From Obrimoposthia wandeli (Eukaryota), in NCBI GenBank assembly GCA_977020255.1, contig CDROCS010004848.1, positions 248,001 through 312,000 of the forward strand: 64,000 bases of DNA, written 5' to 3'. The notes under the pieces were generated by a model. The model saw only the letters and a program-made list of their open reading frames with translations, made no database searches and was not told where the DNA came from. Positions 1-64,000 of the stretch are shown one piece after another (within the stretch, counting starts at the first letter, position 1; every line of letters starts with the position of its first letter). The translations under genes and the position numbers were made by a program.

Positions 1-566
1 AAACTATCTGGATACTGAGATAACTACAATGCTAACTCAATTTTGCTGCTTATCAATTTGGTTGCTTTCTAAACATTTCAAACTAAGCCATCAGAGCTTA
101 TTGAAATTAATGACAAGGGAGTAGGGGAATATGCACATTTCAGGACTAAGTCCATCCCCTAGAACCAGCACCAGAAATTTTTTCTGAAAATTTTGGTAAT
201 TTTTTTTAAAAGTGGATTATATTGACAAATATTTAAAAACAACTGAAATATAATATTATAAATTTTGGTCACATTTTGACAATTTTTGAAAGAAATGGTT
301 TTGTGGGTGGGGTGGGGATAGCATGCCTTTGTTCTGAAAGACATACGTTTTTTTCAAAAATCCACAAAAATCGTCAAAAAATTTCTGATGCTGGTAATTT
401 GTCCTGAAAGACGCACATCCATCTTCTCAACTGTTATTACAAATGCACATTTAATAAAGCTCCATTCGTTACCATTCAATATCAGAATTGAAATCAACAT
501 CCTGCTTATAATCAAAAAACAAATTCTCTCACAAAATTCCATAGATTTATGTGATCTTCTCTAGTT

Positions 567-1038
567 TGGTGCAGTGAGCATGGATGTGCATCTTAGGAGC
601 AACGATGGTGACTGCAGATTGGCCAAGAAGTTCTCAAATAACAAACAGAGTGAGGGAATATTTGACAATTTATGCTCTGAATCTTCACCACAACTTACCG
701 ATGGATATAGAAACTGTGACAATGTAGAGCCTGGTGCAGTGAGCATGTATATGCATCTTAGGAGCAACGATGATGACTGCAGATTGGCCAAGAAGTTCTC
801 AAATAACAAACAGAGTGAGGGAATATTTGACAATTTATGCTCTGAATCTTCACCACAACTTACCGATGGATATAGAAACTGTGACAATGTTGAGTCTGGT
901 GCAGTGGGCATGTATATGCATCTTAGGAGCAACGATGACGACTGCAGATTGGTCAAGAAATTCTCAAATAACAAACAGAGTGAGAGAATATTTGACAATT
1001 TATGCTCTGAATCTCTACAGCAATTTACTGATGGATAA
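567..1038 (+). repeat. 165-bp tandem repeat, about 2.8 copies, in-frame (55-aa unit in ORF 574-1038)
   Basis: Unit start TGGTGCAGTG recurs at 567, 732 and 897. The ORF shows the repeat HLRSNDxDCRLxKKFSNNKQSE three times. Confidence 0.9.
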
Positions 1039-4000
1039 AAGAAACTTTGATGATGTTAAAATTTCCAATAAGCAACTGAAGACTTTACTATTCATAAAAT
1101 AAAAGAGGAAGCTCTCCTGAGTAATAAGTCATGAAAGTTGTTCTTGTTATTTTTCTTTTATGATAATTTTTAGACATCAGCTTGAAAGTGAAATTCAGAT
1201 GGCATTGTGCAAAATACGATGAGTTACATTATGGTGCAAATTGCACTATATTGATGAACCTTTATTTTCTAGTTACAGCAGAACACTTTAAGATGGAATT
1301 TGACACGTTTCAGAGTAAATAAGAGTGTTATTTACATAAATTAATCATCGAATTGTCAAGGAATGACTAAACTTTGGATGTATTTGCAGTTTGGGAATGT
1401 TTTCTTGCTGGATTATTTGATTTTTACCAGATTTTACAAATGAATTTTCTATTTTTAAAAATTAATTAATTTTAAGGAAGCATTTCGAAGAGTTCCGTTT
1501 CCTGCTAGTGAGCTTGTACACTCTCGCCTTCTCGCGACCGTGGTGATAGGAAATTCCCACTCAATTAAGAGCTCGACAGAGATGGCGTAGTACTCGCATT
1601 GTGCAGAGTGTCGTACTGGGATTATGTGTACACTTTCCCGACCGAGGCACTCCGATCCCAAGAGGCCGTGATTCAGCGGAGACTTGTTGGTAAACAAAGA
1701 CAAAAGCTGCGCGAACAGCAGCTAGCTCACCCCGTCTCTGTTGCTGTGGGCTCCCGACCGAGGAACCGAACAATTGCGATTAGCAGCCCTCCCAGGAATC
1801 TCGCAAACAAAACAAGCTAGATGAAGTAAGCTATTGGCAAGACTCTCCTCACTTGACAATCTTGCTGAAAGGTTTAATTTCCACTGTAATGAACGAAAGG
1901 GAAACTCACAACATACGTAAGGAATGTATATTCATTCATATATACGCTCTCTTCATTTTATCTCTTCTATCGAAAAGGGCTCTAAAAGTGATTAAGAAAC
2001 CACGCTTGAATAATTTGGTTTAATTAACAATTTCTGGGCAATAACTGACAGTTGAAGATTTTTAGGAAATTGCGAATTTAACCCCTCAGAACTTCCAAAA
2101 TGGTCACTAACGAAAGTGCAGTTTTCTGAGTAAGCTGTATATTCCATGTGTAAAATTACATGAACTAATTACAGAATGATTTTCTTAAAATGGTTTCTCC
2201 GTAATTTGGTTTCGAGTGGAACAAACAAATTTCCCTGGATTCGATGAAATTCGTCCACTCCAGTAGAAAAATAACAATAAAAAGAGTTTTTAAACTTATT
2301 TTTCATCGACAAATGCAATTATTACTGTAATCCTTTCGGAGAGGATATATTACGTCCTTTTCCACCGACCGATTCTCGTCATCTGTCTCAGCAAGCTTTC
2401 CCAAATCACGATAATTCTTTGGTTCTTCACCTTCGTTATCTTGCGTGGCTGTTAACACAGAACTGACACTTTTAATTTTATCAGATTCATTCTGTAGCAC
2501 CAAACCGAAATGGTCAATGATGTATTTCTCTTAGAGATATGTGATCTTCTAAATATGTTTGTACATTGCCTCATTTTCATTTCAAGCTCAGACCGCACAT
2601 TTCCTTTACATGCACTGTTGTGCACCTCATCTTGCTGGAATTGAATGAACCTTCTACCGCGACTGACGGTAGGTGAGTGAGACCCGTATTTGTGGAGTTG
2701 AACGTGATATTCTAAACAAATTGGCAACAGGTGGGTACATCTTTAATTATAAAGGGTTAATTAAAAATAAAATGTGTCTTAATCTCCTGGGATTATTCGA
2801 TGCAGTATATTTACAGTGTCTCATCAAGTATAATGACTTAGGCTAAATATCGAATTTTGTAATATAGTCTCTAGTTTACTGTTTGTTAAATAATGAATTA
2901 AAATCTGCCTTCCAAAGCGTAAATATCAATAATTCAATTTTTGATGATTTTTAAAAAAAATAACACAAGATATCTCAGTCATAAATCACGTTCATATGCC
3001 CCTAATTTATGATGGAAAAGAGGATCAAATCATATAAATATTGATTATCTCCGGGAAATTTGACTGCCGTTAAGAAGATAAAATTGCAAAAATTTTGCTA
3101 ATTATTCAAATTTATTGCATTACATTGCTACTTTAAATGAATTCTAAATTTGCCATTAGTGATTTTGATTGAGCAGGCGATCGAGTGTAGCTCCACAGAT
3201 TCAGAAGAAACAAGGTCCAACGTCCAAAATGTTGGGCTGATACATATAAGTCGACAGGTCACCGTGTAGTTATTTTAATTCATATGTAAAAGCTTCTTAG
3301 GCTCAACAAACATTGAATAGTTGAATGTTGTTCCTTATCCAGGACTTAAAGGCCTAACGAAGAGGAATATTTCAATTCTCTGAAAGATAAATAATTATTC
3401 CATTATCCACAGCGCAAAAACATCTCTAAATAAAACCCTAAAATAGGAAGATTTATACTAAAGTTGAAGACTTTTATGTATCTAACATCTACGTTCCTCA
3501 AAAGGGTCAGATTCATAGGTATTCATTTGCTTCCTGATTACCACAAAAATAATTTTAAATTCTGATTTTATGTTAAAAGAAAACATTTTCTAATTTACTC
3601 ATCCTTATTTAATTGAATTATCACTGTAATTTAAAATTATTTCATATCGGAGATTGTTAAGAAAAATTATATTAAGGATAGAGATTATGAAATTCTGATG
3701 TCTGGAGAACCTTTACTAACAATTCAAGGACAGTTAAACAAATCTTTCTAAACGACAAGCTGAAATACATGTTATCGCGTTTGCAACAAGAGAATCTATC
3801 AGAAACCAATACAAGCAATCATGTTTTCGTAACATATCCTCCATATTAATTTAAATTAATTAAATAATCTGTTTCATACATATATATTTTTTAAAATTTA
3901 AATACATACATATTCATTTTATTATTTCAAAATTCCGATCTAAGAAAATGTTTGAAAATCCCCACCATTATATTTTGTAATTTAAATTTTATTTAGTTTA

Positions 4001-5898
4001 TTTCAAGAATTCAAAGACTTTGAAAGTTTTTTGAAATTAGTAAATGAAGCTAAAAGCAAATAAGAAATACTGACCTCCAATCGGACACGATAATGCCGAA
4101 CGTAAAAAGTTCAATCAAGACAAGTGGGCTTTCCGAATCATTGTGTAGGAAGAAAACAAATGTTTCCCGAGAGGAAAGATGAGTTTTGAAACAAGTTATC
4201 AATTCTTACTCTTTTTGTGAGCAGAACTAAGCAATAAAATTAGACTTAGAACAGAGCAGCGTTATTTATATCAGTTACATTACAAATGTCAACATCTCGC
4301 AAGAAACGAGAAGACGGGAAACACGGGAAACTGGAATGTTGACAATGGCGAGGCTTAGAAAATTTTGATTTATTTTAGGGGTTTGCAATGTAATTCCCGA
4401 CTTCATGTACTGGAACTGGTCAGGGGACAGGATTGCATCTTTCGGGACACTTTAGAGATCCAAACTTCCCGGGTGTGTGCCTTACCCATGTTGTTGTCTT
4501 TACCCATGAGAAAGTGTGATAATATTGAAAAAATCAAAAGACGATTATAAAATATGGCAGTTTATTATCGAAAGTTGCTTCCTCATATGTTTTTCGGCAA
4601 ATGTCCTTTTTGGTGTAAATGTGTCTGAAAATATTCAAAGTGATATTTAAAAATTTATGTGATTTTATTTTGAAATGTTAAGGATAAGAATGAACTTCTG
4701 CTGTTCAAAATTGCACAAAAACTGCTTTGAACCTTTAGTTGGAATTTTAATTTTTAGTTAATGATAATTTAAACTGTATCTTTGGAAGTCAAAGTTTATT
4801 ACGGCCATATGCTTATTATTAAATGAGGATTTTTCTGTATTGTCCTTCAATTTGCCATTTCACAAGTAGCCTCGCATAGCTGATGGGTAGAGATACCAAG
4901 GTGTTTGGTTGCTCAGGTCAGCTCAATTGTATCGTGTGGGATCGCTACAGACGCTGAGGCTTGATTTCATCTCAAGGTCAGACAAGAAGAGGGGTGAGAA
5001 TGGCCAAGATGCTTAGATGAGCCACAAGGTCATCTCTTAGACAAGCTGGCACCGCTTTAACAGTCGCATCACCAGGGGAAATGTAAATCTAAAGATAAGT
5101 AAAGACAATTGCGCAAATCCCTGTTTACTCTTCAATAACTCTACGTAACAAATAATAATATTTCCCTTTACTGAAACAGAATATTTCTAGTCTAACTGTG
5201 TTAACTTTTTACGAAAATGCTTTTTTTAATAAGTTCATCTCATCAGGAACATGATATATATACATGGTCAGAAAACACAAATATCGATTTGACATCAATT
5301 TGAAACAGATTATATTTAGTTATAACAATTAATTATCAGGTACGATATGTTTCGAAAATATGAAAAGATTCTATTGTTGCAAACGTGAGTAAAGTATTCC
5401 AAGAGAGATTCAAATATCTGATTATCAAATATTCAAATTAGCTGATCCTGCCTTATTAACAGAGGTCCTCCAGACATCGGCATTCCATAATCTGTAACTG
5501 TAATTTCATTTTCCATAATAATCTCCTCAGTATCTATAACAGATATGGAAAGTGATCATAATATTAAAATTACCGGTTGCACTGCATTTAGAAAAATTAA
5601 AAAGTAACTGTGATGAAGATAAGGTTTGGAAATATTTCCAAAATGTTTACTCTGAATCACTCTATTTTTCAATGAATCTTTTTGAATCAAAAACAAAAAA
5701 ATTGGCATTCCGGTATCTATTTTTTTTGGAAACATATTTTAGAAAGTCAATCAGCTTAAATATGTCTTTACAAGTTCTTCTTCACAAAACTGAAAATGGA
5801 TATTCGTCCGTTTGTAAAAATCCCATTTATATTAGGTTCATTAAATTGCGAAGATATGTGAATAATACAATAATAATCCTATGAAAACACGCACCATT

Positions 5899-5954
5899 AG
5901 TAGGTGGATGTTTCTGGTCCAATCACCCCCTCGCCCTAGGTACATCCACCTACT
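5899..5954. mobile_element. 56-bp minimal Polinton-terminus derivative
   Basis: AGTAGGTGGATGT...ACATCCACCTACT, the same termini as the elements at 29857/35584. Flanked by ACCATT / ATCATT (6-bp TSD, 1 mismatch). Confidence 0.85.
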
Positions 5955-8900
5955 ATCATTCCATCAATAAACAATATATTTATCGTCGTTTGCTTTTTAT
6001 TGTATTTATTTATAATAAAATGAATGTTATATTTGAAACTGAAAATTTATCAAATTCCTTTTAACCAGTCAAAAATTTATATTTTTAAATCTGTACCATT
6101 AAAATGTACAGTGATTCTAAAACTCCCCAAATTTTGTATCGGTGTGTCCTTGTTGCTTATGGAAATTTAGCTCCCTTTTCAATATTGAAGCTTTGTTGGA
6201 AAAAAGTAACATGCAATGCAATATATATTTGAAAAATGGAATAAAAAGCGTTTGCCACCATTTATCAGATCAACACAGTGTGAATCAAAATTCTCGCCTC
6301 AAGGAGCTACAAAAAGTATGCTATTGATTTTTGAACGAACACAGCACACACAAGAACATTATTTATCACTTTTGAAACCTCAAGTTGGCGTATATGGCTG
6401 GACTGATAAGGATCACCTTAAAAGAAGAATTCGAAAGAAAACTGGACTTTGAAACTTCTGTCATCCAGAAAATGTTTAAATAAGTCGATTGAAAGGTCGT
6501 ACTGTATCTAAAACGAGGAATGTATACTCTCCAAAAATTAATTGTAAAATCTTTTATAACTGTAATTTTACACAGTAGCATAGTTTCTATCGAGACGTGT
6601 CGCCTTTTCTAGTTGAATAATTTTATAATTTGAACACCAAAAATATAATACAATGACAAAAATCCTTAATCAACCCTTATGAAAATGAAAGGTTATTTGG
6701 TAATAAATTTGTTTCCCTTCATTAAATTCCCTTTTTACAGTTGGAACCTTTCACCATTTGCCTTCTAAAGTTTCCAAGTATTTCTGATAAAAATATTTCC
6801 TCGATATCCAGGGCCTCTAAAGGGGGGAAAACTTAATCGTTTGACATGGGCCTCTGAATTCATGGGGCCTCCAAAATTTAGATATAATTTTTAAAGCAAA
6901 CTTTATAAACCTTTTAAAAAATGTATTTAATACTTTTACGTAGGGCAACAAAAAATATCCTTATAATAAAATCTAATACAACTATGAGAGGACCTAATTT
7001 TTGGCGTAAATCTACTTTCACTTGCCAAAAATATTTTTTGTTGAACAACTAACTGCCGACACAAATTTGATATTATAAATTTTACGTTTAGAACTCAAAA
7101 TCTGCAAAAGTTTCTTACTTCGAAAATGTTTTATCATTTTATGAATTCAAAATTTTAAAGAAAAATTTAAAACAATAGTATGCTTTGAGTTGTTACATGA
7201 TTACAATCTTTTTTACGTATAAAAATGTATGTAACACTTAGTTAAATTAAAAAAATATATAATAAATTTAAAAATTTTTAAAAATAGTGCTGTTGAAGAG
7301 TTTTATTTAAATACTGATTCCAACTCTATAATTGTAATTTTTTAAACTCCAACAAATTTAAAAAAACAGGTAATTGTTTTATTTTATTTTTGACTATAGA
7401 TAATAAATATTAAAAAAATAAACAAGGTGGGTGATTAAAGTATGAAGAGGACATTTGAAAGCAGAGCCAGCAAAAAGCAAAAGAAAAAACTTATGGAGGC
7501 TGCTGTTAAAAATTTAAAGTTTTAGTGTTTTGATATTTTGAATCAAATTTTTATTTTATTTTGGATCAATAAAAACGTACAATTTTTTTCAGTTTAAAGG
7601 GTGCCACATATATTACCTGACATTGGCCTCCAAGTGGCTCTTACAGGGCCTGATCAGATCCATTTACTTTAGATTTCGAGAATTTTTGGAACTGTTCTCC
7701 TTATTATAGTTTTTCGACGAAATATGTCATCAGATTCAATTGGATTATTCTTCAGATTTGCGCCTGTGTCCGCTATGGGGGTTCTATTTCTATGTTATTT
7801 GTTCATATTTTAATGACAATTTCCCATTTAAACCTGAAAATTATCTCAATTGCAACCAGGTCGTGAGAATGTTTACTCATTCTTCAAATCTTTACCTACT
7901 CAACGCGTATTAAAATGACTTAAGTTGTACATAAGTTAAAAAATATAAAACTTAGCCAAACACAATAACTATTGAAACCGAATAAGTTGTGGGTAGGTGG
8001 AAGAAATAAATATGTCCATATCCATATCAGATTTAAAACATAAATAAAAATATTTGCATTTTGTTAGAAATCCAAAGCTGCTTTTGAATTTTGAGTTAGA
8101 TCTCAAAATGAATAAGAGCGTCGACGGGATTATGATGCTGCCATTCGCTATGTGTTTATTTAAGGCGTGTGAATTTGCCATAGTTTGCCGCGCGATTTAT
8201 TCTTCGAAGGGGGAACTAAGTCTTGAACATGCAGAAGAAGATTCACGATAGATTATTGGCCATTTGCAGGGTCTGGTAATAGATGGAAATATAATAAAAT
8301 ATGTAATTCTTCTAAATATTTATCAATAAAAATAATTCACTTGTTCTTAATATTTCATCGCCTATTAATAAAATATCAGAAAGATTTTTTGGAAAATAAA
8401 AAAATATTATTGTTGCATTTATTTAATACGAGTTGCCTTTGATAAAAAAAAAACTGAAACTTGCAGCTATAATGCTGCATTAAGTTTACAGCTTCTTCCA
8501 AGTTTAACAGGATCAAACATCGCGTGACGATTAAAAAATAAATAATAAATGTAAAATTTATATTTTAGTATGAGAAATGGGATAAACAATTAAAATTGTT
8601 ATATAAGGAAAATAAGGCATTGTAGATAGAAATTGAAAGGTGTTTAGAAACAGCTTAATTCAAAAACCTATATTTTCCCAACATGGCCAGTGTTGACAAA
8701 TAATTATTACTTATAAATGATGTCTGTAGGCAGAAATTGTCTTCGCAATATGATTAATTAACAACAAAAACCTGAGACATGCTTTCAAGGGAACCGCTCT
8801 TCTGGATAAAGAAATTCCAATGGAGGCTTAATTGCATTGTCGAAGAGTTTCCACTCAGCTGGCTTCTCAGATGTGACTCTTTGTCACCTCAATCTTCTTC

Positions 8901-11900
8901 ACACCAACAAATTTTAATTTTATTAAAATTATTATTGAAGCTCTTAAATTGCGGATATTTTGTTTATTAATTACAATTTAGTTTCATATTTCAGACGGTA
9001 AACTTAGAATTTTAGTTAAACCCTAAAGTGAGAACGGTTATTGTTGGCTACTCATCCATCGTACAGAATTCAAATCGAAATATCTTTACAATATTTCAAT
9101 TCAATTGTAATTTTGGAATCCTGAAATTATTAAGGGGAACTCAGAAATAAGCGTGTAAAGTTTCACTTTAAAATCATTAATACGTATTTTGGGTATTTTA
9201 TACAAGCATTTAAATAATGGAATATTATTTTCCGATTTTAAATTATTTTAATGTCTACATATATTTGTTTACGTTCCTGAGTACGATATGAATATTACTC
9301 AATACCGAAGAATGATAATTTAAAACTTGAATTAAAATTAGAGTCCCTTCTAAAGTCACCTATAAGCGTATAAACTCACTGAATATTTGATTCTGAGGTG
9401 TAGATTACAAGAAATAAAGTATTCATTTATGAATTAAGTTTTTTTTTAAAATTCATTTGATAGAACTTAAGGGATTTTGAAATCAAGAAAAATCCAATAA
9501 AGATATGAATTTGTTGGAGTATATTTACTAGGGAAAATGCAAATCTGTGTAATGGTGATAATGTTATGAATATTCATGGTGAATATTAGATTACAATATG
9601 GAGAAAGCAAAGTCATTCAAGCATTGTTTTGATTGTATCTGTTCAAGGTCATGGAAATGTATACGATACTAAAAATATCAAAATCCATTGACTTTTGATT
9701 TATATTTGATGTGGTTTAAATAAAAATTGTTATAAACAAAAATTGTCTTGACTTTTTAATTAGTTATGGAAAGTGCTATGGGATGTTTTTCTCTCAGAAT
9801 TAGATTGTATTATACAAATAAAATTTGTTCAGATGGAATTCAGACACATCAGTTTGATTTGAAATTCTCTAAAGATGAGTCGGTTTTATTTTAGTACGAT
9901 GAGTGAGTAGCAGAACTCAAATCGAAGAATTATGCTGCAAAATACGTTAACTCAAATTTCCAATCTGGGTGAGCAAAATGAATGTGGAAATACAAGAAAA
10001 CAGGCCAGAAATGTTTTCTCTCCCAGCATTTTTTCAGCAGAGTTTGGGCTCTATTCTGTTTGATCTTTCTCGTGGAATTGCGTAGAAGATGTACTGTGCT
10101 TCTATCTACTCTATTACATAAATGACTCTTTGATTCAAAAGTTAGATTTTGAGTAAAAATACATATTTCAATAGGAATGAATTTATGCTTCTAAATGATA
10201 TTTTGTTCATCACTGTAAGATGCATTATTTCATGGAAACGCTTCTAACGAGTTTAATTATTTGATATTTTAATTAACAAAAATGAAATTTTGTAAATTAA
10301 TTCTAATGCCATTATCAAAGATTATATGACGTATTATTTAATTATGCATTTTGGTATAGTTCTGATTCTCAAATAAATTCATAGTAAAAAAATTATTCAC
10401 ACAAAATTGACATTAAAATAGTTATTATTTTAAACTATTAGTCTTTTTGTAGGTCATTGGATAACTTTCTTATAAGGAGATTTGTAGATTATTGATTGAT
10501 AAGTTGTTCCGCTTTTTAATTTGATGTCTCATTTTTGTTAATTTTTCTCCTATTTTCTGTATTCTTATATCTTGCTTTAAAACTTCCCTATGTTATCTTC
10601 TATTGACGAAAGGTTATCAAACGGGAAAATTGATGTTAATTAGTGAAATCTGTGAAATATTAATTGGATAATATGCTTCTCGTGAACTCGTGTTCTCATA
10701 CAGCCATTTGCGCTCATTTTGCTGCAGTTAGCAGCAGCTGGAGGATGTGCCCAAGATGCAAATCGACAGTTATCTTTGTTGTGTCTGCCATTGTTGTGTG
10801 GCTGTCGACGCCGCAGCAAAGACGGCGTAAAGAGTGACTGGCCTCGACAAACAAAAGTGAGCATGAATAATGAGGAGCAAAGGGCCCAGAAACAAAGGCA
10901 ACTGCCGAGCTGAAAGGCATCTATTATATCATGTGTCTCCGGTTAGCTAAGAGCCTTAGTTGGGGGCAGGCGAGATGAGTGGTCTTGAATATGAGACACT
11001 ACTTATCCTTGTTAGGTATTATACCGATGTGGATTGTAAGTCTGTGTGATCTAACATCGTGTTTCGTTGCTGTAACATTTTGCACTATTGATTTTATCTA
11101 CGATTTGTTTAAACCAAGAATGTGATATTGCATTTGATTATCGATTATGGATTTTTTAACATTATTCGACCTATATAAACAGTCAAACTTTTATTTTTGA
11201 AACTGATTTTAGGTTTTGTGAAAATTATTGAATAGTTAAACCTCAGATATGTATATATTATCTATAACTAAAAGTAGTAAATAGTACAAAATGAATCATT
11301 TTTAGAAGAAATTCAAAAAGAACGTGGCAACAAATGAACAGTGTAAATAGATTCAAAAAGTTATAAAATTCATTGATACCAAAAGATATCTATTTAACAT
11401 ATTTTAACACAAAATTAACAAACCCAAAAGTCATTATGACATTATGACTAAAATTTATTTAACCATTCAAGTTTAATCATTTAATCATTCAAGGAATAAG
11501 AGGACTGAGGGACGAACTGGGAATTAATGGCCTCGTCAGACAACAGTGCCGTCAATTATTACCTCACAACGACTGCAGTCAGCCTCCACTTGTTTGCGCG
11601 CTCCTTCCTCCTCAACTTGCGCCTTTGTAGCTTTATCTTCTTCCTCTTCTTTTGCCCAGCCTAATCACTCTTCGAAGACGCTGAGTTCGAGTCGCTGACG
11701 TTTGTGATCAATCGGACCGCTCGCAAAATGAAGATGGATCATTCTGCTTGCGGAGCTTATTAATGCAGCCCCGGAACAATTATCGCGCTCCACTTACACA
11801 TCTGCATTCATTTGCTTTGCTCTTTTAATTAAGATAATTATCATTAGATTGTCTAATTTTGTTGTCAAGCATAACGATTAAAATATTTATTAGATACAAA

Positions 11901-12051
11901 TTGCCTTTAATATGACCTCAGAAGACTAAATGTTGAAGACAGGACATAAAATGGGAAATTTTAGAAATATTTTACAGGGTGATTTTAAAGTTCATCCTAA
12001 GGGTCAATTTTATGGATAATTCTTTTATAAAAATATTATTGTATAACAGTA

Positions 12052-12406
12052 CAGTAATTATTCACCTATAAGGGGTCCCACCTATAAGGGTGTCCGGTCA
12101 CCGAAAATTTCACGCTTCACCTATAAGGGTGCCCGGTGACCGGATTTAAGTCCTTGATTTTTTTTAATCACAGAGAAAATTCAACTCAATGATCAATTTA
12201 TTCATCATTTCCCCCCTCATATAAATGTATCTGAACATATGTAATTAATGTAAGTAAACATCTTTTCAGGATTTTAAGTTCTTGTTTGAATATTCGACTG
12301 TACCCTTACAGATGAGACTTTTAAATAATGCATCTATAAGTGATTCGGTGTCGGTATCTCTCAAAAACATGTTTTAATGAATACCCTTACAGGTGAATAA
12401 TTACTG
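12052..12406. mobile_element. MITE, Tc1/mariner-pogo type, 355 bp
   Basis: TIRs CAGTAATTATTCACCT(A/G)TAAGGG at both ends, TA on both sides, internal CACCTATAAGGG repeats, no ORF. Confidence 0.85.
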
Positions 12407-15400
12407 TATTGTCCACTACCAACAAGCAGTCACACAAATATTGTATACACTAGAATGGCCTCGGTTAAAGGGTTTTTTCTGTCACATAAATATCACTGCT
12501 TATTACAAGCAAAATTTATTATTGTTCAAAACAAATTGATTTAATATGTTTATATAGATATTTAAAAAATGTATATGTAAAATTTAATAAAATAAACCTA
12601 AAATGTTCATCATCTAATTAAAGGACATTTTACCATAATAAATTTTATCTTTACTTACGAATTCAATAGATAGAAAGTAAGAATTTTTCTTCCAGTTAAT
12701 TTAAGAATAACTTTTATTTTTAGTTGTTTTAGGGTAGCTTTTATTTCGATACAAAATGACTAATTATTAATCGATTAAAATGAAAAAAAGTCTTCTACTT
12801 TATGCGAAGAATTTAAGCTCTCTTTAGGTACAGTTTCTTGTATTTTTAAAAAATAAAGAAGCCCTTAAACCATATCGAGAATTTGGAAATAAAAATTTTG
12901 TAATGTAAATTTTTAGTTAATAATTATTTTATTGCTGCTGTTTTGAATGTTTGATTTGTTTAGCTTTTAATAATGTGTAAAATATGCTAAAACACATTTG
13001 TGGTTTTTATTGTTTTGTACACTGTAAATTAAAATTACATATTGATAACAAGCAAAAGTTTGCGGTTACTTCAGTCGTTTTAAAATCAAATTTTACAGTA
13101 ATTTAAATTTAAAACCTCAAAAATAAAAATGTACCGAAAATGGAGAAATAATAAAAAATCTACAACCGATAAAACCGCCCGTAGTATCCTTTTCCCCCCC
13201 AAAATTTCAAGAGTTCACCGTTAATAGTCTATTAAACAGTCTGAATAATTATGGAAATTTGCATAACTATTTATTTCTGCCGGGATTATTATCATACACG
13301 GTGAGATTACACCGCATTCAGAGCTTTAAATTCATTTCTGTGTTTGACAAAATAATTATTACTGATATTAATACATTAGAAAGTATCGTTATCCATATCG
13401 TTTGAAATTTAAAATTAATTTAAATTTTTTTTCAAAGGATGGATGGGATGGAGGAAAGTAGAGGGAATTAATTTGTTGACATTTGATATAATTTAACAGC
13501 TTCTTTTTTAAAGTAAAATTGTATTTAAAATAAAAATGCAGTAAAATGTTTAACAAAAACTCAAAATACTTTACTATTGTTTTGATAAATAATTAATTTA
13601 CAAAGCATTTTTATTTATTTATTGACGTATTTAAACAAATTTGTCAAACAATTTTTTTTTATTTCTCAAGAAAACTTTTTAAAATGAAATATATTAAAGT
13701 ACATAAATATCAAACAAATGGTAATTTTAAAATAAAAGAACATTATACAATTTTTTGAAATAAAATTTAAAAATAAAAATAAAAAACTTTGCAATAAATA
13801 TTAATTTTGATAAATAATCAACTTACTGCAAGTATTTTCATAACATCGATTGACGTATATCTGAAAGAATAGCTTTAATTTAACAGTTTTTTAAAATAAA
13901 ATATTAAAGTATCACTACTTGAAATAAAATTCTGAAAAAAATTTGATAAACATTTTAAATGATTTACTAAATCTTTTGCAAATATTTAAATGTATGCAAA
14001 ATTTTTCTTAATTTCATTGATTTATTTTAAAAAAATTGTTTAAAATGCAAACATCAAACAAATTTTAATTTTACAACAAAACTTTTTAAAATAAAACATA
14101 AAACTTTGTAATATGTTAAGCAATATGTTTAAAAAATAAATAAAATACTTTACTATATACGGTAAATGTTTAAATTTACGTAAATGTTTCATTTTTTTTT
14201 ATTGAACACATTTAAACAAATAAATTTTGAAACACAAATATCAAACTTATTTTAATTATAAAATAAGAGATTAAAGTACACTTTGTTGAAATAAAATGAT
14301 TTTTAAGCAATAATTAATTTTTTGATAAATCATTATCTTACTATACGTTTTTCATCGGCTCCATTGACGTATATCCGAAAGACTAATAACATGATTTATA
14401 ATATCACTATAACTTCAGAAAAATTTACAAATTTATTACTATAAAATATAAAAATTACATTTTTATTGTTTACAATTAATGTATTAAAACAATGACAAAA
14501 ATAGTTTCAAATGTAGAGCAATAAATAATAAGTATAAATAATTTATTAAAATAAAACAATTTACAAGTATTATTTGATATTTTTAATTTAACAAACAACT
14601 ACTAAACTACAAATTTTATTAAAAAAATTCTAGAATGATACAAAATGAAATATTAACTTACTTGTACATATATTTTACTATTCTTGCATTAAATATTACC
14701 ACAAACCCTTTTAGTTTTTAATAACTAAAATTTTGATGAGATTTTGAAAAATTAACAATTTTAACCAATTCTTAAATTACTGCATTTTATATATTGTTAC
14801 TTTATATGTATTTAAAAATATATATATTCGCACACAAACATATTTATTATAACTCTAATTATTTATTAATTTTAAAATTGCATTATTTTATGTTTATAAT
14901 TTAGGTTTATAAATAATGATGAAAATATTAAAAATATATGAAAATTATAAAGTAAATTTAAAAAATAAATAAAGATAAATGATATATTAGCTTTAATTTG
15001 TAATTATCAAATATTAATTTGGCAACCAATGAATAACATTAATAATCTGTTTACAATTATATTAATTATATTAATTAAGATGTGAATTGTTGTGTGTGTT
15101 TTTTACTTATTTTTATTTACACATGCTACAATGTTTGATAACTTTTAAGTTTCCTACAAAGCATACAAGTTAACATACCAGTGTGCATCTTTTTCTCCTC
15201 GATATGCTCAACAAGGGCTCAGCTGAAAATGAAGAAAATGTGTTATGGATTTATCGGATAAGAAAGGAGAAATACATTTCATTGAAGTCAATGTCACAAA
15301 ATCTTTTGGCTTCAACTCAAGTTTGCTTGGCTAAGGAAATCTTGTAACACGCCAACAGGAAGCAGTTCACACAATCGAATGGCTTACATTCAGATCACAG

Positions 15401-18374
15401 AAAAACAACACATAAACCCCCTGCCTTTCTACCCTATTAACGATTGTATGATATAAGATGATGTACAGCGTACAACACGCGCGGAACACAACATGCTGTT
15501 TCCTAGCAATCGATTAATCTGGAAACATAAATAAAATAATTTTACAATTAAATATCAAAGTGTATATACATGTACTTTAAGATTGTCCCGTCAACAATGT
15601 CACTATTGAATAGCCCATAGACCTTCACGGGCCTGACCTTCAACCTGTAAGCGTCCAAAACTTTAAAGATCTTGATTTTTACTTTTCAAAATAATAATTT
15701 TCATCAAATAATAGCTAGTAAGCACTGCCCAAGGTTACAAACATATGCACATAGATAATTTTAGAAACTTTTATTACTATCATTTTATTTAAACTATTAC
15801 ACTCATGCAAATACAAGCAAATACATAATCCACTTCGTTACGCACACACGTAAACTTTTGTTATTTAACTACTGTAAGTATTTAAAATATTATATAAAGA
15901 TGAGCGTGTACTACTTTCAAAAATAATAAAACAATTCTTATATACTTTTCTAAGGTTATTTAATTTTCATTCATGTCTTTAAACAAATGAATTTAACAAT
16001 GAATAATATAATAAACTTTGAATTAAATAAAACATATGTGATAACCTAGATCCATTGAGCTAATTAAAATGTAGTTTAAATTAAATGATTTTTTTATCAA
16101 TTAAAACAAATGGTATTACAGATATATTGCAAGAATTTGCAACTGACGTGCAATAAATGTATCTTGAGATTTTAATTTAAAAAACTACTTATAAGTAGTT
16201 AAGGTAAGTTTCTAAAATTGTGAACAAATTTCATGTAAATATTTAAACATAAACTTTTCTACTTGTATGTATTCAAAATTTGAAAATTATTTTTGAGAAA
16301 AAAATTCCAAGACAAAATATTACATTTATGAAGTTTTAACAACCTTTCTACTTTAAAGTAAATTAAATATAACTAACATCATTTGAGAAAAGCTTTAACA
16401 AAAAGTTTGGTACTTGTAAATAAAAGTAGTTTCAATTTGAAAAAACAATTCAAAGGCAAAATATATCATGTACATTTTTTTGATAAGTTTAGAATATTTG
16501 GAAAATAATTTTTGAGGAAGTTTTGTACCTTTGAATATGAACCCTCGAAGGTCAGATCAAAGTGAAACTAATTGCCATTTAAAAATTAGAAAAGCTTCAC
16601 ACCATCGAAACTTTTGAAGAATCACATTCATAGCTCCATGGGCTATCCTATATTAACCTTAGAGCAACCTTAAAAAACATGTTTATTATATTAAAATTCA
16701 GCACATATCAATACAGTAAACTTTCAACAGATGAGTCATCGATGACGTCATCGTCCTTCAAAATGAGTCAGAGGAATAAATCCGCCGAACGTTTATTTCA
16801 AACGTTTATTGCGTCGACCGAATGTCCGTAAATGACCTACTCTAGAGAATCTTGTGTCGAATATTGACGCTCGGTTTTTCAAGGAGAACTTGGCAACAGT
16901 CCTTGATCTATATGTATTTTGTTTTTACAGTTAACCGTGTTTTTGTGTAACAAATTTTGTAATTTTTTCAATTACTCCAAAAGTTATTGAATCATTAATT
17001 TTTTTATTGGACAACGGACTTTTAAACTTTTATTGGTTAAACAAATAAAAAAATGTTTTATGTTTTTAGATTTTGTAATTGTTTTCATATTTATTTAAAT
17101 GATTTAAATGATTAATTTTGTTATTATTGAAATAAAAAGGTTTTAAACATTAAATTGCATATTTTTAGCTCTTTTAAATATTGTTCATTAGAGGACTTGT
17201 CATCAAAGAATACATACAAATTATCTGTACATTTTAAGTAAATTGTTCGTTTATATTGATTTTTTGTTGAAAAATAGCACTTACAAAATAAGGGGTCTCG
17301 GGCAGAGTTTTATAAAGAATTATATTAAATAGAAATAATTATAAACATTTCGTTGTCAATATATTTAAATTAAAATTTTCGATTTTTTGAAATACCTTTA
17401 ACGATTTATATTCTTTTAATTTTAGAGGTTTGATCTGAGAGTCGGAGGCCACAAATTTTGTTTCCTTTTTGTTTTGAGTTTTTTTATAGTATATTATAAA
17501 ACAATCTACATTTAAAGTAAACCATAAAATTTAATTTCTAAATGCAGCGCAATGAATCAATTAAAAAGCGACTGTTAAGTACTGTGTGCTGGTCTTTTAC
17601 AACAATAAAATCGTTTGAAACTGGTCAGTTTGAATGATGGCTGTGGAGGGAACGATGAATAGACTTTTGTTCAGTTTTTATTGACAGATTCTTGGTTTAG
17701 TTTGACTTTTTGTAGAAGCCTCTTGTTTAACAAGTGGATTCTGATTTCTACACTAAGTTGATTTTCATGCCAGCTTAACCCTTTAGGAATATTGATCCCT
17801 ATGAAGTTGTTTTGTAATGGCAACGTCGAAGAGGACATGGAAATCTGTTTTCCTTTATGTCATTCTTAATACAAAAGAAATTATGAAACTTTCAACGTCA
17901 AAAAATTACAAGTTTTGTGAGCTCATATTTTTATATCCGAGATTTCGCAAGTTGGTTTAAAGAGTTTCACACAGGTTATAAAGGTGCAAAAGCCGGTGGA
18001 TTGTTATGGAAGAATATATAAATAAGTTTGTGAAATGTGTATCCTTTTCCAGGATATAACACAGAAAATTAAACATCTCATTTGCTTTTTTGTCCGTGAC
18101 TGAAAAATGTTGTATTTATTTTAGTTGCACTAGAAAATATTATTTTGTCCCCCAATATATTGTTCAAGTGTTAGAAATGTTTTAAAATCTTAATGTAACA
18201 TAAATTTATTTTATAGGAAAAATTTAAAAATAGCAACAATTTTTTCAACAGTTAATTAAATTGAAAACAATTCATATTTTCTCGTAAATCGGAATATTAA
18301 TGTAGAATTTTTTCAAAGAAAATAAAAATTTACTTTGTTTAGTAATGTTTAATCAAATATTGTTTACTGTTAGT

Positions 18375-18672
18375 GCTTTGTTTATTTTAGCAAGATTTAC
18401 TAAGAGTGCTTTTTTCCGATTCAGGAGTTGGCTACCTTAGCTATGGCGGCTCCAACCCCAGTATCTTCTTTAGTTCACTGTTCTACACTTGTGACTGCCG
18501 GTCTTTTTGTTTTGTTTCGTTTAAATTATTTAGATGAGGGGTTTGGTTGGTTATTGTCGTCGTTGTCTTTTATAGCTATGTTGTATGTGGTGTTTGTGGT
18601 TTTTGAGTTTGATTCAAAGAAGGTTGTGGCTTATTCCAATTTGAGACAATTAGGTTATATGTTATTAATTTA
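18375..18672 (+). pseudogene. nad5: NUMT: mitochondrial NADH dehydrogenase subunit 5 fragment
   Basis: TKSA...WLP(fs)LAMAAPTPVSSLVHCSTLVTAG and D-SKKVVAYSNL(AGA=S)QLGY motifs. Reads correctly with AGA/AGG=Ser (invertebrate mitochondrial code). Frameshifted and isolated. Confidence 0.9.
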
Positions 18673-19570
18673 ATTTAGAAATAAATTTGGGGATATTTTC
18701 TGATAATTTATCAATTAGAAATTAATTTATTTACTACAAATTTCATCGAATGATGTCGCACAAATCAGAGTCTTTCATGCTGCGTTAATGTCCCGAAAAT
18801 GGACTTATTCTTCAAATTGGCACTCCATAATGTACTTTCGATTGTTTGCCCGTTTGCTGATGTTTCTGGTTCTACGAATTTCATTTTGTGACTTACTGGG
18901 AGATTGATCATTCTTCGAAGATGTATATGCTTTCCCACAACCCGCTACAATCGTAGTCGGAGGTAAACACAGCTTCTGTTGGGGTCCAATACTGTGGAGT
19001 CTGTTCTATATGCCACACAGTTCATTTTGTGGTAGTGAAGTTTGAGGGATTCTTTAGCTAAATTCTTTTCCTTAACGGTTTCTCTGAACGACAAACACGG
19101 TAACGGCAGCACCCTCTATCCAGTCGAAAACGTCTTTCCTTGTCAATGCATTTTTTTAATAACTCCAGCAACTGTATGAAAAGCAAAATTTTAAAACAAA
19201 GTAACTAAATAAAACAAACAAACTTTCCAGTAAGAATTTTTTTGATTAATTATTTATGATTTAACGCGGTAAATTAGTGTACATCGTGAACAAATTTTCA
19301 TAATTCGGGGTGTGATCACCGAAACGAGACAGTTTATAAAACTGCAAATAACAAAAATTGAATTTTTTAATTGAACAGCTTCACGATGAGGGGGAATAAA
19401 ATACCGAGAAATCGCAGCAAATGTACTACCCCAAACTGAGTTAGATCGACGGAAGCAATTGCAGACCGAGAAATATATTTCAACTCATAAACATGCCAGG
19501 GTATAAACCGCGTCCTCATGTACCAGGTCGGCCTAACCAATATCCTCAAAAGTTTAAAACAGAAAATATT

Positions 19571-19782
19571 ACATTTGAAGAAGAAGCACAAATCTGGAAG
19601 AGGGCTCAATCCCCATGAATGCGAAATCGAAGGGACGGGAAAGCCGTTCTTGCTAGAGGGTCTTGGTAATCGATATAACATTTGAAGAAGGAGCACAAAT
19701 CTGGAGAAGAGCTCAATCCCCATGAATGCGAAATCGAAGGGACGGGAAAGCCGTTCTTGCTAGAGGGTCTTTGTAATCGATA
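19571..19782. repeat. 107-bp tandem duplication, 2 copies
   Basis: ACATTTGAAGAAG...GTAATCGATA starts at 19571 and 19678. Confidence 0.9.
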
Positions 19783-21342
19783 CTTGTTTATATTTTATAT
19801 ATCGAAGATTAACAATTGTGGCAGTGGAAAAATGTTTGGGGTAACAACAACCCCGTTGCAATTGAAAATGGTGGGGGAAAAGGGACTTACATATTTAGCA
19901 GAAATTTGGTGTACGATTTATCCTATTCAAGGCCGGTCTCCAGTTTCCACTGCCGAAAGATTATTGCACGGTTCATAAGTCACTGAACTCTAAAGTGACC
20001 TCACTTCCATTGGTGCAAAGCTCGCAGGTCAGTCATCAAGATCTCCCGGGTTTATGTTTCTCAGAGGAATTATTGTTGGAGTTAACTTTGAAGTTTGATA
20101 TTGTTAATCGTCTTACGAAGAAACATGAGTCAGTGATGGAGCCAAATTTAATTGATACTGATTTTAAAACTAAAATGTATTTAATTCAAAATGCCATACA
20201 TCTGCCATAAATAAAAAGTTTTGAATGTATTATTTGATGCTTTCACATGATTTATTCGATTAAAAGAAGTTTCCAGTTCAAATTGTGAATTGCAATGTAA
20301 CTAATATTAATGTGATTTGAGAATAATTAAAATACAAAAATTAGAAAATATATAATCTGTATTTGAATCGCAAACTTGTTAAAGAAACACGATACATTAG
20401 TTACTAACAAAGGTTATTTAATTTCGGTTCTAAACTAATTTCAAATTAAAATAACGTAGAAGACAAAATAATTTGAAGTCTTGGTTAAAATAATTCTACA
20501 TTAAAAGACAGATTTAGGATACAAATTAACAACTTTCCAAATTAATCTATTTCGTTTTAAATTATAAGACTTAGCTATTTATATTTATCCCTGAAGGTAT
20601 CTTCCCTTAATTTGACCTACATTAAATCCAAATTTATATGAAGTAAACTCTCTATCTCAAATTTTCAAGTTTACATACAATTTCAATATAAATTTTCTCT
20701 CTTTAAGTAATAATGATTTAGATAATTTGTGAGTTTACAGTAATAATTTGATTTAATTATTTAATATTTTTTCATGGGAGCAATGAAGTAACCATTCTTC
20801 CTGACGAATATTTTCGAAGAGATTTTATAAATATGAAGAAGACGTATGAATTTTACTTAATTCCCCATAATTTGGGGGCCCTTCAATTTGTTTGTTCAAC
20901 CTTATCTTCAGAAAAAAATTATTTTATATGAAGTTTTTTGGTGTAAAAAATGAAACATTTCCATTAAACCCTTAAAATTATTTTGGTACTCAGCCAACTT
21001 ATTTCATGGTTTCTTTCTGAACCCCGCACATTGCAGAAATTTACATGTAAGTCCAGCTTTGAGTTCGTCTTCAAAAATGGAACACTTTTTATTTAATTAA
21101 TATAAAAGGTTTTCTCTGCATTTTTAGGGTTAATTTATCGGTGTACTTTCTTATTCTATTGTGGCTCAGTCTGTTTCTGACGTCTTATTTAATAAGTGTA
21201 TATTTAGCTTTCAGCTTTGTGGGCTACAGTCTGTGGTTGGCCAGCTAATCACATGGCGTGGATGTGGACCTCGTCGGTGATTGGTTGAGTTGTGATTGCT
21301 ACAAAACGAGCAGCATCTTGGCGGCAATTGTGCGCGCGCAGG

Positions 21343-21803
21343 ATGTACCCTCTGCAGATCGATGACGAGTGTCAGGTAGCGAGCAATGAGAGTTCCAGTA
21401 TGCGTAGCGCAATCGACTTCTATGTGGACGTGTACCGCTATAGTACCCTTTGCCTAGGGGCTGTCAATATCGCAGCCAACTCGTTCGCTCTCTCCGTATT
21501 TCGTGTCATGAGTGGGCAGCGGCCGCACCGCTGTCTGGGTTTGATCCTCGTTTACCTGTCACTGTACGAGGTGCTGTTCCAGGCCGCAGCAGTTGCCAGT
21601 GTCAGCTTGACACTGCTGCTGGATGGGGGTTTGCGGGTGCCACTTTGGCTGGCCGCTGGCGCTGTGGCTCCCCTCCACACTGGCGGCACGCTGCTCCAGA
21701 TTGCTGGGCTGCTCGCGCGCAACTGGTCCGTGGTCCTGCTGGCCGCTTACCGCTTTGAGACGGTCTGCAGGCCTCTGTCGCGTCGACCCTATCTGCTGAG
21801 TCG
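21343..21803 (+). CDS. Host rhodopsin-family (class A) peptide-type GPCR, exon with N-terminus and TM1-TM3
   Basis: NES glycosylation site; TM1 LCLGAVNIAAN; TM2 LILVYLSLYEVL; TM3 end LLAAYRFETVCRPL (DRY-like). Donor CG|GTGGGT at 21803/21804 (phase 2). Confidence 0.8.
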
Positions 21804-24800
21804 GTGGGTTCAGTTAAACCTTTCTGAGAAGTTACTACGACATTGAAATATTTCTGAAAGCATTATATGGTAGTGACCATGAAAAATATAAAACATATCA
21901 TATAATGTAATCGATTCCATAATATGAAAATATGTTATAAACTGTTATTAACCTACATAATTATCAGACATGAGCAAAAATTAAATGAGGCGTTTGATAT
22001 TGGAAAGGTAAAGATTTTAAAAGAAATTAGATTAAATATGACTGATAAAGTTAGAAAAACAATTAAGATATTTGGTAACTTTAAAAACCTTCAGAAATAG
22101 ACATAGGTTTAACAACCGTTTATCCGGACTTTTTGTCGAATTAAAAAACAATTTGGCTGTCGGCGATCTTGCAAACAACTGTCAGAGCGGATCATCATGT
22201 GATGAGGAGTGTAGTTTACAATCATAAAATTACATATGAAGAAATCGGGAAAGGTTTAGATTTAAATAGTTTACATTGAGGTGTCAGTCGTAGTAAAAAT
22301 CTCTGTTTTATTCAACTAAATAAACGAAAACCTAAAATTATCTTCTTGTAAGCTCAAGAGAAACTAAGACTAAAATGATTCAACGACTTTGTTGATGGAG
22401 AGAAGCCCAATGATCTAGAATTGTGCAATCAGGCGAGGCTAGTAGTTGAGAAGATGATATTGAAGAAGCATCTGTATTTCTGTAACTAATAGTGCAAAAT
22501 AATTAGTATGGGGAGCAGTTTGGTTTGATGGGGACTCGGAAATTTATTTTCAGAACAAAATATAAATACTATAAATTATATAAATCTCCTACAAAATCAT
22601 GTATATCTATATTTTCAAAGGAGCTCCAACAAACGATTGGCTATTCACGGATAATGCAGCAATGAAGCAGATTAACCAACAATTTTAAAAGTCAAATGGG
22701 ACTCGGAACAAAAAGTTGACTAGCAAAGTCTGCTGATATTAATCCCAAAGAAACATTTGGTCGTTTATGAAGAAAGTAATTCCTGCTAAATATTCTCTTT
22801 CTCAATACGTCAATTAAGAGACAAAAAAACAGAAAATTTGTGACATGTGTTCCAAAATATGATCGACACCAATATTCGAAGTTTGGTAAAAAGGCATACG
22901 AAATTCGAAAGAATATATGTTCTAATAATTAATACTATTCGAGTTATGTTATAAATTCTATTGTGATTATTTTAGTATGTATAAATTTTAATTGTACGTC
23001 TCAGTTATCATTATCTACCATACAAGTAACTACGGTTTTTAAAGTTGTTTTTTCCCAGAGAATTATTTAAAACTATAATTTTATATTACAACAAATGAAG
23101 TTGACTATTTTAATGTTATTCTTCAAATTGTTAACCATTTGGCATCTGTGGGAATCAACATCTCGGATGTCAAGTTCTGTTTTCTAATTGAGATTATTCG
23201 CGACCTCAACCCAGCACTCAACCCAGATTGGTGCTGGAAAAACCTGGTCCCTCGAATATTCTCATAAGAAAAAGTCGAATAGCTCTAAATGATACGACCA
23301 TCACGACCCCACCTAAGATTAAAATATTTGTACCCAACAGTCATCAAAATGTATCCAGTTTGGATTTACAGTTGTAAAATATTCTTTTTCATTTCTGGAA
23401 AGAAGTTTCATGTCAAATGAGGTGATGTTCACTGAACCCAACCCCGAAATAGACTCTTCTCTATCACTGCTTGAGGGTTTTGAACCACCCCATGCGACAG
23501 ATTTCTCTCTTTACAACCTGTCTTTGCACTTCGTACAAAAATTTGGGAAATATTTATTTGCTGGCTTTTCAATTTTATTTTAACGGTTAAAACTCGTCTC
23601 AAATCTCACCTGGTTAAGGTAATTTTTGTAATTTATCAATAATGAATATTTATGGATCAATTCTTCACTACTTAGTGCAATTTATCGATTATCAATTCGT
23701 TGTTCCAGTTAGAGAATTATATCTGATGTCAGTGCTTATACAATTAAATTTAAATTTTTTTGTAGCTATTTAGTTTTATGATGGATGACAGCAGCCCCGA
23801 TGGGAGTTTATTTGTAGATGTGGCTATACAGTGTCATAAATCGAATGATTGACATCACTTGGAAATGTTGCTAATTTGCCAGGCTATGCAGCACGTCAGC
23901 CAATATCGTTTATGTGTAAAATCTCTAAAATAAGTACTGTAATTTGTTCCTTTGTTTTCATTCTTTTTGTATTTTTAAATGTCGGATTTTGAAAGATACA
24001 TACAATTAACAGACCATTTTGTGGACATGGCGTTTTGTTGTTCGAGCCATCTGTAGTTGACTGCGTCTTTCAAACCCGATGAGTTAAAACCAATATAATT
24101 GAACAATTTGATCAAAAGGAAGAACAAAAAGGACGATTGAAAGAAAATGGGAAAGATTAAATATGAAGCAAAGTACAATGAGGAAGATGTTATCTCAATT
24201 TCCGAAACTGTCAGCATCGTGCTAGAAGTATTATCCAAGCAAGAAAGCAAGGTGGGGAGCAAAACTGGGGAGATGACCATAATTGGAAGCAGCTGCAAGC
24301 AATGTGTAGTTAAATTACGAGAAGAAGGAAGATAAATTTCTATTCCAGCATTTAAATTAAAATCCATTTGTAATTACCCCAGTCTAAATATTGGGGAATT
24401 TAAATACAGTTTTACATGGTGAAATCCAACTGGGAAAAATGGCAAGAGATCATGGAAATTTATCTTGAGGAAAATGGTGAAGATATAAAGACATACAGTT
24501 CCGATGTGTCTTGGTGTGTCGACAAATTACACCTTGAACCAACATGAACAGATAATCTCAAATAGTGTGATGCACTTGAGGGCGAGCAAATATCACAAAT
24601 AACAATACCGTCGTTTCTTCTTGTAAAAATTGTTCTCGCAAATAATAAGAGACGGTCCAACATTGATATTTTTTATAAAGGGAATAAATATGATTCTGCA
24701 TCCGTTATTTTTTTCGGAATAAGCAAAAAAGAGCACAAAATCCTCACAAAATATTGTAGGAATTCCTGTTGAACTACTTTAATGCTCTGAATGTTAAACA

Positions 24801-25575
24801 GCTTTGTTTACTGATTCACAAACTCAAGAAGAGCGTCATCTTCAGCATCGGGAGAATGTATTATGTCTATTCAACTCAAATACGGTCGGTGATGTTGTAA
24901 ATGGATTAGAAAAACGAAACAAATTACCCTCTGTAGCATGGAACATTTCTCGGAAACAAAAATGAGGGTTAGTTTCACTTTTTGATCAAGACCAAGATAA
25001 ATCAAATGCATCAGTTTCAATATAAATTTAAATTATGGTTTTATTTCTAGAAGAAGATATTTGTACGTTTCGGTTATTCATTCAAGTAGAACTTCACACT
25101 GTTGGCATTTAGAAGAATTTTTAAAGTAAAATTTCCTGCTACCTGGTGTTACTGATGATGCTAATGTTAATGATGCCTGAAGGAACGGGATTGGTATCAC
25201 ATACATTTTCGTAAGCCAAACCTCATGTGGATTGTGGCCTAGCGACATTAGGTGGATATGTCCGGTCTAATCCACCCCCGGGGGGCTACCACTGTCCTTT
25301 AAAACCGTGTATGTGTGTGGAGTGAAATTTTGAAGAAAATAAGTGAAAAAAGCAACGAATGGGAGGGGGTTACAGTATTTTCATTAACTTTATCCATCTA
25401 CACATACCCCACCTCTCACTATGACAACTACACATGTATATCTCGTGTCATAAATTACGAATTTTCGAATAAATTATTTGAATAAGACGCTCTCATTGGA
25501 CGATAAAAGAGGGTTAGTCTGATGTTTGTATATATAAGGAGACCTCTTTTCAATATTTTTTTATAAATCAACAGA

Positions 25576-26781
25576 ATGCCTTTCTACAATAATGTCGACT
25601 TAAATGAAGAGATAGATGTTCAACTGTATGGGGATCTCTCTCCAGTACAGCAGCAAACGCCACCACCGTCGCAGTATATTGACTTACTTAGTCAAGACTC
25701 GTTGGTGGTGAGAAAAGGAGACGAAGGAGAAGCAGCAGCAAGAGCGGAGCTGTTGAAAGAAGAAGCATCTTAGCTAGCACAACTCTGACAGAAGAACCAA
25801 TGGGTGAGAGATCCCAATATATAAACCTGACAAGTCAGTATTCGATTGAGAATTGGGAAGACTGTACTCCCCACAGAATACAGAAGCTGCTTGTCCAGCA
25901 TCTTCGGCAGTAGCAGCAAGGAGATCCAATCTCTTTGACAATTTCTAGGTGGCAACCAAACGCCCCTGGAAATTTATCCCGCTGTCTCAGCCGGAGATAG
26001 TCCTCGCACCGGACTCTGATTAGGAGCTCTTCAGTGATGGCGTACCGTCGGATCAGGAGGAGGATTTGACTCCATTCATCGACCAATGGATATGCGGTCG
26101 AACTCCAATAGCAGACAATACGGTGGCTAAACGATTCAGAAGGCCGCAATCTCCGATGCGAGCAGTATGGAAAATAAAGACAACGAATGAGGTTAGACTT
26201 AAAATATTTATATATATATTTTTTAATTTCATTTTCAGAAACTTCAACTGGATATAGCATTGTCAGTTACCACGGTGGAGAGACTGATAGAACCGCAATA
26301 CTTGACGAGTCAATGCAGCCAGGAGCTGCCAAAGATTGAGCTCTGATACCTAGCTTCTCTAGATAATATCATGGTAAATTAATTTTTAATTATATATTAA
26401 ATTTAATAATTCACATAGGTGGAGAAATTTCTCGAAGAGGCCACGCCTATTCAAACGGTGGATAGAAAGCATGCGGCGGTTAGAAAACTACGACGACATC
26501 GGGTTAAAACCCAGACGGATACCGGAAAAAGGTCAAGTTGTGAAACAGGCAAACTTGCCTGTTATTGAGGTAAATTATGTTTAAATTTTATTAATTTTTT
26601 AAAGGAACCAGTCCAGTTAATTGAAGAGACATGGGGAGAAATTTATCCTATCCCACAGAGACGAATGAAGCGAGCAGAGGTGCGGAAGACGAAGCGCTCC
26701 AGAAAATGTCGCACCACAATGCTCAATACTAGAGAAGCAATGATTGGTTGGCAGATAGTTTCCCCTCTCCAGACTTTGTGA
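25576..26781 (+). pseudogene. Polinton orphan gene with three short introns (26192-26238, 26374-26418, 26570-26604), decayed
   Basis: TATATAAG at 25531, ATG at 25576, GT..AG AT-rich introns between GC-richer exons. Homologous to the 38340-39065 minus-strand copy. Confidence 0.65.
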
Positions 26782-27882
26782 AGTGTTTTAGAAACAATAT
26801 AATTTATAAAAAATAATTTTATATGTTTTGCTTTATTTTTTATATTTATTTCATAAAAACTTAAAATACAATCATAAGTTTATTAATATATAAAGTTGAA
26901 AAATAAAAAAATATGTAACTTATTCGAATGTGATTGGATTAATCAATAATACAATTCCACATGTCTTTAATTTCAAAAAGATAAGTTTAAAATTTATATA
27001 AAAATGCAATAATTAGTTATAGATTTATTAAATTATAAACTCTAATTTGATAAATACAAATATATCATTTAATTGACTGTGATTAGATTAAAATTAATTT
27101 CAAATTTATATAAATCGGTTCAAATTTATTAACCTCTTCATAAATAAAAATGAAATTTACTAAAATGCAAAGTCTGGTGACGAAGATAGAAGACAATATA
27201 AATATAAAAAGACAATATAAAAAAATGTGAAGAAAGGAGATTTAAGAAAGAGGGTCCTAAATCAGAATCTGTACGCTGCTGTCGCGACTGAGTGGAATCG
27301 TCAGGTGGAGATTCAAGTCAGACGTCTAGCTGAACGACGAAGTATCCTGGACTGAATAGGAAGGTTGAATTAGAGAAAAATAAACTGGATGAAAAAAGAA
27401 GAATGGAGATGGTAGACAATCGCCGAGCTGCAAGAAAGAGAATCCTCCAGATTAAACCTGAAGAATTTTGAAAATTATTATTTCTTTTGACTTTATTGAT
27501 TATCTATAGTGTTACATAATTGTCTAAATATTTTACATAAGCATACTAAATATAAACAATTTTATATAATATTTTTTATAACATGGATGATAAAATAAAT
27601 TATACATTAAATTATCTCCTGATTTAACGGAAGATTATGAAAAAAATTATTTTTCAAAAAATGATATTTCGAAAATTGTTGCAGATAAAATATGGAATTT
27701 ACTTTTGAAATTTTTAGGTAGGTTTACATTTAATATAATTTTTTTAATATTCATAGGAGAATTGAAAATATGTACCAATATTAACGAGAAAAAATGTACT
27801 TTGATATTATAATAAATTTTGATTATTGATTTCTATTTTATTTCGTTATAAACAAAGGGATTAACTACATATTTGGGTAATT

Positions 27883-27970
27883 ATGCAAGAATATATCATA
27901 GACTATGAGGCTTTCATTAACAAAAATGGAGATTATATTATAAAAGAATTATGTATTATGGATATATATC
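27883..27970 (+). pseudogene. N-terminal fragment of the DEDD/DnaQ-like Polinton ORF
   Basis: MQEYIIDYEAFINKNGDYIIKELCIMD matches IDFEAFIDNNIEFVIKELCIMD at about 50175-50240. Confidence 0.75.
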
Positions 27971-27971
27971 T

Positions 27972-28868
27972 ATACGAATACCGATAACGTCCCCATCTTT
28001 AGTTTGAGTTTGAGATATCCATATTGTTCTCAAAAGTGAAACTCGTAGTCCTCCTACAAGCGTTGGTTCTATTAAAATAGTATAAATATATAAATTATTT
28101 ATAGCATTTAAATGTTGTGCCTTATTTTTAGTTTTTATGGTTTATTGTATGGATTTCAAATGTATTTCTATTTAAACCAAGGTTTTTAGCGAGTTTATCA
28201 TCAAATAAAACCCGTTTTACATTGCTCTTTACTGTAAACGTCAATTTACCATTTTTTTAATGTTACACATTTATCCAAATATTCACTACATTCCTTCTGT
28301 ATAGATTTACATTAATTCACTTCATTATCTATTTTATAATTTTTTGAAAACCTTTTCAGTTTCACTATATCATTTACTCACGTTTCAAGTATCAACACTC
28401 TTGTTACACTATTATGAACATTTCTAACAGATTTAGATGAGACTATATCCCGTCTATTACGAGATACTGTTTGTTCACTATCAAAACCGAATTGAAGAGC
28501 TTCTTTTTTCAGATTCAAATGTAATTTGAATAACTTAAATAAATTTTAATCGATTTTTAAATAGGACTCTATTTATATATTACTCTTTCTGCTTTATCTA
28601 TACAATTGTAAAATAATTTTCCTTTACAATCAAACCCAATCACAGTTTCATTTGTTTTTTCAATATTATTTTCTTTTGTAAACGGAATATGTGAATTTTT
28701 TCTTATAGTAATTGGATAATAATAAAAAGAAAATTTTGTTAAAGCCACTTCCCGTTCTCCTTGGAAATTTATAAGATTTTCCCAATCGATAATAAAGCTA
28801 CTAGCGTCATGATCTGGCTGAGTCTTCGGGCATCCGTTACTAGGTAAAACCATATACAGAGACTTCAT
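27972..28868 (-). pseudogene. Minor capsid (penton-like) gene remnant
   Basis: MKSLYMVLPSNG..QP..ASSFIIDWEN.INFQGEREVALTKFSF and a distal LYIYT.LIEPTLVGG motif, both matching the 47131 gene. Confidence 0.8.
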
Positions 28869-29315
28869 ATTATATTAGATGCTGATATCCAAGTTGGATC
28901 TGAATAACCATGCCATTTAACAAAGTATTGTTTATGTTTACCGGTACCCTTAGATTTTGAAAAAGATTTTGAGTGATAAATATAACTGTTACTTCACGAT
29001 GTCTTGCAATCTATTTTATAAATAAATTATTAAAGTCCGATTCCTTGTTAGTTTCCAGATACAAATCATCAATTATAATTACATCATCTTTTTTCAATAT
29101 TTTGCATCAAATCCTTCAATAAATTTTATTCCCTTCAACTTGCAAACTTCTGTTTTGGTTAATCCGCTTTCCCCTCCTCCACCATGATGCCAATAAATAT
29201 TTTTGAGACTAGAATTGAAAAGAGATTCATTTTGCAACAATTTACAGACGAAATGTGTCTTTCCACTTCCACTGAGACCAACTATTTGAAATACAGCATT
29301 GTTATTTAGCTCCAT
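28869..29315 (-). pseudogene. Packaging ATPase N-half fused by deletion to the integrase chromodomain tail
   Basis: Walker A GLSGSGKT, Walker B IIIDD, IARHREVTVIFITQNLF, joined near 28955 to KGTGKHKQYFVKWHGYSDPTWISAS*. Confidence 0.85.
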
Positions 29316-30884
29316 TACATATACTCTTTCATTTTAATATTGTTTTTATTATCATAGAAGTTTTCTTATTGAAATGTACAATGTTAGAGCTATTGCAGAT
29401 GGAATACAAAAATTAATTAATGAATATTTGGCTATAATTTTATTTATTTGTGTTAGATTTCTAAATTCTCGAATAACGTGTGATCTAACCAATATTTCAA
29501 TGTTATCTCTTGTTATATCATTATTTTTTAATTCTGATAAAATTTCTTTACCCCAAATTTTTCCAGAAAATATTTCGTCGGCAAGCCGATCCACTTCATT
29601 GTCTCTATTTATAGTATTATTCATTTGAAACAATTTTTCAATCCCAATATCATAACTTTACCACTGGAAAATATATTTTCTCTGCAGTTTTAATATGATT
29701 TATCTGTTTCCCGAGATTAGCTGAAATTGTGATTGATTGTATTTCATTGATTCGAATTCCAAATGGTAATTCGAACCCAAGCATTGGTATTTTGCATCCC
29801 ATAACACGAAAACTTCCTAAAATAATTCAATATGAAAATAAAATAAAAAAACTAACAGTAGGTGGATGTGTCCGGTCTAATCCACACCCCCTCCCCCCCT
29901 TGTCCTTTAAAACCGTGCATGTGTGTGGAGTGAAATTTCGTGTAGGTGTGTGGAGTGAAATTTCACTCCACACACATGCACGGTTTTAAAGGACAAGGGG
30001 GGGGGGTCGGGACCGACATTGGTCACAGATGTACGGATATCTCGTTCTCATATAGGTCACAGACTAGCTTGTCGATGTACGGATGTCTCNNNNNNNNNNN
30101 NNNNNNNNNNNNNNNNNNNNNNNNNNNNNNNNNNNNNNNNNNNNNNNNNNNNNNNNNNNNNNNNNNNNNNNNNNNNNNNNNNNNNNNNNNNNNNNNNNNN
30201 NNNNNNNNNNNNNNNNNNNNNNNNNNNNNNNNNNNNNNNNNNNNNNNNNNNNNNNNNNNNNNNNNNNNNNNNNNNNNNNNNNNNNNNNNNNNNNNNNNNN
30301 NNNNNNNNNNNNNNNNNNNNNNNNNNNNNNNNNNNNNNNNNNNNNACCGAAACAACCCCACCCTCCGCCCGCCCCTTCGGGGCGTGCTCCATTCTCGTGA
30401 AAATAACAACAAAAACATGCGCTGCAGTATCACTTTACCTCTCACAACTACACATTTAGACAACCCGTGTCACACCCTAACATACACCACCCGCCCCTTC
30501 GGGGCGGGCTTCATTCTTGATCTATAGGCACGAAAAAACATTACAAAAATATATTATTTGAATAAGACGCAATTTTTTTTGCGCCAAATTTAAAATTTTC
30601 AAAATGGCTTTTAAAACAAAAAAATTAAAAATTAAAATAAAATTGTTTACAAAATTTTTAGTTTAAAAATAAAATTTTCCACATAATTTTTTACAACAAT
30701 TTTTATAGTTTAAAAATAAAATTTTCCTCATAATTTTTTACAACAATTTTTATAGTTTAAAAAAATAATTTTACACAGAACTTTTATACTCTAGAATTAA
30801 AATTTTACACAAATATTTATTAAACCAAAGAGAAAATTAGGTACAATAAATTTGTGACATACAAATTCAAACATACAAAAACAA

Positions 30885-31345
30885 TTATTCAAGTGAAAAA
30901 TAATCTGGATATCTATGATGTCCGTTGACAACTGACCGGTTTTTCTCTACCCATTTTCTCTCATCGTCATTGCTACTCAATGCGATCTTACTCATATTTA
31001 CGGTATAGAGCTGGTGATTAATTGAACTAATGCCTTGTTGTTGCACTCGTTCACTCTCATATGCAGCTAAATAATTCGCATGGCGTAACACAGTCTGCTT
31101 AACACTAATTCCCTTTGCTATCATCTGGGACTTTCTGTCTATAGTTTCTAAGCTATATAATTTGGAGCGTAAAAATACCCATTGCTTATATATACATTGC
31201 TTAATCTCATCCTTAAACTTGCCTATCGCAGTAATGGCTAAAGGATGGTTTATAGAAAATTTTGATGTGTCTAATAATCCATCTGAAATCATTGCAGACA
31301 ACAGTGTAGCTTGCACGTCTACATTATGACACTTTAGAAAAAAAA
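30885..31345 (-). pseudogene. pPolB C-terminal fragment inside the inner element
   Basis: LLDTSKF, IGKFKDE, FLRSKLYS, AKGI and LSSNDDERKW match 52870-53354. Confidence 0.9.
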
Positions 31346-32759
31346 TTCTAATTTGGATATAAAAAGTTCGATTTTTAATCATTTTATGTTTATGGATTTT
31401 AGAATACATTTTATCGTGTATATTTCAGAATAATGTAAATTAAGATGCAAAGTTGAATCTTATATTAAGGATTTTAGTTGACAAATGAATTTACTGTGTA
31501 ATTTTTCTGAATAATGTAAATTTCGAATTAGAAAGTTCGATTTTCAGTCAATTTATAGATTAGAAGATACATTATCAAGGATTTTTAGAATAATGCAAAT
31601 TATAATGCAAATAATTGATCATTTTACAATGAATTTACCCATATTTCTATAAATTTTCTTTGATTTTAGTTTAAGGACAAAATTACTTTCAGAACAAATA
31701 AGTTGTATTTACTGACGATTCTTATGTGCCAGCGCGTCAATAAAGTTTTCATGGTTTCTTATATGGTAGATGCACTAATTGGATTTCTCTTCAACATATT
31801 TAAAGGATTCCTCCGTGTAATAAAGATATAATTTGAAGAGAGTATATAATGATCAATAAGTGAGAGTTTATTACGGACAATTATACGGATAATTAGAGAG
31901 ATTACTTTGATCAATTTACGATCAAGAGTATATTATTAATCTACATCTTTAACTAAGAATTTTATTAAATTTCAAAATGATTCATTAAATCTAAAATGTT
32001 CTCTACTTTCTTTAAAAAAGGTTTTTTGTGTAAAATAATCTGTAAAAGTTTTGTTACTAAAAAATGATTAGTTTCAAAGAATATTGTTTGAAGATTAGCT
32101 TATTTAAGGAAATTAATCTATGTAATAAATAATTAATTAAATTATCACTAGTAAACATCGGTTATCAATACTATATTGGAACATTTTGTTTAGAAATTAT
32201 TACATCAGGACTAGAAATGGATTAAATTATATTCTCTCTTTCGATTCATTTAAACCTAAAATTATTTTCAAGTATCATTTATTGATATAATTTATTCAAT
32301 AATGTTTAGAGTATGTATTTATCTCAGTCATAATTTATTCATATTACTTCAGTCTATTGATAACTATATTCTCAAAACATAATTTTTCATTGATCGATAT
32401 CTCAAACAAGAAAATTCTTGCAAAACTCTACAAGCTTATTGATGTTATCAATATTATGGAAACTTATTTTCAAACATCAACAACCAGTCGATTTATTACT
32501 TCAAATAAATTGGTTTAGTAAAGAAATTATACATAAAAGGTTCTATAAGAGAAATTAAGAAGATGCATGAGATTTGTTACATTTAAATGAGATATGACAT
32601 AGGTGTTTATAAGGTTAAAGAATAGAAAATAATGGATAGAGTTTTAGAAGAGAAACTCACGATTTGTTCAAAAGGTTCTCTAGAAGAGTAATTAATACAT
32701 ATAAAGATAAGTAGCGGTTCAGAGGAGAAATTAACGATAATTTTAGGAAGTATCAAAAA

Positions 32760-33660
32760 TATAGCCCAGATTGGATTATGAAGTGAAATTGATGTGATTT
32801 ATTTAAGAGATTTAGGAATGGAATTTAGGAAGTTTATTACATAGAAGAGGAAATTTACGAGGTATTTAGAAGGTTATAGAAGAAATATTAATGCATAGAA
32901 TGGTTATAAAAGACAAATTGAAAAAGTGTTCAAGAGGTTTCAGAAGATATATTATAGATTTGAAGGGTTTAGAAAAGATTTAGCAGGAATGTTTAGGAGG
33001 TATCAGAAAATATAGCCTTAAAAGGCGTTTAGAGAAGTATTTAAAAGGAGTATTTAGGAAGTTTCAGAAAAAAGAAATTAAAATTGGTTCATAGGGGAAA
33101 TTAAAGGGTTCAAAGGAGGATTTCAAGAGGAAATTAGACGGATTTAGAGGGAGATTTAAAGGGATATTTAGATGGTTAAGAAAAGAAATTAAAGCCTAAA
33201 GGGTTCAAAGGAGATTTTAACCGAGGAGTTCAGAAGAGAAAATATAACCTTAAAGGAGATAAAAGGAGGATTTAACGGATATTTCAAGAGGTTTCAGAAG
33301 AGGAAATATAACTTAAATTGGTTCAGAGGAGAATTTATATGGGGAGGTTTCAGAAGAAATTAAAGGAATTTAGAGGGAGATTTAACAGGGAGTTCAAGAG
33401 GTTTCAGAAGAAGAAATTAGATGAATTTAGAGGGAAATTTAACGATGATGTTTAGATGGTTCAAATTAAAGCTTTGAAGGGTTTAGCAGGGATGTTTAGG
33501 AGGTTTTGGTAAATATAGCCTAGATAGCTAGATTGAATGAAAATAAAAGCGATGGATATAAGGTTAGTAGGATTCAGAAGAAAAAATATAGGATATATTT
33601 GACTTTGAAAGGAAATTTAATGTGAGTTAGAAGATATTTAGGTGGTTTAGAAGGGAAATA
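32760..33660. repeat. Purine-rich degenerate minisatellite
   Basis: Recurrent GGATTTAGAGG / AGGTTTCAGAAG / GGAGATTTAA words with strong G+A skew on the plus strand. Confidence 0.6.
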
Positions 33661-36283
33661 AGACTACTGTTCTAAAACTGTAGTGAAATCGTATTTTATC
33701 AAAATTCCGGTCATTTAAGATTATGATATAAGCGATCATATTGAATTTCAGCTTTATAGTGATTCAAGCGAGTTATACCAAAAATTAATCATAAGTATTT
33801 TACTCATATTTCGGTCATAACGAAGACAATTTTTACAAAAGCAGAGATATTATTCAAACTTTACCACCTTCTTATAAATTTTTTCGCATATATTTTGGAA
33901 AATGATGTTAGTGTTAGAATTAGAATATTAGAACTAGAGTATTAGAAGTTAGAGGTTAGATATTGAGTAATAACGATTAGTGGACATATTCCCAATTATT
34001 GATTTTATAGTTGAAAATAGCTGCTTATAAGTCAATAGGTATTAAGGAAAACTTAAAGAAACAACTTCTAAGTATTGATATAGTCATCATATTTTTATAA
34101 AAAATCAGGTAAAATCTTTATGATTACTATTAATAGTTTTGGTTCATATAAATGGATTCTATCTTCATTAAAAAATACTTTAAATCAATTAATATTAAGA
34201 CATTGAATGAAAATTAACGATTTCATTAATACATAGTAAATAAGTTATTTTCAAAGAGAGTTTTATCGAAGTCATCAATATTATCGTTCCAAAGCCAATA
34301 TTTCATCTATTCCTTCTACATTCCTTCAATTAAAATCAAAGCTAGGTATGCTATTTTTTTAAAGATAATGTTTGAAGTATTTTATTGAAATTTAGATGCA
34401 ATAATGAAGAATAGTGTTAAAGAATTGATATATGTGAGGAAATTAAGAATTATACCTGGTTTGTTTGACATATATAATCAACCTCTTGTTTGATATTTTA
34501 AAAAATTAGGGTTGATAATAGAGGTTTATGGGAAGGAAAGTTATTGAGAATTATAGGAAAATTTATCATTATGTTCTAAAAGTTGGACTTGTGATATATG
34601 AAGAGATTATACCCGGATTGTTATATATGAGAAAAGATAGTAATTAAAACGGATGCAATATTCAAGAATATAAATGATTAATTACTATTTATATATATTT
34701 CAAAAGGAAAAATATTGAAAATTTCTAAGAGTATTAGTGAGAATGAATCAAATAGTTACAGAGACATATCTATCCATTACTTATCAATTTCATCCATAGT
34801 TTCAATCAATAACTTCAAACATAACAGAGAAATCTCTGGAAGATGCTTCGTGATCATAAATAGTCTTAACCCAAGATCTCAAAGAAAGTTATACCGAAAT
34901 TATATAGATTTAACTAATATTCAAATGTTATGTTATTTTCACGAGAATGGAGCACGCCCCGAAGGGGCGGGCGGAGGGTGGGGTGTTTCGGTGGTGTTGT
35001 TTGTGGTGTTNNNNNNNNNNNNNNNNNNNNNNNNNNNNNNNNNNNNNNNNNNNNNNNNNNNNNNNNNNNNNNNNNNNNNNNNNNNNNNNNNNNNNNNNNN
35101 NNNNNNNNNNNNNNNNNNNNNNNNNNNNNNNNNNNNNNNNNNNNNNNNNNNNNNNNNNNNNNNNNNNNNNNNNNNNNNNNNNNNNNNNNNNNNNNNNNNN
35201 NNNNNNNNNNNNNNNNNNNNNNNNNNNNNNNNNNNNNNNNNNNNNNNNNNNNNNNNNNNNNNNNNNNNNNNNNNNNNNNNNNNNNNNNNNNNNNNNNNNN
35301 NNNNNNNNNNNNNNNNNNNNNNNNNNNNNNNNNNNNNNNNNNNNNNNNNNNNNNNNNGTACATCGCCAAGCTAGTCTGTGACCTATATGAGAACGAGATA
35401 TCCGTACATCTGTGACCAATGTCGGTCCCGACCCCCCCTTGTCCTTTAAAACCGTGCATGTGTGTGGAGTGAAATTTCACTCCACACACCTACACGAAAT
35501 TTCACTCCACACACATGCACGGTTTTAAAGGACAAGGGGAGGGGGGAGGGGGGGTGTGGATTAGACCGGACACATCCACCTACTACTAACCTGTGGAAAA
35601 ATAACAACTGTGAAATTGTCAAACCTTTTTGTAAAATTTTTTTGGGGGTACTTCTTTTGTCCCCCGCCCCCGATTTGTTGCTTCTTTTTTTTTCAAAATT
35701 TCACTTTACACACACATGTACGAAATTTTACTCCACACACATGCAAGGTTTTAAAGGACAGTGGTAACCCCCCAGGGAGAGGGGGTGGATTAGACCGGAC
35801 ACATCCACCTACTAACGACCACTGCAATTGGCAGTTGGGGTCTAACCAAGAGATTGACTTGTGTTGTTAAGCCGGGCCTTCTAAAAGCCGAAAGTTGCTC
35901 AGTAAGGCTGGCCATTTCTTATGTTTTAGGTGATTATATTTTTTATTTTATAGCAATTTTTAAGCGGATTTTGGATTATTTAAAGAAAATTTGTGGTTTT
36001 GAAGAAGTTGAAGAAGTTGATGTTTACTTGCTCAATAATGTATATCATACGTCTGCCAGAACAAAATAAATATCTTGCATAAGTGTTCTAATGAGTGCAA
36101 GGATGACGATGTTTAGTATCTCCGCGTATACTTCGCAGCATCAACTTCTTTTTTTAATTACCCTTGGCTTATATAAGGAATTTTTGGATAATCCTCATTC
36201 TTAGATAGCGACCTGATTTCGTGGTATAATTGGCGATTATATTTCTTGTCACGGCTGGGGATTATATCCGGAACCTCGCGCAG

Positions 36284-36950
36284 CTCTCCGGGCCGGGTAC
36301 ACCGCCTGCAGCTGTGCCTGGCGGCCCTGCTGACTCTGGTATCGCTGCCACGCTGTCTAGAGCGCGGTCTGCTTTACTGCAGGAGTGGTGCCACTCTACG
36401 GCAGGTGCACAGTAGTGGGCCCCCCTCGCGGCTGTACGCACTGGGATACACCGCGGCACTGCTATTTCTGCTGCAGTCAGGCGGACCTCTTCTGTGCATA
36501 TGCGTGCTGGGTGCCCTTGTACTGCGGGCTGCAACCCGGCACCATCGCCGCCATCGGCACCACTCCCCACGCGCACAGACCGCTGCACATCGCCTTGTAG
36601 TGCTCATGTGCCTCCTCTTCCTCACCTGTGAGCTGCCCGCCTTCTTCTCCAAGACACTCCGTGGACCCCTGAGAGCTGCCGGCCATTACCGAGCCGACCT
36701 TGCCCTTGTGTTCGCTGCCAATACGCTGGTGCATCTTGACTCGCTGCTCAACGTCGGTGTGTACGCTCTCTCGCATCCTGAGTTCCGCAGACTCGCGCGC
36801 TCTCATTTCCTGTGCGTAATGTGCTTGTCGCGTCTCAGCAGAGGAGGAGGTAGCAGTGGCACGCAGACCAACCAGCACCTCAGTACTCAGATCCAGACCC
36901 AGCAACAGCCAATCTCGCAGACAGATATCGCTCTTCTCAAGACCACTCGC
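36284..36950 (+). CDS. Host GPCR, exon with TM4-TM7 and tail
   Basis: TM6 LFLTCELPAFF; TM7 DSLLNVGVYALSHPEFRR. Acceptor CGCGCAG|C (36283/36284) is phase-compatible with the 21803 donor. Probable donor GTGAGT at 36951; otherwise the ORF runs to 37091. Confidence 0.8.
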
Positions 36951-38339
36951 GTGAGTACCAATCCTCTACAACACATTAGATTGAGAACCGAGCCCACTTT
37001 TGATGCAAACATTTTTATTATTCTTTATTCTTTGCAGAAAATTTCTTTCATTTATTGCGGTTTTAATTTTACCATATTTAAAAAGCTCTGATTCTCTAGG
37101 GAAACTTATTGTGGTTGTTAAACTGTGGTTCGTCTGTAGTTCGTCTTCTACATTTCTTGAACATGCAATTTCCCGTACTTTCTCAACTTTGGAAAAGAAT
37201 TTTAATAAAAATTAACTCGACTTCCGATATGTGACATTTACCACCTCTCTTCTGAATATCCAGAATTCCGAACCACTCTCTCCTTTCGCTAAATTTGGCT
37301 TTATTTGTTCATCTCTAACCTTTATTCGATTTTCTGCATTTCGTGGAATCAAATTTAGAAATGTTTCTCTCTACACACCGTTTTTATGACAAATGAAACT
37401 GACATTTAATTTTAATATTTAATTTAAAAACGTTTAATAAAAATATAAGATTTTAACAAAACCTGCATTAGCTCGTTTTGAGGAATAAAAATGCCTTATA
37501 TAAAGTGGTCACGTTTATTGAACTGGACTTCTGTTGGAACATAATTTTACCTCTAAAAATTGAGTTGTTGGATAACTTCGGTAAAGCAAAAGTTCGATTT
37601 TCTACTCATATAATTAAAATTACAAAGATGTCATCGAAATTACATTATTTAAATTCTCATTTAACTTTAATCAATTAATCAATTATATGGGATAGATTCT
37701 CTACCAAGAATTAACATAAGTGATTTTCTGGAAATTGGAAATATTATGAGACCGGAGAAAACTTAGGACGATTTCGAGTAAAGGTTCTGATGAAAACACA
37801 GCATTAGTTTTGTAAGTGTATATTTTCGATTTATTTTATATTTTTTGTATTTGTTTTAATATTTATTTAAATTGAATGCTCATAAGGTGTACGGACATTA
37901 AAAATCCTAAATTCATTCATTAAATGATGCTAAATAAAAATAGCATTATTGACAATACTATACCGAGATGAATTGCAGATTTTATTGAGTGTCGTTGAAT
38001 TATTCAGATGTTTCAATAATCATTTTGAAATCAAAAACAAAATAAAGTGAAATCGGAAGTCATAAGTCTACAAATAATTTATTTATTTACAAAACAGGAT
38101 GGCCTGCAAAATTTATCAATTCATTTATTTGTTGTTTCTTTCATAATTATAATAAATATAATTATATTTTACAAAATCTCCTAATCTGCATTTAACTTTT
38201 CAAAGTGTACTTCAATAAATTGAAATACAAACACATTATAAAACGTATTAACTTTTACTATAAATTGTTCGCAGGAGTTTTGGTTAAATTGTCCAAAAAG
38301 ATATCCCTAGTAAAATTATTTACATTTTAAATATTGATA

Positions 38340-39065
38340 TTATTATAACAGGTAATAGGATTGACAAAGTTCCCGTGTGAATAAAATATCATACTACATT
38401 ATGAAATAATTTACTTGTAGTTGCCGAGGGCAAGCCAGATATCGCAGCTGAGTCCTGGGAAGCTCATGGCTGCATGGGCACGATAAAATCCCCGGTATAT
38501 AATCTTCCTCTCCATCGAATATGTTCACTTGATTTGGTGCTATATTAAATTTTCTGAAGAAATTAAAAAAAGGATTTAAATAAATAATCCAACCTCATCC
38601 GTAGATCGAATTTTCCTGAGTCATCTAACAGATGTCTGAAACACTTTAGCAGAGTTGGGAGCAACTGTATCGTCTACGGTTTTAGCTGATGACGTGAGTC
38701 CGTCCCAGTCATCAGTGAACAACCGCCAATCATCTTTAACTAACTCAGTGATGAGATAATCATTTCTGGGGTGGTTCATGATAAGTAAGCAGAGCTGAAG
38801 TAGGTAATGTTACACCATCCTCTTCTCCATGAAACTCAGCCAATTGAGGAAGTAACAACATCCCAATCCTCAACGAATGGAGCCAAAACAGCATCATCCT
38901 CATCGGGATCCTTCTGTGTTGTCGGTACGTAAGAGATGGCAACTTCATGCTGGTCAGCTTCGAGATCGCTGAAGCGATCCTCGTCAGAGTCAGCAGCAAA
39001 CAATGCTTCCAATTGAGACCGAGGGATTAATAAACATTGACATTGGTCTTTGATCGACGCCTCAT
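38340..39065 (-). pseudogene. Second copy of the intron-containing Polinton orphan gene
   Basis: KIRSTDE|GT versus KIKTTNE|GT at the same intron position (intron 38554-38593). The next exon, CATGCAGCCATGAGCTTCCCAGGACTCAGCT, aligns with AATGCAGCCAGGAGCTGCCAAAGATTGAGCT at about 26310. Confidence 0.7.
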
Positions 39066-40399
39066 TCTTTTAATATTTCTAAAACCCCTAAACTTGATTA
39101 ATTGTATATGATACATTTTAATAAAATCTTGCACAGTAATTTAATGACGGTGGTATGGAATAGTTGGCAAACATGAGGACTTGTACACTGTCAGCAAGTT
39201 TTAGATAAGAAATATCTGAAATTTTAGAAGCTTTTCTAATTTAAATGGTAGACCAACAATTTAGTTCAATTGCTCAAATTTGCTCTTGATAGAAGTGAAG
39301 TATCCCATTTGCTTAATCTTCCAAGTCTAGCCTATTACCTTGAAGTCATAACAGTATATCCTTGTAAAATGTCATACAAAAATGAAGATAGCGAAATCAT
39401 TTTAGGACACTGAATAAGATTTTTTCAAGATTTTTTTTCTTTCCTTAAGCATCTATTAAATTTCAATGTGCAGGATTCCGGAATGTAGGCCGTCTACTGT
39501 TCGAGGTCAGATCCTGCTCCAGCACCCAATTATCGAGAACAGGACCACTGTGTTTCTGAACCAATCGACCACCATATTCAGCATTTTAGTCGCGTGACGC
39601 TTCATTCAACTTGTAAATCCCCGAGACTCTGATCAGCGCGTTTAATAGTTTTAAAATTTCAAAATAAAATTTTAATATCAAACTTGTTAATTGTCTACTC
39701 CCATGCTAAATTTTTTGTTTTAATTTTTTCTCAAATTCTTTAATTTGACGCTGATAAAAATGTTTTTTGACATATTTTTGCTATAATACATAAAAGTAAT
39801 CATAGAAAATTACGTTATTTGACGGTGATAAAAATCAAGTTACTTTAGCAAAATTTATAGTAAAAATAATTATGCTGTTCAAAAAAATGACCAGGATAAA
39901 CGATTTGAAATATAGGATCTCAAAAGGGACTTGAAATTCACCCGGTATATACGAATATCTGAATGAACTCTTTCTATTCTAATACGTGTATATACATCCA
40001 AGTGGAGTCAAGAGCAATTTTAACTTTCTTTCAGATTTTTTTTCTTTCCCTAAGAATTTATTTAATTTCCATGTGCAGGATTCCGGAATGTAGGCCGTCT
40101 ACTGTTTTTTTTCTTTCTATTTCAGTCTATTATAATCCTTAGTCGTCAAGCAGAAAAATATCCATATATGTGCATCAAGCCAACTTCATTGACGATCTTT
40201 GTCTTGCCTATCTTATAGATTATGTGTTTCTATTTCTATTTCAGTTTATTATAGCTCTTAGTCTCAGTCAGAGCGATTGAGAACAAAATGGCTTCTTCGT
40301 CTATTTAAAGCGAGTATCAAAGCTTGAACATATGATTTTGCAAATTACGGTGACGATGAAGAAAAGGAGAACAATTACAAAATCTGATAAATACCTAAA

Positions 40400-40490
40400 A
40401 CGTGAGAGAGAAGATATGCTGCCGTGAGTGTGGAGCATGCGCTGCTCCATTGTTCAACAAGCCGTGTTTTGAGGAATTTCAACTGAGAAC
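40400..40490 (+). pseudogene. Possible piggyBac C-terminal Cys-rich domain remnant
   Basis: REKICCRECGACAAPLFNKPCFEEF resembles the piggyBac CxxC..LC...CFxxYH tail. No DDE core seen. Confidence 0.35.
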
Positions 40491-41100
40491 TTCTGCAAAT
40501 TGTTTGCTAAAAATAAACATTTATATGATAAAAACGTGCATACAATCACCTTTTTTAATTTTTAAACAAAAGAAAATATTTTGGTTTATTTTTTTTAGTT
40601 TATTTTACAACTACGTGGTTGAGTTATCAAAGGAGCTTATCAACATTTAAGTATTAAATGACCTTGGCTTGGATGCGCAATAAAATAAGACAGTGATAAA
40701 AAGTAAATAAATAGGCATATAAATATTTTATCAAAAATAGTTTCAAATTTATCATGCTAAAAGTTTTGACATTGTCAGATAGTTATTTGAAAAAGGCATT
40801 TGCATTTTCATACCCAACATCGAAAATATTATATAAGATCAGAATTTTTAATTTTTCTAACATTTGCAACTGAATAAAATTTCTAAATTTATAGCTAAAT
40901 GGGTTGATCAAAAAGAAACGAGATTTTCTGTAAACAATCTTTTCTACAATTGCCTGGAAATTCGTACAGTGCAATCTCGATTAAAGAGCATTTTGAAGAG
41001 TTTATTCAAAAAAATTGCATATCTAATGGTTAATCATTTTTATCCATACATGTAGAAGTTTCGAAAATACCACATTTCAAATTGGGTTTATTATATTTAA

Positions 41101-41268
41101 AATTGCAGCCAACTCTCTAAAGATCAAAGTTGCCAAATCCAACTATGGAGGACGACGTTAACGATGGTGATGTGGGAACTGGAAATTGCAGTCAACTCTC
41201 TAAAGCTCAAAGTTGCCAAATCCAACTATGGAGGACGACGTTAACGATGGTGATGTTGGAACAGGAAA
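41101..41268. repeat. 83-bp tandem duplication directly 3' of the RT region
   Basis: AATTGCAG.CAACTCTCTAAAG...GATGGTGATGT.GGAAC.GGAAAT at 41101 and 41184. Confidence 0.92.
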
Positions 41269-41326
41269 TATTTATGGGAAGTTTCGTGTTTCTAAATAAG
41301 GCATCGTAAGGAAGAAGGTTAACAAA

Positions 41327-41432
41327 ATAAGACTGGCAAATTTCTTTATTTTACGCCAGCTTATATATAAAAAGTCCACCCAATCACATCACGCCTGGAA
41401 TCCGAAGGTGGTAGGCAAGAAGTGATGTGACT
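41327..41432 (-). promoter_or_regulatory. Two adjacent stem-loops in the RT 3' flank, with TATA-like and AATAAA signals
   Basis: TCACATCAC (41384-92) / GTGATGTGA (41422-30) plus GCCT/AGGC with a 5-nt bulge. ATAAGaCTGGC (41327-37) / GCCAGCTTAT (41355-64) enclose a minus-strand AATAAA. Confidence 0.55.
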
Positions 41433-41520
41433 GAGTGAATCAAAGCTACGAGACAAAAAGTTTAAGCCATAAAAATAACGAGAGAACGAGACATAAAAAG
41501 GGATAAGAGACACACACAAT

Positions 41521-42909
41521 TTATGTTATTGCTTGATGCATGGTTAGCGATAAAAGCACTCCATAGTCCTCTGTTGGTCTGGCATTTGTAGCTCCTGATC
41601 TGGTTGGTGCATCTGCTGGATTATGTTCCGTTCGCACGAATTGCACTCTGATCTTTTTTATTACTGCCATCATTTGAACGGCTATTAGAGTCCACCAGTG
41701 CTGAACTTTCGCTGGTATTCTCCGATTGCGAATACTCCAAACAAGCGCCAGATTATCGCATAGGATAATGTCTCCAGTGGTCGCTTTCCACATCGCCATC
41801 AACACTGCTCGTGCTTCTTGTAGATAGATGTTCTCTTCTTTTAACTTGGCAGTGAGCTCTATTCGAAATGGCTGTGTCTTGGTGACTGCTATTGTGGATT
41901 TGGTGGCATCTGTTGCCCAGACTTGTCCCGATCTCTTCTTCCACGTCCATGTGGCTGCGTATTTCTTGAGGTTGTAGTAGCAGATTTTTCTCAGATCAGA
42001 TCTCATATAATTTGTCACATATGGCCACTTGAGCACATTGCTGACGTAATTGAGGTATCCGATTGCATCATCTGTGAACTGCTCTTTTTCGATGATGTCA
42101 TCAGCAGTGTGCCATTTTTGCTTGCTGATGCTGACCTCTTGTTTTCTGAGATCAATGAGCATGCCACAATACTCGATCTTCGCTAAGGGCTTTAACTGCG
42201 ATTTTTTCCAATTAATTTGTAGGCCCCAACTATTGAAGAAGTCAGAAATCTTGCTCCAAACTAAGGCATTTGGCTTTGCCACGATGAGAATGTCATCAAT
42301 GTGGACATGTGCCAGGTCGACGATCCATTTGCCTTTCAACTGTTGTAGAATTCTGGATATAGTCCACTGCAAAATAGCTGGGCTTTGACGAAGGCCCATT
42401 GGGAGTCGCGTAAAGCGATAATACTGATCCTCATTCCAGAAGTTTGTGAGATGACGAGCTGCTTGTCTGATCTTCACCTGATAAAAGGCTCCTTTGAGAT
42501 CAATCCTGATGGCAAGCCTATCATTAGGCAAAAGCTGTAGCCTGTTGGCCAAATTCGGGATCTTCATGTGTAACTGCGGCAGGTGTGGAGTCAAATGTTT
42601 GAAATCCACAATTAATCTTCTAAGGCTAGAATTCGCCTTGGGAACCATTCTCACTTGAGAGCAAAACGGTCCTTTAGTAGATTTCTCAATGATTCCTGCT
42701 TTAAACAGAGCATGAACACATGCATTGATGTGTTGCTTCTCTTCTGTTGGCACATTGTATCGCTTTCTCTGCCTAGAGGCTTTAATTGAGGCAAAGGGCG
42801 CATAACCCTTGGTAGCCATCATACTCATCCTTCCGTCAAGATCGACGTCACTACTTAAACCAATGAAGCAGCATATGCTATATTTCCCAACATGTCCGTT
42901 TGTTTTCAA
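41521..42909 (-). CDS. Reverse transcriptase-RNase H, hepadnavirus-like/DIRS-like, uninterrupted (first ATG at 42828)
   Basis: RLIVDF, IDLKGAFYQ, LPMGLRQSP, HIDD, GLQINWKKS. RNase H WATDAT, IYLQE, LCDN, EHNPADAPTR. Confidence 0.93.
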   Translation of the reverse strand: MKTNGHVGKYSICCFIGLSSDVDLDGRMSMMATKGYAPFASIKASRQRKRYNVPTEEKQHINACVHALFKAGIIEKSTKGPFCSQVRMVPKANSSLRRLIVDFKHLTPHLPQLHMKIPNLANRLQLLPNDRLAIRIDLKGAFYQVKIRQAARHLTNFWNEDQYYRFTRLPMGLRQSPAILQWTISRILQQLKGKWIVDLAHVHIDDILIVAKPNALVWSKISDFFNSWGLQINWKKSQLKPLAKIEYCGMLIDLRKQEVSISKQKWHTADDIIEKEQFTDDAIGYLNYVSNVLKWPYVTNYMRSDLRKICYYNLKKYAATWTWKKRSGQVWATDATKSTIAVTKTQPFRIELTAKLKEENIYLQEARAVLMAMWKATTGDIILCDNLALVWSIRNRRIPAKVQHWWTLIAVQMMAVIKKIRVQFVRTEHNPADAPTRSGATNARPTEDYGVLLSLTMHQAIT

Positions 42910-42983
42910 ATTGAATGTATCAAATATACCAATTAGATGTTCAAATAGTATAAATAGAAGAAATCAGTTTATAATAATTAGAA

Positions 42984-43630
42984 ATGATTTTTTACAATAT
43001 CAAATTAGTGAATATTAAGTACAAGGGAATGGTTGTAAGTAACATTCAACACTTACCATTTCGGACTTCGAAGCCTCATCAGTATTGACTCAAGTGTGAA
43101 GGTTACACTATTATCATTTTCAAATCTGGTAATTTATTTTTACATTTAATTATAATTATAATTTAGAAACATGCAGAATAATGGGTTGTAAAACAGTGCT
43201 GGATGAAAGCAATCTTCCTTTTGATATAAAAATCGAAAGAATCCAATCAATCAGTCTCAATAGCAATCTAGAAACATCAATAAACCTAAACAAGATGAGC
43301 AAGAGTACGGATTCGGAAACTGTTTACGTGCCAGAAATCTGCCCGGGACTTCGATACGTCAAGTACAATCCACTATGCGTGAAAGCTTTTGCGAGCCGGA
43401 AGATTATGATACTTGGTGTTAAATCTTTAAATTATGAATATCTGATTGAATGTATTTTGTTTAATATACATATTCACACTTGTGTTATTTATTTCCTAAA
43501 CAAATACAAGCAAATAGTCAGAATGCTACTAAAAATAGATAAAAATAGAGACAAAGAGATCACATGTCATTACTTGCAAATTGTTGCAAAAGTTGTAATG
43601 TTACTAAAAATAGATTTTTCTGGGTTATAA
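42984..43630 (+). pseudogene. TATA-binding-protein-like gene with a 38-bp intron (43129-43166), one in-frame stop
   Basis: Repeat 1 LVNIKYKG...TIIIFKS|..CRIMGCK. Repeat 2 IQSISLNSNL...YVPEICPGLRY...VKAFASRKIMILGVKS (TBP consensus YEPELFPGLIY / LLIFSSGKIVITGAK). Confidence 0.75.
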
Positions 43631-43924
43631 ACGATATTTGATTTGCTTTATCATAAAATGGATGAAATTATTGAATTTAAAGAGGTACAGGATGCATTAA
43701 AAGATCTTGCTACAGTTATTGTCGGTGCTTTAATTAATCATATTTATTTGTAGTTTATTTAACTCTTTAGGTTACGTCATCAACTACATTTACATGAGAT
43801 GTTAAATAAAATGCAAAGATTGAATAATACTCCAATCAAATCATATGGCTATGATGAAACTGATGTTCCAATGAAATCAAACCTCGTTTAGTATATAAGA
43901 ATAAATTGACTCTGAATTGATAAA

Positions 43925-44378
43925 ATGGAGAAAAATCACAGAAAAATTAAACAAAACAAAAATAATTGAGATTTTAGTAAATTAATTATATATTGATAAT
44001 TATCGAGATGCTTTGGATGAAACTAAACTTTTTAAATCCGATTTCAATCATGTTATCAATACATCTATACTGGATAAAATATCTTATAAGAAATTAAAAT
44101 ATACTTCTGTTTTTGTAAACTCAAAATTAGGAGAAACAATAATGAAGTATTATAAACAGACTAATAATATAATTAAAGAAACTATCGAAAATGGTGGTAA
44201 GATTTTAGTATGTGGTCATTATGGTTGTTTACATGCTGCTTGCATTGTTATTGCATTTTTATCTCATTCGATGGGTGTTACTGCTGCTTCCAATCTTGTT
44301 AAAACTAAACGGACTATTGCTGCTCCTAATGAAGCTATGCTTCATCAAATATGTATTTTTAATCGTTATCATGTGTAA
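43925..44378 (+). pseudogene. Dual-specificity phosphatase-fold protein with a non-catalytic P-loop
   Basis: LYIDNYRDALD, HVIN, GGKILVCGHYGCLHAACIVIAFL, VKTKR..APN...HQI. Stop and frameshift near the N-terminus. Confidence 0.8.
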
Positions 44379-44921
44379 ATTTATTCGTTTTTATCTTTAT
44401 TAATCAGTATCTATATTAGTTTGGGTCTTTATTAGTCAGTGTCTTTATTAGTCAGTGTCTTTATTAGTCAGTGTTTTTTATTAATCAGTATCTATATTAG
44501 TTTGGGTCTTTATTAGTCAGTGTCTTTATAAATCAATCAGATTTCAGATGTATAGTATTTAAGCAGATTACTTTTTACTGCTTCTTCATTATATATACTC
44601 CAAATTATTTCAAGCAAGATATTGACAAGGCAGTGAAGAGCTTCATCTCGAAGAATGCCATAGAAGAAGATGTCCTGAAACTCATCAATGCTTCAAATCT
44701 ACCCCTGGAGGAACACATAAGAAGAATGGTGCACGACAAGGCAGTCAATTGTCTCATTCTGGGATACGATCAGAAGAAAGAAGAAATTCCAAAGAAAGAA
44801 GAGAAAATGAGCTTTTTCTGGGAGAAGAGTTTTTATTGTTTATTAGTGGATGTATTATAATAAAATATTTTAAATAGCTTTGTCTTATAAACATTATCCC
44901 GTAAAATCTAATATTTTTAAT

Positions 44922-45572
44922 ATGAACTTAAAAATAATTCAGTTAATCAGATTGTAGGTTCTATTGGCAGTGGGAAAACTCATTTTATATGTAAGTTACT
45001 GCAAAATAATAAATACTTTACTTTTAAGTTTAATAAGATATATTGGCATTAGGGAGGAGATGGAGAAGCTGGTTTAACCAGTAAAGAGTTTAAGAAAATC
45101 AAAAATATAAAAGTCATTAATGGATTCGATGATAATTGGTCTGATCGATTACAACGACATGATGTTATTGTTATTGATGATTTATATCAAGAAGCAAATA
45201 AAGAGAGTGATTTCAATAATTTATTCACTAAAATAGCACGACATCGAGAAGCTACTGTTATTTTCATCACGCAAAATCTATTTTTATCAAGGAGGGAATC
45301 ATAGAAATCGTATTTAAAATGTACATTACCTTGTTCTCTTCAAGAATCCACGTGATCAGACGGTTGTTGATTTTGTTTCAAGACAAGCTTACCCGAATAA
45401 TATAAATTTCCTAATTGATTCATTTTACAATGCAACTATTATTCCTCATGGTTACATTTTTATTGATTTTACTCAAGATTGTCCCGATGACTTTAGAGTT
45501 AGAACTGATATATTCAATCCATCAGGAATTACCGTATATAAACAAACAAAGAAACCAGTTTCTCGAAGATGA
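44922..45572 (+). pseudogene. A32/FtsK-like packaging ATPase
   Basis: GSIGSGKT, VIVIDD, KIARHR..VIFITQNLF, YLVLFKNPRD, HGYIFIDF. Contains stops and frameshifts. Confidence 0.92.
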
Positions 45573-45801
45573 TTTTTAAAAAAGAAACTGTTAAACCTGA
45601 AGTTAAAAAATTGATTAAATCAGTTTTAAGCGCAAGGAAAATGGTTGCTCAAAAATCAAATAAGAAAAGAATTGTTAATAAGAAATCTAGGAGTATTTAT
45701 TGAAATAGGAGTATTTCAATTATCTCATACGTGCACCTGCTATTCGCCGCCTAACTATTCTTAAATCATTCCCTACTTTTGTAATTGATGATTTACTTAA
45801 T

Positions 45802-46008
45802 GTGATACAGAAAATAGTTTTTAATAAAATAATTGTCAAGGCTAACATGAATCGGCACAAGAAACCTATATTTGATTTGTTTCATGCCAAAACACGAATC
45901 GGTAAACGTAAGTTGCTGTATAAGCAAAGTGGTGGATTTTTAGAATTTTTCGTACCAATTATTAGCTCAATAGTTGGTGCACTTGCTAGTAGACTAATAA
46001 AACGATGA
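45802..46008 (+). CDS. Small Polinton virion protein with a GG motif and an amphipathic C-terminus
   Basis: KQSGGFLEFFVPIISSIVGALASRL, the typical QxGGF + helix motif of Maverick small structural ORFs. Confidence 0.55.
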   Translation: MIQKIVFNKIIVKANMNRHKKPIFDLFHAKTRIGKRKLLYKQSGGFLEFFVPIISSIVGALASRLIKR

Positions 46009-46105
46009 TTATAAACATAAATTTGAATCAATAATATGAATTTATATATGGGATCACTTCCATCTATTCCTAAATTAAATATAAAAATCAAATCGTTTTG
46101 TTGTA

Positions 46106-47134
46106 ATGGAGAAAATATGGTTCGATCCAAGTCATCCCGTTGGTTACACAGGAGTTTCAAAATTAGCAAAAGAGACAAAGAAAGGGAAAAAGGAAACTCA
46201 GGCGTGGTTGAGAAATCAATTAGCTTACAGCTTAAACAAACCAATGATACGTCAGTTCCCAACGAGATCATACAAAACGAGCGGGCAAAATGGTTTATGG
46301 CTAGCAGATTTGATGGAAATGATTCCGTATGCCAGTATTAACGGTGGACATCGATATATTTTAATGATATTTGATGTCTTTAGCAGATTTGCACGAGCTA
46401 TTCCATTAAAGTCTAAGTCTGGTATCGATGTTTTAGAGGCAATGAAGCTTTTGATTAAAGAAATAAAACCAATAAATTTCCAAACAGACAATGGAAAGGA
46501 GTTTTATAATAAACATGTTAGTGCACTATTAAAAAAACATAATATTAATCATTACTCAGTATTTTACCAATATAAAACTGCTTTAGATGAACGTTTTAAT
46601 CGAACATTGAGAGATCGATTGAAAACGTATTTCACAAAGCAGGGAAATACGTCCTGGGTCACTGTTTTACCTCAAATAATACATGCATACAATCATAGTG
46701 AACACTCATCATTAGACCGAAAGAGACCCGTTGATGTTACAGATGAGAATGCTATGGAAATTCGAAAACGCCATAACCAAAGTCAAGTTGTAAAGAAACC
46801 CAATTATAAAGTTGGTGATTATGTACGTATTTCTCAAATTAGTACTACTCCTTTTATAAAGAATTTCAAAGAGAATTGGAGCGATGAAGTATTTTGTATA
46901 ACTAAAATTGATAATAAACATGTGCCGGTAATGTATTTCATTGAGGATGAGAGCAATAATGTAATCACGGGTAAATTTTATCATGAGGAATAACAATTCT
47001 TGTCTGAGAAACTAAATGTATATAGAATTAAAGAAATCTTAGAGACAAAAGGGAGAGGAAAGCATAAACAATATTGTGTTAAGTGGCATGGATATACTGA
47101 ACCTAGTTGGATAATAGCTTCTCAAATAGAATGA
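46106..47134 (+). pseudogene. Retroviral-like (c-)integrase with C-terminal chromodomain, premature TAA at 46991
   Basis: WLADL, DVFSRFA, QTDNGKEF, ERFNRTL, AYNHSEH. In frame after the stop: YRIKEIL...YCVKWHGYTEPSW. Confidence 0.95.
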
Positions 47135-48151
47135 ACTCAATGTATGTTGTATTACCAAGTAATGGTTCGCCATTAACTCAACCGAATAATACTGCTAATA
47201 CGTTAAGTATTGATTATCAAAGCTCAATCAATTTACCTGGTGCTTGGGAAGCTGCTCTGTTGGAATTTTCTTTCCATTACTCTCCTCTATCTATTCAAAG
47301 TGAAACTGAGATTGAATATATTACTCAACAAGAAGCTAATAAATTAACTGATGTGACTTTACTATTTGATAAAGGTCAAATGGATTTGGCTCGTATTAAG
47401 GCCGGCAATGATTTCACAATCTTTTTAAATAAAGAAAATCGAATTCAAATTTTAGGACAAGGGGATAATTTTGAAATAGTTTTTAATGATGAAATTGTTG
47501 CAGAACAATATGGATTTCCAACTAACTCTGATAAAGGAAAGCATGTGTTTTTAGGAATTATGGATAAACACATCAAGTATCCAATAATTACATTCAAGAT
47601 AAAAATCAGATTCACTAAGCAAGAGAGGAAATTATATCCAGTTCCCAATGATTTTCTTTTTCCCGATAGTGAAAGCTTATGTAAACATTTTAAAACAGTG
47701 TTACCAAATGTATTTGAAAACTTTAAACTAGTTAATAAATTGATTCATTTCAAATTGAAATCAAATATTGTTAAAGATGTCATGGATAAATCATTAGCCT
47801 CAATTATCGGTTTTGATGAAAATGAATTTGAAAATAAAAATAAGGTTTTCAAAGCAAAGATTATTCCTAAAATGACTAATGCATATAATCAAATTTATAT
47901 TTACACGAGTATTACTGAACCAATATTCGTAGGAGGAACTAAACTTCCCTTAATAAAGCAATTTGGGTTCAGCAGGAAAAGCACAAGTATGGTGATGTTA
48001 TACATATTCCAATTGAAAATCCAATGTATATTCCCGTGAGTTCTTCTTCTATAAACAATATTGAAGTTAATATACGTATGATTCTGGAAGATTAATTACA
48101 TTTGATTACGAAGCTAAAACAAGTTCAACGGTTCATTTTCGTAAATTATGA
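47131..48151 (+). pseudogene. Minor capsid (penton-like) protein, frameshifted near the C-terminus
   Basis: MYVVLPSNGS..QPNNTAN...WEAALLEFSF; IYIYTSITEPIFVGG; MYIPV...IEVNI; VHFRK*. Confidence 0.85.
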
Positions 48152-48488
48152 TTGATTCAAGTATAATCGATGCGTATAGTAAACCCATACAAGGAGGTGA
48201 TTTGCCTTATTTTGTGGGAAAACAGTATAGATCAGGATGGATGAAAGTGTTTGATCGCTTTGCTTTCCCACTACTCAAGCGACTCGGAAAAAAATACTTT
48301 TCTAGTGATTAGAAATTTCTTCCCACACTAAAGGATGCAGCCTTGGATCAGGTGAATGAAATTTCTCCAAGTCTAGCTGAATATTTGAAAAAGAAAACTC
48401 AAAAAGGAAGTGGTTATAAACGTAAGAAAACATCTAAAGTATTGGGTATAAAGAAACGTTTGAAACTAGGTGGAACAATTTTAAGTAA
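48148..48488 (+). pseudogene. Small basic core-like virion protein
   Basis: IQGGDLPYFVGKQYRSGW...FPLLKRLG and a Lys-rich tail, located between penton and MCP. Confidence 0.55.
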
Positions 48489-49717
48489 TGAGTTGTGCTA
48501 AAACTGAATTGTGTATGTTTGATAAACCTATACCTCAGGTTGTGGTTGATAGTGCTAGTTTTGAAGAAATACTTCCGACAAATACAGTTAACGGGACATC
48601 TTCTCCGGATTTAGAATTCAATATTAATGGATCCAATACTCAATATCTTGATTTGAATGATAGTTTATTTCTCATTAAATTGAAAGTATTAAAGGAAGGA
48701 GGAGGTGATTTGGATGATAATTTGGATATCAAATCAGCTAATTTTATGTTGTATACTCTTTTCAAGGATATGATTCTCAGTCTCAATAATGTAAAAGTTG
48801 AGGGAAATAATACTAGTTACACCCATAAAGCAATGATTGAAACATTACTGAATTACGGTAATGATACAAAATTGATTAATCTTGATGCAATTGGGTTTGA
48901 TGATGATGATAAAAGAAGAACAGCTTCGATTGCGAAATCTAAAGTATTGTCACTTTGTGGGAGTCTCCATTTAGATTTCTTTAAGCAACCAAAGTATCTT
49001 TTACCCGGTGTAAGGGCACATATTCGAATGGAGAGAAATCCAGTAGGTTTTAGTGTTGTTTGCGATGATACTATTAGAGCAGCAATTGAGATTACGGAAG
49101 CAAAACTGCTGGTTCGTAGAGTAAAGGTGAAACCATCTGTACTCGTTGCACATCGAATAGGGTTGGAGAAGCAAAATGCATGTCATCCTATTAGAAAAAT
49201 TAATCTTGTTTCTCATGCTATCCCTACGGGAGCACTATCTTATTACAAGGATCAGATTTTTGGAGATATGCAACTTCCAAACTTTGTTTTAATTGCTTTT
49301 CAAAACACTTCTACCTATGGAGGTGAGTCTAAAAATGAGGTTTCTCAATTTGGACACATGAATGTGAGTTCAATTAAACTTGCACGAAATATTGATTATC
49401 AAGAATCTTATACGAATGACTTTGAAAATAATGATTATGTGTTTTCTTATGTGCAATCTTTAATTAGAAATCTTGATCATTTGGATAAGGATGCTAATAT
49501 TGGAATTTCAATGACTGATTTCAAGGACAAGTATACACTGTTCACATTTGTTCTCTCTCCTGATTTCAATATTAATCAAGCTCAAATCCCTAAACAGGGA
49601 AATTTGTAAGTAGAAATCACGTTTTCAAAAGCACTTGAACATCCTACTAATATTATAATCTATGGAGTATTCGATTCTGAGGTTCAAATTACCAAGGGAG
49701 GAACAGTACTAGTATAA
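48488..49717 (+). pseudogene. Major capsid (double jelly-roll, hexon-like) protein, premature stop at 49607
   Basis: MSCAKTELCMFDKP, LDLNDS, LFKD..LSLN, LHLDFFKQPKYLLPGV, KYTLFTFVLSPD. Continues in frame as GNL*VEITFSKAL. Confidence 0.92.
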
Positions 49718-49747
49718 ACAGAATGAAAACAATAAAGAAGATATAAA

Positions 49748-50124
49748 TGAAGTAAGTCAGTTTGAATTAATTAATTAATATATATTCTAGTTCGGACAAG
49801 ATAACAAAAAGCGGAAGAAAACTACTCGGTTCGCATTTCAATGGAGTCTACAATCTTGAAAATATCCCGTCTTTGACTCGTCTAGGTGGATAAGTAATCA
49901 TTACACATTCATCTAATTTGTGTGGTGAAAATTGGATTGCAAAAAATGTTAAATAAAATGAAATCTTTGTTTTTGACCCATTTAGGATATATTACCCTTC
50001 TAAATTAGTATCTACAGAACTTGACTCTGGAAAGAAAGTATATTTTAGTAAGAAACATTATCAAAATGTTTTAACACAGTCATGTGGACAACTCTGTCTG
50101 CTTTGGTTAAAGCATAAACAATAG
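49748..50124 (+). pseudogene. Adenain-like cysteine protease
   Basis: GENW (His position mutated), FVFDPF, YQNVLTQSCGQLCLLWL. Confidence 0.8.
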
Positions 50125-50159
50125 ATATAAACAATATCAAATAAAATTAATTGTATAAA

Positions 50160-50640
50160 AAATATCTGTTTATTTTATTGATTTTGAAGCTTTTATTGAT
50201 AATAATATTGAATTTGTAATAAAGGAACTATGTATAATGGATGTGGATGCAATCTTCTATCCTGAACACTATGTTTTTAAAATGCTACCTATATGGGGTA
50301 TGATGAATAGAAAATCAAGAAAAATAAATATATATCTCATTAAGCATTACCATCGACTAAAACTAGTTGATGGTAATAGTTATTTCAAGATACAAGAAAT
50401 AACTGAGAAAATAAAACGTTGTTGTGATGTATCCAAATCAATTTTCTATAATTTATAAATAATGGAGCTAAAATAAAGACAATCAATAAATATTTTCCTG
50501 AATTTAGAGTGATAAATTACTCGAAAACATTAAAACAATTAAATCCATCAAATATCAATTGTCCATATATTAAACATGGCGAGCATTGTGCATACAAGAA
50601 ATGCTTTGCAGCTAGTTTGGATTATTTATATATTAATGCA
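50160..50640 (+). pseudogene. DEDD/DnaQ-like Polinton ORF with a C-terminal Cys/His motif
   Basis: FIDFEAF..VIKELCI at the N-terminus, CPYIKHGEHCA at the C-terminus. Confidence 0.55.
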
Positions 50641-50816
50641 AAATCAACTACTTACATTAATCAGTAAACTATTTTCAATTCTGATTTGTTTTAATAATAA
50701 ATGAATCTGATTGGTTTAAATAATGAATTAATCTGATTGGCTTAATACTAGCTCGAAAATAGTATATAAGCAAGCCTCAATCAACAAATAACTCTCTATT
50801 ATAAACGAAATTGAAA

Positions 50817-53354
50817 ATGGTAAGTTTCTTGTTATTTTTCTGATATTTTAATATTTTTCTAGAATGGCAACATGAATAAACGATTAATGCTACGATGAGA
50901 GTCACAAGAAATGTGATTTGAAAATGAAGAGCTACTTTTGGCAGAAGTTCAAAGGACAACTCTTCTACGTCTGTCCAGTATGTCTCTCTGCGAAGGAAAT
51001 TGATTAGTTGGAGTTTGTGGCGCATCATCGCACCCATCTTCGATATTTCCAGCAACGTGGCAAGAATGCCATCTTCCAGGATAGAGCTCACAGTAATATG
51101 ACTGCTTCTCATGCTACCATTTCTCAAGATCCGGTTGCTGCTCCAGTTGCTGTTTCTTCGCCAGTTACTGCCCCAATTGCTGGTCAGTATCTACTCCAAT
51201 TGCTGCTGCACCAGTTGCTGCACCAATTACTTAGCCAATTGCTGCGCCAGTTGCTTCTCCACCATCTGCTGTACCCTCTACTATGCTTCCAGTTATGCCT
51301 CCTCCATCAACAGTTGGTATGATCCCTGCGCCGTTACCAGCATCTACCCGCAAGAGAAGTGTTATGCTCACTTCAGGTAGCTCTGTTGCGAAGTTCTCCA
51401 GGGTTAATGCTGTTAAGTGAAAAACTAGTGCACGATTGAGACATTGTCATTAGATGTTTCTAATGACAATGTCATTGATTTACAAGTTCCCGAGTCACGT
51501 TTGACTAGCTTAAGGGACACAGTCAGCAAGTTTGTGACTTGTAAGGTACAATTCGGGTGCGTGTTGAATTTTCCAATATTGGAGAAACACGTGTTTGGAA
51601 TCTTTCCAATAGAGGGCTCCCCATAGATGATGGATTTATAGATCGCTCTGGGACTATATGCTGGTCTATATGAAGATGAACGTCTACCCTCTAGCAGATG
51701 TATCTACAGCATTCCGGACCAAGGCCATTGCTGACAATGGATTGGAGCCGCTCAATTTCTTCTCCATCCCTGATTTGTATTTTACTAATTTTTTCTAAGT
51801 AAATTGTCACAAAGTAAATTTTCATTAAGTAATTTTTATTAAGTAACTTTTCACTAAGTAATGATTTTCACAAAGTAATAATAATTTTCACAAAGTAATG
51901 ATTTTTACAATGATTTTAATAATTGTTTTATTTCCAGGACTGACTTTCGCGAGTGCTTTCAAGTCCCTGCTTCGCCCGGATTCTTCTTCTGCTGCTCCTC
52001 CTGAACGAGTCGAGCTAATCCAGGATCCGGAGATGTACCGTCTCTTCCGCTCCGGGATTTGTGGGGGCATGACCTTTGTGAATGAACACAAGGTGGACGC
52101 CATCAACGGTACTGTACTTTTGTACATTGATGTAAATAATTTGTACGGGTGGGCCATGTCCCAGTTTTTACCTTGTGGTAACGTTTCCTGGGTGACTGAT
52201 CGGTTAGAGTTGGGGAATATTATTTCCAGCTTAAAATCAGCAGATTTATCCTGTAGTCGCTTCGCTCATTTATTGGAAATAGATTTATCCATTCCCAATG
52301 AGCTACATAATAAATTCGACGATCTTTCCCTTGCTCCAATTAAACAGCGTCCACCAGGGTGTAAGACTGAAAAATTATTATTAACGCATTACCCTAAGAA
52401 ACATTATGTTGTGCATTCTAGATTGCTACAAATGTATGTTAGACTTGGTGCTAATGTAGATTTTTTATACAAAGCTGATTTTGTATACAGAGCAATACAG
52501 TTTGAACAAACTAATGTTTTTTTCAAAATATATTGAGGATAATTCTCTCAAAAGAGCTGTGGCTACAACAGATTTCGAGCAGGATTACTACAAACTGAAG
52601 GTGAATTCTTTATTTGGAAAACTCATTGAGAATCTGATGAAAATAATTAACCTCCGGATTTGTAATACTCCACAGAAGCTGGTTACCTATTGCAGAAATC
52701 GATACGGACCTTATTGCAGTTATACTGGAAAATATTGTTTTGGATCGTCTTAGTTATATAGGCAAGGCAGTATTAGATTTAAGCAAACTTCGTATGTATG
52801 AGCTACAATATGAGCAGTTGGAGAAATATCGAGTTCAATTTAACTGTGACATTATAATTATAGCAGGTGACACTGTTAGTTTTTTCTTGAAGTGCAATAA
52901 TGTAAATGTTCAAGAAACATTGTTACCTGCTATGATTGCTGATGAACTGTTGGATACCTCGAAATTTTCAAAAACCCATCTGCTTTATACTACGCTTAAA
53001 TCAGCGATAGGTAAATTTAAAGATGAGGGCAAGGGATTATTTAGTTATAGGCAAGGGATTTTTCTACGACCAAAATTATATAGCCTAGAGACTACAGAAG
53101 GTGAATCTCAGATGAGAGCTAAAGGTATTAGTCTCCGACAGACAAGTATTAGGCACTCTAATTACTTAGCCGTCTATGAGAGTGGCGTTAGCGAGCGTGT
53201 ACAACAACAACGTATAAGCTCATGAAATTATGAATTTTTTACTGTAAGGTTAAGTAAAATTACCTTAAGCAGTAGCGATGATAAACGCAAGTGGGTGGAG
53301 AAAAACCAATCAGTTGCCTATGGTAACCTTTTATACCCGGACGATGTTGTATAA
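50817..53354 (+). pseudogene. Protein-primed DNA polymerase B, internally deleted, intron-containing
   Basis: LADV..F....NGLEPLNFFSIP|GLT, GGMTFVN, YIDVNNLYGWAMSQFLP, KLKVNSLFGK, GDTVS, IGKFKDE, RPKLYS, SDDKR. N-terminal C2H2-like and Ala/Pro-rich segments. Most of the exonuclease region is missing. Confidence 0.93.
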
Positions 53355-53859
53355 ACGTTTTATATGTCTATATATATATATTTTACTCTCCTTTGTGATT
53401 TTAAGGTATATATGTTTTAAAAATACTTGTCTTTATTTTAAAATTATTTATATATACATAAAGTTGCAGGTTTTTTGCAATATAGATGCAGTACGTGACT
53501 GTCTTTGTAGGTATTGATGACTGTCTTTGTTAGACGCTCACACACATACATACATGTATAAGAATAAATGTAATATGTGACTTGTTACTATTGATAACAT
53601 ACAGTTGCAAGTATTTACAATATAGATGCAGTACGTGACTGCCTTTGTTAGATAGATACACGAACGTTTAAACATATTTATAAAATTATATAATATTTAT
53701 TTTTATAAGTAGATAGTTTGATTGAATTTAGTTTAAATAAATTATGTAAGTTAAACTTGAACACACACACACATAAGATGTCTTTTAGTGAAGACCGCGT
53801 GTTAATACCACCTTTAGATAAAAATATATATAGTTTTAAAGTATTTTACTAAAAATAGA

Positions 53860-54122
53860 ATATGAGTCATGCAATGAGTCATCGATGAGTCATATTTTTG
53901 ACCTCACCGTGACCTTAAATGACATTGTCCTCATGTGACCTTAACTTAACCTTAAATGACCTTGACCCATGAGGTTATGACCTTGACTTGACCTCATGAG
54001 GTCATGACCTACGATTTGTCCTCATCGTGACCTTAACTTGACCTACATTTTTTTTCCCTCATCATGACCTGAACTTGTCCTCAGGGAGGGGCTTTGTTCT
54101 AGAAGAGCTACATCTACCTACT
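53860..54122. repeat. Right terminal region of the large Polinton: TGAGTCA x3, TGACCT x10, terminus ACATCTACCTACT
   Basis: The terminus matches the other elements' ends at 12/13 nt. Followed by AATGTA (expected TSD). Confidence 0.8.
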
Positions 54123-56483
54123 AATGTAAAATGAGTTGATACAAATAATGTTTACGGTACCAAAATCAATAGTCGCATAATAAAAGAAATGAAAGAAGTT
54201 TCTGACATAGAAAAAAATTAAAATACGAAGTATTATTAAATCCGAATTTTTCATCTATAAGGTCACGTTAAACAAGTAGCCACTATCTTTCTTGGTTTGG
54301 AGCTTCTTCACCTACTGTCGCATTCTTCGTTTCTTAAGACCCGTCAGTTCTTAATGGTGACAGTCCCAATCTCTTGTTCTGCAATACCACTGGGACCAGA
54401 AATAAATGCCTAACCATGTTTTCTGAATGTTTCACATAAAGTCGCGTCTCATAGTCATTAAATTCTTAAGGTAGAACTGTTAATGAAGCTTAATGAAGCA
54501 AGCAGTATTTAACAATTTCAAAGTGAATAAATTAACTAAGAAATTAACTTTTGGGGAAATGAGCTCTTACAATATGGGACTTACATGTATGTGTAAGACC
54601 TACCGGGATATTCTCAAATCTGATGGTTAATCAATTTAGGACGGAAATAAGGTTACCTACACCTTGACTGTTGCTGGTTGCCATTGAGGGAGTTGCGACA
54701 GAAGTTATACGTGTTTATTTAATTTATATTTTGACTCTCCACTATTTTGATTCGGTTACTTCCTTGATTTTCTAGAGAGATCGGTAGACTGTTTGTTAAG
54801 TAGCTGATCATTGTTTAGTGGGTCGTTGATTTATCTTTGAGATTCAATTCTGACTTATCCTCCAGACTTAATCACTAAATCGTCCCAGGAAACACTGCGG
54901 TGTCACCATAATTCGCCAGCTCCAACTACTGACTGCTTACCTGGCTCCACAAGTCTGAATGTACCTCCCGTGAATCCGACTAATACGGTCAGCTCAAGTC
55001 TCCTAAGGTTAACAAACTCCACCCAGGAGATTTATTTATGTTCCCCTTTCGGTTCCCAGGGAATTTGCTGTTTATTCAATTAAAATATTTTATTCCATTT
55101 GCCCCTTAATTTGTCTTTGACTTGGACTGTAAATATAGCTATTTCCACTTCCACTTGTCCTTGTCGAAACCTCAATAATATGACTAAATGCTCTTATTTT
55201 CTAAAGTATCAAAAAATATTCTATGACAGCAGATTCATTTTAAATAAATTTAAGTGAACGATAAATCACTTTAAATTGCTATTTTCAAACTGTTGGGAGA
55301 GTGGTGATGAGGCAGCAGTGATATGGAAAATATTTATCCCAGGAAATTTTGATACGGTAGAAAGCACGATGGATATATTTGATAAACTGCTGTATGTATT
55401 TGAGAAACTAAATAACCTAACTCGTTTATATTCGGAATGAATCCAATATTTGAGTACTGAAGAACTTTCCTAAAATATGAAGGCTAGTGAGGACAAATGT
55501 TTACAAAATGATCCCTTCATAGTAGATGATATATTTTCATTTCGGGCTACGATTTAAATTTGTCTGCTGAAATTTAGTGTTGGATTTTTGAAATGAATTC
55601 CCGGGAAATAAACGGGTTGAGCTTTAGCATTCCATGGACTAGCTTCATACTAGAGCCCATTCCTTTTTCACCTTATTCGCTGCAAATTGCTGACTGCAGC
55701 CTCTCCAACATGTAGGAAAACACTCTCGACAACAGCTCGTGGAGGATATCCCACCTAAGTCACGACTTTGCTTTCCATTCTGCAAACAGACATCCATTAT
55801 CAGAATTACAGAATTAGCGTCATTAACAAGCATGTGGTAATATTTTCTAAATAGCAAAACCCCGAATATCACGGTTTCGATTTATTGCGGCATATGATTA
55901 ATAATCTTTTCCGAGTTTTTGAATATTTAAATATTTAAAACTTTTCAGTGCAATCAGCAGTTATAAAGGGATATTTATGACGAAAAATAGAAGAAAATTC
56001 AAAACAAACTAGTTTTTTACAATATTTTTTAAAAATAAATAGCAGCTTCAAATTAATGTGTTGTTTTAATTTATTTCCTTCTCAATTCAAAATATTTTCG
56101 AAAATTCGCACAAAAACTGAATATTCCATACGTTATATTTCCCGATTTTTGCGGGTTTTCTCCCATAATCGGACAGCATTAACCGCAATATTCGGCGTAT
56201 TTCTGTACATTGAAATCGCTTCTTATTTCTGGCAGAAATTTAAAACTGTCTCAATAATATTTTAAATACTGTTCTCAATTTTGACTCATCCATTTAATAA
56301 GTATGGATTTGATTTTACCCCTTTCTCCATCTGTGCACAAATATTCGTAATGATTTTCAAAATAATGACTTTTAAGGGCATTTCGGTCGCATGTATATTG
56401 AAGGTTGAAATCTTTTTGAGTTAATGTATTTTTAAAATCGACAGCACTGAGTTTCTACTAAATCTACAAACCAGCGTACGTAA

Positions 56484-56520
56484 AAATAGCTACCTGGAAT
56501 ATGAAAACACTGAAGATGCA
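56484..56520 (+). pseudogene. Possible RTE-type LINE endonuclease N-terminal remnant
   Basis: KIATWNMKTL resembles the APE motif I (GTWNVRTL). Nothing else recognisable. Confidence 0.3.
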
Positions 56521-58614
56521 TAGTAGGAATTAGCGGCCCACGAAAAATGCGCACCAAATCAGCTGTGAGGATGTAGCACTTGTCACACAGTCATGCTGTT
56601 CACAATGCCATTATGCAGACTCATTCACCAAATTCAGATGTGGAAGACGCAGACTCGCTGTATCTACCCATGAGTCCCAGCACGTTAGCTACTCTCAATG
56701 ACAGGATTGGTACACAAGTCTGAAAACGTCTCGCAAGTCTCTGGACGGCACATCATGCATGAATAATACCAATTTATGATGCGTTACCACATTTCAGATT
56801 AAACCACTGCGTATGTACGATGACCAGCACCTTCTGTGCATACTAAATCGACGAGCCTTGACCATTTTCAAGACCTTTTCAATATCTAAAATGTTTACAA
56901 ATATAAATATAAAAGTGAATATAAATGAGTAAGCTTATTTGTTGATTTAAATTTTAATTTGAAACTGAAACCAAATGAAAAGTACTGAATAATTTCCAAA
57001 CATTTTTATGTGCCCTGTAATCCCTACTGATTGATTCTATAACTTTTTTGGTGATTGTCTCACTCCAAGTGAAACTACAGCCACGGACTGTCGATTCCTT
57101 GCTAATTTTATGCTCACATTTGCCTTAATATTTATTTAATAAATTATGAGAACTTCTTTCCTTAACCTTTAGCTTGATCACCGAATAATATAATTTCAAT
57201 AATGTTTAATGTCAAATGCAATTAATTTTTTGTATATTTAAATATAAATAAATATTGGCAAACAAATTATTTGTCCATTGAAATCACAACAAATTATTAT
57301 TCGAGGGAGAAAAACATTGTACGGGAAAGTCGTACTTTATGCGGTGATAATAAATCATTTTTCCTGCTGTCACAGTTGCATTATTAGAGACCATCATCAG
57401 TATGAAAATTCAGAAAGTTGTTAGTAACACAATAAACATAAAAAATATAAAATTAATATGTTAATGTTGACGTTATGATAACTCTGACAGAAATTGAGAT
57501 CCGACAAACACAGCAAACTTCTATTTTTACAACTATTTTGCTGCAAGATTCTGAATTAAGAAGAAATTAAAGTTAATTGAAAAACGAAATTTTTAGACCA
57601 TTTCTTAGAAGAAAAAAAGGGGTATCTTTAAACATGTTGTGGGCATCTATGACGTCTTTAACGCTAATATGTCGTTCCCAGTAAGGGGCTACTAAGGTGG
57701 CTGCCTCGGGAACTGTTTTCATATCAGACTCTCTCCAGCAAAATCTCTATTGGATAAAAGGAATCTCATTATTTCAAGAAATACCATAATCTCGATTGAA
57801 TAGATTTTACTAGAGGAGAATGCCTGCATTTATCCTTTCTATAGTAGAATATCCATCTCAGACATATGCTCGGATAGGAGCCGACTCCTAATCGTTTGTT
57901 TCGGTATAACTATTTCATTCTAACTTATTTACATCAAAATTGGAGTCAAACTATTTTTCTAGACAGCATGAACCTAGCTTGAATGGTGTCGAATATGTGT
58001 ATTGCCAGCGATCACAGGGCGAAGATCCTGAGTAGCGGACCTACGTCACTAGACTGAGTCGATAAGTGCCTCCTTGCGAGTTCCTGGGTTGAGGATGCCG
58101 ACAAGCCAAGTCGATGAGAAAGGTCGTCGTTATCAAGGCGCCAGCTACCGAAACTGCCGATGGAGACTGTGTTGACAAGCATAATCTTTTCCAAAATATG
58201 AGTCTTGGTTTCCACAGCCATGGGCATGAAGCTGCGCCATTTCAAAATTGTTAATTTTTTCGAGTCACTTGATGTCAATGAGGATGAAGCTGCATATGTG
58301 CTCGTCAACGACCATGTAATGACATCAATGATGCGATTGTGCCACCCTATTGATGCCTGGAGAGTGTTGTACCAGAACTGGAGTAGCTCTGCACTTTAGC
58401 GACTGCGCTTCGCTTGCAGTTGTCACTTTTACTTGTTTATGGCGTATTATAAATGATAATCGGGTACTTGAGTAAATGTCTGCAGTTTGGTAAAAGTTAT
58501 CATAATTAAGAAGAAATACATACATTTAAAGTTGATAACTTTACCGACAAATGCAGGATTAAAATTGATTTATAATTAGATTGATTTATTTTCATGGCAT
58601 TTAAAATTTCAAGT

Positions 58615-59330
58615 CACAGTTTTATTTTGAAGAAAAGAGCTGCAGAGAATTCGGATTGTTTCTGGACGTTTATATTGGCTATGCTTCGCCCGATAGAAGA
58701 TGTACAGATTGATTTCATCGACTTAGAAACGTTTTTGAAATGAAAGACAAAGAACGTTGCAGTGCACCAAATCATTTGAAGATGAAGAATTGGATAGATT
58801 ACTTGACAAAGATCCGTGTCAGAAACTGAAAGAGCTCTCTGATCCATTAAATGATGAAGAATCGACTATAGGCAAACGTTTGAAAGCAAAAGGGAGTATT
58901 TCAAAAATCGAGAAAGGGCCCAAAGAAAGAAAGAAACGCTGAAAGACGATTGTTACTGGTGACGAAAAATGAATTTATTACGATAATCTAAAGAATGGAA
59001 AATCATAGACGAAACCAGGCCAGACTTCGATGTTAAACTGAATCCTCGTGTAATAAAGGCTGTGTTTGCCTGAAACTCTCTGGTGGGTTGAGTAAAATAA
59101 CTTAAAGAAAATCGTCCACAAATGCCAAATTTTACTGTATTTAACTTCTTCCATGGGATGTGCTACTTCATCTGGCGTATTCGCCCGATATTGCTCCATA
59201 ATTTATTTCGATCGACCTTTAATTCGTATGAAGATATCAAAATTTAGCTTGATGTCTGGATGTCTTCAAATAATCCACATTTATTCTACAGTTAAATCCA
59301 TTTGTTAACTGAAAAATAAGAAAATGTCAG
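58615..59330 (+). mobile_element. Decayed mariner (Mos1-like) transposase
   Basis: FYLKKRAAE..., FEDEELDRLLDKDPCQKLKEL, IVTGDEK*IYYDN, AYSPDIAP. Internal deletions. Confidence 0.9.
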
Positions 59331-61760
59331 AGCTGCCGAAGAAAATATTCTTCATTATTTTGTTATTAATAATATTTTTGTTTTATAAAATTTTGCTAAA
59401 TATTAAGAATATTTTATCTTACTTTTTATTGGCTATGTATTTTTCAATACCTGAGAGTTATATTGGGAGAATTGAATGTAATGCCGCTGTGATCTCGCAA
59501 TATGTGTAGTGATAAACTAAAAGTAACTTAGTATGATTTTGAAACTGAATGCATTCATATTCTAATTTAGCTCCCAATTGTGTTCAATTTCTCTGTCCTA
59601 CAAACACTGGGTAAGTAATTTTTCTTTTCCTTTGTCAAGTTTGTCACTTTGACTCTTTCTTCGTTGGAATTTTTGATGTGAATGAGGCGACACTTCCATT
59701 TCCTTCTAACTTGATCCCTACTGCAGAGTTGGGACTGCTCAGTTTGAATTTCAACAACATTTGTTTCTCTGTTCACCATTACAACTTTGTAACACTTTTC
59801 GGCTATCCCTTCACAAAGGCTGTCAAAGAGGACATATAAATATATAATGCAGTAAATAAAATATTACCAAATATAAATATTTTGTTACATTTTAACGCAG
59901 GATACAAGTTTTCCCCAATTTTGGGAGGTTTAACAGTATTTGCTTCAATATACAACAAATCACCAGATGTATAGTGAAATGAATCTGTAAAATTAAATTT
60001 ATATTTTATTTACTTCTTCAGTTTACAGCATTTAAATTTTTCAAAATATTTTTAAGACTATTTTTGCTTAATTTTATTGATGTAAAATAAATAAAAAATA
60101 TTTACAATTCTAGTTTTTATGAAAATTATTTACTGAATATTTGTTTGTATTTGTTTAATTTAAGTTAATTAATTTTCAGACGATTCAAAAATATTGTTGA
60201 TGAAAAAGAGGAAAATATGATCAAAAATGAAAAATATTTTTAAATCCTATGTAATATGCTTAATGAAAAATGAAAGTTACGCAATCTAAGAACTCCAAAA
60301 ATTAACCTGTAATGCCAAAAATATTTGCAAAACGTGAAATAAGCCTAATTTTAAATGTGAGCCCTTCTCGTAGAGTTTCAAATTTCTTTCTCACATGTCT
60401 AAATATCGAGTTGTTCAAACCAAAATGGATCGAAAACTACAAGGAAGTGCTACTAAAATTTGCCAGAGAGCATAAAGAAAACTGAACAACTTCAGCTGAA
60501 ATCATCTGGCCTGATGAGAAATGGTTAAAAGTAAAGATTCGTCGATCACAAATGAAGTCTTGAAAGAGAGAAGGTGGAACAATGGGAGAAGGATTTAACG
60601 AAGGTTAAATAAAATAAAAACAAGTTATTTTAAAGAAATGTTTCAAAGTTGTAATTTTATGATATTAATCAGGGTCAATATCTGTCCGATGGAAATAGTT
60701 CATTGAATAGTCAGGATAGCGCCTCTGCTCATACAGCTAAAGTTACTAAACACTTTCTGGACGACAATCAAATCCATAGTCCGGTTTTAATGTTTTTCTT
60801 GAAATGATTATCCGAAAGTAATAAGAGGATTTTTTTTCCTTCATTTACACGGTTAAAAGTCAATTTCACTATGAATGAAAATTGAGCTGTTATATGATAA
60901 CATAAATTGTCAAAAGTTCTTCATTTAAAAGGAAGAAATACTTACAAATTTTAGGATTCCAGTTCCCTACGAACTGTAAATCAATCTGCGATGAATAAAT
61001 AAATTTGGATTAAACTGTTTTTTGTAATTGTTTTAATTTAATCTCCAGTTGAGATTGTTGAATTTATTTTTGATAAAGGCCGATATAAAAGTTTTACTCT
61101 TTAAAACAATTATTTGAATTTTTAAAAGCAGTTTCAGTCGTTTGTTTGATTTACTTTAAAATGTTGGTTTTCTTATAATTATTATTTTGTCTTCCAGTTG
61201 AGGATATGGGTCTTCTTTTGTACTCAAAAACCGTTCTCTCAAATTAACATGAATCGTTTAGCAATTTTGCTCGGCTTAGCCATCTTTCACCCGTACGCGA
61301 TGAAAGTTCATTGTGTGTACTCGTGACTTTGGATGCCTCTTGTACGGATGGATTCAACAGTTTTCAACTCCCCATTAATCACTAAGTCAGAATGCCTTGG
61401 GACTGTTGATGGGAAAATCCCCGATTTAGAGTGACAGTTAACAACCACAAGAATATGGACTGTGATAGAATTTTTGTAGTCGAACATGCATACTCAGAAG
61501 CATACTCGGAAGTTCTTAAATCTTTTCACATGTTTTTAAAAATAATTTCGTAGAAAGAATAATTTAAAAGAACTTTGAATTCCTACAGTCAGTGAAATTG
61601 ACATGTTTCAGTAAATATCTTCAAACATTGAAGATCACCACAACTTCATAAGACTTGTTCATATTAATGCAGAAATCCCACCAAAGTTCATGAAATACGA
61701 TATCAACAAATTTGCCAATCTCTAAATGTTTTGAAAATCCATTTTGATATATGTTCAAAG

Positions 61761-62132
61761 TTAAAAAAATTTACCTTGTCCCAAAACCTTCAAAAACAAA
61801 TATAGACGAATATCAAAATTGACAAAGAATTTTGTACAGTGTTTCAGTTTGTTCCATAGTCTGCTGTCTGGGAACACGTCAGTTGTGAAAACTAAGGTAA
61901 TTGGAACTTCAAACGATCCCTGTGTGTAGCTTTCCCATGGTAATGCGAGGAGGACACATCTGTCAAACAATTGTGTTTCCAAATTGATTTGCCATTGCAA
62001 CTGGAACAGCTTACGAGCTGAGTAATCTTTTAATTTAATTAAATCCATCAGCTCGTGCTTGAAGAGTGCGGTCGCTGCCAGGAATCCCACCTGGATTCCA
62101 AGACAGGTATTGCTCAAGGGTGGCAGACACAA
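61761..62132 (-). CDS. Probable exon of an unidentified host gene (other candidate exons near 59570-59990 and 62460-62740)
   Basis: Open GC-richer block ending at a GT donor (CAAG|GTAAAT). No recognisable domain. Confidence 0.35.
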   Translation of the reverse strand: MCLPPLSNTCLGIQVGFLAATALFKHELMDLIKLKDYSARKLFQLQWQINLETQLFDRCVLLALPWESYTQGSFEVPITLVFTTDVFPDSRLWNKLKHCTKFFVNFDIRLYLFLKVLGQGKFF

Positions 62133-63691
62133 ATGGGATAAAAATAGTTCGGTTTAGAGCATGACACTATCGCAGTTTTGCAGCAGGACATTTTGCATGA
62201 TATTGAAAAACAGATGATTCAAATTTAAGAAATTGCAAGATTATCGAAAAATAGATTCTCAAGACTCTCTAAATGCATAGAAGATCCCATCCCCTTTTCC
62301 CTCTCTCCCATCTTGCTTTCATTAATTCCTACCATCCATCCATCTCTTTATCCATCCATCCCTCCTGCCATCCATCTAAAGGATGGAGGAAGGGAAGGTG
62401 GAAGAATGGATGAAAAGAATGAAGTCAACAATTGATGCAATAGCCACCCGCCTATTGTGATCTAAATGTATGCTGGGTCAGTCAGGTGCCCTGAGCGCAG
62501 GCAGTTAAATGTGCGATCCCACGAGTCGTCATATCGATGATGGCCTTGTGCAGATGCCTGTGCATGTCTTCCCGATACCGCGCTGTTGTGTGCCCAACTG
62601 AATGTTGCCCTTTTCCCCATCGGTATTTCTCGTGTCCCTCCTCCGCCATAATCGTCGTCGCTGTCTCCATCAATTGCCCGGAACAACATTCATCGGCGAT
62701 CCCAACTGGCCATTGTTGGAGCACCAACTACCTGGCCATAGACTATCATTAATACTAATTAGATCAATTAAAACAGTTTCCCAGAAATCAAAATGTTTCG
62801 TGTTTGATGGAACTTTTTATATTTAGAGTATTTCTGTACCGTAGGCCTCGTCATTAATTATAATTGTGAGAGAAAGTTATTTAACAAATTCGACACAGAC
62901 TGCAGAAGAGATGCGAAGGCTCGTTGAAAATAATGAGAAAATGTGTTCATTTGCGAAAGTCACCCAGCAAACTTCGATTGTATTTCAAAGAAGCCTTGAT
63001 TGGGGAATATTCCTCAAAATTCTGTTCTTTACTCAAACCCCCTTAGCACATTATTGAAAGTGTATCATGTATTAAATTGGTGGAAATGGTTTTTAAAATT
63101 ATTTTATAATTTCAAAAAGTCTTCATTTACATAATCTCTATCTTCCTTATTGACCTCCCGTCCTCGATTTGGGAGCTTAAGAATAAAAAGACTAAAGAAA
63201 TATAAAGAAATACTTGAATTAATATTTCAAAATTATTTGTCTATTTACTCAGTATTGACACAGAAAAACGGAAAATGTTTCAAAACTCCAATAGCGATTT
63301 AGAATGACTGTTCAATAATGTAGATTTGCATCTTCCGTGTCTGTTTCTGTGCAATAATTGAGCCAACATAGTCAAAATTTGACCTCTCGCTCATTTGATC
63401 ATATTTGTTAGTTTCATTTAATTGTATTACCGTGTTGCCTTCTTGTGTTTTTGGCCAATCGGTTTCTTGTGGGGGTTGCAGATGGTCTTCTAGCATTCCT
63501 TGAACTTAGAAATCTTTTACACATCATCAGTAGCATCATTAGGTCTTCCTGAAGTTTCTTTGGTTTCATTGTATTTTCTTAATATTAAATAGTTCACAAT
63601 TACATAACTTGATCTTTTCACAATATCTTTCGAGCACCTTTCATATTCTTTATTAATAAATCACGTTTAACTTTTTTCCTTCCATCTAACA

Positions 63692-63780
63692 CAGTGATTC
63701 CCAATCTATGCGTCGCGACACACTAGTGTGTCGCCAAGCATATATAAGTGTGTCGCGAAAATTTTTAAATTGCTATATAT
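63692..63780 (+). mobile_element. Probable left end of a hAT (Charlie/Buster-like) element
   Basis: CAGTGATTCCCAATCT followed by GTCGCGACACACTAGTGTGTCGC palindromic subterminal motifs. The other end is not in the window. Confidence 0.5.
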
Positions 63781-64000
63781 TATTTTATATATATTGCACA
63801 TATTTCGCATTAATTGATTTTTAAACGTACGTATTACATTTTGTTATTCAGAATGATTTTGTTATTTAATTTTAGGTTATTCGGACAGTGGTTGCATTTT
63901 TTTTTGGTGAGGAGGGAGAAAAAGAAACTCTTTTATGGAAACTGTAAAACTTTATCGATTTTGTTACAAATATTATTAAAGCGAATAATAAAGTGACGAA

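What the first reader, a model, noticed from the sequence alone, without database searches (positions are those of the whole stretch)
41521..42909. Intact stand-alone hepadnavirus-like RT-RNase H lodged among Polinton genes
Seen: a 462-codon uninterrupted ORF, visibly more GC-rich than its neighbours, while the adjacent core Polinton genes carry stops or frameshifts. Its motifs lean towards hepadnaviral polymerase: RLIVDF (HBV RLVVDF), LPMGLRQSP (IPMGVGLSP), ATDAT (FADAT), IYLQE (IHTAE), NPADAPTR (NPADDPSR). The catalytic motif is the unusual HIDD instead of YxDD. No terminal-protein domain, gag, protease, tyrosine recombinase, integrase or LTR pair is visible. It sits head-to-head with the TBP-like gene, and a Polinton-family orphan gene lies on its other side. 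Known: Polintons replicate with pPolB and do not normally encode RT; hepadnavirus-like retroelements (HEART type) are known from invertebrate genomes. Inference: either a minimal retroelement that parasitises or hitchhikes on Polinton-like viruses (possibly using their capsid and integrase), or RT cargo of this Polinton lineage.
Basis: partly seen in the sequence, partly recalled or inferred. Interest (0 to 1): 0.9.

Follow-up and report, generated by a model that had tools for sequence, protein, structure and literature searches.

The report
Truncated hepadnavirus-like retroelement beside dead Polinton
The open reading frame is real and encodes an intact reverse transcriptase plus RNase H, but it is most likely the 5'-cut-off remnant of a small hepadnavirus-like retroelement that landed about 90 bases from the edge of a decayed Polinton, not a gene carried by that Polinton.

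Summary
The 462-codon ORF (41521-42909, minus strand) exists. It has an RT domain and an RNase H whose only Pfam match is the hepadnaviral type, with every catalytic residue present. It sits in a GC-richer 1,819-bp segment (41085-42903). That segment is flanked by a perfect 10-bp direct repeat and ends two bases after an AATAAA. It lacks the upstream ORF and the 200-330 N-terminal pol residues that its complete relatives have. I read it as a 5'-truncated, RNA-derived insertion.

Its nearest complete relatives (at most 40% identity) are compact two-ORF units of 3.4-3.8 kb that assemble as circles. They have no tyrosine recombinase, integrase or protease. One integrated relative is bounded by a 60-nt repeat running from a TATA-spaced start to a poly(A) signal.

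The Polinton is real and decayed, but recognisable only from 42996 to 53327. The RT lies just outside its first gene, and nothing on the RT's other side matches Polinton relatives. Three related Polintons lack an RT, and eight loci with RT relatives carry no Polinton genes.

"Stand-alone" and "Polinton cargo" are not supported. Moderate interest.

The parts
41085..42903 (-). Retroelement fragment (1,819 bp): 5'-truncated copy holding the RT-RNase H part of pol plus 436 nt of 3' non-coding sequence
   Evidence: GC step at both ends. Identical 10-mers directly outside both ends. Homology to relatives starts just inside the 5' end. The 3' end lies 2 nt after AATAAA.
41521..42909 (-). Open reading frame of 462 codons plus stop. 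The first two codons lie in flanking DNA; the first ATG is codon 28 (42828).
   Evidence: AlphaFold model pLDDT 87.6, with residues 1-20 disordered.
42160..42663 (-). Reverse transcriptase domain (residues 83-250); motif C reads H-I-D-D
   Evidence: Pfam RVT_1 E=2e-18. D137, D205, D206 and K236 sit in columns that are invariant (D206: 26 of 27) across 27 relatives.
41584..41934 (-). RNase H domain (residues 326-442), hepadnaviral-type by Pfam
   Evidence: PF00336 at 17.1 bits, below the cut-off of 22.4. 15 of 27 relatives match it, best E=1e-13. D334, E365, D385 and D433 are conserved.
41360..41369 (-). TATA-like box TATATATAAG, 152 nt after the pol stop
   Evidence: Same motif at the same distance (150 nt) in integrated relative L005. 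TATA-like boxes lie 20-190 nt after the pol stop in L001, L004, L007 and L092.
41100..41265 (-). Two tandem 83-bp repeats (95% identical) in the 3' non-coding region
41087..41092 (-). AATAAA hexamer 2 nt before the 3' end of the fragment
   Evidence: In L005 the terminal repeat ends 6 nt after an AATAAA.
41075..41084 (.). Left copy of the 10-bp direct repeat TTTCAAATTG (candidate target-site duplication)
   Evidence: A match this long occurs in 2.5% of random pairs of 81-nt zones from the flanks.
42904..42913 (.). Right copy of the 10-bp direct repeat TTTCAAATTG
42996..53327 (+). Recognisable part of decayed Polinton copy A, collinear with three metagenomic relatives. No terminal inverted repeats found.
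   Evidence: tblastn with the proteins of L008, L010 and L093. No inverted repeats.
42996..43630 (+). TBP-like gene, the first gene of the conserved Polinton block. Broken relative to the intact 153-aa ORF of L093: 1 frameshift and 1 stop.
   Evidence: Pfam TBP E=3e-6.
44013..44378 (+). Dual-specificity phosphatase ORF; no homologue detected in the three relatives
   Evidence: Pfam DSPc E=1e-12. The relatives' gene tables list no DSPc gene.
44924..45548 (+). Pox_A32-like packaging ATPase homologue, broken (1 frameshift, 2 stops)
46094..47131 (+). rve integrase of the Polinton (ORF 46106-46993), ended early by 1 stop
   Evidence: Pfam rve E=5e-11.
47083..48148 (+). Homologue of the 363/442-aa Polinton protein, broken (2 frameshifts, up to 2 stops)
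48488..49714 (+). Homologue of a highly conserved 407-aa Polinton protein of undetermined function (ORF 48488-49609), ended early by 1 stop
   Evidence: 48 homologues at 39-56% identity.
51640..53327 (+). Protein-primed DNA polymerase B plus the 129-aa downstream ORF homologue. Broken (2 frameshifts, up to 6 stops) and most of the N-terminal part is missing.
   Evidence: Pfam DNA_pol_B_2 on two ORF pieces.

Best explanation
The ORF is the RT-RNase H portion of a 5'-truncated, RNA-derived copy (41085-42903, minus strand) of a compact retroelement from a lineage that resembles hepadnaviruses, nackednaviruses and HEART elements.

Complete relatives are 3.4-3.8 kb units with an upstream ORF of about 280-295 aa, or a single fused ORF. 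Their pol ORF is made of a variable N-terminal region, RT and RNase H. A TATA box lies shortly after the pol stop.

Inferred mechanism:
- These units are transcribed into a terminally redundant RNA.
- Genomic copies are DNA copies of that RNA, running from its start to its poly(A) site.
- The window copy was reverse-transcribed from the 3' end and stopped early, so it lost ORF1 and the first 200-330 pol residues.
- It is flanked by a 10-bp target-site duplication.

The copy landed about 90 bp upstream of the first conserved gene of an already decaying Polinton. The neighbourhood is most likely coincidental, a nested insertion in repeat-rich DNA. The copy cannot be autonomous. The ORF is still open with all catalytic residues because the insertion is young relative to the Polinton.

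Shown: the anatomy, the relatives' architecture and the absence of a Polinton link in relatives. Inferred: the RNA intermediate, the way of integration and the relative age.
For: Anatomy of the window copy:
- The ORF and its domains are real. The fold is confident, with pLDDT 87.6.
- All RT and RNase H catalytic residues are present.
- Homology to every relative begins at window codon 25-30, which is their residue 210-300. No ORF1 or N-terminal fragment lies anywhere in the window.
- Perfect 10-bp repeats abut the GC-rich segment on both sides (null 2.5%).
- The 3' end lies 2 nt after AATAAA, and the TATA box lies 152 nt after the stop.

Relatives:
- Integrated relative L005 is a 2.6-kb copy bounded by a 60-nt exact repeat. 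The second repeat starts 32 nt after TATATAAG and ends 6 nt after AATAAA.
- L001 and L002 are circularly permuted, with a unit of about 3.57 kb. L007 has a 30-nt end overlap, giving a 3,775-nt circle. All have two ORFs or one fused ORF and no recombinase, integrase or protease.
- In an RT tree the window protein is sister to P0001 (100/100), in a clade that includes P0002 (L001) and P0007 (L004).
- The family RNase H matches only PF00336.
- The best viral fold neighbours are pararetroviral polymerases.

No Polinton link:
- Three RT-less Polinton relatives show the same gene order.
- There are no Polinton genes in eight loci that hold RT relatives.
- Nothing Polinton-like lies to the left of the RT.
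- GC3 is 0.47 against 0.16-0.37.
- About 22 breaks occur in about 7 kb of aligned Polinton genes against none in the 1.3-1.4 kb RT ORF. A Poisson estimate from the counts gives about 0.015.
Against: - There is no A tail at the 3' end.
- The duplication rests on one copy, and 10-mers of this kind occur by chance in 2.5% of trials.
- No second copy from the same genome could be examined, so truncation is inferred from relatives that are at most 40% identical.
- Six family members in the database are also only 411-455 aa and start with M. A genuine short form therefore cannot be excluded.
- The Polinton's left terminus was not found, so the RT could still lie inside a lineage-specific variable arm. 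Relative L008 has 3.4 kb of variable genes between its terminal repeat and the TBP gene.
- No named HEART, nackednavirus or DIRS sequence could be placed in a tree.
- Circular assemblies can also arise from tandem or LTR-bounded copies.
Confidence: 0.6

Rival explanations
1. Endogenous viral element. This would be a piece of the DNA genome of an exogenous hepadna- or nackedna-like virus, joined into a chromosome break by the host's end-joining repair rather than copied from RNA at the target.
For: Complete relatives assemble as 3.4-3.8 kb circles with compact coding, like pararetrovirus genomes. The window holds only a partial genome piece. The best fold and Pfam likenesses are to pararetroviral polymerases.
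Against: The fragment ends right at a poly(A) signal and is flanked by a perfect 10-bp repeat, which end-joining does not predict. Relative L005 runs from a TATA-spaced start to a poly(A) signal, as a transcript copy would. No terminal-protein or core domain was detected in any relative.
Confidence: 0.15
2. A fragment of a tyrosine-recombinase retrotransposon (Ngaro, VIPER or DIRS order) that lost its gag and recombinase, inserted near a Polinton in the way Ngaro elements insert into endogenous virophages.
For: DIRS-order pol proteins also consist of RT-RNase H without protease or integrase (PMC12440569). The RNase H of VIPER-like elements groups with hepadnaviruses (PMC6681497). Ngaro elements insert preferentially into endogenous virophages and often occur as 5'-truncated copies (PMC8547959).
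Against: Complete units of the closest relatives have no room for a recombinase: only about 190-670 nt are non-coding. No Phage_integrase hit appeared in any ORF scanned in the window or listed in the relatives' loci. There are no split direct repeats and no inverted terminal repeats. Recombinase elements make no target duplication. The Cafeteria Ngaro RNase H is of the Ty3 type, PF17919 (PMC8547959), which no family member matches.
Confidence: 0.12
3. RT cargo or dedicated hitch-hiker of this Polinton lineage. The RT gene would belong functionally to the Polinton, or the retroelement would specifically target Polintons and travel with them.
For: The RT lies within about 90 bp of the first conserved Polinton gene and is divergently oriented to it. 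It is the only intact long ORF in the neighbourhood. The Polinton's left terminus is unknown, and relatives carry variable genes at this end. A precedent for retroelements targeting virophage-like elements exists (PMC8547959).
Against: Three related Polintons have no RT. Eight loci with RT relatives hold no Polinton genes. Codon composition is foreign to the Polinton. The insertion has its own duplication and poly(A)-signal end. The second Polinton remnant in the window has no RT.
Confidence: 0.08
4. A domesticated host gene: a retroelement-derived RT-RNase H kept by selection for a cellular role.
For: The ORF is intact with all catalytic residues amid decayed neighbours. Short forms of 411-455 aa recur in the family.
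Against: No near-identical or orthologue-like protein exists among 15 billion; the best is 40% identical. Insertion marks are still visible. The setting is a repeat-rich locus.
Confidence: 0.05

Closest known systems
HEART (hepadnavirus-like retroelements of insects; Gong and Han 2018, cited in PMC12241316 and PMC12440569)
   Same: Chromosomal retroelements whose pol is RT-RNase H related to hepadnaviruses and nackednaviruses, without protease or integrase. PMC12440569 notes changes at conserved RT residues and calls their way of moving unresolved.
   Different: No HEART sequence could be obtained with the tools, so kinship is untested. The original paper is not held. The host here is unknown, and the best database identity is 40%.
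Hepadnaviridae and Nackednaviruses (Blubervirales) polymerase and genome plan
   Same: RT followed by an RNase H that matches Pfam PF00336. A long variable region precedes the RT in complete relatives. Relatives form compact circles of about 3.4-3.8 kb with an upstream ORF that in L004 and L006 overlaps the pol ORF. Protein P of hepatitis B virus is among the best fold matches (TMq 0.60).
   Different: No terminal-protein (PF00242) or core (PF00906) match appears in any relative. Motif C has H in most members. The window match to PF00336 is below Pfam's cut-off. Caulimoviral and Ty3 RTs score equally well or better by sequence profile and by fold. The window copy is a chromosomal fragment.
Ngaro retrotransposons in endogenous virophages of Cafeteria (PMC8547959)
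   Same: A GC-richer retroelement nested in or next to an AT-rich integrated Polinton-like virus; 5'-truncated copies lacking ORF1 occur.
   Different: Ngaro elements carry a tyrosine recombinase, split direct repeats and a Ty3-type RNase H. None of these is seen here.
5'-truncated retroposed copies made by target-primed reverse transcription (LINE-type insertions and processed pseudogenes)
   Same: 5' truncation, an end at a poly(A) signal, and a target duplication of about 10 bp.
   Different: There is no A tail. The RT belongs to the virus-like branch, not the LINE branch. Whose enzyme made the copy is unknown.

Membership tests
Blubervirales-type polymerase (Hepadnaviridae, Nackednaviruses) | RT domain followed by a hepadnaviral-type RNase H (Pfam PF00336) | tested here: inconclusive
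   The window scores 17.1 bits against a cut-off of 22.4. 15 of 27 relatives match at E<=0.01, best 1e-13, and none matches the Ty3-type RNase H models.
Blubervirales-type polymerase (Hepadnaviridae, Nackednaviruses) | N-terminal terminal-protein domain used for protein priming | tested here: not met
   The window ORF lacks the whole N-terminal region. The N-terminal parts of four relatives have no Pfam match and are not conserved among relatives.
Blubervirales-type polymerase (Hepadnaviridae, Nackednaviruses) | Circular genome of about 3-3.5 kb with a core gene upstream of or overlapping pol | tested here: inconclusive
   The relatives assemble as circles: L001/L002 with a unit of about 3.57 kb and L007 with 3,775 nt. 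An upstream ORF is present in L001/L002, L004 and L006. That ORF has no core-protein match. Circular assembly could also come from repeats. The test does not apply to the window fragment itself.
Blubervirales-type polymerase (Hepadnaviridae, Nackednaviruses) | Named hepadnaviral polymerase returned as nearest relative | tested here: inconclusive
   In BFVD, Protein P of hepatitis B virus is rank 7 (TMq 0.60), behind an unnamed entry and five Caulimoviridae RTs. PDB holds no hepadnaviral polymerase; its best matches are a caulimovirus-type entry and Ty3.
HEART retroelements | RT-RNase H grouping with HEART1 or HEART2 in a phylogeny | not testable with these tools
   No HEART sequence came back from any search, and the paper is not held.
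DIRS order (DIRS, PAT, Ngaro, VIPER) | Tyrosine recombinase ORF in the element | tested here: not met
   No Phage_integrase hit was found in 37 window ORFs scanned or in the relatives' loci. Complete relatives leave only about 190-670 nt non-coding.
DIRS order (DIRS, PAT, Ngaro, VIPER) | Inverted terminal repeats with an internal complementary region, or split direct repeats | tested here: not met
   The window copy has only an adjacent 83-bp tandem pair and no inverted repeats. L005 has a simple 60-nt terminal direct repeat.
DIRS order (DIRS, PAT, Ngaro, VIPER) | Methyltransferase-like domain after RNase H (DIRS and PAT groups) | tested here: not met
   The pol ORFs of 27 relatives end 0-55 residues after the RNase H.
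Ty3/Gypsy LTR retrotransposons (Metaviridae) | Protease and integrase in pol, Ty3-type RNase H, LTR pair | tested here: not met
   None of these Pfam domains occurs in the ORF or in 27 relatives, and there is no LTR pair. Ty3 RT is nevertheless the best solved-structure match by sequence.
Polinton/Maverick (the neighbour) | Protein-primed polymerase B, rve integrase and packaging ATPase in a conserved order | tested here: met
   Pfam hits and collinearity with L008, L010 and L093 from 42996 to 53327.
Polinton/Maverick (the neighbour) | Terminal inverted repeats that would show whether the RT lies inside | tested here: not met
   No inverted repeat brackets copy A. Relative L008 does have them.
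RNA-derived, target-primed insertion | 5' truncation, target-site duplication, 3' end at the poly(A) site with an A tail | tested here: inconclusive
   Truncation is met. A 10-bp perfect repeat is present, with a null of 2.5%. The end lies 2 nt after AATAAA. An A tail is absent.

The most novel reading that the evidence does not exclude
The window copy and its relatives would represent an undescribed lineage of compact pararetrovirus-like elements close to hepadnaviruses, nackednaviruses and HEART, marked by H-x-D-D in motif C. Their chromosomal copies would be made from a terminally redundant RNA by a target-primed route. That would explain how HEART-like elements move, which PMC12440569 calls unresolved. 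The lineage might also prefer the ends of integrated Polintons as landing sites.
Probability: 0.2. Interest if true: 0.7.

Novelty: new member of a known kind. Interest (0 to 1): 0.45.

Why it matters
Retroelements close to hepadnaviruses are rare and poorly sampled, and the way they enter chromosomes is unresolved (PMC12440569). This copy and the integrated relative L005 give concrete anatomy to work from. Both end at a poly(A) signal. The window copy is cut off at its 5' end and flanked by a 10-bp duplication. L005 is bounded by a repeat that runs from the predicted transcript start to its end. Together with circular 3.4-3.8 kb relatives in environmental data, this offers a testable, purely descriptive picture linking episome-like units to chromosomal copies.

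For Polinton biology the result is negative but useful. The RT is not evidence that Polintons carry reverse transcriptase.

Tried and rejected
Searches for relatives and for the source genome:
- Exact look-up of the ORF from its three candidate ATG starts found nothing in the collection.
- The word-indexed protein search gave only 5 hits. The profile version was swamped by Ty3-like candidates and returned no named hepadnaviral or DIRS protein.
- Scans of metagenome and viral contigs with the single protein found nothing. The broader alignments (A1, A4) were too diverse for pattern search. A narrower alignment (A5) returned 80 loci at 21-32% identity over the RT only, judged to be mostly ordinary LTR elements, and these were not used.
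- The IMG/VR scan for the Polinton's 407-aa protein found nothing.
- The large multi-RT proteins high in the hit list are Ty3-type chimeras from a pseudoscorpion assembly, not relatives.

Searches for Polinton ends:
- Whole-window repeats, a low-stringency inverted-repeat search and a short-word BLAST against the terminal repeats of the other element in the window all failed to find Polinton termini beside the RT.
- I looked for the N-terminal half of the TBP gene of the second Polinton remnant beyond the nested element, to measure the gene-to-terminus distance. It was not found.

Other checks:
- Rfam and tRNA scans of the window found no matches.
- The bacterial-type promoter and terminator scan is irrelevant for a eukaryotic locus.
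- The host organism could not be identified.
- dN/dS was not attempted because the closest relative is only 40% identical.
- My test of outgroup monophyly was flawed by the rooting and is not used.
Full report
**Observation**

The ORF listing gives an ORF at 41521..42909 on the minus strand, 462 codons from a TTG; the translation is. The first in-frame ATG is codon 28. The segment 41100-42880 has GC 0.42-0.46 against 0.25-0.30 on both sides.

Pfam finds RVT_1 (E=2e-18, residues 83-250). It also finds a weak match to the hepadnaviral C-terminal polymerase model PF00336: 17.1 bits, below the cut-off of 22.4, residues 326-442. Among solved structures the best sequence matches are Ty3 RT, a caulimovirus-type polyprotein and foamy-virus Pol.

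In an alignment with 26 relatives the catalytic positions are invariant or nearly so. These are RT D137, D205, D206 and K236, and RNase H D334, E365, D385 and D433. The H-I-D-D motif is not an oddity of this copy. H occupies that column in 15 of 27 family members and Y in 10.

An AlphaFold model built on that alignment is confident (pLDDT 87.6, pTM 0.83). Only residues 1-20 and 443-462 are disordered.

**The copy is cut off at its 5' end**

A full HMMER pass over 1.84 billion representatives found only 10 proteins below 1e-30, and the best is 40% identical. Relatives that span both RT and RNase H are mostly 520-725 aa, and they end 0-55 residues after the RNase H. Relatives of 607 aa or more carry 200-330 residues before the point where homology with the window ORF begins. 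In the nearest clade the figure is about 190-280.

In tblastn, homology of every relative starts at about window 42830-42870, which corresponds to their residue 210-300. No further piece of pol or of the upstream ORF lies anywhere in the 64 kb. These N-terminal regions are not conserved in sequence among relatives and have no Pfam match.

Six family members are also only 411-455 aa and start with M. A genuine short form therefore cannot be excluded.

**Edges of the insertion**

Read on the minus strand, the GC-rich segment is directly preceded by CAATTTGAAA (42913-42904). It ends ...AATAAA CC and is followed by the same CAATTTGAAA (41084-41075). The inserted segment is therefore 41085-42903, 1,819 bp, flanked by a perfect 10-bp direct repeat. 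The mechanical TTG start codon lies in the flank.

A direct match this long occurs in 2.5% of random pairs of 81-nt zones taken from the local AT-rich flanks. The 3' non-coding part holds a TATATATAAG 152 nt after the stop, two tandem 83-bp repeats, and the terminal AATAAA. There is no A tail.

**What the relatives look like**

- L001 and L002 are the same element from two samples. The sequence after the pol stop of L001 continues into the sequence before ORF1 of L002, so the unit is circularly permuted at about 3.57 kb. It has a 295-aa ORF and a 725-aa pol, and only about 190 nt are non-coding.
- L007 has identical 30-nt ends, giving a 3,775-nt circle with one 1,033-aa ORF.
- L004 and L006 show an upstream ORF overlapping the pol ORF.
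- None of these has a recombinase, integrase or protease domain.
- Other relatives sit in eukaryote-like contigs.
- In L005 a 2.6-kb copy lies between exons of a DEAD-box helicase gene and is bounded by a 60-nt exact direct repeat. The second repeat begins 32 nt after a TATATAAG, which itself lies 150 nt after the end of pol homology. It ends 6 nt after an AATAAA. That is what a DNA copy of a terminally redundant transcript would look like.
- TATA-like boxes 20-190 nt after the pol stop also occur in L001, L004, L007 and L092.
- In a neighbour-joining tree of the RT domain the window protein is sister to P0001 in 100 of 100 resamplings. It sits in a small clade with P0006, P0010, P0041, P0007 (L004) and P0002 (L001).

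**Classification**

- The family RNase H matches only PF00336: 15 of 27 members, best 1e-13. It never matches the Ty3-type models. With a family RNase H profile, 47 of the top 150 hits carry this type, and their ORFs rarely exceed about 730 aa.
- A profile search of PDB ranks a caulimovirus-type entry and Ty3 first. PDB returned no hepadnaviral polymerase.
- Against predicted viral structures the best match is an unnamed 634-aa entry (TMq 0.68). Caulimoviridae RTs follow, and Protein P of hepatitis B virus is at rank 7 (TMq 0.60). Retroviral Pols rank lower.
- Published trees leave these groups poorly resolved. HEART relates to hepadnaviruses and nackednaviruses, DIRS is not reliably monophyletic (PMC12440569), and the RNase H of VIPER-like elements groups with hepadnaviruses (PMC6681497).

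I could not obtain HEART, nackednavirus or DIRS sequences, so the lineage name stays provisional. I had hepatitis B virus Protein P and nackednavirus polymerases in mind as comparators. They came back only through Pfam PF00336 and the BFVD list, and I used no letters from memory.

**The Polinton**

The neighbours carry TBP, DSPc, rve and DNA_pol_B_2 domains. The 373-aa ORF has 48 homologues at 39-56% identity. Three long contigs that carry it (L008, L010, L093) share one gene order: TBP gene, Pox_A32-like ATPase, small ORFs, rve, a 363/442-aa protein, a 110-aa protein, the 407-aa protein, and further on polymerase B. L008 has terminal inverted repeats.

The window is collinear with them from 42996 to 53327. 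Counted against those relatives, the breaks are:

| Gene | Frameshifts | Stops | Other |
|---|---|---|---|
| TBP gene | 1 | 1 | |
| ATPase | 1 | 2 | |
| rve integrase | 0 | 1 | |
| 363/442-aa protein | 2 | up to 2 | |
| 110-aa protein | 0 | 1 | |
| 407-aa protein | 0 | 1 | |
| 100-aa protein | 0 | 2 | |
| Polymerase B with its 129-aa neighbour | 2 | up to 6 | most of the N-terminal part missing |

That is about 22 breaks in about 7 kb of aligned genes, against none in the 1.3-1.4 kb RT ORF. My Poisson estimate is about 0.015.

**Is the RT inside the Polinton?**

- The TBP gene starts about 90 bp from the insertion edge.
- To the left of the RT (37100-41099), and to the right of 53327, nothing matches the relatives by tblastn or tblastx.
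- No inverted repeats bracket the block.
- None of the three relatives has an RT.
- None of eight loci with RT relatives has a Polinton gene.
- The second Polinton remnant in the window has no RT.
- RT GC3 (0.47) is foreign to the Polinton ORFs (0.16-0.37).

The RT is therefore adjacent to a Polinton, not demonstrably within it. L008 shows that this end can carry 3.4 kb of variable genes, so I cannot exclude that the RT lies inside a variable arm.

**Explanation and rivals**

The best reading (0.6) is a young, 5'-truncated, RNA-derived copy of a compact hepadnavirus-like retroelement that landed beside a decayed Polinton by chance. The rivals are:
- a DNA-derived endogenous viral fragment (0.15);
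- a recombinase-retrotransposon fragment (0.12);
- Polinton cargo or a dedicated hitch-hiker (0.08), for which the Ngaro-virophage association gives a precedent (PMC8547959);
- a domesticated gene (0.05).

One search printed the coordinates of individual tblastn segments for the broken Polinton genes. These bracket where reading frames change. From then on I printed counts and outer bounds only.

No repaired, joined or consensus sequence was built. Consensus lines printed by the alignment tool were not used.

Noticed in passing
window 29857-35584: A 5.7-kb element with terminal inverted repeats of about 550 bp (96-99% identical). Masked N runs lie inside both arms (30090-30345, 35011-35357). 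It holds a fragment homologous to the C-terminal end of polymerase B and the 129-aa ORF (30918-31343, minus strand) and internal tandem repeats near 32900-33500. It looks like an internally deleted Polinton derivative.
   Followed up: partly
window 25245-35814: A second, deleted Polinton remnant on the minus strand (27950-29817) holds pieces of the TBP gene, ATPase, integrase end and the 363-aa protein. It abuts the 5.7-kb element. Extra copies of that element's outer repeat end at 25245-25330 and 35696-35814 pair at 91%, which suggests an outer element into which the 5.7-kb element is nested.
   Followed up: partly
window 9168-9430: A short fragment homologous to the C-terminal part of the 407-aa Polinton protein, a third Polinton trace in the window.
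   Followed up: no
window 44013-44535: A dual-specificity phosphatase ORF (Pfam DSPc, E=1e-12) lies between the TBP gene and the ATPase of the Polinton. No homologue was detected in the three relatives. It is followed by a tandem array with a 16-nt period (44364-44535).
   Followed up: partly
window 21292-21846 and 36246-37091: Two ORFs with GC 0.56-0.58 (GC3 0.60-0.64) in a window of about 30% GC. The second has a sub-threshold match to rhodopsin-type 7TM receptors (22.9 bits, cut-off 30.5). They are not similar to each other.
   Followed up: partly
window 550-1044 and 19566-19779: Tandem repeats: three copies of 165 bp and two copies of 107 bp.
   Followed up: no
window 39420-39501 and 40025-40106: An 82-nt direct repeat (90% identical), 605 bp apart, in the ORF-poor region left of the RT insertion. 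Its meaning is unknown.
   Followed up: no
L001 1-229 and 3676-3760: The contig starts with a 97-nt perfect hairpin, probably an assembly artefact. Its end joins back into ORF1 while skipping about 175 nt that are present at the start, so either a deletion variant or a mis-join co-exists with the full unit.
   Followed up: partly
L008, L093 (ENA ERZ25039515): Related Polintons carry a MATH/TRAF-domain gene just upstream of the TBP gene. The polymerase B module is inverted in L008 relative to L010 and the window.
   Followed up: no
L092 7426-10869: Two RT-bearing copies of the family lie tail to tail within 3.5 kb on one eukaryote-like contig. The first has its RNase H in a separate ORF.
   Followed up: no
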